64,000 bases of DNA. It comes from Convolutriloba macropyga. Lineage: Eukaryota. The position numbers were made by a program, and so were the translations under genes. The DNA lies in assembly GCF_964194025.1 (NCBI RefSeq), contig NC_134475.1, positions 11,408,001 through 11,472,000 of the forward strand. Reading direction: 5' to 3'. Shown piece by piece: positions 1 to 64,000 of the stretch. Under the pieces are notes generated by a model. That model made no database searches. It was not told the origin of the DNA and saw nothing but the letters and a program-made list of their open reading frames with translations. Positions within the stretch are counted from its first letter, which is position 1, and the number at the start of each line of letters is the position of its first letter.

Positions 1-701
1 CTCAAGAATTTATGCAATTCTTAAGATTAGGCAGTTATCCCAGCGGGACTATATTTTCTGCATTACTTGGTTGAATGAAACTAGGTAGTTTAATTGTAAT
101 GATTTTCTTCCCATGAGCCATTATGATGAAAATGTGGCATTGTTGATTTGTTTTTCCTTCCAATACTATAAAGTATCATTTCCCAAGAAAAATGCAGAAG
201 TTTGACAGATTAAGGGCTTTTCGGATTTGAAAAGAAGATTGCAGATTGCCTTATAAGCAATAGTGAGCAAAATTGCATGTTAAACTTTTAAGCCAAAACT
301 GCAGGCTCACGAAAAGAATTTTTCTCGACACATGATTTGATTTGGTCAAAAAAAGAGCCTTGACAAATACAACTTTTTGTCTTGTGATTTGACTGTTGAT
401 CGACGCAATTTTTAGTCCTTGATAATTTATTTTTGGACAAGGAAAAGTTCAGAGCTTATTCTGGTCGAGCAAAGCTTCAACTTAATTTTTTTTGGGTCGC
501 GCAGCAGTCCAGCGTAAATTTTTGCGTCGAGCATAGTCTATTCATATGTTGAGATCTGGACTAGGGTATATATAAATAAATGGATCTATTGTTCACTCTC
601 GCATCATTATAACTTTAAGGTAAATGCGGAGTGGGCTATACTTTACATGACCACTCACTGCGTTGTTTGGTAATAATGGCAAAGAACTGTTATGGGGTGA
701 T

Positions 702-1237
702 TGTGATGTTTTTGATTAAAACATGTGAAGTTATCAAACCAGAGTTTAAATGAGCTAAGTGTCAAATGACTAAGTTCCCCCTATAAAATCAAAAATTCCC
801 CAGTCTGAGTCGAGCAAGTTTCAAAGGTCCTTTTTTGACCCTAGGATACGCCAGAAATGTTTATGCTCTTCGGCCTAAGACTAGCACAATTTGACAGATT
901 ACCAAAGACAACTTTTCATTACTATTTGTATTTCCGAAAGTCGCAACCATGGTAGCAAATCAAGCTCTATAAGTACATCATAATTCGCGCCATTGGCACA
1001 CAAGTTGTGGTTAAAAACGAGAAATCCCTTACTACAAATAATATTGAAAGTGAATGTCAACCATTTCTGACTTCTTCAATAAAATCAACTTGTATAAATA
1101 GCTTCAATTAGCTGGAAATAGGTTGGTGGAATGGAAATCAGGAAATGAATGGGTTTTGGAGGACGAAAGTGTAGGTGGGGGGAGGAAAATGAGGGTGTGT
1201 GGGGAGATAAAATATAAAGGAATTTGGTTTTTTTACA
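702..1237 (-). repeat. 3' LTR of BEL/Pao copy 1
   Basis: Reads tgtgatgtttttgatt...ttttaca and matches 7804-8324, 35605-36126 and 42937-43461. The left boundary is defined by loss of homology. Confidence 0.85.
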
Positions 1238-1325
1238 CTCCCGGCATAAAAAAGGCAACATTTGAAATGAAAATGTAAACAATAAAATAAAGCACAAAAA
1301 GTTTTCTTTCTGATATTGAGTTTTT

Positions 1326-4300
1326 CTAATGTGTTTGTGTTTGTGTGTGTGTTTCTATGAACTTGTTTCCGTGACCCTCCCGCGCACTTGACAATTGCGG
1401 GAATACACGGCTTAGGGTTACTGCTGGTCTCTGTACCATTCCTGTAGACGTCTGGATGTCGAAGCTCCTTGCTATTCCGTCTGAACCTCTGTGTGCTATT
1501 GCAATCCTCCCGAGAGGCCAGATGCCTCTGGGTGTAAAGTCCCTGAGCACACACACAATGTCACCTTCATCCAGCTCATCATTTGATCTTTGCCACTTCG
1601 TTCTCTTGTTCAGCTCAGGAATATATTCCTTCAGCAACCTACTCCAGTAGTGATCAAGTAGTGTTTGCGTTAACTTGAAATCCTTAGTGGAGAACCACTG
1701 GCTGCTGTTCACAAGAAGTTTTAAACACATGTGAGGTCTGCGAAGGTGGAAATGATTCGGAGTAAGTGGTCCCTCATCTGAGATGCTGCAGCCCACATGA
1801 TTTAATGGTCTGGAGTTCAAAATTGCCTCGGCCTCTGCCACAACTGTCTGGAAAACTGAGAGTGTTAGTTTCCGACTGCCCAGCACTATTAGTAGACTCC
1901 TCTTCGCGGTCTGTATCAGCCTCTCCCAGACTCCTCCGAAGTGTGGTGCAATGGAGGGTTGAAAGTCCACTGAATGTTCTGTTGAGCCAATTGCAGTCTG
2001 ATGTACTCGTTGTCTGGCTTGCCCTCTCTCTTGTCCCAAATGTAGAATGATCCAAACATGTCCATTCCTATGTTGACGAAGGGGTACTGCTTGTTTGCAT
2101 CTGGTAATCTGAATTCAGGAAGATCGGCCATCTTCGGTCTCACATTGTCTGCCCTCCATTGTCTGCAAATGAAACAGTATTTGCCAAGACTTCTCAGCGC
2201 CCTTCTCAACCCAATCATCAGGAAAGTCTGTTGCAGGTGAGCCTTCACATATTCCACGACCTGAGAGCCACAGTCATGGGACGCCTTTTCAATCAACAGT
2301 CTTGCAATTTTGCTCCTGCTATGGAGAACAAGAGGATGTTTCGCACTGTAGGTTAGAGTTGCCTTGTCGAGTCTTCCTCCTAACCTCAAGAGTCCGTCGT
2401 CATCTAGAAAGGGAGTGAAGGGCATCAGCTTGTCTCCTTTCTCAAGATTGCCTCCCTTCAACAGTGCAAAAAGTGTTCCTGAGAACAGCTCGTTTTGGGA
2501 CATTTTAATGAGGTGGTTCCTTGCCCTTTTCTCATCTGATGCAAAACTGTCATTGTTGGAGGTCTCAGGTGATTCATTTTGTCTTCTAGTTCGGACTTTT
2601 GCCTTGAAGCGTCCTATTGCCTGGAACACCATTCTAGTAGAGTTGAGTAGTCGGCTCCATGTTGAAAATTTTTCAACCTCAACGACTGGCGTCTGAAGTG
2701 GTGTCGCTTGTGTAGCGCATATGTGGGGATCACTGTCTTCGGCAAAAATCCAGGAGTCTTGAGGTGTGCTCAGAAAGTCCGGTGGTTGAAGCCACAGCTT
2801 TTGTATGTCTGATGGGTTGAGGCCTCGTGTGCCGTGGTCAGCGGGATTAATCTTTCCAGGGATGTGTCTCCAATTGTCCGGGTTGGAATTCTCATGAATT
2901 TTGGTCAATCTGTTGGCAATGTACATCTTCTGTCTCTCCTTGGATTGGATCCATCCAAGTGTAGTGGTGCTGTCTGTCCAAGAGTGTTTTGAACTTATGG
3001 TTGTTGTCATCTCGCTCTCACAAAATCCAGCTAGCTCTGCTCCAAGCGTCGCCGCTTCCAATTCCCGTTTTGGAATGCTCAGCTGCTTGATCGGCGCCAC
3101 TTTTGTTTTACTGATCGCATATCGGGATGTGGAAGATCCATAGGCTTTGGTTGTCCTCACATAAACTATGGCAGCAATTGCACTCATTGAGGCGTCAGTG
3201 AACGTGTGAAGTTGATGGGTTCCATTGGTGCTGGGAATCAAGCATCTAGGAATTTCAATTGAAGTCATGCTGTTGAACTCATCCATCCAATCCTGTAGTT
3301 CCTGTTGGTAGCATTCCGACACAGGTTGATCCCAGTTTCTTCCCTTTTTAATGATTTTTTGGTGAATGCATCTAATTTCGATGGCAAAAGGTGAAATCAG
3401 TCCGACTGGATCGAACAGAGAAGCTGCCATTGAAAGCACTTTTCTTTGAGTCATCTGTTGTCCTGTGTAGAGAAACTTCGGTTTTGCATACATCAACTTG
3501 TCAGTTTTGGGGTCCCACGTCTGACCAAGGATTCTTTGGGCTTTCATTTCCGCCTTGTCTTCTTCCAGTAGGTTATCTAATGCGGCTGGTCTGTTGCTCA
3601 GGAACTTTGCCAGATTGAATCCTCCTGTATGCAAAACAGTTTTGATCTCATCTGCACTTCTGCGGGCCTCCTCTTCAGAAGGGTAGGTCTGCATGAAATC
3701 ATCCATGTAGAACTGCTGCATGATTGATGTGTAGGCCTCTGGATGTTCTTGTTGGTGGTCATTTGCACACTTCGGCAGAACAAAAATCGCCAATGAAGGT
3801 GAGCATGTGGCTCCAAAAATGAGTCGATTGTATTTGATGATCTTTCCATTGCCATTCTGTGTCCACAGAAAACGGAGATAGTCCTGGCCTTGTGGTTGGA
3901 TGCCAATCTGCATGAACATTGCCTCGATGTCAGCTGTGATTGCCACTGAGTACTGTCTGAAGCGGAGAAGAAGGCCATGCAGGTTGCAGAGTAGACCCGG
4001 CCCTTTTAGCAGCGCATCATTGAGTAAGGCACCCTTATATTTGGAAGCAGCATTTGTGACTCTGCGGATTTCATCTGGTTTCTGTTTGTTGATCACTGGG
4101 TGATGGTGAAGGTAACAGACAGAGTGTCTGCAACTGGGGTCTGCAGTTGTGATGTAGTTTTTGTCCAAATCATTTTTGATGGTTTCCTCGTAGCGTTCTC
4201 TCAAAATTGTTTCCCTCTCCAGTCTCTGCTGCAGAGCGTGCCACTGAACTTTGACCATGAACTAGTTGTTAGGAAACTTGATGTCTTTCTTCCATGGAAG

Positions 4301-4783
4301 TCCAATCTGGTATCTGTCACCAATGTGTTTTATGGTATCATTGAGGATGGACAGAGCTTCTTTGTCATCTGCAGACTGTCCCTTTGAAGAACAATGGTTG
4401 AAGTTCACACCTTCAATTGTCCAGAAGAGTTGGATAAGATCTTCATCTGGTTCGTCTTGTCGTCTCCTGATATGATTGAAAAGTGTTATGCTTGTGCTGT
4501 TTGAATGTCCGACCCTCTTCTGTGTGTACCTCTGAGGAATGGACCCTGTCAGTGTCCAGCCAAGCAGAGTGTTGACTCCGTATGGGGTGCCAGTGGGTCC
4601 TGTTGTGAACTCTCTGAAAACCGTTGCTGTGAATGCATCTGCTACAATCAAACTTCCGATCCGGTTGTCTCTGACTGTTGGAAATCTTATGTTCTGGAGG
4701 AGAGAGTGGTCTCTGCAGATCTCATTCAACATTTCAATTTGAACTCTTGGCATTCGAAACTCCTCCATTGCTGTTCCGTACAC
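1326..4783 (-). pseudogene. BEL/Pao pol (RT, RNase H, integrase), frameshifted, integrase core partly deleted
   Basis: ORFs 4262-4783, 1916-4258 and 1326-2039. RT motifs ADIEAMF, FGATCSP, YMDD; RNase H FTDAS, WTDS, NPADHGTR; integrase zinc-finger region (SHDCGS...CFIC), DMFG, GGVWERLI, YIPELNKRTKW. The VSDNG segment present in copy 2 is missing at ~2020. Confidence 0.92.
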
Positions 4784-4811
4784 AGGGGTTCTGAATCACA
4801 GGACAACTGCT

Positions 4812-7055
4812 TCACAAAGCTCCTATGCCGATCGTTACTTCTGCTGTTTTAAATGAGTGTTCACCGTGAAGTGAAGCTAGGTGTAGGGTTATGTCTTTCG
4901 GTTGTTGCACTTGAAGTGCATCAGCAAACTTCTTTGTTGTTTGAGTGATGTCACTGCCACTGTCCAACAAAGCGTAGGTTTCAATGCAAAGATCTGTGTT
5001 GAAAAGTGTTACTCGTATCGCCTGCAATTGTATCTGCGGTCTGATCCATGAAGTTTCCTGTTGGTTGCTGCAAGTGTAGTTTTGTTGCGGAGTAGTTGCC
5101 TGCTGTTGGGCTATAGTGCGTTTATTGTTACTCTGCTGTCTGTTGACGTTGTTCTGCGCGTTCATCGGCTGAGGATGAAAACCGATTTTGTTCCAGTTGC
5201 CCCTGTGTGAAGTGCTGCTGTTAGATCCACTTTGCCTGTTCTCGTTTCCACTCTGTTGGTTGTAGTTTGAACTCAACTGCTGCCTTTGGTTTTCATTATT
5301 ACAGTTACGTCCATAGCTTGACTGGTTTTGGTTTGTTTGGTTTCTGAAGACATTGTTTTGTGAGTTTTGATTCCAGTAACCAATTGGTTGTGCATTTTGT
5401 TGCTGTTGCCTTGCATCTGTCTTATGGAGCGTTGAGTGATGAAAGACATCGCATCTGTCCACAAGGCACCTTGTTTTCGATTGGCAGAGACCCTTTTCGT
5501 GAGCTCTTAGACAGTTAGGGCAGAAATTGAACCTCCTCACACAACCCTGTCGGTCAAATACTGACGTTTCCAAGTATTCGGGACAACGACCAAGGTTGTG
5601 GTTTTGTGAGCAGAGTTGACATGAAACATCTGAAGGCCCCCTTCTAGAAAAAGTGTTTACTCTGGTTCTTTGGTTCCGTTGTGGGGAGATGTCTTCGCAC
5701 GCCTCTGCGTATGAGTCAATGCAATCAGCAAAGTGGGTAAGGTTAGGTGGCAGCAAGCCTTGGCTTCTTGTGTGCTGATGCCATCTGATTATCATGTTAG
5801 GGTTCAGTTTGTCTCTGGCCATTCTCAAGACAGCTGAAGACTTCAAATCAGCTTCAAAGTTGTGAAGCCTGAATGTTTGTACCAGTCGCCTCAAGAAAGT
5901 TGAAAAGCTCACAAAAGTGTTTGGTTCGTCCTGTCTGGGTTTCGCCCACTTCTCCAATTGATCCAGGTATGCAGCGACAATGTGCTGTGGTTTGTCAAAC
6001 TTTTTGGTCAGTTCACCGATGGCTTCATGGTAGTAGTCCCCATTGTAGGAGTATCCACTTATGGAACCTCTTGCTTTATGTGTTACAGAGTTTTGGAGGT
6101 ATGTCATTTTTTGGGCGTCTGAGAGGCCACTGTTGTTGTGAATGGTTGCTTTGAAGAAACTGAACCACTGGTGCCATTTCAGAGGATCGCCTGTGAAAAT
6201 ATCATTTGATATCCTGGGCAAACGCAATGTGTTCTGTATCATCAGTGCTTGGTGTTGCATCCAGTCTGGTGGGAAACTCGGAAAGCCATTGTATAGGTTG
6301 TTGTTATAGCCGTTGTTATTGAGTCCATCAGGTCCACTGAAATTGTTCACTGTTAGTTGATTGGTTTGCGGTGTGTACCAATGGCTCATGGTCGGAGCAG
6401 CCTGGTTATTGTTGTGAAAAGAACATGGTTGTTGCAAATGACCTGCTCTGCTGTCCTCACTCTCATGTCGGCTCTGTCCTTGAACATTGTTCTCTTCTCT
6501 CGATCGTTCATCCGTTCTCAGTGCCCCTGTGAGAAATTCGCGATTTCTTCTTTTATCTTCAATGTTAAGAACGGGTTGAGAATTATCAGGGTCTTCTGAG
6601 TCGGACGAGTCAGCGTTGTTACTTTCCTGATGGTTGCGGCTTGCGAAATGATGTTTCATTGCTCTATTGCGTAAAGGGTACTTTCTCAATAGATTAGGGG
6701 AAGGCGCTGCTGATGTGTTAAAAGCAGATTCAGTGTCACTTGCATCTGTTCTGTGTGCTTTTGCTCTTTGTTTGAATTTCAGCATGGTTATGTTTCTTTC
6801 GGCAAATTCATTTGCAAATGTTGTCAACTCTTCACTTGTCAGCTGTAGCTTCATGAGTTCATTGCAACTTCTGTCTAACTTCTCTTTTTGAGACCTCAAG
6901 AGTTCCAAAGTTTCACGTAGTGTGCTTAGACCTTCCTTACTGTTGCTTTGTTCTTCGAAGAGGTCTTTTACAGCGTTCCACTCTTTCACTTTCAACTGAA
7001 GTTGTTGCTTTAGGCTGTTCTTTGCTGCTGATGATGCTTTGGACTTGTTTGGCAT
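4812..7055 (-). CDS. BEL/Pao gag-protease ORF (747 aa)
   Basis: Coiled-coil N-terminus, FTGDPLKWHQWFSFF gag domain, three Cys/His knuckles (CQLCSQNHNLGRC, CPNCLRAHEKGLC, CLVDRCDVFHHSTLH), N/Q-rich linker and aspartic protease ALLDSGS. Confidence 0.92.
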   Translation of the reverse strand: MPNKSKASSAAKNSLKQQLQLKVKEWNAVKDLFEEQSNSKEGLSTLRETLELLRSQKEKLDRSCNELMKLQLTSEELTTFANEFAERNITMLKFKQRAKAHRTDASDTESAFNTSAAPSPNLLRKYPLRNRAMKHHFASRNHQESNNADSSDSEDPDNSQPVLNIEDKRRNREFLTGALRTDERSREENNVQGQSRHESEDSRAGHLQQPCSFHNNNQAAPTMSHWYTPQTNQLTVNNFSGPDGLNNNGYNNNLYNGFPSFPPDWMQHQALMIQNTLRLPRISNDIFTGDPLKWHQWFSFFKATIHNNSGLSDAQKMTYLQNSVTHKARGSISGYSYNGDYYHEAIGELTKKFDKPQHIVAAYLDQLEKWAKPRQDEPNTFVSFSTFLRRLVQTFRLHNFEADLKSSAVLRMARDKLNPNMIIRWHQHTRSQGLLPPNLTHFADCIDSYAEACEDISPQRNQRTRVNTFSRRGPSDVSCQLCSQNHNLGRCPEYLETSVFDRQGCVRRFNFCPNCLRAHEKGLCQSKTRCLVDRCDVFHHSTLHKTDARQQQQNAQPIGYWNQNSQNNVFRNQTNQNQSSYGRNCNNENQRQQLSSNYNQQSGNENRQSGSNSSTSHRGNWNKIGFHPQPMNAQNNVNRQQSNNKRTIAQQQATTPQQNYTCSNQQETSWIRPQIQLQAIRVTLFNTDLCIETYALLDSGSDITQTTKKFADALQVQQPKDITLHLASLHGEHSFKTAEVTIGIGAL

Positions 7056-7803
7056 ATTGATTGTTTTAGAAGTTTTTTCTTATTTTACAAAGTTTATACT
7101 GCACTGTTACTGCACTATGTTTCCTTGTAACAGCCCTATTCTATCTTTTGTTATGTTAAAACCTAGTGTTAAATGTTAATTTAAATGAGGCTGTTGCTTA
7201 CTGTGCTTAGCTAATGTTTTTTTGCCTAATGTTTGTTTGCTATGTTTTAGCGTGTCGCAATCACTAATCAGTGAAGTTTGATGAAGCTTCGTTAATAAGT
7301 TGTATAGAGTTAAACCTTTTCACTAATCAGTGAAATTCTTGCAGACGTAGACAATTATAATTTTTTGTCCGGTTGCATATTTGTTTTTCGAGCGCGATAG
7401 AAAGAACCCTAACCTGTGGTGGCTAACTTTTGACTAATGTGTGTGTCTACTGACACTAGTTGGGGGGATATCTTCACGTTCCTATAAACCTTAATGTAGC
7501 AAGGGCATACCAGGCCTTGCAACTAATCCTAATTTAATGTGTGTGTGTTAGTGGTGCTTTCAAATTTCACCTAGAGGAGGACCTACTCCTTTCAGAACTA
7601 ATGCGGAAAGATACTATATTGATCCAACGATATCTAGACGCCTATTAAAATACAAGTTTCGAAATGAAGACTTTCAATTCTGCAAGTAAGGCTAGCCCAT
7701 CTGTCGTGACTAGGCATCCCACGCAAGCATCCTTCTCAGGAGAACTCTCAAATCAGTCTTCACTTCTAGAGCCAGATTAAAAATCAGTTGGATCTTTTGT
7801 GGT

Positions 7804-8324
7804 TGTGATGTTTTTGATTAAAACAGGTGAAGTTATCAAACCAGAGTTTAAATGTGCTAAGTGTCAAATGACTAAGTTCCCTCCATAAAATCAAAAATTC
7901 CCCAATCTGATTCGAGCAAGTTTCAAAGGTCCTTTTTTGACCCTAGGATACACCAGAAATGTTTATGCTCTTCGGCCTAAGTCTTGCATACCAAGACAAC
8001 TTTTCATTAATATTTGTATTTCTGAAATTCGCAACCATGGTAGCAAATCAATCTCTATAAGTACATCATAATTCGCGCCATTGGCACACAAGTTGTGGTT
8101 AAAAACGGGAAATCCCTTACTATGAATAATATTGAAAGTGAATGTCAACCACTTCTGACTTCTTCAATAAAATCAACTTGAATAAATTGCTTCAAATAGC
8201 TGGAAATAGGTTGGGGGAATGGAAATCAGGAAATGAATGGGTTTTGGAGGACGAAAGTGTAGGTGGGGGGAGGAAAATGAGGGTGTGGGGGGAGATAAAA
8301 TATAAAGGAGTTGGTTCCTTTACA
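7804..8324 (-). repeat. 5' LTR of BEL/Pao copy 1
   Basis: Reads tgtgatg...cctttaca and is a direct repeat of 702-1237. Confidence 0.85.
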
Positions 8325-8888
8325 AATATAATTTCGTTATTGTCAAAGAGACAGTTTCCTGCTGTTATTGGTGATAGATTAGTTTTTAAATTCGGTGGAA
8401 GTTTGTTAAAATAGTTTTGTTGCTCGGAGAGAGCAATGGGAAAATTAATAGATTCATTGATCTATAAACAAACTTGAAACTCGCAGAAGTCGATGAACCA
8501 ACAATCATGAGGAAAAAGGTTGATAGTGTGCACAATTTCGGCTTGAAAATCATGGTTGGAATCGAGAAAGATCGTCAACCGAGTTACTAAGAGGCTTCGA
8601 AAAAGATACGGAATTCAGATTGAGGGTTTGGCAGTCTTTGCTTATTCGTTCTTCAAACGCTGGAATTTTTTGCCGAAAAGTTTTTTGACAAGACTTGCTT
8701 CGACACTACCTCTGTTGATTGCTTAATTTCCTTTTTCAAGTTTTTGAGCATAATTGCAAATAAAGATTTTTCACTCCAAAGTAATGATTGATCCTTTGGT
8801 ACTTGCTTTTTTATTATTCAAAAATCTTAATGGTCTTTGATAATTAATGACAAATCAAATAATTTTGGCTTTTCGCATTTGTCCGAAA

Positions 8889-9088
8889 NNNNNNNNNNNN
8901 NNNNNNNNNNNNNNNNNNNNNNNNNNNNNNNNNNNNNNNNNNNNNNNNNNNNNNNNNNNNNNNNNNNNNNNNNNNNNNNNNNNNNNNNNNNNNNNNNNNN
9001 NNNNNNNNNNNNNNNNNNNNNNNNNNNNNNNNNNNNNNNNNNNNNNNNNNNNNNNNNNNNNNNNNNNNNNNNNNNNNNNNNNNNNNNN
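8889..9088. other. Assembly gap (N run)
   Basis: 200 N. Confidence 1.
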
Positions 9089-9102
9089 ATTCAAAATAAT
9101 AC

Positions 9103-9891
9103 CTTTGATCTGAATGTGCAGTAGCCAGACTATGTAGAACAGCTCATCTAAGCTCAAGAAGGTCCTATAAAAAGGCGAGAAGTTGCATTTTTGTAGTAAA
9201 TTCAAGATCATTTTTGCAATGAAAATCTTGATAAAAAACTATCAAGAAAACAAAAAAACACGAATATAAAACCCAAATTTGAGAAGGAAACGAACAAAAA
9301 TCGTAACGAAATATCAAAAAGGCTGCTACGTACATACATGTTACTTTCCAGATCATCGTGCCGTTCAACGCTGTCAAAAATGTCCCAGAACATAACTCGA
9401 TAACGCCTGAAGATAGCCATACTGCAATTGTACATGTTTTTCAAGCCATTGACGTGCTCTTGAAATGTGGGTGTTGAAGCCGCCATTTCCATCCAATTGT
9501 TCATTTTATTGAAGAAGTCCGTGATCCTGAAAGTCCACATTAATTTTTCAAAAAGATGGGTGAAACCCGAAAATATATAAAGTACCGAATGTCTGATACG
9601 CGGAGGAACTTATCAAGACTGAGGCCACTTCGTTCTGAGCTCTCTTTGTACTGCTCATATAAACTGCAAGTCAGCCATGTATTCTCATCACCCTAAATCT
9701 ACTGGCATAATAGCAAGTATACAAAGCAGACTACAGTCAGAATAGATTTTCCTTACCTCCAAGTAAAAATTAGCGTCAATCTCTTGGTAGCGTAAATAAG
9801 CGCACTCTATGAGCGCTGCTGTAAATCCTAATGGTTTGCATTTATACTTGGACTCAAAATTCGCAAACAGAACATCGACTTTAAGTTCCAT
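9103..9891 (-). CDS. RBL1/RBL2-like: Retinoblastoma-family pocket protein (p107/p130-like), coding exons 1-4; the gene runs into the gap
   Basis: Exons 9891-9757, 9692-9586, 9526-9338 and 9164-9103 join in frame via GT-AG introns of 64, 59 and 173 nt: MELK...YQEIDANFYLE|GDENTWLTCSLY...LSLDKFLRVSDIR|ITDFFNKMNNWMEMAASTPTFQEHVNGLKNMYNCSMAIFRRYRVMFWDIF...|TFLSLDELFYIVWLLHIQIK. From memory this resembles the p107 N-terminus (NYSLE-GEVTHWLACSLY; LIQFFSKMKKWMDM...FKKYEPIFLDIF; KDLFNFCWTLFVYTKG). Confidence 0.88.
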
Positions 9892-10458
9892 TTTGTTACC
9901 ATGGAAAATCACTGAAAGACCAAAACAAGCCATCAAAATTAATTCTCTTTGATTAAATGGAACACAGCAGAACATAGGGCTGCAGAGCATGACAAAACCA
10001 AAAGAAAATCTTCATAGATCGAATTCGATACCACTAGGAACAGAAGAAACATCCCACGATGTTTTTGAAGCAGAAAATATTCTCGAGATACAGCTTATAA
10101 TGGCAATTAATTCTTAAATCACCTTTATATTGGACATCTATGCTTGCAAATCAATAGTACTTAAGTTTTCTGATTTCCATCATACCGTCTGATCTCAAAA
10201 AAACTAAATTGAGCAATGTCCCTCGCCAACACGGAGTGAAACAACGAAGTAGATCTATCACGGGGACATTTGAAAATTATTTTCTAAGCATTGTTTTGGT
10301 ACATTAAAAATCAGCTCAAGAACAGATGCACTAGTTGAACCAAAAATCAACAGTTAGTATGAATTTGTTAAATGTATTACGATATTTATTATGATAGGAG
10401 GACATTTTTTACTTGCAAGAAGCTTTTACTCCGCGTTCGAGATGAATAAATTAAAAAA

Positions 10459-10618
10459 CGGATCTATTCCGTTTGTACCCCCAGCTCAGTGGGCGCATAT
10501 TATTTGCACCCCCAGACTCAAGTGTCATATTTTTACATGATGATTTATTACGCAATGACATGTGCTTTGTAACTGGGGGCTCATAACGTACTGGGGGGAC
10601 ACAAACGGAAAAGATCCG
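10459..10618. mobile_element. 160-bp MITE-like element with ~26-bp imperfect terminal inverted repeats, embedded in a larger dispersed repeat
   Basis: cggatctattccgtttgtacccccag ... ctggggggacacaaacggaaaagatccg. Copies at ~13439-13598, inverted at ~26758-26920 and partial at ~24900. Confidence 0.65.
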
Positions 10619-11038
10619 AAAAAACTGGCAACTGTCAAGCGCCGTACATTTGATTAGCTATTTGTTTATGTTTGTTTTAATATCGATACCTAAACTTTAG
10701 GGTTTCATGTACACATATGCCAAGGCATTGTTGTTTGTTCTCATTAAAGGTAAAAAAGAAAAAGTAGTTAAGTAGATAAAAAACATTTGCATTCATTGTC
10801 AAGCACGTTTAAAATAAACTAAACAGGTAAAGTAATTTACTGGTACAGCCTTGGTGGTCCCCGGTTATAAAAGCTGTTGCTGCCAGCTTCTTTGCGAAAC
10901 TCAGCCCTGAGTTTTTTTAGATACAGCACCGCTCGTATAATTTCCGATTACTAGCCCGAGTCTTTCCCATTATATCCCCCCCCCCCCAAAATATAGCCCC
11001 CCATTACGGTATAATTACCGTGATTAGGGGGCTATAGG

Positions 11039-12820
11039 TTATTGTTGTTGTTGGCAATTTACGACTGCTTGTCGAGGGGTCGTTCAGACCCGTGATTCTT
11101 GCTTTTAGAGAATTGTCCGTGAATTTCTGCATCGGTGACAATCGCAACACAGTTGCCACGTTGAGATATTTTGAGTGTTGAACGATTTATTAACAAAAGT
11201 ATTCAGTTTTTCAGTCCTCGCGGTTCCACAAAATTTATTTCATTGTCGATTCGATTTGCTAGTCTGCGATTTTGAAATCGCATTAGTTTCGCGCCTTTTC
11301 GAGTCTTACTTTCCTGAGCGTGTACAATTCTGTGAATCTTCCTCGAACTTTGTTTATTTCAGGTATTTCTATATCGTCTCTACCTTCTCGAGTAAGCTTT
11401 GAGAGGGTGAGGAGATGGTTCATCTGCATGTACATTGGTAATGGCAAGATGTTCAAAAGCCTCAGTTGGTTCTCATAGGGCTCGTTTGGTCCTGTTATCC
11501 GCCTAACTGCTTTCCGCTGGATTTTTTCAAGATTTCCGAAATCAGATTTTGAAGACGTGGTACAGTTGATTCCTTATAACAAGAATGGCAGAACCAGCGA
11601 TTTGTATACTCCCAGTTTGATGAATGGTTTTAGGGCATAGGCGGCATTCCTCCTTATCAAGTAAAGGACTCTAGTTGCTTTATTGAGTTCAGCATTTATA
11701 TGAGCCGACCTTGTCAGTTTCTTACTGACGTTTATACCAAGGTCCTTGAATGCTTGCAGAGAGTTCAAATTTTGATTCAAGAGTTCAAAATCCTTTTCTG
11801 GCACTCTTATGTTTAGTATTCCACACTTGTTGACTGCAAGTTCCATTTCGTTCGTCGCTACCTAGTTTTGTGCTGCATTTATGTCCTCCTGGAATTCGGT
11901 ATCACTGTATCCTATTGAAATGAATTTTCAGGTCATCGGCAAACAGGTATGGACCGATAAATCTTAGGACATCTGGGAGGTCGTTGATGAGTGTACAGAA
12001 CAGAGAGGGTCCAAGAAGAGATCCTTGGGGTACGCCACTTGTGATTTCAAGAATCCTGGAGCTTGTGTTACCAGCTCTGACGAATTGTCTTCTATTGTGG
12101 AGATAGTCAACCAAAACTTCGAGAAAGCATCCTACCACACCAATTTGACCTACTTTTATGAGTATTTCTTTATTCGGTACTTTGTCGAAAATTTTGGAGA
12201 AGTCAGAGTAGGAGTGTAGACAGATTGGAAGAAGTTGTTTAGTAAGTTTACTTTGTCTTCAATGTTGGATACTGATTTTGCACCATAGATTAGAACTTTT
12301 GGAAGTTTTGGTGACTTATTAAGACTTCAGAGATGTCTGAAGATCACACTGGGATCTCTGGTGCTCATTATGTTCTCTTGATAACTACACCGATCTATTT
12401 CTGCGGCCTCTGTCACAACATTTTTAAATTTCCTTCCGATGTTTTTCCGATATGACGTTGGTTTGTTCGCTACGAATTTACTCTGATTGTTCAATTTCTT
12501 CATCAAATTGGACGTACTTGGTGGAATCCCAGGTTGTAGAGATTGCCTATGCCTGGTCCTTTTGGGAATCGTTGCTTGTGCTACCTTTTTGAAAAAGAAG
12601 TACATCTCTTTGCACATGTTGTTTATGTTTGTCTAACACTCTGGTTTGAACGCAGCAATTGTGATCATTTTGCTTACTTCCGAGTCATCAAATCTTGCAT
12701 AACTTCGAAAAATTCTCAAAGTTGGTTTCATTTCTGTGTGAGGGCACTCAACTAGAAGACTGATTGCCTTGTGATTTGAGCAGTTAAATGTTTTTGTGAG
12801 TTCTTCGTCAAGAGCGGAGT
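11039..12820 (-). mobile_element. CR1-group LINE fragment (tandem duplicate of the 3' part of 14024-17310)
   Basis: RT motifs GVPQGSLLGP and LFADDLK; (AAC)n-AAT tail at ~11039-11052; internal deletion. Confidence 0.88.
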
Positions 12821-14023
12821 TTTTACTTGGACTCAAAATTTGCAAACTGAACATCGACTTTGATTTCCATTATGTTACCATGGAAAATCACTGAAAGACC
12901 AAAACAAGCCATCAAAATTAGTTCTCTTGGATTAAATGGAACACAGCGAAACATAGGGCTGCAGAGCATGAGAAAACCAAAAAATATTCATAGATCAAAT
13001 TCGATATCACTATGAACAGAAGAAACATCCCAATATGTTTTTTGAAGCAGAAAATATTCTCGAGAAACAGCTTGTAATGGCAATTAATTCTTAAATCGCC
13101 TTTATATTGGACATCAATGCTTGCAAATCAATAGAACTTAAGTTTTTTTATTTCCATCATAACTTCCGATCTCAAAAAAAATGAATTGAGCAATCTCCCT
13201 CGCCAACACGGAGTGAAACAACAAAGTAGATCTATCATGAGGAAATTTGAAAATTTTTTTTCTAAGCATTGTTTTGGTGCAATCAAAATCAACTCACGAA
13301 CAGATGCACTAGTTGAACCAAAAATCAACAGTTAGGATGAATTTGTTACATATATTACGATTTTTATTATCATAGGAGGGCATTTTGTACTTGCAAGAAG
13401 CTCTTACTCCGCGTTGGAGATAAATAAATTAAAAAAAACGGATCTTTTCTGCTTGTGCCCCCCAGCGTAGTGGGCGCATTTTATTTGCACCCCCAGACGC
13501 AAGTGACATATTTTAAAGTGATGATTTACTACGTAATGACATGTGCTGTGTAACTGGGGTTTCATAACGTACTGGGGAGACACAAACGGAAAAGATCCGA
13601 AAAAACTGGCAACTGTCAAGCGCCGTACATTTGTTAGCTATTTGCTTAGGTTTGTTTTAACATCGATACCTAAACTTTAGGTTTTCATGTACACATATGC
13701 CAAGGAATTGTTGTTTGTTCTCATTAAACGTAGACAAGAAAAAGTAGTATTCTAAATAAAAAAACATTTGCATTCATTGAACTAGTCAAGCACGTTTAAT
13801 ATAAACTAAACAGATGAAGTTATTTCGTGGTACAGCCATGGTGGTCCCCGGTTATAAAAGTTGTTGCTGCCAGCTTCTTTGCAAAACTATGCCCTGAGTT
13901 TTTTGAAGTACAGCACCGCTCGCATAATTTCCAATTACTTGCCCGAATCTTTCCCATTATATCCCCCCCATAAAAATATAGCCCCCCATTACGGTATAAT
14001 TACCGTGATTAGGGGGCTATAGG

Positions 14024-17000
14024 TTATTGTTGTTGTTGGCAATTTACGACTTTTTGTCAAGGGGTCGTTCAGACCCGTGATTCTTGCTTTTAGAGAATTG
14101 TTCGTGAATTTCTGCATCGGTGACAGTCACAACACAGTTGCCACGTTCAGGTATTTTGAGTGTCGAACGGTCTAGTAACAGACTTCCATATCGAGTTTAG
14201 TATTCGGTTTTTCAGTCCTCGCGGTTCCACAATATTTATTTCCTTGTCGATTCGGTTTGCTGGTCTGCCATTTTTGAAAACGAATTCGTTTTGCGCCTTT
14301 TGGAGCCTTACTTTCCTGAGCGTGTACAATTCTGTGAATCTTCCTCGAACTTTGTTTATTTCAGGTATTTCTATATCGTCTCTACCTTCTCGAGTAAGCT
14401 TTGAGAGGGTGAGGAGATGGTTCATCTGCATGTACATTGGTAATGGCAAGATGTTCAAAAGCCTCAGTTGGTTCTCATAGGGCTCGTTTGGTCCTGTTAT
14501 CCGCCTAACTGCTTTCCGCTGGAGTTTTTCAAGATTTCCTAAATCAGATTTTGAAGGCGTGGTACAGTTGATTCCGTATAACAAGAATGGCAGAACCAGC
14601 AATATGTATAATCCCAGTTTGATGAATGGTTTTAGGGCATAGGCGGCATTCCTCCTTATCAAGTAAAGGACTCTATTTGCTTTATTGAGTTTAGCATTTA
14701 TATGAGCCGACCATGTCAGTTTCTTACTGACGTTTATACCAAGGTCCTTGACTGCTTGCAGAGAGTTCAAATTTTGATTCAAGAGTTCAAAATCCTTTTC
14801 TGGCACTCTTATGTTTAGTATTGCACACTTGTCGACTGCAAGTTCCATTTTGTTTGTCGCTACCTAGTTTTCTGTTGCATTTATGTCCTCCTGGAATTCG
14901 GTATCACTGTATCCTATTGAGAGGATTTTCAGGTCATCGGCAAACAGGTATGGATCGATAACTCTTAGGACATCTGGGAAGTCGTTGATGAGTGTACAGA
15001 ACAAAGAGGTTCCAAAAAGAGATCCTTGGGGTACGCCACTTGTGATTTCAATAATCCTGGAGCTTGTGTTATCAGCTGTGACGAATTGTCTTCTATTGTG
15101 GAGACAGTCAACCAAAACTTCGAGAAAGCATCCAACCACACCAATTTGACCTAATTTTATGAGTATTTCTTCGGTACTTTGTCAAAAACTTTGGAGAAGT
15201 CAGAGTAGAAGGTAACTATGTTGTCACTTGTGTTCTTGTCCATTGCCTCGTAAACCTTTTGCAGGAAGGAAAGCATATTTGTAGTTACAGATCTACCCTT
15301 GAACCATGGTGATGCTTGCTCAAGAGTTTATCAAAGTGTTCATATAGTGGCTCGTACATGCATTTTTCAAAAATTTTACTGTCAATATTCAGTAGAGAAA
15401 CCTGACGATAATTCGTGACCAGTCTACTGTCGCCCTTCTTATAAATAGGGGTGAATGAGTCAATTTTCCGATGGTCGGGAATTATTCTCAAGCGCTTTAT
15501 GTTCTTAAAGACTAGGTATAAGACATCAGCCATTGGTTTCGCTGTTTTTTAGCAGAAGACAGGGGGTTACCCGTTAGGGCCTCTAGTGCAGGTGATGTCG
15601 AGCTCCGATTGTATTCGATTAATCTTTTGCTTTGATATACAGAAATTTGTCAAAGTTGGGTGCATAGAATTGATGTCTTCTATGCTGAAGGAACGTTTAG
15701 GAGTGTAGACAGAATGGAAGAAGTTGTTTAGTAAGTTTACTTTGTCTTCAATGTTGGATACTGATTTTGCACCATAGATTAGAACTTTTGGAATGTTTGG
15801 TGACTTATTAAGACTTCTGAGATGTCTGAAGATCACACTGGGATCTCTGGTGCATATTATGTTCTCTTGATAACTACACCGATCTATTTCTGCGGCCTCT
15901 GTCACAACGTTTTTAAATTTCCTTCCGATGTTTTTCCGATATGACGTTGGTTTGTTCGCTACGAATTTACTCTGATTGTTCAATTTCTTCATCAAATTGG
16001 ACGTACTTGGTGGAATCCCAGGTTGTAGAGATTGCCTATGCCTGGTCCTTTTGGGAATCGTTGCTTGTGCTACCTTATTGAAAAAGAAGTACATCTCTTC
16101 GCACATGTTGTTTATGTTTGTGTAATACACTGGTTTGAAGGCAGCAATTGTGATCATTTTGCTTACTTTCGAGTAATCAACTCTTCCAAAACTTCGAAAT
16201 GTTCTCAAAGTTGGTTTAATTTCTGTATGAGGGCACTCAACTAGAAGACTGATTGCCTTGTGATCTGAGCAGTAAAATGTTTTTGTGAATTCCTCGTCAG
16301 GAGCGGAGTGCATGTAACAATTTTGATAGAAGGCAACGTCAAGTAGGTTGTTTCCGCGTGTGTTAAAACCAACACTTTGAAGAACAAAGTTGTTTTCAAA
16401 GAGTTCTAGTACTTCCTGTTCGTCAGTGTCCTTACCTGAGAAGTTGTGCCAGATTGTGTTCGGAAAGTTAAGATCTCCACAGATTAGTGCTCTGCTCTTT
16501 TTTGGTAGGGCTGACAGAAGTGCTCTCAAGTCCTCTTGTGTGTATCTGTACCCACTTCTATTAGGGGGGTTGTAGAACACAGAAATAAAAAGCTGAGTTT
16601 TGTAATTTCTAGTCTTCAGGTGAGTGAACAAACGGGATGGTCAGTATTAAGTTGTTCAGATGCTAGGCAGTTTTTGATGGCATTCATTGCCCCTCCGTGA
16701 GTGTTGTTTTCTCTCTGATCCATATATGATGTAGTTGTCTAAGAGTAGTTCAGATGATGAAATGTTGTCCTTTAACGACGTTTCGCAAGCACAAATAATG
16801 TTATCTCGGCTTTGGATTTGTCGGGGGTCTTTTGGAATCCCTTGTATTCGAACGCTTTTTCTGATATTGTGATCCAAGTCATGCGGCTCTTTGGAGTGTC
16901 CTTTGGATTTAGCACCTACATTTCTTGGCTGGACGGCAGAGCCTCCGCATAGCTATCATCTACTTTTTCGCGTGTAGTTTTAATGGCATTATCCACTCTT

Positions 17001-17310
17001 GTATCAACGACTGCTGTTATTCTTTCTTCCATTGTTTGCAATTTTTTGTTGATCTCCTGCGTTTCTGTTTCAATCTTTTTACTGATCTTGTCAATCGTTC
17101 GACATTTTATCAAATTGTCATTTTCATTTTTATTCAGACATTATCCACAAAGAAGCATTGCCAGTTGACCCACTTCTTTGAGACAATTAACTGTAGCTTG
17201 CTTAAGTTCAGTACAACCTGTCTAGAAGTGAATATGAATATAACAGGCTACGCATATGTATCTTGGCGGTGTTTGATTTATAACTTTTTTACACGTATTG
17301 CAATTTTTTG
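14024..17310 (-). mobile_element. CR1-group non-LTR retrotransposon, near full length, disrupted
   Basis: Coiled-coil ORF1 remnant (16916-17113). APE endonuclease motifs (CET, YNPP, GDLNFP, LLDV, SDH) and RT motifs (NYRQVSLL, GVPQGS, LFADDLK). Simple-repeat 3' tail; multiple stops and frameshifts. Confidence 0.88.
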
Positions 17311-17970
17311 ACCTGTTAAGGGGGGATAAGTAAAGCGAGACTCAAGGAAGAGAAGGATAGAAAACGCTAGGAGTCTGAACAAATAAATCTAGTCTCTTAA
17401 CAACAGAAGAGTCGATACAAAGTTTTCTTCATAACTTGAACATTTAAATCCAGTCTTTTCATAAAAACTTACTACAAATCATTCAATGTCCTGAGTTTCT
17501 TCCAGTCTCTGTCGTTTCGCTTTTCGTTGTTGCTTGTTCGGCTTCTTTCGTTTCCTTAAGAGTCTATTGAGGTCGATACCGTTATCGATAACAATTTCGA
17601 GACTGTGAATTTCTAAGAAATGTTGGTGAAGCTCGTTGTACTCGTTGGTCTGTGACCACTAAGTTTGGTGTGTATATTAGCAAAGACGCAACAGCCCCAT
17701 AGCCATCCCTTTGTTTATAGTTTTAGCACCTTGTATCACAGTTAATGGATGCAGTCATTCTACGTCGTCCTTCACCAATAACGTGTAAAAAACTATTTAA
17801 CAAGTTGATCAAAATAATCAGTCTACATCAAAACAATTCTGCAAAGTTTTGCTTTAAAATTGCAGAAAACCACGAGAAGTTCATCGGTAGTCAAAAGATT
17901 TCTTCGGTTTTTTTTGTGCGGCGTTAAGCTATTATTTATGACGACAGGTGAAAGGATAAGATTGTTGGCC

Positions 17971-20600
17971 TAGTAGTAGTAGCAAAATGGGTCTGGCCCT
18001 TCAGTGTCGTCAGGTGCGGGGACTGAGTCCCGCTTCTCTGTCCATGGTTGCTGTTGAGTTTTCCACGTATCGTTGACTAGTTCTTTGTAATTCGTTTCAA
18101 AGTTATGTCGCAGATAATTGAGTAGTCGACTTTTGAAACCCGTTGCATTTCCAAACTTTAAACTCTGTGGAAGTCTATTCACAAGAGTACAAGTTCTTAA
18201 GAAGAAGCATTGCTGGCAAATTTTAATGCGTGGTTTTGAATGGTCCGATTACAGTTCATTGTAACCCTTAATGAGCGTGCGGTGGTCCTCAAACAGACAA
18301 ATTGATCAATAATGAAATTGAAATGACCCGTAAGAAATTTAGAAAGAAAAAGTTAATCCTGTTTTTGGAGATAAAGAAAGCGGTAAGATACGACTGCAAT
18401 GAAGTATTTCTTCGAAATTGTTATTGGTCGTGCTGTTGAACCGTTTCAAACTCTTCTTCTGAACTCTTTCGAGTACTTTTGTGTTTGTTTCTTCAGCAAA
18501 CCAACAAACACTTCCTTAAGATCCTTTGTTACATAAACTCCTAAATTCTTCTGTATGTGTATTTTTGGGTTCAAGGTTCCAGGAAAACTAATGTGAAGCA
18601 TGGAATTAGACATTGAGATGTGAGAGGATTTTTCTACGTTTAATGGGAGTTTGTGTTGTTCACTCCATTTCATCACCCTGGGTAAGATCCATCTGACAAT
18701 TAAGACTGAACCTAATAACAGATATGAATTTAACGTCATCGGCACACAGGAGAGGAACAACAGCTCTGCAAGTTTCTGGTAAATCGTTGAAGTAGATTAC
18801 AATGAAGAGGGATGCCTGAAGAGATCCCTGAGGAACTCCACTTGCATCGTTGACGCCTTCAGAAAAACGGCCGTTGATTCTAATTCTTTGCGTCCTTCCG
18901 ATTAGGTAAGATTGCAGTAATTTGATTATTTTCCCGTGGATACCAAAATTGAGTAAATTTGCTAGAAAAATTACGTGATCGATATTATCAAACGCTTTCT
19001 CACAGTCGGTATCAATTATGTCAATATTTTCTTTTGAATCAATTGGATTATATATAGTTTCTAGGTATACCAAGAGTTGAACGACGCAGAAGCGATTTTT
19101 TCGAAAACCATATTAGGCCTGATGAAATATGGGTTCTGAATGCCTGTAAACACATATAAACAATCAACGTTCAAAAAATTTAAATGCAATTGTCAGAAGA
19201 AAACCCTGTCTATAATTCTCTTAATCAGATTTAGAAATTTTTTGTAGGGTGGAGCGACTATTGAGTTTTTCCAGCTACGTCGAAAAACACTCGTTTGTTT
19301 TATTTTGTAGTAAATTTGGTTTACGAATTTACTGACTGCTCTTGAACATCTTTTCTATACAATTGCAGGAATTTTGTCCAGACCTTTTGCTTTGCGAACA
19401 TCTAAATTTCCACAGATCTTATCAATCGTTTTTTGGGAAATGTCAAACTTTGTATAAAAGCGTATCAACGGGAGCAAATTGTTTAGGACAAAACAGGAAG
19501 AATTTTGAAAATTGAGGCAAAATACTTTGAGAAAAGAGAGCACGAACAGGATCATTAGCAATTTAGTTTTCCGATGAGGCAGAGCTTGAAATTGCGGTCA
19601 CCCTGAAGTTTTTGTAGTATTTGAAAATCTTTTCAGTGGATCGGGATGCTGCCAATATTGATTCATACTCTGCTTTTCTCTTCAATCAGCGTTTCAGCAA
19701 TGTTCTCTAGCATTTATATTTTCTTCAGATTTTTTTGCATGGTTTCTTTTAGGTGTTTAAGGTCGCTTAATTGCGGTTGACTTAGGTGGTTTATTCCACG
19801 GTGATAATTGAGGTCGATGCCTTGTCTTTTTTAAGAGTTTTTCAAATATTATTGGTCTAACTCAATCGTAACACTGTTCAAGCAGAACATTAATGTTACT
19901 CCAACAAAATCCATGAAAATGTAATTCAGTTATCTCTTTATTCATTTCTTCAAATCTAGCCTTACAGAAGCAGTAAACTATCTTTGAATTTGTGTCCCTT
20001 AGATACAAGGAGCTTAGTCTTCTGACTCTAACTTTAAGGGCTATTGCATCATGATTCGTTAACAAACTGATGTCCAAATTAATTTTTTTTGCAGGATATA
20101 ATTTATGTTTTTGGTCTTACTAAGACGAGATCCGGAATGACTGATGCTGCAGTAGTGAAAATAGTGATTTGTTGGAAGTTGTAAAAGCTAATTAGGTCAA
20201 AAAAATTCTGTGTATCTGAGTTCCTAGCAGATTAATCGTGCCACTCAATTGCCGGCAAATTGAAATCATCATACACAAATGTTGGTTATGAGGACTTTGA
20301 CAGTGTAAAGATTTCCTCGAATTGTAGATAACGATCTTGAGGTGACATAGCATACGAACTGGGACATGATGAGTTCGGGGGGGGGGAGGGGAGGGAGAAT
20401 TGGAGAGAAAATGCTAACACGCCTCCATAAATGCTTGAATAAAGAGGAAATTTTTTAGAGACAAAAGTTTTCTTGAAAGCAATCGAAACACCTCCTTGTT
20501 TCCATTGTTTTTTTCGGATTTTTTTTCTGATTGAAAGATTGTGTAATTAGGAAGAAAGAGCTCGTTATCGTGAATTGAGCATGTCTCATGATGGGCATGT
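17971..20600 (-). mobile_element. Second CR1-group LINE family, degenerate copy 1
   Basis: DCEKAFD, SGVPQGS and LCADDVK RT motifs; DDFNLP endonuclease remnant; (TAC)n tail at 17971. Confidence 0.82.
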
Positions 20601-20855
20601 GCATAGTTTTAGCTCCTGGTATCACAGTTAATACATGCAATCAGTCTACGTTGTCCTTCACCAATCACGTGTAAAAAACTATTTAACAAGTTGATCAAAA
20701 TAATCAGTCTACATCAAAACAATGCTACAAAATTTTGCTTTAAAAATGCTGAAAACGACGAGAAGTTCATCGGTAGTCAAAAGATTTCTTCGGTTTCTTT
20801 TGTGCGGCGTTAAGTTATTATTTATGACGACAGGTGAAAGGATACGGGTGTTGGA

Positions 20856-23420
20856 GTAGTAGTGGTAGCAAAATGTGTCTGGCCTTTCGGTTTCGTCAGG
20901 TGCGGGGACTGATTTCTGCTTCTCTTTCCATGGTTGCTGTTGAATTTTCCACGTATCGTTTACTAATTCTTTGTAATTCGTTTCAAATTGATGCCGCAGA
21001 TAATTGAGTAGTCGACTTTTCAAACCCGTTGCATATCCAAACTGTAAACTCTGTGGAAGTCTATTCACAAGAGTACAAGTCCTTAAGAAGAAGCATTGAT
21101 TGCAAATTTTAATGCGTGGTTTTGAATGGTCCGATTTCAGCTCATTGTAACCCGTAATGAGCGTGCGGTGGTCCTCAAACAGACAAATTGATCAATATTG
21201 AAATTGAAATGACCCGTAGGAAATTTAGAAAGAAAAAGTTAATCCTGTATTTAGAGATACAGTAAGCGGTAAGATACGACTGTAATGAAGTATTTCTTCA
21301 AAATTGTTATTGGCTGTGCTGTTGAACCGTTTCAAACTCTTCATCTGAACTCTTTCGAGTACTTTTGTGTTTGTTTCTTTAGCAAACCAACAAACACTTC
21401 CTTAAGATCCTTTGTTACATAAACTCCTAAATTCTTCTGTATGTATATTTTTCGGTTCAAGGTTCCAGGAAAACTAATGTGAAGCATGGAATTAGACATT
21501 GAGATTTTAGAGGATTTTTCTACGTTTAATGGGAGTTTGTGTTGTTCACTCTATTTCATCACCCTGGGTATGATCCATCTGACAAATAAGACTGAACATA
21601 TCAACAGATATGAATTTAACGTCATCGGCACACAGGAGAGGAACAACAGCTCTGCAAATTTCTGGTAAATCGTTGAAGTAGATTTCAATGAATAGGGATG
21701 CCTGAAGAGATCCCTGAGGAACTCCACTTGCAACGTTGACGCCTTCAGAAAAACGACCGTTGATTCTAATTCTTTGCGTCCTTCCGATTAGGTAAGATTG
21801 CAGTAATTTGATTATTTTCCCGTGGATACCAAAATTGAGTAAATTTGCTAGAAAAATTACGTGATCGATTTTATCAAACGCTTTCTCACAGTCGGTATCA
21901 ATTATGTCAATATTTTCTTTTGAATCAGTTGGATTATATATAGTTTCTAGGTATACCAAGAGTTGAACGACGCAGAAGCGATTTTTTCGAAAACCATATT
22001 AGGCCTGATGAAATATGGGTTCTGAATGCCTGTAAACACATATAAACAATCAACGTTCAAAAAATTTAAATGCAATTGTCAGAAGAAAACCCTGTCTATA
22101 ATTCTCTTAATCAGATTTACAAATTTTTTGTAGGGTGGAGCGACTATTGAGTTTTTTCAGCTACGTCGAAAAACACTCGTTCGTTTTTTTTGTAGTAAGT
22201 TTGTGGACCTTTTGCTTTGCGAACATCTAAATTTCCGCAGATCTTATCAATCGTTTGTTGGGAAATGTCAAATTTTGTAAAAAAGCGTATCAACGGGGGC
22301 AAATTGTTTAGGACAAAAGAGGAAGAATTTTGAAAATTGAGGCAAAATACTTTGAGAAAAGAGAGCACGAAGAGGATCATTAGCAATTTCGTTTTCAGAT
22401 GAGGCAGAGCTTGAAATCGCGGTCGCCTTGAAGTTTTTGTAGTATTTGAAAACCCTTTAATTGGATCGGGATGCTACTAATTTTGATTCATACTCTGCCT
22501 TTCTCCTCAATCAGCGTTTCAGCAATGTTCTCTAGCATTTCTATTTTCTTTATATTTTTTGCTTGGTTTCTTTTAAGTGTTTCAGGTCGCTTAATTGCGT
22601 TTGACGTAGGCAGTTTATTCCACGGTGATAATTGAGATCGATTCCTTGTCCTGTTTGGAACTTTTTCAAATATTATTGGTCTAACTCAATCGTACCACTC
22701 TCCAAGCAGAACTTTAATGTTACTCCAACAAAATCCATGCAAAAGTAATTCAGTTATCTATTCATTCATTTCTTCAAATCTAGCCTTACAGAAGCTGTAA
22801 ACTATCTTTGAAATTTTGTCCCTCAGATACAAGGAGCTTAGTTTTCTGACTCTAACTTTAAGGGCTATTGCATCATGATTCGTTAACAAACTGATGTCCA
22901 AATTAATTTTTTTTGCAGGATATAATTTATGTTTTTGGTCTTACTAAGACGAGATCCGGAATGACTGATGCTGCGGTAGTGAAAATAATGATTTGTTGAA
23001 AGCTGTAAAAGCCAATTAGGTCAAAAAAATTCTGTGTATCTGAGTTCCTAGCAGATTAATCGTGCCACTCAATTTCCGGCAAATTGAAATCATCATAGAC
23101 AAATGTTGGATGTAAGGACCTTGACAGTGTAAAGATTTCCTTAAACTGTAGATAACAATCTTGAGGTGACATAGCATAGGAACTAGGACATGATGAGTTC
23201 GGTGGGGGGTGGAGGGAGAATTGGAGAGAAAATGCTAACACGCCTCCATCAATGCTTGAATAAAGAGAAATTTTTTTAGAGACAAAAGTTTTCTTGAAAG
23301 CAACCAAAACACCTTGTTTCGATGGGTTTTTTTTCGGATTTTCTTTCTGATTGAAAGATTGCGTAATTGGGAAGAAAGAACTTGTTATCGTGAATTGAGC
23401 ATGTCTCATGATGGGCAGGT
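20856..23420 (-). mobile_element. Tandem copy 2 of the same degenerate LINE
   Basis: ORFs 21546-21959 and 18660-19073 are nearly identical, as are 20709-21068 and 17970-18182. The copies share lesions. Confidence 0.85.
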
Positions 23421-26400
23421 GCATAGTTTTAGCACCTGGTATCACAGTTAATACATGCAATCAGTCTACGTCGCCCTACACCAATCACGTGTAAAAAACT
23501 ATTTAACAAATGATCAAAATAATCAGTCCACACCAAAACAATTCTACAAAATTTTGCTTGAAAATTGCGGAAAACCACGAGAAGTTCAGCGGTAGTCAAA
23601 AGATTTCTTCGGTTTTTTTGTGCGGCGTTAAGCAATTATTTATGACGACAGGTTAAAGGATAAATTGTTGGCGTAGTAGTAGTAGCAAAATGTGTCTGGC
23701 CCTTCGGTGTCGTCAGGTGCGGGGACTCAGTCCCGCTTCTCTGTCCATGGTTGCTGTTGAATTTTCCACGTATCGTTTACTAGTTCTTTGTAACTCATTT
23801 TTAAAATGATGCCGCAGATAATTGAGTAGTCGACTTTTCAAACCCGTTGCATATCCAAACTGTAAACTCTGTGGAAGTCTATTCACAAGAGTACAAGTCC
23901 TTAAGAAGAAGCATTGATTGCAAATTTTAATGCGTGGTTTTGAATGGTCCGATTTCAGCTCATTGTAGCCCGTAATGAGCGTGCAGTGGTCCTCAAGCAG
24001 ACAAATTGATCAATATTGAAGTTGAAATGACCCGTAAGAAATTTAGAAAGAAAAATTGTGCTTGTTTTGGAACACCTTTACAGGTGCCATGTTTTGGAGG
24101 TGCCATATTTTGGAACATCTTTACAGGCTCCTTGGCTTCGATGTTAGGGGATAAAACAAAGCATGCTGTAACTGGACTTATTTCGTATTTGAAATTCTTT
24201 CGTAAGTCCAGTTACAGTTTGCTTTTGTTTATACCCCAACTTCGAAACCAAAGAGCCTCTAAAATAGTTCCAAAACAGGAGACCTGTCCAAAACTTTATG
24301 TTTTCACCTGACATCATAAGTAATAGCTTGACGCCGCACAAAAGCAACCGAGGAAATCGTTTGACTACCTATGAATTTCTCGTGGTTTTCCGAAACTTAA
24401 CAAAATTTCGCAGAATTGTTTTTGATGTAGACTGATTATTTTGATCAACTTGTTAAATAGTTTTTTACCTGTGATTGGTGTAGGGCGACGTAGACTGATT
24501 GCATCCATTAACTCTGATACCAGGTGCTAAAACTATAAACAAAGGCATGACTATGGGGCTGGTAATTGGAAATTATGCGAGTAATGCAGTATCTCAAAAA
24601 TCTCAGGGCATACTTTGGCAAAGAACTTGCCAGCAACAACCTTTATAACTGGGAAACACCACAGCTGTCCCAGAAAACAACTTCATCTGTTTAGTTTGTT
24701 TTGAACGTGCTGGACTAGTTCAATGAGTGCAAATCTTTTTGACTTAGAAAACTATTTTTTATTTGCTACTTTTATTGAGAACAAGCAACAATGCCTTCGC
24801 ATATATGTACATGAAACCGTAAAGGTTAGGTATCGATGTTAAAACAAACATAAACAAATAGCTAATCAAACGCACGGCACTTGACAATTGCCCGTTTTTT
24901 CGGATCTTTTCCGTTTGCGCCCCCAGTACTTTATGCGCGAAATCATCATAGACAAATGTTGGATATAAGGACCTTGACAGTGTAAAGATTTCCTTAACCT
25001 GTAGATAACAATCTTGAGGTGACATAGCATAGGAACTAGGACATGATGAGTTCGGTGGGGGGGGGGTGGAGGGAGAATTGGAGAGAAAATGCTAACACGC
25101 CTCCATCATTGCTTGAATAAAGAGAAATTTTTTTAGAGACAAAAGTTTTCTTGAAAGCAATCAAAACACCTTGTTTCGATGGGTTCTTTTCGAATTTTCT
25201 TTCTGATTGAAAGATTGCGTAATTGGGAAGAAAGAACTTGTTATCGTGAATTGAGCATGTCTCATGATGGGCAGGTGCATAGTTTTAGCACCTGGTATCA
25301 CAGTTAATACATGCAATCAGTCTACGTCGCCCTACACCAATCACGTGTAAAAAACTATTTAACAAATGATCAAAATAATCAGTCCACACCAAAACAATTC
25401 TACAAAATTTTGCTTGAAAATTGCGGAAAACCACGAGAAGTTCAGCGGTAGTCAAAAGATTTCTTCGGTTTTTTTTGTGCGGCGTTAAGCTATTATTTAT
25501 GACGACAGGTTAAAGGATAAATTGTTGGCGTAGTAGTAGTAGCAAAATGTGTCTGGCCCTTTGGTGTCGTCAGGTGCGGGGACTGAGTCCCGCTTCTCTG
25601 TCCATGGTTGCTGTTGAATTTTCCACGTATCGTTTACTAGTTCTTTGTAACTCATTTTTAAAATGATGCCGCAGATAATTGAGTAGTCGACTTTTCAAAC
25701 CCGTTGCATATCCAAACTGTAAACTCTGTGGAAGTCTATTCACAAGAGTACAAGTCCTTAAGAAGAAGCATTGATTGCAAATTTTAATGCGTGGTTTTGA
25801 ATGGTCCGATTTCAGCTCATTGTAACCCGTAATGAGCGTGCGGTGGTCCTCAAGCAGACAAATTGATCAATATTGAAGTTGAAATGACCCGTAAGAAATT
25901 TAGAAAGAAAAATTGTGCTTGTTTTGGAACACCTTTACAGGTGCCATGTTTTGGAGGTGCCATATTTTGGAACATCTTTACAGGCTCCTTGGCTTCGATG
26001 TTAGGGGATAAAACAAAGCATGCTGTAACTGGACTTATTTCGTATTTGAAATTCTTTCGTAAGTCCAGTTACAGTTTGCTTTTGTTTATACCCCAACTTC
26101 GAAACCAAAGAGCCTCTAAAATAGTTCCAAAACAGGAGACCTGTCCAAAACTTTATGTTTTCACCTGACATCATAAGTAATAGCTTGACGCCGCACAAAA
26201 GCAACCGAGGAAATCGTTTGACTACCTATGAATTTCTCGTGGTTTTCCGAAACTTAACAAAATTTCGCAGAATTGTTTTTGATGTAGACTGATTATTTTG
26301 ATCAACTTGTTAAATAGTTTTTTACCTGTGATTGGTGTAGGGCGACGTAGACTGATTGCATCCATTAACTCTGATACCAGGTGCTAAAACTATAAACAAA

Positions 26401-26795
26401 GGCATGACTATGGGGCTGGTAATTGGAAATTATGCGAGTAATGCAGTATCTCAAAAATCTCAGGGCATACTTTGGCAAAGAAGTTGCCAGCAACAACCTT
26501 TATAACTGGGAAACACCACAGCTGTCCCAGGAAACAACTTCATCTGTTTAGTTTGTTTTGAACGTGCTGGACTAGTTCAATGAGTGCAAATCTTTTTGAC
26601 TTAGAAAACTATTTTTTATTTGCTACTTTTATTGAGAACAAGCAACAATGCCTTCGCATATATGTACATGAAACCGTAAACGTTAGGTATTGATGTTAAA
26701 ACAAACATAAACAAATAGCTAATCAAACGCACGGCACTTGACAATTGCCCGTTTTTTCGGATCTTTTCCGTTTGCGCCCCCAGTATTTTATGCGC
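23085..26795. repeat. Near-identical 1857-bp tandem duplication (LINE stubs plus an inverted non-coding repeat)
   Basis: Identical ORF pairs 24006/25863 and 24144/26001 are offset by 1857 bp. Confidence 0.9.
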
Positions 26796-26985
26796 CCCCC
26801 CCCAGCGTTACAGAGCTCGAGCCATTACATAGTAAATCATCGAACTGAAATGTGACATTTGCGTCTGGGGGTGCAAATAATATGCAACCTCTAGCTGGGG
26901 GGCACAACCGGAATAGATCGGTTTTTTAATTCATTTATCTCCAACACAGAGTAAAGCTTCCTGCAAGTAAAAAATGTCCTCCTAT
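25913..26985 (-). repeat. ~1.1 kb non-coding dispersed repeat; the opposite-orientation copy is split between ~10393-10950 and ~17692-17955
   Basis: The reverse complement matches gataggaggacatttttt (10393) through the MITE and continues into agccccatag...tatagttttagcacc...tatgacgacagg (17692-17955). Confidence 0.7.
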
Positions 26986-27227
26986 CCTAGAAAGTGGCAG
27001 CTGAAAATTTTGCTTGCGGCCTGAATCATTGAGGCTAAGAAATTTCAGACGACACTGACGTATTTTGGTAATTTCACTAATTCTAAGTTTCCAAAGTTTA
27101 TAAACTAAGATGCCCCGAGCTTTTTAATGCCCCGAGCTCACAATTTTTGGTTGAGATAAAGTAATAATTTTCCGGTAACTGTCATCCCGAGAGGGAAATT
27201 GGGAAAAGTTATATACTATTCGCCTAG

Positions 27228-29300
27228 GTAGTAGTAGTTGTTCTAAAAGAGTCAATTTCAAAACAAGATATCATTTAATCCAGGCATCAAGAGAAACTAA
27301 GAGCGACAATTTTTTCAAAAAAATTTTAATGTAAGAGATATCAAAGTTAAAATGAGTAGATTTTGCAACTAGAAAGAAATGTACTTTAGTACGAAATATG
27401 CCCAGCGGCATATTGATCTGAATAACGTTCAACTTCAGCAGTTCCTTTGCACATCTGGTGGCCCCGACTAAAAAAATTACCTTCAGAGCAAATCTTCTGC
27501 GTTTTAGGCACGCTATACAGTTTAGGAGTCAATGACTTCGTGTTGTAAAAACTCTTTTGTACTTCACCTCGGCTTGTTCATTGATCGTTTTCCCAAGCAG
27601 CACCATGTCCAAACTTATCTACTTGTAGCAAACTGGAAAGAAAGTCTCTGAAGTCCAGAGACATAATTGCGATCAGAAATAATCCATCTGAAAACTCTTG
27701 CTTGAAATTCATCTAGCTTGCGCATATACGTTACTGAAGTTTGCCATGCAGAACAAGTAAAGAAGGACGGACAGAACGAGGCTTGGATAGAGTAAAAGTT
27801 TTCTCTTTGCTGAGATCGTGAAATGCACGTTTCGCTTGATGAAAAATATTTTTTGCATTTAGTTAGTTTTGTATCAGTATGACGCTGCCAGCTCAAATTA
27901 CTCAATATGATGAACCCAAAGTCTTCAATGAAGTCAATGTAATCTTGTGCTGTCTCACCAAGTTTTAGCACTTGCGATGAAACGTAAATTTTTACATTTA
28001 GACGGATGAAAACGGAGTGCAATTTAAAATTGACGACAGATGTAAGGCAATAAAGTCTTGTTGTATAAGTTGTGAATTGCCACATGTGTAAATTTTTAAA
28101 TCATCAGCGTAAAGAAAATAAGATAAATGTAAGATTACAATTGGCATATCATTGATAAATAACAGAAAAAGAAGTGGTCCTAGGACACTGCCTTGTGGTA
28201 CACCAGATGTCACATTCCAGAAAAGAGAGAAAGTGTCATTCACTTTAACGCACTGTAAGCGATCAGAAAGATAAGACTCAAAAATTACCATAAAACCAGA
28301 ACATAAGCCAAGAACTTGAAGATCAGACAGCAGTAGGTGATGAGGCACATTATCAAAGGCCTTCCTGTTGTCAAAATAAACAGAAAGTGCAGGAGAGCTA
28401 TTGTCTTGATATTTATAAACATTATCTAAGTAATCAATCATTTGAGTTACGGTTCTCCGCAGTTTCACGAATCCGTGTTGCTGTTTGCAAACGAAAAACT
28501 TCACCTTTGGATAAAGAAAATCGAACAAAATACGTTCGAATACCAATGAATGTTTACATAAAATATCTATTGGACGACAGTTTTCAACCATGTCAAGTGG
28601 TACCGTTTTGTGTAAGGGCGCAATATACGATATATTCCGTAAAAAAGGCCAAGTGCATTTTTTGTAACCCAATAAAAGAGTTTTTGAACGGCTGGAGATA
28701 AAATAGCCGCACACTCACAAGGAACGAATGAGGGAATATTATCAGCTCTCATGCAGCTAGAATCATCAAAGCGCAATATTAAGTTTCTTATATCTCTTTC
28801 TGAAAATGTTATGTTGTCTATACACAACTCTGGCAAACATTCATAAGAGCCTGGCAAATCGTATTTAAATTTGGGACAAAAAACGGAACCAAAGAAAGTA
28901 TTGAAACCATTTGCGATCTCAGAAGACAGAGACACTCCGCTATAAGACATAACAGAATAAAAGACTTACTAAAGCCAAGCGTTCGCAGCAGCCTAAAAAG
29001 GTTAGAGGAGAATGAAAGAATGAACTTTGCAAAAACAATTTGCTTGTCCAATTCAGTAGACTCATTAAAAGATTTATTAAGTTCTCTTTGTTTTAGCGAG
29101 AGCGAAAGTGTCCAGTTTTTTGTAAGCTTACGGAGGTTAGCCTCTTCTTGATTCAAGAGATGCATTGTTTGCGAGGAGAAAAATATTGGCGCATTACGTC
29201 GCTTAGCTCTTTTCATTTTAAGGTTGCCGAACGGTTTTTGAGAATCTACATTTTCAACAAACTGGGGCCTACTTTAATCTACTGAAAGATTTTAATGGTT
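27228..29300 (-). mobile_element. Third CR1-group LINE, degenerate ORF2
   Basis: ENCRPIDIL, QHGF, DNRKAFD, TSGVPQGSVLGPLLFLLFIND and LYADDLKIY motifs; (TAC)n tail near 27228. Confidence 0.88.
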
Positions 29301-29599
29301 TTGAACCTATTAACTTTCAATCCTGCTTGCCCTTCAGCAAAATATTCCCATGTAGAACGCGGAAGCAAGCTCAGTGTATGTCTCCCTAGATTACGCTAAT
29401 TTTTTATTCTATTCATGATCCAAATAAAATTCTAGAGACAATTCACTCAACCGTGTTCTATTATTATGATTACATTTGTCCTCTAAAATTGGTGTTTAAA
29501 ATGTGTAGTTGCGATTCTACCCATGTTACCTCTTACATCAAATTTCTCAAAGAACGGAAAATTAGGCTGGTAACAGCAACTTGGTTAGAAATCTGACTA

Positions 29600-31150
29600 A
29601 GAAAATTTAAGTGAAATTTTGCTCAAAATCGTCTCTAGTCGGTAAGAAAGACTCAAAGATGGCGTGGAACAACGTGAAAATCCTTTCTGGCAAACGCCGA
29701 CAAATGGAAACCGACAACCACATTACTTCAAAAAAGTTAACAATCACATCGCTAATATTTCCACAACGTATATTTACGTTGTTTCTGAGCGCTCTCGAGT
29801 TTCTAATTGATTGTGTGACCCCGGTCTCTTCCGCTCTCAATAATGTTCAACTCACCACTTGTCAACCTGACACGGTCCGTTGGTTTGTCGTTAAGCAGAG
29901 TGCACACAATATTGCTACCTCTGTACTTCATATTATGATATTCTGTTTACAAAAAGGCACTTTCCAGGATATTTGAAAATCGCAAAAATTACACATTTAC
30001 CAAAGAAATCAAGAAATTAAGTACCCTTCCCAGTCAAATACCCTTCGCTTTGACATCACACCTATATCTTTTACTTCAGTTTTTTGCCCATTTTCGAGAG
30101 GCGGCTTTAAAATCTTTACAACTGCAATATTGTGAAGAAAACAGTTTGGTTTTCGCCGAAACTGGGGCGATCACATGAACTTGTTGAAGTTGCTACTTAT
30201 TTTCCGTGATCATAGCGCACTTGATTGCGTTCAAGTTTTCTAATTGAGTCTTGAGAGAGCATTTTTCGGTTTCTGCATTATGTGATTATCAACAGAATTG
30301 TTTCAGCTCAAGAGATACCTGAAAATATAGTGAAAATTGTTTGCCAGCTTCCTGGTTAGGCGAAAGCATTTTGTTACGACTATGGGTAGGTAAGAACCCA
30401 GAATTGAGAACCATAAATCTAGGGGTACCTCAGTTCGCTGTGTTCGACCCAATCCTATTCAGTCCTGTTGATCATTTACAAAATACCGGTTTGAATTTAT
30501 TTCTGATTAAATTTGCGGTCGACGCTACTTATATTGTCTTGGGCTGTTACAATTATAGTTATCGTCATGACACTATTCTCAATTATAATTATCCATGGTG
30601 TTGGAAAAACGGCTTAGCCATAGGTAACTGGAATTCCGTTGAACTGTTTGTTGAATTTAGAGGCCAAGAAACGCTTAAGCCGCGTTCATGGATTTGCCCA
30701 GCAAGAAGAGATGGACTTCCTTGGCAATATTTTTTCCGACAATTCGATTAACATATTTATTTGATGAATAAGAAGAATAATAAGCAACCATTTAGGACTT
30801 TGATGTTGATAAGTTTCCAATATATAATGGTGCAGATTAAACAACTTTGTGACAGCACTGTTCTTCCTGTTGTCAATTTTGCAATAACAACTTAGTGTGG
30901 CGCTGCACTGATAGCGACCAGTTCCAGGAGAAGGCAATCAAAAGACTGCAATTACCAGTACAGCGTACAAATCGATACAGTGATACACTAAGATAGCAGA
31001 TAGACGCCTGTGCCAGTGGATCAGGAGAGACAAGACTCATATTCTGCATGGGTTGGTCACTAAGCGTTCATAATTCGCAGCACCGCATGGGAAGGCATCT
31101 CCGGAAGCAGTTCCTAATATATATGAACAATAATTATCTATACCATTGTG
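29600..31150 (+). mobile_element. Highly decayed non-LTR retrotransposon RT region
   Basis: INLGVPQFAVFDPILF and KFAVDAT (GVPQG/FADD remnants); cagtttggttttcgcc (QFGFR). Boundaries are approximate. Confidence 0.6.
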
Positions 31151-31639
31151 CCAATCTTTACCAATCTGATCTTCTATCGGTTGTGAATTTGGGTTATTTT
31201 TATTAGAACTATCATCAGAAAGAGTTCTAAATTTAGAAGCTGATGTGTCAATTCGAATATAATTCTAATTTTTAAAACAAACGGTTTCGAACTTTACATT
31301 CATCGTCAGGTTAAATCGTTTTCGCAAAACCAAGGCTGAAGTGAAAATATATTTACATTTGCCTTTGACCAGAATTCTAAACAATTCTAAGAAATATCTT
31401 AAAAAAATTTAATTTTTTTAGCATATGCACACAATGTTTAGTCTACTCCCAACATCATATTTACATCTGTTATCATTTACACTAAAAAGTTCCGATTCCA
31501 GATTTCTAGAATAATTAAGAATTTTGCTTTAATCCTAAGCATCTTTCTTGCTGGCGTTTTGCAAAATATATTTCGCCTTGCACCAAGTATTTTTTCCCTA
31601 TAATTCATTCAAAATTATATTTTTTAACTAAATTTATAG

Positions 31640-33300
31640 TGTGATTTCCCTCACGCCCCGAGATTCCCCACGTGTGGTTAGCCACGGTACCAAGCTGCTG
31701 GTGTATATAGGTTCTATGTTCATGAGTTTTTCTATTGTACAACAGGCACTGAGAATATTTCATTCATTGCTACTCAGGAAGCCAAAACATTCGACAAGGT
31801 AAGTCTTTCTTATGTTGTTCCCATATCCTAGTGGTAACATGCCTGTCTGCTTGTCCAAAATAGTTAAATCTGCATCCATTACATTTCAGTTCATATAGTA
31901 GGTGTTATTTCAAGTTTTTACTAAGTAGATGATTCCCGGGTGTAGTGTCATAAATTTAATTTTTGCAAGGTAAATGAATTTGCAATTCAGATTTTTCTTT
32001 CAATTAGCTTGCAAAATTTTGTTTCTATTTGCTTCTGTATTATAGAAAAGTTGTTGGATGTTCATGAGATCTAGTCAGGTTTTTTCAATCCTGTTTTTCT
32101 TTTATATTCAGTTGATCCTTTTTGCCAGTTGTTATCTAATCTAAAGTCTGATTCACTAATTTCGCAGACCTTATATTTGTACACTAACTTTTGCTCCAGC
32201 TTGTATTGTTCTCTACAGGCGCCCAATCGAAGGACAGCCAACTAGTTCTTGCGTTACAATCCCTGTGAACTCTCCCTTGAACTACGTTTTTCTTACGTTC
32301 AAGGGGCGCACAGCTGCTAAAACCCAGTTTAAATCATTTAATAGTTGGTTTTTGATGCCAATGAAATGTAGTTTTATTATCGTTGCTCACATTTACTTTG
32401 ATATCAAGAAGCTCCCAATTTTTTTATTGTACAGTTTTTCTAAATAAATTACAAACCTTTGTGTATTGAATTTCATAATCTGAAATACACGGGGTACTTC
32501 CACTAGCTGTGCAAAGGATGTCATCAACATATTTTTTGATTTATTTTTCCCTCAACATCAGAAAATGACTGGAAAGCTTTTCTAGCATCTTGTGTGTTGG
32601 TTTCAATGTTTGCACCGAGCAGTTTTTATAAAAATAATGCCAAAACTTTTTCCCATTTTCGTAAGTGCTACCAGGTATCATCGCAAGAACAGATCTGAGA
32701 GATGTAACTTTTATTGTGTACTTTGGCATAAACATAAAGCCTGGGTGGTTTTGAACAAGAAGGTGCGTCTCCAATTAGAAGATACGTCTCAAATTAGGTA
32801 CGTCACAAAATTAAAAAGAAGGTACGTTTCAAATTTAAACCGGAGGCCGCTAACAAAAAGTTCCAAATGGTTCAAATCGAAAGCTTGCGATACATTTACT
32901 CGTCAGTAACTAGAACCACTTGTTATAAATGTCGCAAAATTTGTTTGAAGATCGACCTAAAAATTTAATAAGTGAGTACAATGTGAGTAGTCCATTATTG
33001 CAAACCCTAATATATTATAGAGCGGATCTCCGCTTGGAGATAACAAATTGCAAAAACTGACAAAATGTTACAAAATAAATGCAAATATTGTTCCAGCAAG
33101 AGCTCTTGATGATCACTGGAAAGCACAATAATCTGCGAAAAATCGAGGCTGTAAGTTTCAAAATGCGGCTCAAAAACGCTAACCAAACGAAGCCACCTGT
33201 GATATTTAACAGAGATATGGTTCCTTTCACATACCCTTGAGTTTACAATACTGCAGCCCAATCCAAGTCAGGTTTCTAAAAATTTACTCAAACGATGCTT
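31640..33300 (-). mobile_element. Penelope-like retroelement, degenerate
   Basis: Manual minus-strand translation gives LRSVLAMIPGSTYEN, GANIETNTQDAR and KYVDDILCT (~32506-32535, RT), and YELKCNGCRFNYFGQADRHVTTRIWEQH (~31811-31898, GIY-YIG endonuclease). Confidence 0.75.
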
Positions 33301-35604
33301 TTTCCTATGTACTTGCCTCGATATGCGTGTATTTCCCGGCGTGTATTTTCTGGTTTCGGCGTGTTTTTTACTGGTTTTGGCGGGTTTTTTGCTAATCTTA
33401 ATACGTTTCTTGCAACGTTTTAAGATTGTAAGTTGTCGTCATGCTCAAAAAGTGCATCGCCCAAAATTTCAAATTTTTCTTCAAAATTTTCACAATTTTC
33501 CATGATTTTGCTATGAATATCATGGGAATCAAAACCAAGAATGCTAAGTCTATTTTCAGAAAAAAAAAGTATCTATGCGAATAGACTGCACATAATGAGG
33601 TAGCAGCATACTCTTAGGATACACTGATACAGTACTGGGCCGACGATATACAATTGGAATACAATGTTTCAGTACTGATTTACTATGGGACGATGGTCCG
33701 GGTCACAATCAGATCAGTACAAATTGCGGTCATTAGGCAGCGAATCGTACCCAGCCACAGTGTCAGGATATATGGATTGGCGTGGTTAACTTTATACTAT
33801 TATCAGAGACCATGGCTCAAAATACCTACAACGGAGTTGAAATCTTTAATGGATGATGATGATGAAATAGATAAGGTTGAATATGGTTGGAGTCTTAGAA
33901 ACATTTTGTCAAAATGACAAAAATGCTATGGTTTTACCCTTGGATAACCAAAGCCGCATGCGTTTTGCTGTCAGGACCTTGCCATAATATGATTGTTAAA
34001 ATTGGAAACTTGATATTGGATACTGGATACAGGTGGGTGCGTTCGGATCAACTTCGGTTTGAAGGCGGGTGGACATTTTTTGTTCACAAAGGAGGCGTAT
34101 TCACGACTTACTGAGACACATAGTAGATGTAATCACGAACTACCGGTACGGCTGTTCTATTGAGAAGGTGCATTCAAAACCTATCTGCGCGCACAGTAGG
34201 AGTATTCATGATCTCCATAGACAAACTAGATGTGTTTTAGCGGGAGGGATATTCACGATCTTACGAGTCCCAGAGTAGGGGTTGAATTGTCTTTGATTTC
34301 ATATACGGATGATATATGATTTCATACTGTCCATGCTTGATTTCTTAGTACGATCCTGGTTTTTCAAATAAATAATTTTCTCAATCGGTTGTAAATTATT
34401 GTCTATTTAGGTATAAAAACAAAAACGAGGGATTTTAGCGCACGCAGTTATTCCAATGTTGACTGCACAAACGAAGTAATAAATTAAAATGCTCTCTGAC
34501 TACCTTATACGGACATTTTCGGCCTCTTCAATGTTTTATTTACCATAACGAAAATTAAAATGAAACAATTTTTCGGCTTTCATATTTTTCTATGACCCTC
34601 GTATAATTTCAAAAAAAAAATCCTTTTTGATTTTTGTATGACTACTAAGGAAATACATAATTCATGTTTGAATTAGTTTAGATAATTAGTCATTTTTATA
34701 GAACTTATGGTCAAGAGATTTTGGAATCAAGAACGTTTTTTTTTTCATAGTCCCTTTGCGTCGAGCAAAATTCTTCTCAGTTTTTTCATAAATCTGCTTG
34801 CTTTTAAATTGGCGAAAAAAGTTTTATCTGCTGCTACACATACTGAAGCAACTATGGAGCCCGAGCAAGACTAAATAGTGTTGCTCCGCGCTGCACAGAA
34901 CTAAAACGCAGTTGTAAAACTGCTAAAAGTCTCAAGAATTTATGCAATTCTTAAGATTAGGCAGTTATCCCAGCGGGACTATATTGTCTGCATTACTTGA
35001 TTGAATGAAACTTGGTAGTTTAATTGTAATGATTTTCTTCTCATGAGCCATTATGATGAAAATGTGGCATTGTTGATTTGTTTTTCCTTCCAAAACTATA
35101 AAGTATCATTTCCCAAGAAAAATGCAGATTTGAAAAGAAGATTACAGATTGCCTTATAGGCAATAGTGAGCAAAATTGCATGTTAAACTTTTAAGCCAAA
35201 ACTGCAGGCTCACGGAAAGAATTTTTCTCGACACATGATTTGATTTGGTCAAAAAAGAGCCTTGACAAATACAACTTCTTGTCTTGTGATTTGACTGTTG
35301 ATCGACTCAATTTTTAGTCTTTGATAATTTATTTCTGGACAAGGAAAAGTTCAGAGCTTATTCTGGTCGAGCAAAACTTCAACTTAATTTTTTTTGGGGT
35401 CGAGCAGCAGTCCAGCGTAAATTTTTGCGTCGAGCATGGTCCATTCATATGTTGAGATCTGGACTAGGGTATATATAAATAAATGGATCTATTGTTCACT
35501 CTCGCATCATGATAATTTTAAGGTAATTGCGTAGTGGGCTATACTTTACATGACCACTCACTGAGTTGTTTGGTAATAATGGCAAAGAACTGTTATGGGT
35601 TGAA

Positions 35605-38600
35605 TGTGATGTTTTTGATTAAAACATGTGAAGTTATGAAACCAGAGTTTAAATGTGCTAAGTGTCAAATGCCTAAGTTCCCCCTATAAAATCAAAAATT
35701 CCCCAGTCTGAGTCGAGCAAGTTTCAAAGGTCCTTTTTTGACCCTAGGATACGCCAGAAATGTTTATGCTCTCCGGTCTAAGTCTTGCATACCAAGACAA
35801 CTTTTCATTAATATTTTTATTTCTGAAAGTCGCAACCATAGTAGCAAATCAAGCTCTATAAGTACATCATAATTCGCGCCATTGGCACACAAGTTATGGC
35901 TAAAAACGGGAAATCCCTTACTATAAATAATATTGAAAGTGAATGTCAACCACTTCTGACTTCTTCAATAAAATCAACCTAAATAAATAGCTTCAAATAG
36001 CTGGAAATAGGTTGGGGGAGTGGAAATCAGGAAATGAATGGGTTTTGGAGGACGAAAGTGTAGGTGGGGGGAGGAAAATGAGGGTGTGGGGGGAGATAAA
36101 ATATAAAGGAACTTGGTTTCTTTACACTCCCGGCACAAAAAAGGCAACATTTGAAATGAAAATGTAAACAATAAAACAAAGCACAAAATTTTTTTTTTGA
36201 TATTGAGTTTTTTTAATTTGTTTGTGTGTGTGTGTGTTTCTATGAACTTGTTTTTGTGACCCTCCCGCGCACTTGACAATTGCGGGAATACACGGCTTAG
36301 GGTTACTGCTGGTCTCTGTACCATTTCTGTAGACGTCTGGATGTCGAAGCTCCTGGCTATTCCGACTGAAGCTCTGTGTGCTTTCGCAATCCTCCCGAGA
36401 GGCCAGATGCCTCTGAGTGTAAAGTCCTTGAGCACCCACACAATATCACCTTCATCCAGTTGTTCATCATTTGATCTTTGCCACTTCGTTCTCTTGTTCA
36501 GCTCAGGAATATATTCCTTCAGCAACCTGCTCCAGTAGTGATCAAGTAGTGTCTGCGTCAACTTGAAATCCTTAGTGGAGAACCGCTGGCTGCTGTTCAC
36601 AAGAGGTTTCAAACACATGTAAGGTCTGCGAAGGAGGAAGTGATTCGGAGTGAGTGGTCCCTCATCTGAGATGCTGCAGCTCACATGAGTTAATGGTCTG
36701 GAGTTCAAAATTGCCTCGGCCTCTGCCACAACTGTCTGGAAAACTGAGAGTGTTAGTTTCCGACTGCCCAGCACTATTAGCAGACTCCTCTTCGCGGTCT
36801 GTATCAGCCTCTCCCAGATTCCTCCAAAGTGTGGTGCCAATGGAGTGTTGAATGTTCTGTTGAGCCAATTGCAGTCTGATGTACTCGTTGTCTGGCTTGT
36901 AGCTTCTCTGGAACTTAAACCTCATTGCTGATGTACTCGTTGTCTGGCTTGTAGCTTCTCTGGAACTTAAACCTCATTGCTTGTTTGGCTCCAATGAAGT
37001 TTTTGCCATTGTCACTCACAATGAGGTCGGGGTATCCACGTCGTGATACAAATCTGCGGATGGTCATGAGAAGACAATCGGTTGAGAGGTCATGGCACAT
37101 TTCTAGGTGGACAGCTCTTGTGACCAGGCATGTGAACAAGCAAACGTAGTGCATCTGCGTGCCCTCTCTCTTTTCCTAAATGTAGAATGGTCCAAACATG
37201 TCCATTCCTGTGTTGACGAAGGGATACTGCTTGTTCGCATCTGGAAATCTGAATTCAGGAAGATCGGCCATCTTCGGTCTCACATTGTCTGCCCTCCATC
37301 GTCTGCAAATGAAACAGTATTTCCCGATACTTCTCAGCGCCTTTCTCAACCCAATCATCAGGAAAATCTGTTGCAGGTGAGCCTTCACATATTCCACGCC
37401 CTGATGGCCACAGTCATGGGGCGCCTTTTCAATCAACAGTCTTGCAATTTTGCTCCTGCTATGGAGAGCAAGAGGATTTTTTGCACTGTAGGTTAGAGGT
37501 GCCCTGTCGAGTCTTCCTCCTAACCTCAAGAGTCCGTCGTCATCTAGAAAGGGAGTGAAGGGCATCAGCTTGTCTCCTTTCTCAAGATTGTCTCCCTTTA
37601 ACAGTGCAAAAGTTGTTCCTGAGAACAGCTCGTTTTCGGACATTTTAATGAGGTAGTTCCTTGCCCTTTTCTCATCTGATGCAAAACTGTCATTGTTGGA
37701 GGTCTCAGGTGATTCATTTTGTCTTCTAGTTCGGACTTTTGCTTTGAAGCGTCCTATTGCCTGGAACACCATTCTAGTAGAGTTGAGTAGTCGGCTCCAT
37801 GTTGAAAATTTTTCAACCTCAACGACTGGCGTCTGAAGTGGTGTCGCTTGTGTAGCGCATATGTGGGGATCACTGTCTTCGGCAAAAATCCAGGAGTCTT
37901 GAGGTGTGCTTAGAAAGTCCGGTGGTTGAAGCCACAGCTTTTGCATGTCTGATGGGTTGAGGCCTCGTGTGCCGTGGTCAGTGGGATTCATCTTTCCAGG
38001 GATGTGTCTCCAATTGTCCGGGTTGGATTTCTGATGAATTTAGTCAATCTGTTGGCAATATACATCTTCTGTCTCTGCTTGGATTGGATCCATCCAAGTG
38101 TAGCGGTGCTGACTGTCCAAGAGTGTTTTGAACTTATGGTTAATGTCATCTCGCTCTCACAAAATCCAGCTAGCTTTGCTCCAAGTGTCGCCGCTTCCAA
38201 TTCCAGTTTTGGAATGCTCAGCTGCTTGATCGGCGCCACTTTTGTTTTACTGATCACATATCGGGATGTGGAAGATCCATCAACTTTAGTTGTCCTCACA
38301 TAAACTATGGCAGCAATTGCACTCATTGAGGCGTCAGTGAACGTGTGAAGTTGATGGGTTCCATTGGTGCTGGGAATCAAGCATCTAGGAATTTCGATTG
38401 AAGTCATGCTGTCGAACTCATCCATCCAATCCTGTAGTTCCTGTTGGTAGCATTCCGACACAGGTTGATCCCAGTTTCTTCCCTCTTTAATGATTCTTTG
38501 GAGAATGCATCTAATTCTGATGGCAAAAGGTGAAATCAGTCCGACTGGATCGAACAGAGAAGCTGCCATTGAAAGCACCTTTCTTTGAGTCATCTGGTGT

Positions 38601-41600
38601 CCTGTGTAGAGAAGCTTCGGTTTTGCAAACATCAACTTGTCAGTTTTGGGGTCCCATGTCTGACCAAAGATTCTTTGGGCTTTCATTTCCGCCTTGTCTT
38701 CTTCCAGTAGGTTACTTAATGCGTCTGGTCTGTTGCTCAGGAACTTTGTCAGATTGAATCCTCCTGTATGCACAACAGTTTTGATCTCATCTACACTTCT
38801 GCTGGCCTCTTCTTCAGAAGGGGAGGTCTGCATGAAATCATCCATGTAGAACTGCTGCATTATTGATGTGTAGGCCTCTGGATGTTCTTGTTGGTGGTCA
38901 TTTGCACACTTCTGCAGAACAGAAATCGCTTAAGAAGGTGAGCATGTAGCTCCAAAAATGAGTCGATTGTATTTGAAGATCTTTTCCTTGCCATTCTGTG
39001 TCCACAGAAAACGGAGATAGTCCTGGTCTTGTGGTTGGATGCCAATCTGCATGAACATTGCCTCAATGTCAGCTGTGATTGCCATTGAGTACTGTCTGAA
39101 GCGGAGAAGAAGGCCATGCAGGTTGCAGAGTAGATGCGGCCCTTTCAGCAGTGCATCATTGAGTGAGGTACCCTCATATTTGGAAGCAGTATTTGTGACT
39201 CTGCGGATTTTATCTGGTTTCTGTTTGTTGATCACTGGGTGATGGTGAAGGTAACAGACAGAGTGTCTGCAACTGGGGTCTGCAGTTTAGATGTAGTTTT
39301 TGTCCAAATCTTTTTTGATGGTTTCGTCGTAGCGTTCTCTCAAATTTGTGTCCCTCTCCAGTCTTTGCTGCAGAGCGTGCCACTGAACTTTGGCCATGAA
39401 GTAGTTGTTAGGAAGTTTGATGTCTTTCTTCCATGGAAGTCCAATCTGGTATCTGTCACCAATGTGTTTTATGGTATCATTGAGGATGAACAGAGCTTCT
39501 TTGTCATCTGCAGACTGTCCCTTTGAAGAACACTGGTTGAAGTTCACACCTTCAATTGTCCAGAAAAGTTGGAGAAGATCTTCATCTGGTTCGTCTTGTC
39601 GTCTCCTGATATGATTGAAAAGTGTTATGCTTGTGCTGTTTGAATGTCCGACCCCCTTCTATGTGTACCTCTGAGGAATGGGTCCTGTCAGTGTCCAGCC
39701 AAGCAGAGTGTTGACTCCGTATGGGGTGCCAGTGGGTCCTGTTGTGAACTGTCTGGAAACCGTTGCTGTGAAAGCATCTGCTCCAATCAAAATTCCGATC
39801 CGGTTGTCTCTGATTGTTGGAAATCTTATGTTCTGGAGGTGAGAGTGGTCTCTGCAGATCTCATTCAGCATTTCAATTTGAACTCTTGGCATTCGAAACT
39901 TCTCCACTGTTGTTGCGTACACAGGGATCTGATCACAGGACAACTGCTTCACAAAGCTCCTATGCCGATCATTACATCTGCTGTTTTAACTGAGTGTTCA
40001 CCGTGAAGTGAAGCTAGGTGTAGGGTTATGTCTTTCGGTTGTTGAACTTGAAGTGCTTCAGCAACCTTCTGTGTTATTTGAGTGTTGTCATTGCCACTGT
40101 CCAACAAAGCGTAGGTTTCAATGCAAAGATCTCTGTTGAAAAGTGTTACTGGTATCGCCTGCAATTGTATCTGCGGTCTGATCCATGAAGTTTCCTGTTG
40201 GTTGCTGCAAGTGTAATTTTGTTGCGGAGTAGTTGCCTGCTGTTGGGCTATAGTGCGTTTATTGTTACTCTACTGTCTGTTGACGTTGTTCTGCGCGTTC
40301 ATCGGCTGAGGATGAAAACCGATTTTGTTCCAGTTGCCCCTGTGTGAAGTGCTGCTGTTAGATGCACTTTGCCTGTTCTGGTTTCCACTCTGTTGGTTGT
40401 AGTTTGAACTCAACTGCTGCCTTTGGTTTTCATTATTAAAGTTACGTCCATAGCTTGACTGGTTTTGGTTTGTTTGGTTTCTGAAGACATTGTTTTGTGA
40501 GTTTTGATTCCAGTGACCAATTGGTTGTACATTTTGTTACTGTTGCCTTGCATCTGTCCTATGGAGCGTTGAGTGATGAAAGCCATCGCATCTGTCCACA
40601 AGGCACCTTGTTTTCGATTGGCAGAGACCCTTTTCGTGAGCTCTTAGACAGTTAGGGCAGAGATTGAACCTCCTCACACAACCCTGTCGGTCAAACACTG
40701 AGTTTTCCAAGTATTCGGGACAACGACCAAGGTTGTGGTTTTGTGAGCAGAGTTGACATGAAACATCTGAAGGCCCCCTTCTAGAAAAAGTGTTTACTCT
40801 GGTTCTTTGGTTCCGTTGTGGGGAGATGTCTGCGCACGCCTCTGCGTATGAGTCAATCCAATCGGCAAAGTGGGTAAGGTTAGGTGGCAGCAATCCTTGG
40901 CTTCTTGTGTGCTGATTCCATCTGATTATCATATTAGGGTTCAGTTTGTCTCTGGCCATTCTCAAGACAGCTGAAGACTTCAAATCAGCTTCAAAGATGT
41001 GAAGCCTGAATGCTTGTACCAGTCGCCTCAAGAAAGATGAAAAGCTCACAAAAGTGTTTGGTTCGTCCTGTCTGGTTTTCGCCCTTCTCTCCAATTGATC
41101 CAGGTATGCAGCGACAATGTGCTGTGGTTTGCCAAACTTTCTGGTCAGTTCAGCGATGGCTGCATTGTAGTAGTCCTCATTGTAGGAGTATCCACTTATG
41201 GAATCTCTTGCTTTATGTGTTACAGAGTTTTGGAGGAATGTCATTTTTTGGGCGTCTGAGAGGCGACTGTTGTTGTGAATGGTTGCTTTGAAGAAGCTGA
41301 ACCACTGGTGTCAATCCAGAGTATCGCCTGGGAAATTATCAATTGATATCCTGGGCAAACTCAATGTGTTCTGTATCATCAGTGCTTGGTGTTGCATCCA
41401 GTCTGGTGGGAATCTCGGAAAGCCATTGTATAGGTTGTTGTTATAGCCGTTGTTATTGAGTCCATCAGGTCCACTGAAATTGTTCACTGGTAGTTGATTG
41501 GTTTGCGGTGTGTACCTATGGCTCATGGTCGGAGCAGCCTGGTTATTGTTGTGAAAAGAACATGGTTGTTGCAAATGACATGCTTTGCTGTCCTCACTCT

Positions 41601-43461
41601 CATGTCGGCTCTGTCCTTGAACATTGTTCTCTTCTCTCGATCGTTCATCCGTTCTCAGTTCCCCTGTGAAAATTTCGCGGTTTCTTCTTCTCTCTTCAAT
41701 GTTCAGAACGGGTTGAGAATTATCAGGGTCTTCTGAGTCGGACGAGTCAGCGTTGTTACTTTCCTGATTGTTGCGGCTTGCGAAATGATGTTTCATTGCT
41801 CTATTGCGTAAAGGGTACTTTCTCAATAGATTAGGGGAAGGCGCTGCTGATGTGTTAAAAGCAGATTCAGTGTCCCTTGCATCTGTTCTGTGTGCTTTTG
41901 CTCTCTGTTTGCATTTCAGCATGGTTATGTTTCTTTCGGCAGATTCATTGGCAAATGTTGTCAACTCTTCACTTGTCAGCTGTAGCTTCATGAGTTCATT
42001 GCAACTTCTGTCTAACTGCTCTTTTTGAGACCTCAAGAGTTCCAAAGTTTCACGTAGTAGGCTTAGACCTTCGTTACTATTACTTTGTTCTTCGAAGAGG
42101 TCTTTTACTGCGTTCGACTCTATCACTTTCAACTGAAGTTGTTGCTTTAGGCTGTTCTTTGCTGCTGATGATGCTTTGGACTTGTCTGGCATATTGATTG
42201 TTTTAGAAGTTTATTCTTATTTTACAAAGTTTATACTGCACTGTTACTGCACTATGTTTCCTTGTAACAGCCCTGTTCTATCTTTTGTTATGTCAAAACC
42301 TAATGTTAAATGTTAATTTAAATGAGGCTGTTGCTTAGTGTGCTTAGCTAATGTTTTTTTGCCTAATGTTTGTTAGCTATGTTTTAGCGTGTCGCAATCA
42401 CTAATCAGTGAAGTTTGATGAAGCTTCGTTAATAAGTTGTATAGAGTAAAACCTTTTCACTAATCAGTGAAATTCTTACAAACGTAGACAATTATAATTT
42501 TTTGTCCGGTTGCCTATTTGTTTTTCGAGCGCGATAGAAAGAACCCTAACCTGTGGCTAAATTTCGACTAAGGTGTGTGTCTACTGACACTGGTGGGGGG
42601 ATAACTTCACGTTCCTTTAAACCTTAATGAAGCAAGGGCATACCAGGCCTTGCAACTAATCCTAAGTTAATGTGTGTGTGTTAGTGGTGCTTTCAAATTT
42701 CACCTAGAGGAGGACCTACTCCTTTCAGAACTAATGCGGAAAGATACTATATTGATGCAACGATATCTAGACGCCTATTAAAATCCAACTTTCGAAATGA
42801 AGACTTTCAATTCTGCAAGTAAGGCTAGCCCATCTGTCGTGACTAGGCATCCCACGCAAGCATCCTTCTCAGGAGAACTGTCAAATCAGTCTTCACTTCT
42901 AGAGCCAGATTAAAAATCAGTTGGATCTTTTGTGGTTGTGATATTTTTGATTAAAACATGTGAAGTTATCAAACCAGAGTTTAAAAGTGCTAAGTGTCAA
43001 ATGCCTAAGTTCCCCCTATAAAATCAAAAGTTCCCCAGTCTGAGTCGAGCAAGTTTCAAAGGTCCTTTTTTGACCCTAGGATACGCCAGAAATGTTTATG
43101 CTCTTCGGCCTAAGTCTTGCATACCAAGACCACTTTTCATTAATATTTGTATTTCTGAAAGTCGCAACCATGGTAGCAAATCAAGCTCTATAAGTACATC
43201 ATAATTCGCGCCATTGGCACACAAGTTGTGGTTAAAAACGGGAAATCCCTTACTATAAATAATATTGAAAGTGAATGTCAACCACTTCTGACTTCTTCAA
43301 TAAAATCAACTTGAATAAATAGCTTCAAATAGCTGGAAATAGGTTGGGGGAGTGGAAATCAGGAAATGAATGGGGGAAATTTGGAGGACGAAAGTGTAGG
43401 TGGGGGGAGGAAAATGAGGGTGTGGGGGAGATAAAATATAAAGGAACTTGGTTCCTTTACA
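35605..43461 (-). mobile_element. BEL/Pao LTR retrotransposon copy 2 (defective)
   Basis: LTRs at 35605-36126 and 42937-43461. gag is split (41311-42192, 40537-41244); protease ALLDSG; RT YMDD; RNase H FTDAS; integrase core CLVTRAVHLE...VSDNGKNF is retained; 51-bp internal tandem duplication at ~36876-36978. Confidence 0.95.
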
Positions 43462-43932
43462 AATATAACTTAGTTATTGTCAAAAAGACAGTTTCCTGCT
43501 GTTATTGGTGATAGATTAGTTTTTAAAATTCGGTGGAAGTTTGTTAAAATAGTTTTGTTGCTTGGAGAGAGCAATGGGAAAATTAATAGATTCATTGATC
43601 CATAAACAAACTTGAAACTCGCAGAAGTCGATGAACCAACAATCATGAGGAAAAAGGTTGATAGTGTGCACAATTTCGGCTTGAAAATCATGGTTGGATT
43701 CGAGAAAGATCGTCAACCGAGTTACTAAGAGGCTTCGACAAAGATACGGAATTCAGATTGAGGGTTTGGCAGTCTTTGCTTATTCGTTCTTCAAACGCTG
43801 GAATTTTTTGCCGAAAAGTTTTTTGACAAGACTTGCTTCGACACTACCTCTGTTGATTGCTTAATTTTCTTTTTCACGTTTTCTGAGCATAATTGCAAAT
43901 AAGGATTTTTCACTCCAAAGTAATGATTGATC

Positions 43933-44090
43933 AGTAGTATAGAAAATTGACTAGAACCTCAACAGGGGGGGGGGGGGGACGGACAATTACTGCAGCGTGG
44001 CAATCTACAACGGGGTTGAAATCGCTATGGCCCATCTTAAAACATGTGGGTCACCACCCCCCGGGCAGCTCCGCTCATCCATATACTACT
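43933..44090. mobile_element. 158-bp non-autonomous element, TIR AGTAGTATA...TATACTACT, 6-bp TSD TTGATC
   Basis: TSD at 43927-43932 and 44091-44096. The paralogous empty site has a single TTGATC at 8788-8793. Confidence 0.88.
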
Positions 44091-44145
44091 TTGATCCTTT
44101 GGTACTTGCTTTTTATTATTCAAAAATCCAAAGTAATGATTGATC

Positions 44146-44309
44146 AGTAGTATAAAAAAGTGACTAGAACCTCAACGGGGGGGGGGGGGGGACGGACAAT
44201 TACTGCAGCGTGGCAATCTACAACGGGGTTGAAATCGCTATAGCCTATCTTAAAACATGTAAGTCACCACCCCCCCCCCCCGGGCAGCTCCGCTCATCTA
44301 TATACTACT
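44146..44309. mobile_element. Second copy of the same element, made by a ~213-bp local tandem duplication
   Basis: Same TIRs, TTGATC on both sides, and duplicated flanking sequence. Confidence 0.85.
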
Positions 44310-44519
44310 TTGATCCTTTGGTACTTGCTTTTTTATTATTCAAAAATCTTAATGGTCTTTGATAATTAATGACAAATCAAATAATTTTGGCTTTTCGCAT
44401 TTGTCCGAAAAAAAATTCCAGTAACATCAGTTAACAATTGTCAACCCTAATATTGGAAATCTAACAGTGTTATGATATAGAAAAAAAGCGCATATTTACT
44501 AAGGTATTGGCAAAATGGA

Positions 44520-44749
44520 NNNNNNNNNNNNNNNNNNNNNNNNNNNNNNNNNNNNNNNNNNNNNNNNNNNNNNNNNNNNNNNNNNNNNNNNNNNNNNNNN
44601 NNNNNNNNNNNNNNNNNNNNNNNNNNNNNNNNNNNNNNNNNNNNNNNNNNNNNNNNNNNNNNNNNNNNNNNNNNNNNNNNNNNNNNNNNNNNNNNNNNNN
44701 NNNNNNNNNNNNNNNNNNNNNNNNNNNNNNNNNNNNNNNNNNNNNNNNN
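44520..44749. other. Assembly gap (N run)
   Basis: 230 N. Confidence 1.
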
Positions 44750-47279
44750 GCATCACCTCGTTTGATATATTTGCTTCTTGACCTCTTGATGTATTATGAT
44801 TAATTGATTTATATAATTTATTTTGCGATTAGAAGTTAAGTGTTTGCCGTTGCTCCAATTGGGTGAAAAGAATTCTTTTTGAGATATATTGAGATGCTCC
44901 CGTTTATTTTGAAGTGCATAATGATTATTAGCCAAAATGCGGATTTAATGTCATGTCGTACCAATTCTTGATGTGGTATGATGTACTTATGCCAGGTTTT
45001 CAAATTTACCATCTGTTTGATATAAAATTGTGTGACTTATAGATCCGAGACAGGTATGGATCAGACAGACCTGCGTTGCGGACAGGGGGGGGGGGGCGGT
45101 GCGACAGAGCTCATAGTCTGGGGACAAATTTGTGGTTGCAATTCGTTTTTATTTTTATCAGCATACTGAGCATCCTGGTTTTGCCCTGTTTTGTTACTGT
45201 TTCGGCATCACATGTAAGGCAAAATTCCAGAACAAAACCAGAACGTTCACTGTGATGATAATTATAAAAACAAAGCGCTCCGTAGCATTGGAAAGGGTAA
45301 AAGCCATGTTATAATTAGAATAAATTGCTTCCACTGAAATTGTTGGCTGGACAGTTTGTTTTTTAACATGAACAGAGAATGGACAGGTAAATACCAGTTA
45401 AATTGCAAGCAAATTTGACTGCAAAACGCATGCAATCCTCCTCCTGCACAGATCAACCTGCAACTCACCTGCACAACGCAATATCAAATCAAATTTACCT
45501 GAACAAATTACAATAAATTGGAGGTAATTTACGCTCGCAGTACTTTTAATCTGAAGGTAGAAAAAACACCAGGAACAGTAAATAGATCTCTATGGTCAAT
45601 ACAAATGCAATTGCAATTACTGGTTTGTACGCTTTTTGTGCAGGTAGATTTCGTGTTCAAACTGTTATGCGTTGTATATCATTCAACCTGGATCCATAAT
45701 ATTTATTTGTGTTCGTCGAACGATTCTTTTTTGCCGCTTCCCCTCGCTAACGCGATAAAGAGGGAACATTACAAACCCCAAATATTTCTCAAAACTTGAT
45801 CAATAGTTCACCTTGAGAAAAGTTTCAACAATAAAACGTAGCTTCTTTGGGTTTTCGCGAATTCAGAACAGACCAATTCGATTGCGTTGGAGAATACTTG
45901 TGATCAGTTAGTTTTTTTTTCAATTGAAACTCCAGTGTGATTGGCATTCTAGAACTAATTTATCATCTTTCAGATGTTTTCAGGCAGTTGAAAGTAAGCT
46001 ATTGCGCACCAAATTATTGGTGATCACAAAATGCAATGATCACTTTGGCCCCTCTTTAGGTTCAATGACATGCTCGGTGTAGCTGTAAAGTAATACAATA
46101 AGACAACAGTCTACCGAAGTTTCAATTTCTCAAGAAAAGCAATAAGCTCATCAATGATCATAGCAACAAGTGAGAGTTTAGACGGCAAGGTTTTTTTTGA
46201 TGCTCTCTTTTAATGGTTTTTTGTCTGATGTTATTGACGTCAGAATCGGTTCATATTCGATCAACAATCGTCTAAACAACCTAAAACTATTAAGCCAAAA
46301 ACCACCTTAATCCATACATATCGCGGTTATATTTACTTAAAATTAGGTTATACGAACTTTTTTGGAACTTTCTATGTATATTAGAACGTATTTAGATGAT
46401 TAGAAGTACTCGTTTCTGATTGGATAATAATCTCTCGCTTACATCTATTTAGTTACTAACACTCGGAGATATCAACGATAGCAATAAAATGACCACAACT
46501 TTTTCCACTGCATGTTAATGATGACACAAGGATTCCGACTGATTAACAATACTAACAACTCAGGAAAAATTGACTAACGATTCATGAGAATCATATTTTT
46601 TCTTTCTCTTTTTTCGGAGGTTGCTACACATTCAATAATGAATAGGAATATTTACCTGAACGGTGTGCAGGTAAGGCCGTGTTAAAAAAAAACTAACCTG
46701 CACATTTTTTTTTTCAAATTTGTTTGCTGGCACACTTTTCAGGTATATTGACGGAGGAAAGAACTTACTAATTTGTTCTTACCTTTTTAGAAAGGAAAAT
46801 CGTTTTCGTAGTACTATGTACTTTTATTCTAATTTTCGCAAGCTAGAAAGAAACGATCCTTATTATGTTCCAGATTATTACTATCAAACTATTTTTGGAA
46901 GGCTTTTTACATAAAACACTTTGTTTAGAAGTTTATATTATTGTGCAATTGGACTTTTGTAATAAGCAGGAAATTTTTGTACCATTTCAAAAAAGTACTG
47001 GTGAACAAAATTAATTTTTTTCTAGTTTTTTTTATAACTAGAAAAATTATATGCTCGCTCTCTGTAGAACCACACAAACCGAATATCAGACAAAAGAACA
47101 CCATTAAATGTTTCTCTGTGTTGTCTGCTATTTCAATGTTCATATACTCTTTTACGACATAGGTATGACAGAACAACCGGAACTGTACTCTGCAATAATT
47201 AATAAGAACGCACTCAACATTCTAAATCACACCCTTATTTGCATCTCAAATATGCAATTGTAGCATCAATTTTCAAATG

Positions 47280-48367
47280 TATGCCCTAAAATGTAGTCTT
47301 CTCAGCAGAAGTTTGTCGAAGAAGAAGCCTTCCATCATGGATGTGTTTTTGTCGTTGATCGAGCTTGCGTCCTTTTTTGGTCTCGTTTTTCCCTATTTCT
47401 TTCTTCCGTTTTCCTGTTTGGTTCTTTGCTGCTTGGCTTGTTCTGAATTTTTTCTATTTTTTCAAGCGTGTCGCCGTTTGTTTGTGCATTTTGCCTGCCT
47501 TTACATTTTATTATTAAGTTTTAGGGTTTCAGATTTTATCCTTGGCGAGGGTCCTTTCGTGTTTAGGGGTCTCGTTTGTAAACTCAGCAATGCACATGCC
47601 CTGGTCGTCAAAAAAGCGAATTTGGCTCAAGAGCATACATTGAGAGAGTTTACACAAATGATGTTTGTCGTTTGTTTTTGCGCTTGTAGATGTTTGCATC
47701 CCTTGTGTCGGCGTCCTTGCGTTTTTGCTTCGGTTGTTCGTGATCACCTTTTTTCTCGGACTTCTTTTTGCAAAACAAAAGATACCCCGCTTTCCTCAAA
47801 ACGTGAAGGCAAAAGGTCCCGAAAAATTGGGGTCCTACAGATGAGCTGTCCAGGCACCTGTGCGTTCCTAATTGCTACCGTACCTGCAACATCAGATAAA
47901 TTTGACTGAAAAACGCATGTCGTCCTCCTGCGCAATTTATCCGCTATTTACCTTCACCACGCAATGAAAACTATAAAAATAAAATTACCTGTAGAGTTTA
48001 CAATATATTTGGAGGTAATTTAAGTTACAGTACTCTAACTTTGAGGAGAAATTACCTGGAAATATAAGTAAACTTTTCTTGTGAATTCACCTGCAATTGC
48101 AATTTCTATCAGTTTTTGTGCAGTTAATGTGCGAACATCAAAAGACATAATCCACGCAGTAGCTGATTCTGCATTCTGTAGATCCAAAATTTGTCTGTCT
48201 GTAGTTGATCTGGCCACCATTGTCGTGGTCGATAACACGTGTCACAAGAATTCAATGAGTTGAATTTTAAAATAAATTTGGAACTGAAAATATACAAAAA
48301 TTAGCTCGCATTTATAGTAGTTATCTATACGAAAAGATACAGAGAAAACTTAGATTAGCTAAAAACA
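47280..48367 (-). mobile_element. Probable decayed gypsy-type LTR element: short LTR candidate plus gag remnant
   Basis: A TGT...ACA bounded AT-rich ~128 bp segment (48240-48367) is followed on the minus strand by ARSTTDRQILDLQNAESATAWIMSF and a Cys/His-rich basic region. No pol or second LTR was seen. Confidence 0.4.
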
Positions 48368-49473
48368 TTTTACTTGATTGACATGTGAATAGATCTTAGT
48401 TCCGAATCCCGGAGGTGATTTTCTATTTTCATCAACATTTCATGAGAATCATATATGGCTTGGGTAAAATCGAGTTCATTAGTTGGAGGTCGGTGGATGT
48501 TAGAATCAGGTTTCTGTTGGTGGGAGAATTTACTTCTGACATATGATTGATAGGTCAATAAGATAATGATAGCGCCAAAACAAAATTAGAATTGAGTTTA
48601 GTTTTGTGGCCATTACTTATCGACATTGCATCAAAGTTCGTCAGGTAAGTTCTTCTTTTGTTCTTTGGAACTTTAATAAAGAAAACTTCTAAGTTTTTTA
48701 TTTTTCTTTGAAACCATCACAAATTTGCTTGTATCTTGCGTGTGAAATTGGCTTTGATCATAGACTATGATGCTCTCGAAACGCTGCCGCTGATCAGACC
48801 ACAGCTGTGATCGCAGATCAGACAAACTTCAGACCATTGTTCAGACTTCAGTGCAGTCGAAGACTTTCCCACATCATGCAATCCAACCGCACAAAGATTG
48901 TCTGATCAGTGGTTACTTCCGTCTGGACACTGTGATTTGCGAGCGCATATAACGTAGTCAATCTGCGCGGTTCATAAAGGAATTCAATGAAGAAATTCAT
49001 AAGGAAACCTGAATCGTAACTATACCCTATCTAACTTACCTTGCCAAGCAACTATAATAAACATATCGGCTTGCACAAATTGATTTATCTTAAGAATTCT
49101 ATATTTATAAAATTTTAGTTGCAAAATAATTTGCTGATCTAATACTGGTCATTTCCTGGAAATATTGTATAATCCCTATTCGGCAAATAAATGGTATTAA
49201 ATAGATCATGCTCGGCCCATGAAAAGACTGTTGATCGGCTTTAACTGGGATATGGTGTACATGTATATGCTACGCGTGCATTTATAGTCAATACTGACGC
49301 CCCTATTAGACCTGTAAAGTTTTTTTAATTATTCGAAGATTAGATGGACGAAAATTTAACAAAATTATATAACTCCTGAATACATCGCTATCAAAAATAA
49401 TTGGGCAAAAATAATCGCAATCATTTATGAATACTTCAAATGACGTCACTAGTCTCTCTCGCATTGTTCCAAC

Positions 49474-49716
49474 TCAATGCATCAGTTTTCGCGCGTAAAC
49501 CAAAGCCACCCGACAAAAAAAGTGGGCAAGTTGGAAAACTATTAACACACTCCAGCCGAGCCAGAGACCCAAACTGCCTCCGAAGTCGCTCAAAAGAGAC
49601 GAGATGTCGTAGGCTGGTGTCTCCCATATCCTCTCAAATGTGATGTGTTCGTAAAAGACTTCAACTCGGGCAAAGTTGCGCCTTATTTTCTGAATGATAT
49701 TCTCATTTGTCAAGTT
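49474..49716 (-). CDS. DEG/ENaC channel exon encoding pre-TM2 and TM2 (probably the last coding exon)
   Basis: NFARVEVFYEHITFERIWETPAYDISSLLSDFGGSLGLWLGWSVLIVFQL is the DEG/ENaC TM2 signature. Acceptor aaacag at 49717-49718, phase 0. Confidence 0.92.
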   Translation of the reverse strand, partial: NLTNENIIQKIRRNFARVEVFYEHITFERIWETPAYDISSLLSDFGGSLGLWLGWSVLIVFQLAHFFCRVALVYARKLMH

Positions 49717-49899
49717 CTGTTTAATTTAGGGAAATTTCACCACCTAATGTTGACATATTAGAACAAACTAGAGCAAAACTGAAGTGTGCGTGAAGTGCGT
49801 TAAAAACGGCGAAGTCTTTCCAATTCATAATAAAATTAAGTTTCGATCTTTCATTTTTTCGTAGTAACATTTTTAATAAAACTGTCCAAAGCAATGCTC

Positions 49900-50600
49900 T
49901 CTAATTTTAATAGAGATAAAATATTAGAATCTGCTACAAATTTTTCTTACTGACTTCTTCTTATGTCGATGTCTCTTCCTACATAAAGTTTACCAAAAAT
50001 TCCTCAGAATTTTAAATATACGACTCAATAATATCAAAGAGATGGTGTATAAGTGCTTTCGCGCATATAGTTCAAACTTTTCACGTAAATGGATACTCAG
50101 ATAAACAGAAAATAGCCATCATCAAAACTCAAGCATCAATATGAAAAATGCATATTCAAAAAGCACTAACTGTTTTTTAATAAAAGTCAGGAACAGCGAG
50201 TAAAAAACAGCAAGGACTGCAGTTCGCAAAACTAAGACAATTAATATGAAAAAACTTCTAAATCAGTTCTGTCAAAGCCATTAAATTTAAAAGGTAGGGG
50301 TTATTGACGACGAGGAACTGACTAAAGCTGTGTTTCAATAGAAAACTCGTTGATAAATATTGACAAACAAATCAACCGAAAAAAACGGACACCACTTAAA
50401 GTCTATTCATTTCTGATAATAGGCGATGTCAACGAGATCAAAATCGGTACCTGCCAACAAAAGTGAAACCTGCCAGGAAAAATGGCAAGAAAAGCTCTTT
50501 TATTTTCTGAATAACTGATGTCAAAGATCTTTATATTCACTAATTATATCCTAAAACCAACTATATTCAAAACACTGTACAAATTAATAAAAAAAAGATT
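49900..50600 (+). mobile_element. Possible very decayed Penelope-like remnant inside the DEG/ENaC intron
   Basis: Only short fragments resemble PLE C-terminal regions (NGYSDK, ILKPTI). There is no intact ORF. Confidence 0.25.
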
Positions 50601-52095
50601 GCACCATTTAATAACAGCAAGAAAAGACCTAGTATAAAAATCAGGTAATTCAATTTTCTCTAAAATAAAGTTTGCAGTCGTAAAAAAAATCAATAGTTGT
50701 GTGCTGATACTTTAAAGAAACTAAATCAATCAATACAACAACAAATTTGACATATTTGGATGCATTTATTAGAATATAAAAAAATATTAAAAATGTGTTT
50801 TTTGTGGTAACATGTAAAAATTTCCTTATATTGTAATTAAAATAATCTTTGTCGAAGTCATGAAAAAACAGCTTCTTCTGGCACTTATTATTATCAATCT
50901 TCAGGTTAAGCTCGCCAGAATTTACTCTAGAGCCTTGATAAATTTATTAAAAGAAAACAGAAATGAATGTGGAACCATGAGCAATTTTGTCAAGGTTCAT
51001 TTGGCGGTAATACATATGTGACGTTATTTGAAAGCAATGAATAGTCTATGCATTTTTATTGTTCGTTTAGTCAATTTTGAAAACATTTTGATTAAAAAAC
51101 GTTTTAAGAAAATTCTTAAATCCGCAGGCAAAATGAAAAAGAAAGAGAAATTTCTGTAAATTACTTTTTTACAATTTGTTTTAGTTTTTCTCAGCAGTTT
51201 GTGTGACGAGCTTCTCCATTCGTCTAAACATTTTTCTCAGCATTTTGCCCCTCAACTTTATGGTTCTTCAGTATATGCTTTCAAAATTAAATAGTTTTTA
51301 ATCCTCTTGGATGGTTCCACGCAAATGATGTAAAATTTATGATGAGCTGGATGAAAAAAAAACCTTGACTGAAAAAATAAATTTTTTTTTGCACTGGTCT
51401 TCCTGGAATAAACGTTTACTCATAAATTTTTGCAAAATAATTTACTCGCAAAAATAATCATTTCGTTTTTTTTAAACAATTGAATACTCAAATTGCTGGA
51501 GAGCCCATAAGAGTGTTACTTTTATTTATTTATTACTGTCATTAAAAGATTCTAGACCCACGATTCTAGGCCTTATAAAAGATATGTTACGTTATGATAT
51601 GTTGTTAATGGATAATAGCTCATAGTTTGACATAATTCAATATAAAATTCCAGTAAATCCAAAGCTGTTACAGCTGTTCACCGAAGATTCAAAATTATGA
51701 CTTCTTCCGTCTGAGCATAGGAACTGCTGTGATATTGTCATATAAATACATAGCGCATTTCGATGAAAAAGGAGTTGAGACAACCCAGGTCGAGGTCCCG
51801 GCCGAGGTAACCTCTGAAAGACTAGTGTGCGCTCGATACTCATTGTGCGCGCCTGATCAGACGAGTTCCAGACCGAAATGACCTCTGAACAGACAAGTAT
51901 CACAAGTATTGTCCAGACTAGGATCGAAGCTTTTTCCAGGCCATGTAATTGGAGCGCACTGTGAACATGTGGGCGCTCGAAGATTTCCCAATCAGAGGTC
52001 ACTTCGGTCTGGGCACCTTGAAGTGGGTAGGATTTGGAACTAATTTTCACTCTGCATGAAAATGAAAATTGAAAGTAGATAATGGTGAAAATTCC

Positions 52096-52467
52096 CTTAG
52101 CCGTCAAGACACTCTTCAAATAAGACTGAACCTTAGTCGATTTAGATCGCTCAAGCAATCTGTTCACGACAAATGGCGCGTAAGTCTCACCCGGCCACTC
52201 AGTCAAAGATTGTTGCGTCGTGAACATAACTGACGTGCATGGGTGCGGGCACGGACAGTCCAAGAGCCCGTTTTGAGACTTGAACTCGACGTTTATTCTA
52301 CAGTTGCGCTGAATTGGGTCAAAATTGTCGCAGAATCTGAGAGAGGCGTTGTTGATGGAGGAATCGGTGCTGTAGAACTGGTCATAGCTGTCTATACATC
52401 CGCATGTTCTGGCCAGATCGTTCAATCGGCAGAAATAGAGGCAATCTTCTCTGTTGTAAACTGGGCT
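52096..52467 (-). CDS. DEG/ENaC channel exon, Cys-rich thumb domain
   Basis: YNREDCLYFC...TCGC...FC...NC...DCPCPHPC...SLTEWP. Acceptor ttttttgtcag at 52468. The donor position is inferred (see findings). Confidence 0.88.
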
Positions 52468-52911
52468 CTGACAAAAAAGGCAAAAGGGCACATCTTTTCT
52501 GCTAATTTTACAATTAGTTGAATTATTGGGCGCTGTCTTTTTGAAGATTTGTCACACATTTTTGAAGTCAAACTTTGGTGGTTATTTTAGTCACACTGGA
52601 GAGCAAAAAAACGAGTAATTTAAGGCGTGAAATTTTTTAGCTTCATTTCTATAGCAGAGATGGAATACTGTTTGAAATAATATTCTGGTTTTAATAGAGA
52701 TTTTTGTACCAGATGCGGCATTTTAACTACTTCTCCGTTTTTTTTAAAAAAAAATTTGATCAGGTTTTGATTTGTATGGCTTCCAAAGTCCATTCCTGGT
52801 AATTTTAAAGTTTTTTTTGGTTTAATAACTGAAAATTCTTTAAGTTGTATGTCGCTGGGATTTCTATACCCCGATCTCTTTACCTTTGGCAACAGAAAAG
52901 ATGTCCCTTGC

Positions 52912-53114
52912 CTTGGCTATGGCCGCACGGTTCAAATGCAAGCCTTGTGGCCATTCAGTTGTACAGTTGCCATATTTGCCTCCTTTTCGGACAATTTCCT
53001 TCTTCTGCAATGCCATAAATGCGGCAGAGCCAGGGCTCACTGGCGAACCTTTCGTGAACATATCTGGATAGATTGATGGAAAATGTTTGGCCACAATGGC
53101 CGCTGGAAACGAAG
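52912..53114 (-). CDS. DEG/ENaC channel exon, palm/beta-ball
   Basis: AAIVAKHFPSIYPDMFTKGSPVSPGSAAFMALQKKEIVRKGGKYGNCT resembles ENaC GARVMVH...[30 protein letters not shown]. Acceptor tttacag at 53115. Confidence 0.85.
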
Positions 53115-53879
53115 CTGTAAATTGGATCACGAACTGCTTCTTTTCAACTGAAGCGAGCATTTCAGTTTGATCTTTACTTTTCAAGTTCGTAAGGTTACGT
53201 AACTATGTTACGTAACTTTACGTACATAGGTTACGTAACTCTGATGAAGTTACTGAAGAAATGTGGCATTAGTCGAGAACCGCGTAGCCTTAAGAGATAT
53301 TAGTCAGAATTTCGGAGTGATTTTAGCGAAGATCTTGCTTAAAACACGAACTTTGCTGGTTTTAAAATCTCGCACTGTAAGTAAGAGAATTTGACAATCC
53401 TGAATTGATCACTGCATCTTGATCTGGTATTTTGAAGTGTGCATTGTCATATTTCAAATCCTATTACTAAATTTCTGTAAAAATATAGAAAACTTTGATT
53501 TATAAACACATGATTCAAGATCTTGCATTTCTTGAATTACTACCTAAATTTTTATTTCTATGGGCTATCGTTAAGGCAAAATGCAAATTTCTTTCAAAAA
53601 TAGGACGCTTGCAAGTTATTTTCAAATTTTGCGACAAATGGCTGTTGCATATTTTGCAAATAAATATATTATGCATTAAATAGATCGCCTTGGTGAAAAA
53701 TAAATGGCAAATGTTTCATCAAAAAATTCCACTAGGGGAATTTATGGTTCAAAGATTTAGAAAGCCAAAATTAGAATACATTGCTTAGGCTGAAAAAAAT
53801 AATCGAATAATTTTTATATTTAAAAAACCTGTTTTTCAGATTGTTCAAGGTTATGGTGCAAATTGAAAAGAAGCAATTC

Positions 53880-54524
53880 CTGTCATTCCAATGTACTCGT
53901 CAACGTCCAAAAACAGGGTTAGTTTCAACCCATAATTCACCCCCGGTTTCTTGGCAATTCTACTCTGGAACGGCTCTATCCAGCTCTGATCAGAGTTAAA
54001 ACTAAAACAGTTGCCAAACACCGGGTCCTGAAACTGGAAAAAGTCAGTATGGTCACAGTTCTTCCCATTGTATGAGCACTGGGCGATAAAGTCCTGACCT
54101 TGGGTTCCATAAGCTTCAATGACATTCAGGTCAAATCTCAAATATTCGCGAAGATCCGATAAATCGTTCAAACTTGACGTGTTGTATAGTTGATAGTAAT
54201 TTAGAGAATCGATAATAAGATCGTTCTGCAAGACTTGATTGATTTCAGTGGTCAGTTTTTCAAGTAGGAAACTCGAATTGCACCCAAAAACTAAATCTTC
54301 GTCAAAACCCAAATCGCATTCGGTCACGCCGTTGCAAGGTAGAGCACAGGTTTGTTGACCAGGACAGGTGATAGCTGGCCAGATACAGTTGCCCTGGATT
54401 GTGGTTATGTTTTCATTCCTTTTCAGGTTGATTTCGGTGCAATTTAAGGTCGGATGGGTTTCGTCGCTTTTGTCGTCACAGTTGAATTGTGAATCACATA
54501 CCCAGTCATACGGAATGCACAATT
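53880..54524 (-). CDS. DEG/ENaC channel exon with two LDL-receptor class A modules followed by the conserved extracellular core; no upstream exons recognised within the window
   Basis: CIPYDWVCDSQFNCDDKSDE and CALPCNGVTECDLGFDE (LDLa); FIAQCSYNGKNC, FGNCFSFN and GVNYGLKLTLFLDVDEY (DEG/ENaC). Acceptor gttttag at 54525, phase 1. Confidence 0.9.
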
Positions 54525-55599
54525 CTAAAACATAAATGGTTTCTTCAAGCAACTGGCGATGAGGTCAACGACCCAAGAAAAGCGAGACAGGGGGGTTTGG
54601 GGCTTGGGTCGCTGACAGGGGGGTTCGGGGCTATTATGAGCTCATCTAGTCTGGACAAAATTTTAGTCGCGTTGCTCCGCCTGGCCGTTTGTTCCAATTA
54701 CCCAACTGATTTTTCTAATCTTTTAATTTTTAAAAAATTGTTCCCTTTTTTATATGGCCAATTTTTTGTCAGATATTTTCTTGTCTATCCACTTTTCAAG
54801 AGATTTTTCAACGTTTTCCATATTTTTCTCTCGCTAAATTGTAGTCCCTCAGAATTTCAAGTTGCTAAACTGAAGAGGCGGCAGTTTAGCTCTAAAATTG
54901 TGATAGAGTGAGCCAAAAATTATTTCATTCTCCGATTTAAATCTTATAGTATTGCAAAATTAGCAAATGGAGCAGGAAACAACACGGAGCCAACCATTGC
55001 TGGGTAAGGAAACAAAGTTTGCCTCCGTAGAAGATTTTGAGGTGATACATTGGTACCTACTTCGCTGTACTTAAAACGAGATAGTCCTCAAAAAGCTAAA
55101 ATTATATTGACATAAAATGCATTGACGGAGATTTACCAGTATATGCCATCTTTGTATTTCAATTAGATAGCGCACAAAAGATTTTATAGTCACCAGAAAT
55201 GCTGCAATTGTATCTCTATAGAAAACGCTGCTGATGGATGAAAGAAACATTTGTACATTTTAATTGAATGGCGTTGTCAGAATCGTTGAAAGACAGAATC
55301 GGATATAACCATTTCAAAAAAATTCCATGAAGTTTTACAGGCAGCGAGCTTCAAAACGATACCCCAAAAAATTAATGTGGAATATTGATAATTCAATGAA
55401 CAATTGAAAATTTGCGGAAAAATTACAGTTAGCATACAAATTCACATTATATTTCTAATGTGGGAACAAAACATCATGTGAACACACTATATTATTCCCA
55501 TTCCTCATTGTGCTAAAAATGCTTTAACCGAAACACTGCGCTTTTAAACGGCGAAAACCTTTCTCCTCTAAATAATACATACGCAGATTGATTGAAAAC

Positions 55600-57636
55600 A
55601 TACTTTCAAAAATAATGCTTATAACTTCAACATTCTTTTTTTGTTTGCAATTGACAACAAAAATGGAGAACAATGAGTACACAACGTCCAGTGCAATATC
55701 AGTGGCTTAAGTAACCACAAACCAACACAAACACTTGAACAATTTACAAGGAGGTTGAAGCTCTTAGAGAAAATATAAAGAGCAAGATATTGATTCACAC
55801 AAATCACAAAAATATTAACGACAGAGAACGAGCACAAGAAAGATACACCCGAAAAAATGGTGAGCTTGTGGTAAATCACCCACTTAACGCCCGCACCAGC
55901 AAAGTTGTTACAAATTATCAAATGAAACTTTTAAAAAATTTTTGGTAATGAAGTTTCCTAGAGATAGCATAAAAGCCTGTTACATTCTACTGGATACTGA
56001 AACCGAGTTCCAACTTCCCACGTTATTATGCAGAATCAATAATTTCGACAGATTGGAAATATTTAAAAAGAAGAGTGCCACGAAAAGTGAAAAAACATAT
56101 TAACGGCACCAATGCCTGAAGTAGAGTTGGCATTCAAAGAAAAGGCTTCAATCGAAACACTATTGTCTGTTGTGACTTCAATGTAAACTTTTTTTCAAAA
56201 AGCATAAAAATATGAGCAACTAGCATCCGTCTTGCAAACAAATCGATTGACAGTGGTTGCGTCCGATACGGTCACTCGGGAGACGAAAACAACACAAATA
56301 TTACGTAATTTGTTTTCACAAATTTCCGTTCGCCACACAGGAATAAGAAAATGCTGTGAGTTATTCTCTTTTTTGAATTGAAGATGCCGGAAGAAAATGC
56401 AGGCGATATAAGCAAAGAATCCTGCAGCTCTTGTATATGGTCGAAACTGCGTAACACGCGAGTCATTGAAAAGATATGACCAAGTGTTGAGTCCGAACTT
56501 GAATAAAATTAATGAGACGAAATAAACAGTAAAGATTGCAATTTGTTCTAGAAGAGTTACCTGAGTTGTTAAAAAGAGAACTGGCTCAAGTAGTGCTTGC
56601 AAAAAATTTTTAGTTAACCAACGAAAGAGTTGGGTTGACGACGCAGTTAAGAAAGCTGCTTCCAATAAAATTCATTTCAGACAGTCGTATCTCATAGAAA
56701 AATCTGATAGGAGCAAAAAGAGATGAGATGAGAAATCAAAGTTAGTCAAACAACTAGTAAGAACAATAATGAGACAATTTTATCAAAAAGATTTACAAAA
56801 AGACGCCAGCAGCCGTAATAGAAACTTTATTGAGGGCGTTAGAAAGCTGTCAATTGAGTAAAAAACAACACAACCGCGTCTTTCTGAGGCAAACTTGGAG
56901 ATTTTCATTAGTTTTTGTTTACCAAAATAGGCAACAAACTGGCAATCAACTTTGACATTGTCGCAACAAGCTCCTGCAAAAAAATTGTACACAGTATGTT
57001 TCTCAGTAAAACAAAACATTTGAAAAGAACAAAACTCTGAGCAAATTGAATATTAAACACACCGTTGATACTTGTAATATTAAGAACTAGTTTTTGAAAA
57101 GCCTTGCCCCCGCAATATCTCTTTTACTATGCAAATTTAAAAACAGATGCTTTGAGTTATGATACTATCTTATATGCTTTAAAAGAGAAAATAACACCAG
57201 TCTTCATAAATTCAGATAAAACTGAGCTTTCAAGGACAAAATCTATCTTAACACAAAATGGGAAAAACACCGAGAAAAAAATAAACAGCAGAATTGTATC
57301 TTTCGTGAACGACGAAGATGTCTTAACGAAAAATCAATTGGGGTTCAGAGACCAACGAAGCACAATTGATGCACTCGTAGAACTTGTTGAGAACTGAGAT
57401 CAAACTGGAAAAATACTCTGGGCACTACATGCACATTCCTTGACCTTAATAAAAATTTTGAGTGTTTTTAATAAAGAGTCAAAAGTTATTTTTTAAAAAA
57501 ATGCTTGATTTCCGGATTATCTGGGCCGCCCGTCCTAGAATTACTGACATCTTATCTCCAGAAAAAGCCATCAATGAACAATATCAGGTTTTGCATACCT
57601 TAGGGCTCGATCTTGGGACATTTTCTATTTGTTATT

Positions 57637-57679
<43 letters not shown>

Positions 57680-58450
57680 GATATTGGTTTTAGTACAATG
57701 TAAAATGGAACTATTTCATATGCACACGATACTGTAATATACATTAAAGAAGAACCGAAAACCGAAAGCGATGCGCACAAAAAACCACAAGATAGATCTG
57801 AAGTTTTGGCTAAAAAATGGTCTTGCAATGGATGCTGATAAAACAAAAGCAATTAGGTTTTTTAAAAAGAACAAAACTCATCCAATAAAAACTCTTAAGA
57901 TAAAGATCACGGAAGTACACAATGTTGCATTAAATAGATATTTTGCTATCCTACTTGAGAAAAATCTCGGTTGCGAACAACAAGCAGAGTGGAAAACAAT
58001 GAAAACTTCCTGTTGCTTGTTCTACCGATTGAGAATTTATTCAAGCAAAAGTCAGCTAGTAACAGTTTATTAAGAATATGTGCAGCTACTTGCTTAGTAT
58101 GGAGTTCTAATGTATGCAAGTTCAAAGGAAAAAACTCTCAAACCACTTCAAAAGGAAAATTAAATTTATATCAACACTTAGGAGAAAGCTACAGTTTTAC
58201 AAAGTATCAGAGCTACGCCTCTATGAAAACTTGAAAATAGCAACAGAAATATTGGGAGGAGCGAAAACCCAGTTTCTTGTCTAGAAAATTTAATTTTCCA
58301 AGAGAAGATTCTGACAAAAACGAATGGTCGAACAAGGTGTAGTAAACTTTCTGTACTCAAAAAGGAAAATAACAATTTTTCTATTTAGACGAAAAAATCA
58401 GTCAGAAGATAAAATGCTCATTAGTAAACATTCAAAACTTTGTACAAATT
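55600..58450 (+). mobile_element. Decayed L2/CR1-group LINE, antisense within the upstream DEG/ENaC intron
   Basis: KNQLGFRDQRSTIDALVELVE and WLKNGLAMDADKTKAI RT-region motifs; interrupted by (TA)n. Boundaries are approximate. Confidence 0.65.
57639..57676. repeat. (TA)n microsatellite
   Basis: Direct reading. Confidence 0.95.
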
Positions 58451-58958
58451 TTCCGAACATTCGCACCAAATCAAATCTTCAAGTTAATGATATTTGTCAT
58501 AAAATTCTTGATGACTACATCAAAGACAACGGTGAGTTACACTTTAAGTTTACTAGTTAGGAGACCAAACGTTGACATTAAAAATAAAATGAGTTTGTAT
58601 TTTTTGAGAGCGGTTTTTTTCCTGTTTTCCAAATCAGCATCTACCATAGTTTTTTGCCTTCCGCCTGAGACACTTCAAGATAGGCCGTCATGCCTAGTGC
58701 TCTCCTGGAGTGATTTTGATTTTGTCTGGATGTAAATATACATAATTTTGATATCTTTCTTGTTATCTCTGGAAACACTCTATTATTACTGTGGTTTTTG
58801 TTGTAGCAGTTTTTAATTGCCGCACACCACCCGCTGACCGTTTGAGTTCTATTGGAACGACTTCTATAGTATGTTTGTTTTTGTGTTTCGCTGTGGACGG
58901 AGAAACTGGAGATATAACGTAAATATTCGTTCTCGAACTCGCTTTTAATTTCAGGAAT

Positions 58959-58960
<2 letters not shown>

Positions 58961-59021
<61 letters not shown>

Positions 59022-59026
59022 TATAT
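58961..59026. repeat. (TA)n microsatellite
   Basis: Direct reading. Confidence 0.95.
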
Positions 59027-59925
59027 GTAGTATGCTTTTGGAGTACGCATTTTCTTTACGATTTATTAACCGTGGTATAGAAGTTATCCTTCAATTTTTT
59101 CCAGATCAACCAATGTCAGTTCCTAGCATAAAAAACAGAGGAGGGCAAAAGACAAAAAAATTTTACTAGAAAAAACTCAAAAAATGCAAGGGCGGTTTTA
59201 ACAACATCTAGCTTGTTTCCCAAGAGTTCTCTGGTTGCTTCTTTTTGCTTAACTCATTACTTAACTCGGTTACGCCTTATTATCTTAGAAATCTTGAAGA
59301 TCCGCAGAAAAGCTCAATAACGATTTTGAATTCGGTCAAAAAGTGGAACTACTATGCTCGTTTTTCTACTGAGTATCTTTGAAAGACAAGAAAGCGTTGC
59401 TAAATGCGAAAAAAACTGCTACATACAAACTAAACGTCTTCAAATTGGTTACACAAATGAGGCTCAACAGGTATTGTCAATGAAATTTGGTGCCAACGAA
59501 TATTTCTTACGCTAATGAATAGATAATTGGACAAAGAATATTTTAAATGAGGACTACTAGAAATTTTTTAAATGTTTCTGTTACCTTTTGACAATGATGA
59601 AGAGTATTAATTAAATATCTTATCTTTTTGAATTTATTCTGAGATGTGATTTTTGAGAAGCATTTTGGTCGGAAAACTGTTCTATGTGATTAATATTGTT
59701 AAAAATTGAATACTAATTGCCGAAAAAATAACTATTCCAAACCAAAAACAGAGTAAAGAAGAAGCACCTGTAAATCTAAGTAAAATTTTTCAGACAAAAT
59801 ATAATTTTCGCAATAATTTACAGTTTTATTGACAGATTTTCCAAATTAACAAAGTTGGTGAAGTTAGTGTACACTGAGAACTAGGTTAACGTTTGCCACA
59901 AACATTTCAATGAATTATAGACAAA

Positions 59926-59989
59926 ACACAATTCTTTCATTCTCACAACACACAATTCTCTCATTCTCACAACACACAATTCTTTCATT
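59926..59989. repeat. 24-bp minisatellite, ~2.7 copies
   Basis: acacaattct(t/c)tcattctcacaac repeated. Confidence 0.85.
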
Positions 59990-60179
59990 ATGTACAGTTG
60001 CTTCTTGACCTTCATTTTTTAAACGCTTGAAGCGTTTTCTTATGCATTGCTAGTTTGAAACGTTAGCACAATAGTTCTTTTTAAGCAACAGATTCTGTAA
60101 CAAAGTTCTAATTGTAAATATCAAGAATTGTAAATAACTCCTGGAAATATCCTCCTGTAATATATTCCAATCATGATGA

Positions 60180-63100
60180 TGATTGCAGAAAATTTTAACA
60201 GTTATTCGAAAGCAGATTTTTTAAAAAAATTATTGCGATCTTTATCAAAAATTAGAAGAGAAGGACAGTCTCATCGCCGAGCATGTGGTAACCGTGAGTG
60301 AATTCCTTGAAAAATCGGCACAGGTAACAACTACTTCAACTATAATAACACCAACGATTAACACGAGTGCAAATTAACACGAGTGCAAAAAAATGACCTT
60401 TTATTTGAAAGTTTGAAACATTAAAGATCGAGGAGAAAACAGAAAATTTTTTAATTGGTAGTAGTATCATCAAACACCTGGCAAGAAATCGAACATTTCC
60501 TCAGGACTGCAGTATACAAGCTTACCCAGGCTCGACGACAAAGGAAAAACTGCAATTATTACAGGGTTACGACCAAAAAAATATGAAAACAGTCATTTTA
60601 CAGGATGGGACCAACGCTATTCTAATACAAAAAAGTAATCATTTCGAAACATTATTCTCAGATTACAAAGATCCTGTCTCTGCAAAAAAAAACTTCAGCC
60701 CAGAGACATTGGTATTGATGGAAGTGCCTCCTTTAAAAAAATTGCCGAAAAACGAACAGACAAACAACAAAATTTACGAATTCAATGAAAAACTGCGAGA
60801 GTATATTACACAAGAAAACACTGAAAAAATCAAAGAACTTCCTGTCTGCAACATGTTGAGTCAAATGGCAAATTACAACGCTCTCTTTTACGATGATATA
60901 CATTTCAATTTTCAGCACGGAGTTCCGATCATTAAAAATGCAGTTTTAATTCATTTTTTTATCTTGTTCGTTTACAACCTTTGCATTATTCTCAAAGTGC
61001 ATACGTGAGTAGGGCTATCATTTACAAACCATAGAGGCAAACAAATCGTTATACAAATGGATTTTAGCTACAGTTTCTGTTGTTTTTAAGCTATTTTGCA
61101 ACGTGTAATGATTTTTAATCAGATATAGCCAAAAATGGCAGGTATTCGACTCATAGTTATACTATGTGTAAAAATCATATCCTCCGATAGTATTTCAGAA
61201 ATTTTTTTACAGTTTTCCTTCTGCATCTCGAATGCCTTCATTCAATGGAAGCTGTAACAGCAAACAAAGTTCTTTTACATCCAAATGCAACCTTTCCTTT
61301 TCTTGGTTGTTATATGGTACCTTCTACTAAAAAGTAGTGGCATCGAAATAAACCCTGGACGAGTTTTGCCATATGCACTTATGATGAAAAAGTTAAAATC
61401 GTTAGATTCCAGAATAAAAATTCTACATCAAAACGCCAGAAGTTTAGCAGGACAACAACTGCTGTTGAAAGAACTCATTCAGGACATTGGTTACAACTGC
61501 ATATAAGCGTTTAGTGAAACATGGTTGTCACAAAACCATCCGGAAGAATTTTGGCACCTAGATAAGCAAAATTTTGACTGTTTTCGAAAAGATCGCATCC
61601 AAACAACAAAAACAAAAGGTGGTGGTATTATCATGTACATTCCGAAAGTAATGAAAACTCGTCTCCGCGATGATCTCAAATGCTTTCCGGATACAAATTT
61701 TGAAAGTTTATGGGTTGAGTTGAGCATACAAAAAAGAAATGCGTTTTGAATTTATCATACTGTCCCGAAAAAAACTTGTAAAGATGTTTTTGGAAAAATT
61801 GGTCCTGGGAATTGATCTTGCTATGGCTGAGGAAAAATCTGTCATACTTGGTGGAGACTACAACTTAAACTATTTTGCAAAGCGCGACAGAAGTCGGCTA
61901 CAATCTGTAATTTCTCCATATGATCTTAAACCAACGAATAATGATACAGCTACAAGAATGACTAACTCTTCTTCAACACTTATCGATTATATCATAACAG
62001 ACGATTACGAAATAGGCATAGTAGCGGATACGATTTTGAAAACTGATCATTTTGCAACAATCACAGTTCTTAAATCTTTGATGCTAAAATCAAAAACAAC
62101 AAAGAAAAAATTTGTTGACAAAAAAACTATTCAGCCATAGCATTCCAAAATTTAATTGAAAATTCAGACTGGAGACAATTTTACGGTGCAGTGACAGGAG
62201 ATATGATGTTATTAGAATTTCAAAGAATTATTGAAACAGCATTAGCACTACATGCTCCAATTAAAGCCTGTTATATTAGAACAGAAAAACCAAAATTTTT
62301 GCTTCAAGAAAAATGGCTATGTGAGGAAACAAAAAGACAGTTTTCAAGAAATAGCCATGATGAAACTAAAAACGATTTAACTCGTCAAAAAGAAAAAAAA
62401 CTTCTTTCAAGTTTTATAGAGTTAAACAGTGAAAAAGCCAGATGGAAATTCAATCAAGATCTTCGTAATAAAGAAAAGACTCAAACAAGAATTCAATCTT
62501 TATTAAACAGTTTTGGTGATAAGATAACAAAGCCCATGGAAATTTCAAATCTTCTAAATTGAAGATTTTCCACTCTAGGAGAACTCATTGGCTTGCAACA
62601 AACAAACAACATTCCTCCTAAAACTGCTCCGAGAAAGTGTTTCAAGTTCCGATATATAACAACCAGGGAAACAAATGTGCTCATAGATTCATTGAATACA
62701 AGTAAACCAATCGGTCCTTCAAAAATAACAGCTTGGGCAATAAAAAATGCTAAAGCAGCGCTAGCAATCACTATGTTATCTCATTAATCAGTTCATTACA
62801 GAAGGAAAATTTCCAGAAGATCTTAAAAACGCTTGTGTAACTCCACTCTTCAAAAAAGGGAATCCCGAAGACCCACTCAATTATAGACCTATTTCTGTCA
62901 CTTCTGCTTTGTCAAAAAATTTTTAAAAGGCGTTCAGTTCACAAATCACAAGTTTCCTAGAAAGGGTTCAATTATTGTCTGCTAGTCAATTTGGTTATAG
63001 AAAACAAATTTCAACAATTGATGCTATCCTGAAATCGACAGAACAAATAAGATTAGAACTCAACAAGAAAAAAAATGTTACAGGGTTGATTTTAGATCTT

Positions 63101-64000
63101 TCAAAGTCTTTTGATTCTATAAACCACAAAATACTGTTACGGAGACTTGAAAAAAAATAGGTTTTGACGAACACGCTACCAATTTAATAGAGAATTATTT
63201 GAGTGAAAGAACGCAGAGAGTTGTTCTGAATGGAATTAAATCAGATATTATCCATTCCTTTCAGTTGTTCTGAATGGAATGGATAAATTTGAAAAGAAGA
63301 GCTCCACAAGGTACTATTTTAGGACCTCTATTATTTAACATTTACGTCAACGGTTTAGCAAAGAATGTAGAAAAGGATTGCACGGTCGTACAGTACGCAG
63401 GCGACATTTTTCTTTTTACATCGGACACTGATGAAATATCGTCAAAAACAAAACTTGAACATAACATCTCAAAAATTATTGACTTTTTTGCTAAGTCCCA
63501 GTTAGTAGTGAACAAACAAAAAACAGAATATATTGTGTTCAGCACCAGGAAGAGGTTAACAAATACTGTTCTAAATGTCGAAAATGAAAGAATAGCAGAA
63601 TCCAATAGTGTGAAGTATCTTGCCGTAATTTTTGATAGCAAACTAAAATTTGATGGAGAAGTGAAAAAGATTCTTCAGAGAATGGCTTGTGGAAAAAAAG
63701 TTTCGAATACACTAAGTAAAAGTTTACCAGAGAAAACGAAAGTCTTATTATTTATTGCAATAGTAATAAGTCATCTACATTATTCCGCTCTAATTCTGAT
63801 ATAGTTGCAAAAGTCATTACTCACAACTTTAGAAAAACATCTGAATTGGGGAATAAAATCCATTTTTAATAGAAAATACGATCGGTCTACAGATCTCAAA
63901 CTTCGGAACAAAATACTACCAGTTTTTTTCTCTTGAAATACCATTGCTCAAAATATATTTTCTCGCTTACTCAGCAACGACCTTCCAGTATATAAAATTG
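60180..64000 (+). mobile_element. L2/CR1-group LINE with SGNH-esterase ORF1 and EN-RT ORF2, disrupted, running off the window
   Basis: ORF1: IGSSII, VILQDGTNA, DDIHFN. ORF2: LLKSSGIEINPG, HQNARSL, ETW, GGGI, GGDYNLN, TLIDYI, TDHF, QFGYRK, LDLSKSFDSINH, PQGTILGPLLF and YAGD. Confidence 0.9.

What the first reader, a model, noticed from the sequence alone, without database searches (positions are those of the whole stretch)
49717..53879. Candidate structure-guided splicing system: three consecutive introns with non-canonical donors (GA, GC, GG) whose 5' ends pair with a sequence just upstream of the 3' AG
Seen: joining the DEG/ENaC exons in frame places introns at 53879-53115 (CAG|GAA...AG, 765 nt), 52911-52468 (AAG|GCA...AG, 444 nt) and 52095-49717 (AAG|GGA...AG, 2379 nt). 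In each, an inverted repeat starts at intron +1 and its partner ends 16, ~12 and 13 nt before the acceptor. The three stems share no sequence, so they are not one transposon's TIR. Six of seven substitutions between arms give G-U pairs on the transcribed (minus) strand and would be A-C mismatches on the other strand, as expected for selection on RNA structure. All donors fit AG|GNA. Established: GA/GG donors occur in a few animals (Oikopleura, the copepod Eurytemora), and end-pairing defines euglenid nonconventional introns. Inference: an intron-specific stem brings the two splice sites together and compensates for a weak U1 match. I know of no description of this combination in an animal protein-coding gene, but I cannot search the literature.
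Basis: partly seen in the sequence, partly recalled or inferred. Interest (0 to 1): 0.95.

Follow-up and report, generated by a model that had tools for sequence, protein, structure and literature searches.

The report
Hairpin-closed non-GT introns in an acoel
Three introns of an ion-channel gene in the acoel worm Convolutriloba macropyga start with GA, GC or GG instead of GT and have ends that pair into a strong stem; they belong to a wider class in this genome that most likely arose from transposon insertions, and no RNA data could be obtained to show the splicing.

Summary
The genome is Convolutriloba macropyga, an acoel. Intronless paralogs align without gaps across all three junctions of the DEG/ENaC gene. 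That fixes the introns at 53879-53115 (GA-AG), 52911-52468 (GC-AG) and 52095-49717 (GG-AG).

In each intron a stem starts at +1 and ends 16, 12 or 13 nt before the AG (-27.9, -29.2 and -18.4 kcal/mol).

The same architecture occurs in the single-copy genes RPE and INTS4, in another paralog, and in a related acoel. Seven non-GT introns fold at -14 to -30 kcal/mol. Nineteen GT introns fold at -3.5 to -16 (p = 8.5e-5).

The claim that the stems are not transposon repeats fails for intron 1. With the last exon G, its arm is a variant of a 16-mer terminal repeat found 55 times in the genome (0 in controls). The INTS4 intron carries that repeat itself. Some introns also show duplications resembling target sites.

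The closest known cases are the transposon-derived, hairpin-ended non-canonical introns of Fritillaria and Amoebophrya.

All seven sequencing runs served were DNA, so splicing and any role of the stem remain inferred. The NCBI model uses the GC intron exactly, uses a GT donor 36 nt upstream for intron 3, and does not cross intron 1.

Other first-stage notes of this scan report the same class elsewhere in this genome.

The parts
53880..54526 (-). Upstream coding exon (LDLa-like modules plus DEG/ENaC finger region). It ends ...EYIGMT with CAG before the GA donor. The acceptor at about 54526 is putative.
   Evidence: Translation, ORF, alignment to paralogs.
53115..53879 (-). Intron 1, GA-AG, 765 nt, phase 1.
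   Evidence: No in-frame GT/GC alternative was seen by eye, and the NCBI model starts downstream of it.
53861..53879 (-). Intron 1 5' arm (19 nt). With exon base 53880 it reads GGAATTGCTTCTTTTC, a variant of a genome-wide TIR.
   Evidence: I9; the hit at C8:11461865-11461880 corresponds to window 53865-53880.
53131..53149 (-). Intron 1 3' arm. It ends 16 nt before the acceptor.
53226..53368 (-). Dispersed repeat nested in intron 1 (intron positions 512-654), 72-84% identical to other copies. It does not include the arms.
52912..53114 (-). Coding exon (...ASFPAAIVAKH...NRAAIAK).
52468..52911 (-). Intron 2, GC-AG, 444 nt, phase 0. The NCBI protein model uses exactly this junction.
   Evidence..AAIAK|SPVYN...
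52890..52911 (-). Intron 2 5' arm (about 22 nt). It is unique in the genome.
   Evidence: 9 matches against 6 in the control.
52480..52504 (-). Intron 2 3' arm (two bulges). It ends 12 nt before the acceptor.
52506..52853 (-). MITE copy nested between the arms of intron 2, 33% diverged (K2P 0.44) from the consensus of seven other copies of its family. Without it the intron would be about 95 nt.
52096..52467 (-). Coding exon (SPVYNRED...KSVLTAK).
49717..52095 (-). Intron 3, GG-AG, 2379 nt, phase 0. Rival donor: a GT 36 nt upstream (intron 49717-52131), used by the NCBI model.
   Evidence: The 12 residues VQSYLKSVLTAK that the GT donor would remove align to conserved residues in the paralogs.
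52081..52095 (-). Intron 3 5' arm (13-15 nt, one U-U mismatch).
49730..49745 (-). Intron 3 3' arm. It ends 13 nt before the acceptor.
49474..49716 (-). Last coding exon (NLTNENI...GGSLGLWLGWS...KLMH, then stop).

Best explanation
The three intervening sequences are genuine introns of one DEG/ENaC paralog of the acoel Convolutriloba macropyga, and they are absent from the paralogs compared. They belong to a class of introns, seen at several loci in this genome, bounded by AG|G(N)A ... AG. In this class the first 12-22 nt pair with a segment that ends 6-16 nt upstream of the acceptor.

The arms are most likely the terminal inverted repeats of DNA elements whose insertion into exons created the introns. 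That would make them 'introner'-type or MITE-derived introns.

Inferred, not shown: in the pre-mRNA the arms form a helix that loops out the interior and puts the two splice sites 6-16 nt apart. This would help a spliceosome that tolerates any base at +2 to define introns with a poor U1 match. Selection then keeps the helix after the element has decayed.

Shown here: the borders (by homology), the stems, their link with non-GT donors, the repeated TIR for intron 1 and for INTS4 intron 2, and the absence of the RPE and INTS4 introns from two related acoels.

Not shown here: transcription, the junctions in RNA, the branch point, or any effect of the helix.
For: 1. Borders are fixed without reference to the stems.
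- Paralogs are colinear across all three junctions.
- Orthologs in two relatives are colinear across the RPE and INTS4 intron-2 sites.

2. Stems.
- Seven non-GT introns give -14.3 to -29.9 kcal/mol, all paired from +1.
- Nineteen GT introns give -3.5 to -15.7 kcal/mol. Mann-Whitney p = 8.5e-5. The null from mismatched end pairs is -7.6 +/- 3.2.
- The two strongest GT stems belong to weak donors, GTTGGT and GTGATG.

3. The introns must be removed. RPE and INTS4 are single-copy and each is interrupted by a GG-AG stem-closed intron.

4. Transposon origin.
- The INTS4 intron-2 arm occurs 129 times against 3 in the control.
- Exact GGAAYTGTTTCCTTTC occurs 55 times against 0.
- The intron-1 variant GGAAYTGCTTCTTTTC occurs 10 times against 0, including a 272-bp element with two TIRs.
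- Direct repeats: CAGGAGC, 7 of 7, flanks the stem in paralogs L012/L013. GACTTTAG/GCTTTTAG, 6 of 8, flanks INTS4 intron 2.
- The RPE and INTS4 introns are absent from relatives L068 and L070.
- A related acoel has its own GC-AG intron with a 13-bp stem.

5. Hints that the arms are under selection.
- Between two haplotype-level copies (own sequence and L067), the RPE intron differs at about 75 of 508 alignment columns, yet its first 23 and last 29 nt are identical.
- The arms are identical between L012 and L013 while the intron interior has diverged.
- Intron 2 keeps its stem around a MITE copy that is 33% diverged.
- G-U to A-C in the stems is 11:1.

6. The NCBI model uses the GC-AG borders of intron 2 exactly.
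Against: - No RNA evidence. All seven runs are DNA, with flat depth and no splice joints.
- For intron 3 an in-frame GT donor exists and is the annotated one.
- The arms of introns 2 and 3 show no repeat family (one search is uninformative because of a satellite).
- The interiors of the RPE and INTS4 introns are unique in the genome, which is unusual for MITEs.
- Target-site duplications are clear in only two cases.
- A helix that covers the 5' splice site would be expected to hinder U1 and U6 access.
- The link between non-GT donors and stems could simply follow from the TIR supplying the first intron bases, with no function.
- The G-U excess falls to 4:1 (p = 0.19) if G-U pairs at the inner helix ends are dropped.
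- A nested old repeat does not date the intron if the element carried it in when it inserted.
Confidence: 0.58

Rival explanations
1. An intron-specific stem evolved in place, by selection on RNA structure, to rescue weak GA/GC/GG donors. The stems have nothing to do with transposons.
For: - The arms of introns 2 and 3 are not detectably repeated.
- The intron interiors are unique.
- The stems go with donor weakness.
- There is a G-U excess on the transcribed strand.
Against: - The arms of intron 1 and of INTS4 intron 2 are copies of a repeated TIR.
- Direct repeats flank some stems.
- An intron gained with a weak donor would have needed the stem from the start.
Confidence: 0.12
2. The stems are neutral leftovers. 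The spliceosome of this lineage accepts G followed by any base at +2, as in Eurytemora and Oikopleura, and removes these insertions by ordinary signals (AG|G.A, branch site, AG). The TIR helix plays no part and is simply young.
For: - The donors fit the Eurytemora rule of an obligate AG| and A at +3 (PMC5714493).
- The TIR family is repeated, and most of its copies are not preceded by AG (9 of 55).
- The RPE and INTS4 introns are absent from the relatives.
Against: - The arms stay intact while the interiors diverge.
- The stem of intron 2 survives around a MITE copy that is 33% diverged.
- G-U exceeds A-C.
- The spacer to the AG is confined to 6-16 nt in all seven introns.
Confidence: 0.22
3. 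This locus is not processed as proposed. Either the gene is an untranscribed or decaying paralog, or intron 3 uses the annotated GT donor 36 nt upstream, so that the GG arm lies inside the intron.
For: - The NCBI model P0122 uses the GT donor and is truncated at the N-terminus.
- The family has more than 40 paralogs.
- No RNA run held these exons.
Against: - All four exons keep open frames and the family's conserved residues.
- The GT donor would delete 12 residues that align to conserved positions in the paralogs.
- The same intron type sits in the single-copy genes RPE and INTS4.
- Standard gene-model pipelines generally accept only GT, GC and AT donors (general knowledge, not checked for this annotation). 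Non-GT donors compromised automated models in Eurytemora (PMC5714493). The model therefore does not count against GA or GG use.
Confidence: 0.12
4. Removal is not spliceosomal. The options are a euglenid-like nonconventional pathway or an endonuclease plus ligase that recognises the helix, or excision at the DNA level as for ciliate internal eliminated sequences.
For: - The helix buries the 5' splice site and the region where the polypyrimidine tract and branch site normally lie.
- Euglenid nonconventional introns also pair their ends and show repeats resembling target-site duplications (PMC11282704).
Against: - G at +1, A at +3, AG| before the donor and AG at the 3' end are kept in all seven introns, and these are spliceosomal signatures.
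- CTAAT- or CTGAA-like branch motifs lie just upstream of the 3' arms (read by eye).
- Whole-animal DNA contigs run straight through the introns with no deletion joints, which argues against DNA excision.
Confidence: 0.05

Closest known systems
MITE-derived non-canonical introns of the larvacean Fritillaria borealis (Henriet et al. 2019, as summarised in PMC11282704; follow-up PMC13326754)
   Same: An animal genome in which lineage-specific, non-GT introns carry terminal inverted repeats and target-site duplications, and are thought to be removed by an adapted major spliceosome.
   Different: - In Fritillaria the borders are mostly AG-AC or AG-AT and 95% of introns are non-canonical. Here G at +1 and AG at the 3' end are kept, and ordinary GT-AG introns are common (9 of 9 resolved in the myosin gene).
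- The stems here are long (12-22 bp) and start at +1.
- The host is an acoel, not a tunicate.
- Splicing was shown by RNA in Fritillaria, not here.
Hairpin-forming introner elements of the dinoflagellate Amoebophrya (Farhat et al. 2021, PMC7789003)
   Same: - Non-canonical introns with 8-20 nt inverted repeats at the two ends, predicted to form a hairpin that joins the exon borders.
- Short direct repeats at the borders.
- Only a minority of the elements could be assigned to MITE families.
   Different: A protist with no detectable U1 snRNA and highly variable borders. Here the borders are G..AG.
GA and GG donors of the copepod Eurytemora affinis (Robertson 2017, PMC5714493) and G*-AG introns of Oikopleura
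   Same: AG| is obligate before the donor, A sits at +3, the introns are lineage-specific, and automated gene models are broken by them.
   Different: No end-pairing or TIR is reported there. The paper states that no nearby consensus was noticed. Only 13 intron bases per donor are published, so I could not test pairing.
Euglenid nonconventional introns (PMC11282704; PMC12501133)
   Same: The intron ends base-pair and bring the exons together. Repeats resembling target-site duplications are present, and a transposon origin is proposed.
   Different: Euglenid pairing is short (typically +4 to +6 with -8 to -6). The borders lack G..AG, there is no polypyrimidine tract, and excision yields circles by an unknown, probably non-spliceosomal route.
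Intron helices in yeast that shorten the distance from the 5' splice site to the branch point (from my own knowledge, e.g. the RP51B intron; not looked up here)
   Same: Intramolecular pairing within an intron that promotes spliceosome assembly.
   Different: Those helices lie downstream of the 5' splice site and upstream of the branch point. They do not include +1, and the donors are canonical.

Membership tests
Introner / MITE-derived introns | Terminal inverted repeats at the intron ends | tested here: met
   All seven non-GT introns have them: -14 to -30 kcal/mol, paired from +1.
Introner / MITE-derived introns | The intron sequence belongs to a multi-copy family | tested here: inconclusive
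   - The TIR is repeated: the 19-mer occurs 129 times against 3, the exact 16-mer 55 times against 0, and the intron-1 variant 10 times against 0.
- The interiors of the INTS4 and RPE introns are unique.
- The arm of intron 2 is unique.
Introner / MITE-derived introns | Target-site duplication at the borders | tested here: inconclusive
   CAGGAGC, 7 of 7, in L012/L013. 6 of 8 in INTS4 intron 2. 6 of 8 by eye for intron 1 (AATGACAG against ATTTACAG). Nothing convincing for introns 2 and 3.
Introner / MITE-derived introns | Lineage-specific positions (recent gain) | tested here: met
   - The three introns are absent from the paralog ORFs compared.
- The RPE and INTS4 introns are absent from two related acoel assemblies.
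- Loss in the relatives instead of gain here is not excluded.
Introner / MITE-derived introns | Removed from the mRNA at the predicted borders | not testable with these tools
   Only DNA runs were served. RNA-seq of specimen txConMacr14 exists (PMC13650328).
Eurytemora/Oikopleura-type G[ACG]-AG introns | AG at the exon end, G at +1, A at +3, AG acceptor | tested here: met
   - CAG|GAA, AAG|GCA, AAG|GGA.
- RPE AAG|GGA, INTS4 TAG|GGA, the relative's intron AAG|GCA.
- In L012 the rule is met only at the border that restores the ancestral reading frame, CAG|GAG. There the stem starts at +5.
Euglenid nonconventional introns | Borders without G..AG, and short pairing of +4 to +6 with -8 to -6 | tested here: not met
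   G..AG is kept. The pairing is 12-22 bp from +1, and the spacer is 6-16 nt.
U12-type (minor spliceosome) introns | 5' splice site /RTATCCTT | tested here: not met
   The intron starts are GAATTGCT, GCAAGGGA, GGAATTTT, GGAACTTT and GGAACTGT. The consensus is from my own knowledge.
U12-type (minor spliceosome) introns | Branch site TCCTTAAC 10-15 nt from the acceptor | tested here: inconclusive
   By eye, TTCCCTAAAT in intron 3 and TTCCCTAGC in the RPE intron sit 11-13 nt from the AG. Nothing similar is seen in intron 2 or INTS4 intron 2.
3'-tailed mirtrons | A compact hairpin of about 60-70 nt that starts at +1, followed by a 3' tail | tested here: not met
   The loops are 400-2300 nt. There is no Rfam match in the window.
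DEG/ENaC channels (Pfam ASC, PF00858) | Match to the family profile and colinearity with family members | tested here: met
   Precomputed PF00858 hit on P0121 and P0122. 41 paralog matches in the genome. Alignment.

The most novel reading that the evidence does not exclude
Acoels have a structure-dependent mode of intron definition. Any insertion that brings a terminal inverted repeat next to an AG|G is recognised through its helix, not through U1 pairing, and is spliced out whatever base stands at +2. TIR transposons that land in exons would then neutralise themselves and become a steady source of new introns, and selection would preserve the helix long after the element is dead.
Probability: 0.33. 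Interest if true: 0.85.

Novelty: new variant of a known kind. Interest (0 to 1): 0.7.

Why it matters
If RNA data confirm the junctions, acoels would join Fritillaria as only the second animal lineage known to me with transposon-derived, hairpin-ended non-canonical introns. Here GT-AG and G[ACG]-AG introns sit side by side in the same genes. That makes a clean comparison possible: what lets a spliceosome accept any base at +2, and does an intron-end helix stand in for U1 recognition?

It also bears on how introns are gained. The RPE and INTS4 introns are absent from two related acoels, and intron positions differ among the three species.

There is a practical side too. These introns break automated gene models. 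The NCBI model of this channel is truncated and lacks 12 residues that are conserved in paralogs.

Tried and rejected
- **RNA evidence.** Both run searches returned only runs of unknown kind. On laying, all proved to be DNA, with flat depth across introns and no splice joints.
- **Eurytemora test.** One published donor 23-mer had no match in the genome. The organism was later identified as C. macropyga through an NCBI protein on the same 68,616,625-base contig and the genome note.
- **Orthologs.** A protein search with exon 3 found nothing. The second search returned only this genome's own copies, and L072 is 99.97% identical to the window. There is therefore no covariation test for the three introns.
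- **Annotation-free scans.** An inverted-repeat census found AG|G before 1% of repeats, as expected by chance. A duplex scan gave 772 hits in real sequence against 771 in reversed sequence. Such stems mean something only when homology fixes the borders.
- **More loci.** The CCT genes and the snRNA genes could therefore not be read.
- **Upstream intron.** A search for a stem partner of the acceptor near 54526 gave only irregular GC-rich duplexes.
- **Other readings.** DNA-level excision, the mirtron reading and the U12-type reading were considered and rejected for the reasons given in the rival explanations and the membership tests. Rfam found nothing in the window.
- **Literature.** Searches for stem-closed GA/GG introns in animals or in acoels found no description.
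Full report
**Where and what.** The window is C8:11408001-11472000 of a 1,175,981,408-base genome. A protein search returned the NCBI protein 'degenerin-like protein asic-1 [Convolutriloba macropyga]' on a contig of 68,616,625 bases, which is the length of C8. The published genome note gives 1,175.98 Mb for this acoel. Most of the window is BEL/Pao and LINE retroelement sequence. The finding lies in a DEG/ENaC gene on the minus strand.

**The observation.** The sequence shows the three proposed introns with the stated borders: CAG|GAA...ACAG|, AAG|GCA...TCAG| and AAG|GGA...ACAG|. The exons translate to DEG/ENaC sequence. The genome holds at least 41 paralogs. Most carry this part of the protein in one continuous ORF. 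A MAFFT alignment of the spliced product with 12 such ORFs has no gap at any of the three junctions. Intron lengths and phases are therefore fixed by homology alone.

The first 24 nt of each intron pair with the segment just upstream of the acceptor at -27.9, -29.2 and -18.4 kcal/mol. Pairing starts at +1, and 16, 12 and 13 nt are left before the AG. End pairs taken from different introns give -7.6 +/- 3.2 kcal/mol, and 0.8% reach -18. The intron-2 stem also forms in the fold of the whole intron.

**The annotated model.** The NCBI protein (242 aa) joins ...AAIAK|SPVYN..., which is exactly the GC-AG intron 2. For intron 3 it uses the same acceptor but a GT donor 36 nt upstream. That removes VQSYLKSVLTAK, a segment that aligns with conserved residues in the paralogs. 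The model begins at MFTKG inside the second exon, so it does not cross the GA intron. This pattern of broken models is what Robertson described for Eurytemora. It leaves the GG donor of intron 3 favoured by homology but unproven.

**RNA.** The four runs found with the locus, and three more found with a housekeeping locus, are all DNA. Depth is flat at 6-96x across exons and introns, and no joint lies at any intron border. These contigs argue against excision at the DNA level. They say nothing about splicing.

**The same architecture elsewhere.** A lead from earlier notes of this scan took me to C8:16.46-16.48 Mb, which I read myself.
- Ribulose-phosphate 3-epimerase (RPE) is split by CCAAG|GGAACTTTTTCAC...GGTTCC, then 14 nt, then AAAG|.
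- INTS4 is split by TTTAG|GGAACTGTTTCCTTTCGCC...GGGGAAAGGAAACAATTCC, then 8 nt, then TTAG|.
- Both genes are single-copy in the genome, so these GG-AG interruptions must be removed if the proteins are to be made.
- Related assemblies with the same DHX-RPE-INTS4 gene order (L068, L070) have uninterrupted coding sequence at both sites.
- One of those relatives has its own GC-AG intron in INTS4, with a 13-bp stem from +1.
- The paralogs L012 and L013 share a stem-closed intron with no GT option.

**Census.** I took only introns whose borders are set by protein colinearity: 7 non-GT introns and 19 GT introns. The GT set comprised nine from a myosin II gene mapped with a 1966-aa reference, INTS4 introns 1 and 3, DHX, two paralog introns and five from the relatives.
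- Non-GT introns give -14.3 to -29.9 kcal/mol. All pair from +1, with spacers of 6-16 nt.
- GT introns give -3.5 to -15.7 kcal/mol, which matches the null.
- Mann-Whitney p = 8.5e-5.
- The two strongest GT stems belong to the weak donors GTTGGT and GTGATG.

**Are the stems transposon ends?**
- The INTS4 and RPE introns have no other copy in the genome.
- The repeats found inside introns 1 and 2 are nested elements that do not include the arms.
- The 19-nt 5' arm of INTS4 intron 2, however, occurs 129 times with up to 2 mismatches against 3 for the reversed control. The hits are split evenly between strands.
- The exact 16-mer GGAAYTGTTTCCTTTC occurs 55 times against 0. Nine of these copies are preceded by AG.
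- The arm of intron 1, read with the last exon G, is GGAATTGCTTCTTTTC. That is the same motif with two changes, present in both of its arms. This variant occurs 10 times against 0, including two inverted copies 272 bp apart on C13. It is therefore a TIR subfamily, not in-place compensation.
- The arm of intron 2 is unique (9 against 6). The search for the arm of intron 3 was swamped by a satellite. By eye, that arm resembles the RPE arm (GGAAYTTTTCAC).
- Direct repeats flank some stems: CAGGAGC twice in L012/L013, and GACTTTAG/GCTTTTAG in INTS4.

This is the anatomy of introner or MITE-derived introns. The review PMC11282704 and Farhat et al. (PMC7789003) describe the same combination of non-canonical borders, inverted repeats at the ends that form a hairpin, and short direct repeats, in Fritillaria borealis and Amoebophrya.

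**Is the helix used?** The evidence is suggestive only.
- Between two haplotype-level copies (own sequence and L067), the RPE intron differs at about 75 of 508 alignment columns. Its first 23 and last 29 nt are identical.
- L012 and L013 have identical arms around a diverged interior.
- Intron 2 keeps a stem of about 22 bp around a MITE copy that is 33% (K2P 0.44) from the consensus of seven other copies, which themselves differ from that consensus by 1-9%.
- G-U pairs outnumber A-C mismatches 11:1 (p = 0.003). The ratio is only 4:1 if G-U pairs at the inner helix ends are set aside.

Each point has an escape. Ordinary splice signals cover part of the conserved ends. An element could have carried an old repeat in with it. 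The link between non-GT donors and stems would also follow if the TIR simply supplies the first intron bases.

**Mechanism proposed.** The borders keep AG|G, A at +3 and a 3' AG. CTAAT- or CTGAA-like motifs lie just upstream of the 3' arms (read by eye). That would put a branch point 20-40 nt from the acceptor. I therefore favour removal by the major spliceosome with relaxed +2 recognition, as inferred for Eurytemora and Fritillaria. The TIR helix would bring the two sites within 6-16 nt of each other and mark the intron. I could not read the snRNA genes.

**Verdict.** Its premise that the stems are not TIRs is wrong for at least intron 1, and animal and protist precedents exist. I found no description of this class in acoels. 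It ranks as a new variant of a known kind, and public RNA-seq could settle it quickly.

Noticed in passing
window 51853-52016 (minus strand, inside intron 3): A high-copy element (summed contig depth 1240-4140 against 28-60 around it). It has itself the shape AAG|GT + 20-bp inverted repeat + 12 nt + CAG| (-39 kcal/mol). If it landed in an exon in this orientation it would look like a ready-made GT-AG intron.
   Followed up: partly
window 51637-52491 (minus strand): The reading frame of the third exon stays open for 153 codons into intron 3, running through the high-copy element. A gene caller reports it as a 284-aa protein (P0121). The extension shows no similarity to the channel family.
   Followed up: partly
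   Followed up: yes
L065:5468-5861 (C8:16470468-16470861, INTS4 intron 1): A palindromic repeat of extreme copy number (summed depth up to 83,780 against about 60) nested in a canonical GT-AG intron.
   Followed up: no
L068 and L070 against C8:16455001-16485000: Intron positions differ widely among three syntenic acoel assemblies. The DHX intron sits 12 codons apart in two species. One relative has three extra INTS4 introns. RPE is intronless in both relatives. This points to rapid intron turnover in the group.
   Followed up: partly
C4:60263733-60282426 and C5:18199364-18210938 (own genome): Long tandem arrays with a period of about 889 bp that contain ACGGAATTTTCTCCATTA. They turned up as background in the pattern search for the arm of intron 3.
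   Followed up: no
C6:35240786, C9:40441724, C5:75033746 against C10:40824077-40838996 and others: Several CCT/TCP-1 chaperonin genes are intronless while others have 6-8 introns. The intronless ones could be retrocopies that record the splice junctions of their parents.
   Followed up: no
window 53185-53239: A cluster of overlapping palindromes built on GTTACGTAAC inside intron 1, next to or partly overlapping the dispersed repeat at 53226-53368.
   Followed up: no
window 1916-7055 and 35974-42192: Two BEL/Pao-type retroelement copies (Peptidase_A17, RVT_1, DUF1759, DUF5641) with long open frames. LINE-type reverse transcriptase ORFs lie at 27998-28714 and 63274-63804.
   Followed up: no

Follow-up and report, generated by a model that had tools for sequence, protein, structure and literature searches.

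A probable GC-AG intron closed by a long terminal helix in a DEG/ENaC channel gene of the acoel Convolutriloba macropyga

A DEG/ENaC sodium channel gene on the minus strand of the 64,000-nucleotide stretch of Convolutriloba macropyga DNA analyzed here (the window, to which all positions refer unless a contig is named) is interrupted at 52468-52911 by what is most likely a recently gained intron that begins with GC instead of GT. We observed that the two ends of this 444-nt interruption form a long helix, that the interruption is absent from the paralogs, that removing it at the GC borders reproduces the spacing kept by the gene family, and that non-GT donors and terminal helices go together among the introns of the family. 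The intron would be one more member of a class of hairpin-ended, probably transposon-derived introns in this acoel. The account as a whole, in which a lineage-specific GC-AG intron derived from an insertion is removed by the U2 spliceosome with the aid of its helix, appears to us slightly better than an even bet.

The host gene was recognized by its match to the Pfam ASC profile, and its exons within the window lie at about 54564-53880, 53114-52912, 52467-52096 and 49716-49477 (minus strand). All are open, the cysteine pattern and TM2 motif of the family are intact, and the best paralog is only 38% identical. Exon 2 (52912-53114 with the GC borders) was placed by the Pfam ASC match, reading frame and homology to paralogs and ends in GCC AAG (A-K); exon 3 (52096-52467; SPVYNREDC...LTAK) was placed by Pfam ASC and paralog matches. 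The ASC domain is preceded by an LDL-receptor class A (LDLa) module (54270-54524). The intronless paralogs L042-L044 have an extra CUB-like segment, recognized by eye, and a low-complexity linker that is acidic or rich in Gly/Ser. A further ASC-profile match, to profile positions 12-104 (the TM1 region), was located in a 180-aa open frame 1318-1590 nt past the window end and ~10.7 kb upstream of the LDLa exon (G000:C8:11473318-11473590, minus strand); this frame is probably the first coding exon of the host gene. The public model of the gene (NCBI protein P0002) begins at MFTKGSP inside exon 2 and is therefore truncated, leaving the GA-AG intron upstream of exon 2 unbridged. At the GG-AG intron downstream of exon 3 it uses a donor 36 nt upstream, and 12 residues conserved among paralogs (VQSYLKSVLTAK) are lost. 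The DEG/ENaC family of this genome is very large, with 3047 first-look candidates, and L005, L006, L021 and several other copies carry a frameshift or in-frame stops and are likely pseudogenes.

Four sequencing runs matched the locus, all from one study and all of genomic DNA that contains the introns; DNA contigs are contiguous across 52468-52911, with no joint at 52468/52911. Because the matching runs are DNA only, homology was used to judge the borders. The host gene was not found among the supplements of the eLife acoel ASIC paper. Searches of the genome returned 46 matches to exon 3, and there were 99 ASC matches among the 3047 first-look candidates. In the 22 paralogs whose frame is open across the site, the conserved motifs WPxxLxL and Y[ST]xxxC are separated by a spacer of 8, 9 or 10 residues without exception. 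The borders GC(52911) and AG(52468), phase 0, yield a spacer of 10 residues (NRAAIAKSPV; NEETVKKWPT in the nearest paralogs) that aligns without gaps to the four nearest paralogs and has K and P in common with them (AKSPVY vs KKWPTY). The K..P.Y pattern is found in this product and in L002/L004/L006, and in the intronless paralog L042 (753 aa) the K and the Y are exactly 3 residues apart, counting those in between. When we enumerated every in-frame, stop-free G-N...AG combination around the site, translating spacer peptides of up to 33 residues, GT donors in frame produced spacers of 2, 13, 16, 17 or 28 residues and none of 8-10; among the in-frame pairs, GC(52911)/AG(52468) alone left a spacer like that of the family, with an exon that ends AAG|G and with its acceptor at the first AG past the pyrimidine tract. 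The junction in P0002 (AIAK|SPVY) is the same GC junction. That model appears to be driven by constraints, as if made by a predictor limited to GT/GC donors, and given its loss of conserved residues at the GG-AG intron, it does not count as independent proof.

The first-pass annotation, which had proposed the phase 0 GC-AG borders with the first AG after the tract as acceptor, had also pointed to a strong competing donor, AAG|GTAAAG, that could splice in frame to a later AG. Both elements are where it placed them: the donor occupies 52878-52886 with its GT at 52883-52882, 28 nt inside the proposed intron (+29/+30), and the second AG lies at 52462-52461. An ordinary GT-AG intron between these sites would leave the inverted repeat as an inert relic; in a milder form of the same idea, both donors are used and splicing is alternative. 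We regard this as an unlikely explanation with real points on its side. Pairing of the GT donor with U1, over six contiguous positions (-2 to +4), is at least as good as that of the GC donor, and the AG at 52461 is in frame with it. The long helix contains the GC donor and stops just short of the GT donor. In the DEG/ENaC family here, GT-AG introns are normal and have GTAAGT, GTGAGA or GTATGA donors. Its use would add ARDIFSVAK to the protein and remove SP, and such a 7-residue loop insertion need not do harm. It would, however, result in a spacer of 17 residues where 22/22 paralogs have 8-10, and would lose the P common to the nearest paralogs. GT(52883) is out of frame with the first AG, so the GT donor also requires that the first CAG, directly after the pyrimidine tract, be skipped for a CAG 7 nt later, and the NCBI model picked GC, not GT. 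The segment on which the two versions differ at the 3' end, AGCCCAG (52461-52467; defined by sequence, enumeration and comparison of paralog spacers), supplies the codons for S and P and the first base of the V codon with the GC borders and is intronic, ending in the second AG, with the GT borders; as a direct repeat it agrees at 6 of 7 positions with AGCCAAG (52912-52918), with which exon 2 ends. Homology thus favors GC(52911)-AG(52468), and we hold these borders with fairly good confidence, short of proof.

The ends of the intron bounded in this way were paired using RNAduplex (first 30 vs last 50 nt). Intron nucleotides 1-22 (GCAAGGGACAUCUUUUCUGUUG, 52911-52890) pair with 52504-52480 to form a terminal helix with an energy of -29.2 kcal/mol. 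Of its 22 pairs, 20 are Watson-Crick and 2 are G-U, and the 3' arm is interrupted by bulges of 1 and 2 nt. When the exonic AAG (52914-52912) is allowed to pair with CUU (52479-52477), 3 bp are added and the energy reaches -34.3 kcal/mol. At random window positions paired in the same geometry, an energy of -29.2 kcal/mol or lower was reached in only 2 of 4000 cases (background mean -10.0, standard deviation 4.0), and none of 4000 shuffled arms reached it. An inverted-repeat search recovered a 15-nt core pairing 52487-52501 with 52893-52907. The ~22-bp bulged stem of the first-pass annotation, its 15-bp core with 2 G-U pairs and two bulges, and the extension into exonic AAG were thus all recovered. 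The minimum free energy (MFE) and centroid folds of the whole intron both close its ends with this helix; the folding z-score of the whole intron is only -0.81, so that the terminal helix alone stands out.

The 5' arm of the helix (52890-52911, by folding and inverted-repeat search) runs from intron +1 and contains the donor AAG|GCAAGG, which has six U1-complementary positions. The established consensus of GC-type donors consists of -2A, -1G, +3A, +4A and +5G, all of which are present. The 3' arm (52480-52504, by the same methods) stops 12 nt short of the 3' splice site and includes three AG dinucleotides, with last bases at 52502, 52499 and 52494, none of which opened a frame with the GC donor in the enumeration. 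It is followed by the tail CUUUUUUGUCAG (52468-52479), which comprises the pyrimidine tract CCUUUUUUGUCAG and the first AG, the acceptor of the proposed intron. A candidate branch site, CUAAU (52513-52517), was read from the sequence as the only perfect yUnAy; its A (52514) precedes the 3' arm by 10 nt and the 3' splice site by 46 nt, and three AGs separate the candidate site from the tract. The GU of the competing donor falls, in the MFE fold, within a 5-bp mini-hairpin stacked on the long helix. With a GC start, an AG end and a restored reading frame, the interruption has the sequence features of a U2-type GC-AG intron, as indicated by paralog spacer length, the enumeration and the P0002 junction. 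As for a U12-type intron, the donor /RTATCCTT and the branch motif TCCTTAAC are both absent from 52468-52911. Searches for known RNA families and tRNA within the intron returned none.

The two neighboring introns of the host gene have similar ends. In the GA-AG intron (53115-53879), a helix from +1 has an energy of -27.9 kcal/mol and its 3' arm ends ~16 nt before the AG; in the GG-AG intron (49717-52095), whose borders were set by a paralog length argument, the corresponding values are -18.4 kcal/mol and ~13 nt. All three introns therefore have an exon that ends AG|G, a helix that starts at +1 and a 3' arm that ends 12-16 nt before the AG. The GG-AG intron contains a very high-copy repeat (51836-52009), at which the summed contig depth is >7000 vs ~30-60 elsewhere and many contigs break. 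Among paralogs, in which introns were inferred by homology, a GA-AG intron common to L048 and L049 has terminal helices of -18.7 and -16.9 kcal/mol, and a GA-AG interruption common to L013 and L014 has helices of -33.5 and -39.6 kcal/mol. The non-GT stem introns of the host gene and of these two pairs thus range from -16.9 to -39.6 kcal/mol with pairing from +1 to +3, whereas six GT-AG introns (L028 a and b, L030, L045 a and b, L046) remain at the background level (-5.6 to -11.0 kcal/mol), in a comparison for which the sample is small and partly non-independent. A non-GT donor is linked to a terminal helix across these introns. The GC-AG intron of L007, which has a perfect CAG|GCAAGT donor, shows no terminal helix (-9.0 kcal/mol), from which it follows that GC donors here do not require one.

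The paralog pairs also permit an estimate of selection. For L013 vs L014, dS is 0.061, dN 0.003 and omega 0.05; for L048 vs L049, dS is 0.43, dN 0.044 and omega 0.10. Judged from these coding sequences, the genes that carry such introns are functional and under purifying selection. Both pairs gained their interruption before duplication and stayed under selection, and the interruptions must therefore leave the mRNA. L048 and L049 are two inverted paralogs on one small contig (G000:C1113), with their GA-AG intron placed at the same codon. Exon identity between them is 84%; the introns can be aligned only over about the first 40 and last 50 nt and have unrelated sequence in between. When we looked for covariation in this intron, both helices were found to be kept at a dS of 0.43, but the pairing register differs and no clean compensatory pair emerged.

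The position of the GC intron is lineage-specific in that it is absent from the 22 paralogs. In approximately 20 paralogs one open frame covers everything from exon 2 to the stop codon, TM2 included, and the three consecutive host-gene introns (GA, GC, GG) are all absent from about 20. The GC intron would most likely have arisen when DNA with inverted-repeat ends inserted into this formerly uninterrupted exon. The inserted DNA was probably a relative of an abundant hAT-like miniature inverted-repeat transposable element (MITE) with the terminal repeat GGATCTTTTCCGTTTG, and a second repeat would later have landed in the intron interior. The MITE family, with terminal repeat GGATCTTTTCCGTTTGTGCCCCC and a length of ~190-250 bp, has at least 530 candidate loci (including L055-L082), and its terminal repeat matches at five places in the window; members were noted at 10460-10617, 13583, 24902 and 26759. 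In L013 the intron consists of a MITE of 246 bp, and the target-site duplication is the 8-bp (G/A)CAGGAGC; in L013/L014, the sequences identify a MITE copy within coding sequence that acts as a GA-AG intron under purifying selection. The 5' arm of the GC intron has ATCTTTTC(T/C)GTT..GCC in common with the MITE terminal repeat (p=0.005 against the window background). A resemblance to the same repeat was also seen for the GA intron (p=0.016) and for L048 (p=0.0014), and the ends of all six GT introns gave p values of at least 0.29.

The arms of the GC intron are terminal inverted repeats of the kind expected of introners (20/22 complementary, with two indels). An exact 16-mer and end probes of 71-77 nt matched only their own locus in the genome, as did the arms with the adjacent 60-77 nt. 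A search with a 15-mer of the arm allowing 1 mismatch returned 219 matches vs 87 for the control, mostly to a different recurrent word, GGGACATTTTTTCTG. This word, one base off the 5' arm, recurs dozens of times across chromosomes, and possibly marks the ends of repeats that are related to the arms. The intron borders show no consistent target-site duplication and none abuts the MITE-like core; the flanking AGCCAAG|...|AGCCCAG (6/7), if taken as a 7-8-bp duplication, would imply an out-of-frame ancestor. As the arms are unique and a convincing target-site duplication is lacking, the case for a transposon origin rests on short motif resemblance.

The interior of the intron (52501-52875, by comparison with a consensus) is an old copy of an interspersed repeat of ~390 bp, sometimes tandem, with at least 359 candidate loci (including L032-L040). 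The copy within the intron (52875-52501) is 65.8% identical to the consensus (K2P 0.46) and other copies are 91-99% identical. If the arms are at least as old as this nested copy, their 20/22 complementarity is much better than neutral decay would leave, which hints at selection on pairing; the argument would be weakened if the nested copy, as is possible, comes from an old subfamily.

How the intron is removed can be proposed from these parts. We infer splicing at the GC borders, the branch point and a role of the helix as steps of one mechanism, in which the ordinary U2 spliceosome probably excises the intron by way of AAG|GCAAGG, CUAAU, the pyrimidine tract and the first CAG. The helix would loop out ~400 nt and so place the 5' splice site beside the branch point and the 3' splice site; it would bury the three cryptic AGs between the branch site and the productive AG, and the stacked mini-hairpin would bury the competing GU donor. 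The most economical model is thus U2 splicing in which the helix in effect shortens 444 nt to a few nt and hides cryptic sites. The main objection is that the GC donor lies inside the helix, which by classical rules should hinder, not help, U1 binding. The model would require either that U1 binds during transcription, ahead of the synthesis of the 3' arm, or that the helix opens transiently at its base. A bolder proposal, which we consider doubtful, is that the helix of the inserted element takes over part of 5' splice-site definition, such that GA, GC and GG donors are all spliced accurately. If true, donor choice defined by a helix would be a form of structure-assisted splicing in an animal, with selection on pairing and not on sequence.

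One step further along this line, the helix itself could set the cut sites, with excision that is independent of U1 or non-spliceosomal, like that of euglenid nonconventional introns. The five non-GT introns have one geometry, with a helix from +1 that ends 10-16 nt before the AG, found in none of the six GT-AG introns; cutting by the helix would account for the tolerance of GA, GC and GG starts, the genes that carry these introns are under purifying selection, and the arms are better preserved than the interior. Nothing so unusual is required of the GC intron, whose donor fits the GC-type U1 consensus well and whose 3' end offers a pyrimidine tract and a CAG. All members, moreover, keep the hallmarks of spliceosomal introns, a +1 G and a terminal AG after an exonic AG, the pairing register differs between L048 and L049, and L007 has a GC-AG intron without a stem, all of which makes a helix-directed cut very improbable to us. 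About as little weight, or a shade more, goes to the opposite extreme, in which the gene is dead or dying, the three interruptions are unspliced repeat insertions in a pseudogene and their G...AG borders are coincidental. All three do carry inverted-repeat ends and repeat DNA, the runs that match the host gene are DNA only, and several paralogs are pseudogenes with stops or frameshifts. In a decaying gene, however, one would not expect every exon to be open with the cysteine pattern and TM2 motif intact, or each interruption to be bounded by AG|G...AG such that its removal restores frame and paralog spacing exactly; a probable TM1 exon exists upstream, and paralogs with like interruptions have an omega of 0.05-0.10. 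The U2-spliced, helix-aided GC-AG intron is in our view the best explanation.

If the borders and the class are right, this acoel joins the very few animals that turn transposon-like insertions into introns, and its donor rule is relaxed to G-N. Introners were found in only two animal groups in a survey of 3,325 genomes (PMC9860276), beyond which Fritillaria is a further animal case. The locus bears on the origin of new introns and on how far RNA structure can replace splice-site sequence. Annotation quality is affected as well, as seen in the truncation of the NCBI model at the GA-AG intron and its loss of conserved residues at the GG-AG intron. As the most conventional of the trio, the GC-AG intron is useful as an internal control for whether a helix matters when the donor is already decent. 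A literature search for non-canonical introns of this kind in acoels found no paper.

Known systems resemble the GC intron in different respects. Introners and MITE-derived introns have been described in Micromonas, Aureococcus and dinoflagellates (PMC11282704; survey PMC9860276). The GC intron is like them in its lineage-specific position, in the inverted repeats at its ends and in a host coding gene that stays functional; introners, too, start with GC or GT and often co-opt their 3' AG. They form near-identical families with clear target-site duplications, whereas the GC intron has arms that occur nowhere else in the genome and no convincing duplication. Among the introns considered here, only that of L013/L014 is a bona fide multi-copy MITE, and the GC intron is multi-copy in its interior alone. 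By its sequence it fits a U2-type GC-AG intron, and it lacks the many copies expected of an introner family.

Borders other than GT are known from further transposon-like introns. In Fritillaria borealis (Henriet et al. 2019, cited in PMC11282704; PMC13326754), the non-canonical introns are mainly AG-AC and AG-AT, and the introners of Amoebophrya have no preferred dinucleotides (PMC7789003). Both resemble the present case in a recent transposon-like gain, terminal inverted repeats that can form an exon-joining hairpin, and non-GT borders. They differ in that the introns here keep the +1 G and the final AG, with only +2 varying (A, C or G), and in that the helix here runs from +1 and stops 10-16 nt short of the AG.

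The nonconventional and 'intermediate' introns of euglenids (PMC4770533, PMC6221363, PMC12501133) have a short pairing, typically of +4 to +6 with -8 to -6, and the nonconventional ones have variable borders and form circles on excision. As in the GC intron, an RNA helix joins the ends, and the intermediate introns add spliceosome-like borders. The GC intron is unlike them in its 22-bp helix from +1 and in its proposed borders, which match the U2-type GC-AG consensus. Variable borders without U1 complementarity, which mark the euglenid type, were not found, as AAG|GCAAGG has six U1-complementary positions. Ordinary U2-type GC-AG introns make up about 1% of animal introns (PMC7072748). The GC intron has their strong compensating donor, AAG|GCAAGG, their pyrimidine tract and their CAG, and it differs from them in its long terminal helix; the L007 intron, in the same gene family, is an ordinary one.

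The introns of Oikopleura dioica are very short (median 49 bp) and are not known to have terminal helices as a rule. Their non-GT forms are reportedly G[A/C/G]-AG (Denoeud et al. 2010). The likeness to the introns of this acoel lies in an animal spliceosome that tolerates variation at donor +2, and in Oikopleura dioica non-GT introns amount to 11-12% (PMC8008620).

Follow-up and report, generated by a model that had tools for sequence, protein, structure and literature searches.

A Predicted GA-AG Intron with Inverted-Repeat Ends in a DEG/ENaC Gene of an Animal Genome

On the minus strand of the DNA analyzed here, a coding frame that is open from position 54552 reads ...GAG TAC ATT GGA ATG ACA G at 53880 and then runs into GGAATTGCTTC, where it encounters a stop codon 10 codons past the exon end, at 53851-53853, just as the initial annotation of this stretch had stated. 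The related coding sequence resumes at 53114, and the intervening 765 nt begin with GA, end with AG, and have two ends that are complementary to one another. This raises the question of whether the segment is an intron with a GA donor and, if it is, where its paired ends came from and what they do. Here, the term window refers to the whole 64-kb stretch of DNA that was analyzed, positions are counted from its first letter, and a slash within a motif marks a predicted splice boundary. The features of the locus are collected in Table 1.

Table 1. Predicted features of the DEG/ENaC gene and its introns, in order along the minus strand.
Feature	Position	Strand	Description	Evidence
Exon A, upstream coding	53880-54552	-	Ends ...ATGACAG; frame open from 54552, 5' boundary approximate	Pfam ASC PF00858, E = 1.6e-9, profile 119-216; PDB matches to ENaC and ASIC chains
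LDL-receptor class A module, extracellular domain	54457-54519	-		Pfam PF00057, E = 2.9e-6, 27.8 bits vs cut-off 24.1
Donor CAG/GA	53878-53882	-	Exon-end AG, then +1 G, +2 A, +3 A	Sequence
GA-AG intron (predicted)	53115-53879	-	765 nt, phase 1	Excision gives open 497-codon model, gapless vs intron-less paralogs
5' arm of terminal inverted repeat	53861-53879	-	Intron +1 to +19	Letters GAATTGCTTCTTTTCAATT
Nested multicopy repeat in intron	53207-53459	-	Intron about 421-673; outside arms	41 genomic matches, 71-84% identity
3' arm of terminal inverted repeat	53131-53149	-		Letters AGTTGAAAAGAAGCAGTTC
Unpaired 3' tail GTGATCCAATTTACAG	53115-53130	-	16 nt, acceptor at end; its AG is the first AG 3' of the helix
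Predicted spliced junction	53880/53114	-	ATGACAG/CTTCGTTTCC
Exon B, downstream coding	52912-53114	-		Pfam ASC profile 230-286; FaNaC match E = 1e-3
Intron W2, GC-AG (predicted)	52468-52911	-	Bulged end-to-end helix ~22 bp, -29.2 kcal/mol; interior 59-406 is an old multicopy repeat
Exon C, coding	52096-52467	-		Pfam ASC profile 292-397; gene model
Intron W3, GG-AG (predicted)	49717-52095	-	13-bp helix, one mismatch, -18.4 kcal/mol
Exon D, last coding	49474-49716	-	Second transmembrane segment and stop codon	Pfam ASC profile 398-454, E = 2.2e-15; gene model

When the letters of the two arms were re-read and folded, their coordinates and the 19 contiguous pairs described in the initial annotation, 17 Watson-Crick and 2 G-U, were recovered exactly. 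The stem was present in the minimum-free-energy fold of the entire 765-nt intron (z = -4.0). The end-to-end duplex had an energy of -27.9 kcal/mol, compared to -8.3 +/- 2.5 for shuffles, and none of the 380 cross-pairings between ends of different introns was as strong. Both of the non-Watson-Crick pairs are G-U on the sense strand. The stem had been said to start exactly at intron position +1; the contiguous RNA helix does so, whereas the repeat in the DNA takes in the last 3 nt of the exon (CAG / ..GTG), includes one mismatch, and was reported by a DNA-level repeat finder as 53128-53147 with 53863-53882 (20 nt, 90% complementary). Inverted repeats per se are common in the window, as its 64 kb yielded 160 pairs of 18 nt or longer, a count that includes many redundant pairs. 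That the ends of such repeats coincide with all three of the junctions required in one gene (described below), however, is not chance.

The donor context of the 765-nt intron is ACAG/GAATTG and its acceptor is TTTACAG/C, a YAG. Its 16-nt tail contains a URAY-like GTGAT and a short run of T, the tail of W2 is T-rich without an A, and no clear branch-site consensus was seen across the introns. The possibility of a U12-type intron was rejected, with a donor of /GAATTGCT against the required /RTATCCTT. Rfam covariance models run on both strands of 49400-54600 gave no match at E <= 1, whether to group I or group II introns, to bulge-helix-bulge motifs, or to any other family.

Joining 54552-53880, 53114-52912, 52467-52096, and 49716-49474 produced 497 open codons ending in a stop codon, and the three gaps in this model begin with GA, GC, and GG. 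Excision of the GA-AG segment was the only one that preserved the frame. The Pfam ASC profile runs on over the GA-AG junction, from 216 to 230. A gapless junction with alpha-ENaC, which the initial annotation had proposed, was also borne out: exon A residue 100, the split codon, and exon B residue 1 map to alpha-ENaC residues 262, 263, and 264, a continuous numbering in which the exon B alignment is weak (E = 1.7). A homolog search with the exon A protein returned no match in a database from which this animal group seems to be absent. In W2, the arms are not part of the nested repeat (59-406). A canonical-looking AAG/GTAAAG was noted 27 nt into W2 (52884-52911, minus strand, +1 to +28), with the frame open through it; this was rejected as the W2 donor, since no acceptor that would preserve the conserved protein downstream is in phase with it. 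The interior of W3 at 51800-52000 is a very high-copy repeat, with a summed word depth of ~6,500-10,900 in the three deeper of the DNA runs discussed below, compared to 28-60 in its flanks.

Among the 14 long window ORFs that were searched, the sole Pfam match not belonging to a transposon was the DEG/ENaC gene. Elsewhere in the window there are two copies of a BEL/Pao-type LTR retrotransposon, at 1916-7055 and 35974-42192 (minus strand), with matches to Peptidase_A17, RVT_1, DUF1759, and DUF5641, as well as LINE-like reverse-transcriptase/endonuclease fragments at 15567-16631, 27998-28714, and 63274-63804. A block of long inverted and direct repeats, nested within one another and with arms of 56-111 nt at 80-94% complementarity, occupies 23400-26400, and long (TA)n microsatellites lie at 57633-57685 and 58947-59025.

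Comparison with paralogs provided data on both the removal of the segment and its age. At least 55 loci in the 1.18-Gb genome matched the DEG/ENaC family, and tandem clusters were observed on contigs C10 (41.6-41.8 and 48.6-49.3 Mb), C1 (6.24-6.31 Mb), and C7 (59.2-59.6 Mb). Intron content was highly variable among these paralogs. The 497-codon model aligned without a gap at all three junctions with the intron-less paralogs L026, L033, and L044, and L045 spanned all three in a single HSP; one example of a junction alignment is LFLDVDEYIGMT/ASFPAAIV against LFLDISEYIGLLAPTAAV of an intron-less paralog. From this homology and the intact reading frame, we infer that the 765-nt segment is spliced as an intron. 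The predicted intron is a lineage-specific and recent gain, based on the comparison with its relatives. This is because 19 paralog loci match uninterrupted across the position, so that at least 19 paralogs lack an intron there. An LDL-receptor class A module was also found in the intron-less L026, L044, and L045, whose open frames of 753-874 aa have long extra N-terminal segments that align to the module region.

Pairs of paralogs with introns in common were informative about which parts of these introns are retained. L031 and L034 have three non-GT introns in common, and between them the exons had a dS of 0.20 and a dN of 0.019 (omega 0.09), the introns were 80-88% identical, and the intron ends, including the arms, were unchanged. 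The introns of L066 and L067 were 71% identical overall, with the first 19 and the last 20 nt identical. Judged from such sequence comparisons, the intron ends are shown to be constrained, with constraint on pairing and constraint on splice signals being inseparable by these comparisons. They also show that the genes carrying hairpin-ended introns are, by their substitution patterns, under purifying selection, and their introns are therefore likely removed from the mRNA. L034 (C4:79712633-79715926), with exons 94.5% identical to those of L031, has three in-frame stops and an exon end of CTAAG for CCAAG; it looks to have been recently disabled, with its intron arms still retained.

To describe end pairing across the family, a profile was built from intron-less paralogs and 48 paralog contigs were scanned with it, the catalogue loci being about 3.3 kb in length, with some merged (3-6 kb overall). 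For each adjacent pair of exon matches, the G...AG excision with the highest profile score was chosen blind to structure. Ambiguous cases and paralogous duplicates were left out, which gave 20 introns from one gene family with boundaries taken from homology. Duplex energies were calculated for the first 25 against the last 45 nt of each intron, and pairing was considered strong at -18.4 kcal/mol or stronger, the 1% quantile of the cross-pair null being -17.9. All five introns with GA or GG donors were strong, at -18.4 to -27.9 kcal/mol. Among the four with GC donors, two had energies of -19.4 and -29.2 and two of about -5 to -6. The 11 GT introns had none that were strong, with ten at -3.2 to -12.2 and one at -15.7. 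Overall, strong end pairing was present in 7/9 non-GT introns versus 0/11 GT introns (Fisher p = 4.6e-4, 20 introns).

Other properties of these introns were either more constant or less constant than their pairing. The exon ended in AG at all seven stem-bearing introns, compared to 6/11 GT introns, and the acceptor was the first AG past the helix in 8/8 helix-bearing introns (the same seven and L036, whose intron has a GT donor and a weaker helix). The geometry of the helix was loose: the repeat started anywhere from -3 to +5, and the tail was 2-16 nt in length. In five of six introns the sense duplex was more stable than the antisense duplex, and in one intron it was the opposite. Mismatches counted from RNAduplex comprised 14 G-U and 0 A-C, a measure that is biased, and an unbiased DNA alignment gave 2 G-U, 0 A-C, and 3 transversions. 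An ab initio scan for ORF-joining AG/G...AG pairs with anchored stems proved too noisy, as mirror-repeat controls were as frequent as real stems.

Two sets of sibling introns had features of transposon insertions. The GA-AG intron common to L066 and L067, both of which are on contig C8 (L066:2052-2297, minus strand), has an 11-bp terminal inverted repeat, GGATCTTTTCC, and the direct repeat CAGGAGC on both sides. Its donor, CAG/GAGC, and its acceptor, CAG/, are both within the duplicated target (7-8 bp). A free copy of the element was found in L089 (around 1474-1637), 164 bp in length, with the same inverted repeats and a perfect 8-bp target duplication, GGTTTTTA. A genome search returned at least 530 candidate copies of this family of ~164 bp elements. 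By its sequence, the L066/L067 intron is a hAT-like MITE in the predicted role of an intron. The GT-AG intron of L036 (1796-2237 in the minus orientation) has a 9-bp direct repeat, CAGGTCAAA, as well as an inverted repeat, and there too the duplicated target supplies both the donor (GT) and the acceptor.

For the 765-nt intron, a search of the 1.18-Gb genome with its first 480 nt returned only the match to itself, and the arms were unique too. The arm pattern had 169 matches in the genome versus 72 for the control, and an inverted partner was present near none of the nine near-matches that were fetched (0/9). Only the nested internal segment (421-673) was multicopy. The end of the exon and the end of the intron have only ACAG in common, and the 8-mers adjoining the arms differ. 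Two forms of target duplication were considered and rejected, a hAT-style 8-bp duplication beside the arms (1/8 matches) and a long duplication of the 12-16-nt tail against the exon end (8/16, 3/12, and 5/13 matches). The 3' arm sits 16 nt inside the intron, which makes the element asymmetric, unlike a classical MITE.

We hypothesize that the 765-nt segment is a real intron of insertion origin for which the helix is at most helpful, and we assign this reading a probability of roughly 0.6. Short inverted-repeat elements, likely MITE-like DNA transposons, would land in coding exons at MAG/R sites, and a spliceosome needing just AG/G at the donor would splice the inserted elements out, such that they would be tolerated. 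The 19-bp terminal stem would then represent the inverted-repeat ends of the inserted element, rather than a structure purpose-built for splicing. In the pre-mRNA the helix would juxtapose the donor and the acceptor, and it would mask the four AGs within the 3' arm, leaving the first exposed AG to be used. The GA-AG intron probably belongs to a class of recently gained introns that have AG/G followed by A, G, or C, an acceptor at the first AG after the helix, and inverted-repeat ends. Removal by the spliceosome is likely in view of three features: borders that are constantly AG/G...AG, tails rich in T, and an acceptor that is the first AG past the helix. A structure-specific nuclease was considered and is disfavored, as the geometry varies too much for one and there was no match in Rfam. 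A helping role for the helix is not self-evident, since pairing of U1 or U6 with the donor would first require a 19-bp helix from +1 to be melted.

Several other explanations were weighed against insertion followed by splicing. It is improbable, in our estimation, that the segment is not an intron, in which case a transposon-like insertion would have broken the gene, or would sit in a dying paralog, and would stay in the RNA. A family of at least 55 loci, some with stop codons, is what such an explanation would draw on, as is the fact that the precise removal of an insert and its target duplication always restores the frame, which makes an intact frame weak evidence when taken alone. However, the gene has three separate inserts bounded by AG/G...AG, with nested repeats that are 66-84% identical to their families and imply age, and yet its 497 codons are still open and its family motifs intact. 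Paralogs with like introns evolve at an omega of 0.09, and there is no clear target duplication to account for the exact restoration of the frame. Less likely still is the suggestion that splicing here is canonical, from GAC/GTTGAC to CAG/TTC, or that the GA is a sequencing error for GT. The former has in its favor an in-frame CAG/TTC within the 3' arm and a phase-0 GT that precedes the GA donor by 25 nt, but the splice would place its acceptor within the 19-bp helix and replace VDEYIGMT by the unrelated FVIQFT. The loss of the EY motif had been foreseen in the initial annotation, and EYIG is conserved in every paralog aligned and in the ENaC/ASIC alignment. The claim that no phase-1 GT lies nearby also stood, as every GT close to the end of the exon has phase 0 or 2 and none occurs between the exon end and the stop. 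With regard to an error in the DNA sequence, contigs from four whole-genome DNA runs (two samples, one study), which may include the data of the assembly itself, covered 51859-55399 at a word depth of 28-60 with no differing letter and all read GA, and so a GT>GA error was excluded. Those contigs contained no joint that skips the 765-nt intron, nor any intron-lacking form, and on account of this and the even depth, somatic removal at the DNA level was rejected.

It is possible, though we consider it doubtful, that the helix is a selected RNA element required for donors without GU, one that would replace U1 pairing by bringing the donor to the branch site and acceptor, with inverted-repeat insertions being merely one source of such helices. 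Put generally, and tentatively, a helix closing an intron from about +1 would license such donors, and any AG/G...(helix)...first-AG segment would be excised whatever the base at +2. The link between donor type and pairing (5/5 GA or GG introns and 0/11 GT introns) agrees with this, as does the fact that the arms differ between introns, those of the 765-nt intron being unique in the genome, and that they are conserved between paralogs whose introns have interiors that diverged by 12-29%. The sense G-U identity of both non-Watson-Crick pairs and the stronger sense duplex in 5/6 introns are of the kind expected from an RNA element; the sixth, however, is more stable in antisense, and the mismatches in the unbiased alignment are too few to argue for selection at the RNA level. 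The loose geometry also weighs against a required structure. The counts by donor type fit a helix requirement and, equally, youth alone, as fresh insertions would have both intact repeats and unimproved donors. In addition, a helix over +1 to +19 would normally hinder use of the donor; stems that cover a donor are known to hinder splicing, for example in tau exon 10 and SMN2. If the helix did define these introns, inverted-repeat transposons would be “born spliceable” in coding exons, the recognition of GA and GG donors in Eurytemora and Oikopleura would be explained, and intron recognition by the spliceosome would be structure-defined in a metazoan. How GA donors are recognized has been stated to be unknown (PMC5714493), which leaves room for such a mechanism.

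Considered as a spliced intron of insertion origin, the 765-nt segment has counterparts in several systems. Introns of the GA-AG and GG-AG types have been reported in a copepod, Eurytemora affinis, and a tunicate, Oikopleura dioica (Robertson 2017, PMC5714493; Frey and Pucker 2020, PMC7072748). GA and GG donors account for about a tenth of the introns in at least two animals, by a recognition mechanism that is unknown. The genome analyzed here is not the E. affinis assembly, as it lacks two 23-mers around verified donors of that species and its best match to an IR25a peptide is 64%. The GA donors of E. affinis verified by RNA-seq have the logo AG/GAA (PMC5714493), an exon-end AG is obligate for the verified GA and GG donors, and the donor of the 765-nt intron fits the logo of verified GA donors in both E. 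affinis and O. dioica (PMC5714493; PMC7072748). This donor, ACAG/GAATTG, agrees with the 36 verified donors in File S1 of that paper in its exon-end AG, +1 G, and +3 A. The resemblance to the introns of E. affinis and O. dioica also extends to the YAG acceptor, to excision being required by the frame, and to lineage-specific, recent positions. The difference is in the paired ends, which are not mentioned in PMC5714493 or PMC7072748, and Robertson noticed no sequence that accompanies GA and GG introns (PMC5714493).

Introns derived from MITEs have been described in another tunicate, Fritillaria borealis (Henriet et al. 2019, as excerpted in PMC11282704), with terminal inverted repeats, target duplications, and a permissive U2-type spliceosome; according to the same excerpt, canonical introns are at old positions and non-canonical introns at new ones. 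Fritillaria, like the species studied here, is an animal in which new introns have terminal inverted repeats. Its borders, as excerpted, are mostly AG-AC or AG-AT, whereas those in the DEG/ENaC introns are G[A/G/C]-AG throughout, and the 765-nt intron belongs to no recognizable repeat family. In the introners of Micromonas and Aureococcus (Huff et al. 2016, also as excerpted in PMC11282704), the transposon gives one splice site and the target duplication the other, which is exactly the scheme of the sibling introns in L066/L067 and L036. The introners in that excerpt have donors that are canonical (GT or GC) and fall into large and homogeneous families, in contrast to the 765-nt intron, which has no visible target duplication. 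Introners with canonical borders have also been reported in sea urchin and in a Styela tunicate.

Pairing between the two ends of a non-canonical intron has precedents outside the animals. The introner elements of Amoebophrya have inverted repeats of 8-20 nt between the intron ends, a predicted hairpin that joins the exon borders, and direct repeats of 3-5 nt at the borders (PMC7789003). Amoebophrya, however, is a dinoflagellate with highly variable borders, apparently no U1, and repeated families (PMC7789003), whereas here the host is an animal, the G...AG borders are constant, and the arms are unique. The non-conventional introns of euglenids also have non-canonical borders and a structure uniting the intron ends; their borders are variable, positions +4 to +6 pair with -8 to -6, they are non-spliceosomal and yield circles, and a transposon origin is suspected (PMC4770533; PMC11282704). 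An intron of the euglenid type was rejected here, as the borders are constantly G...AG and the helix starts at -3 to +5 and ends 2-16 nt before the 3' end. The constant AG/G...AG and the choice of the first AG past the helix as acceptor suggest the spliceosome rather than euglenid-type removal.

A literature search of limited coverage, which is not proof of novelty, found no description of hairpin-ended or paired-end G[A/G/C]-AG introns in animals. Introns that were born from transposons and end in inverted repeats have been described mainly in protists, as well as in a single tunicate whose borders are different, and the DEG/ENaC case combines non-GT G[A/G/C]-AG donors and transposon-like inverted-repeat ends in one animal genome. 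This combination raises two questions, namely whether exons can absorb transposons owing to relaxed donor recognition and whether the signal for splicing includes the hairpin. There is a practical consequence as well, in that genes of this type will be broken by gene predictors requiring a GT or GC donor.
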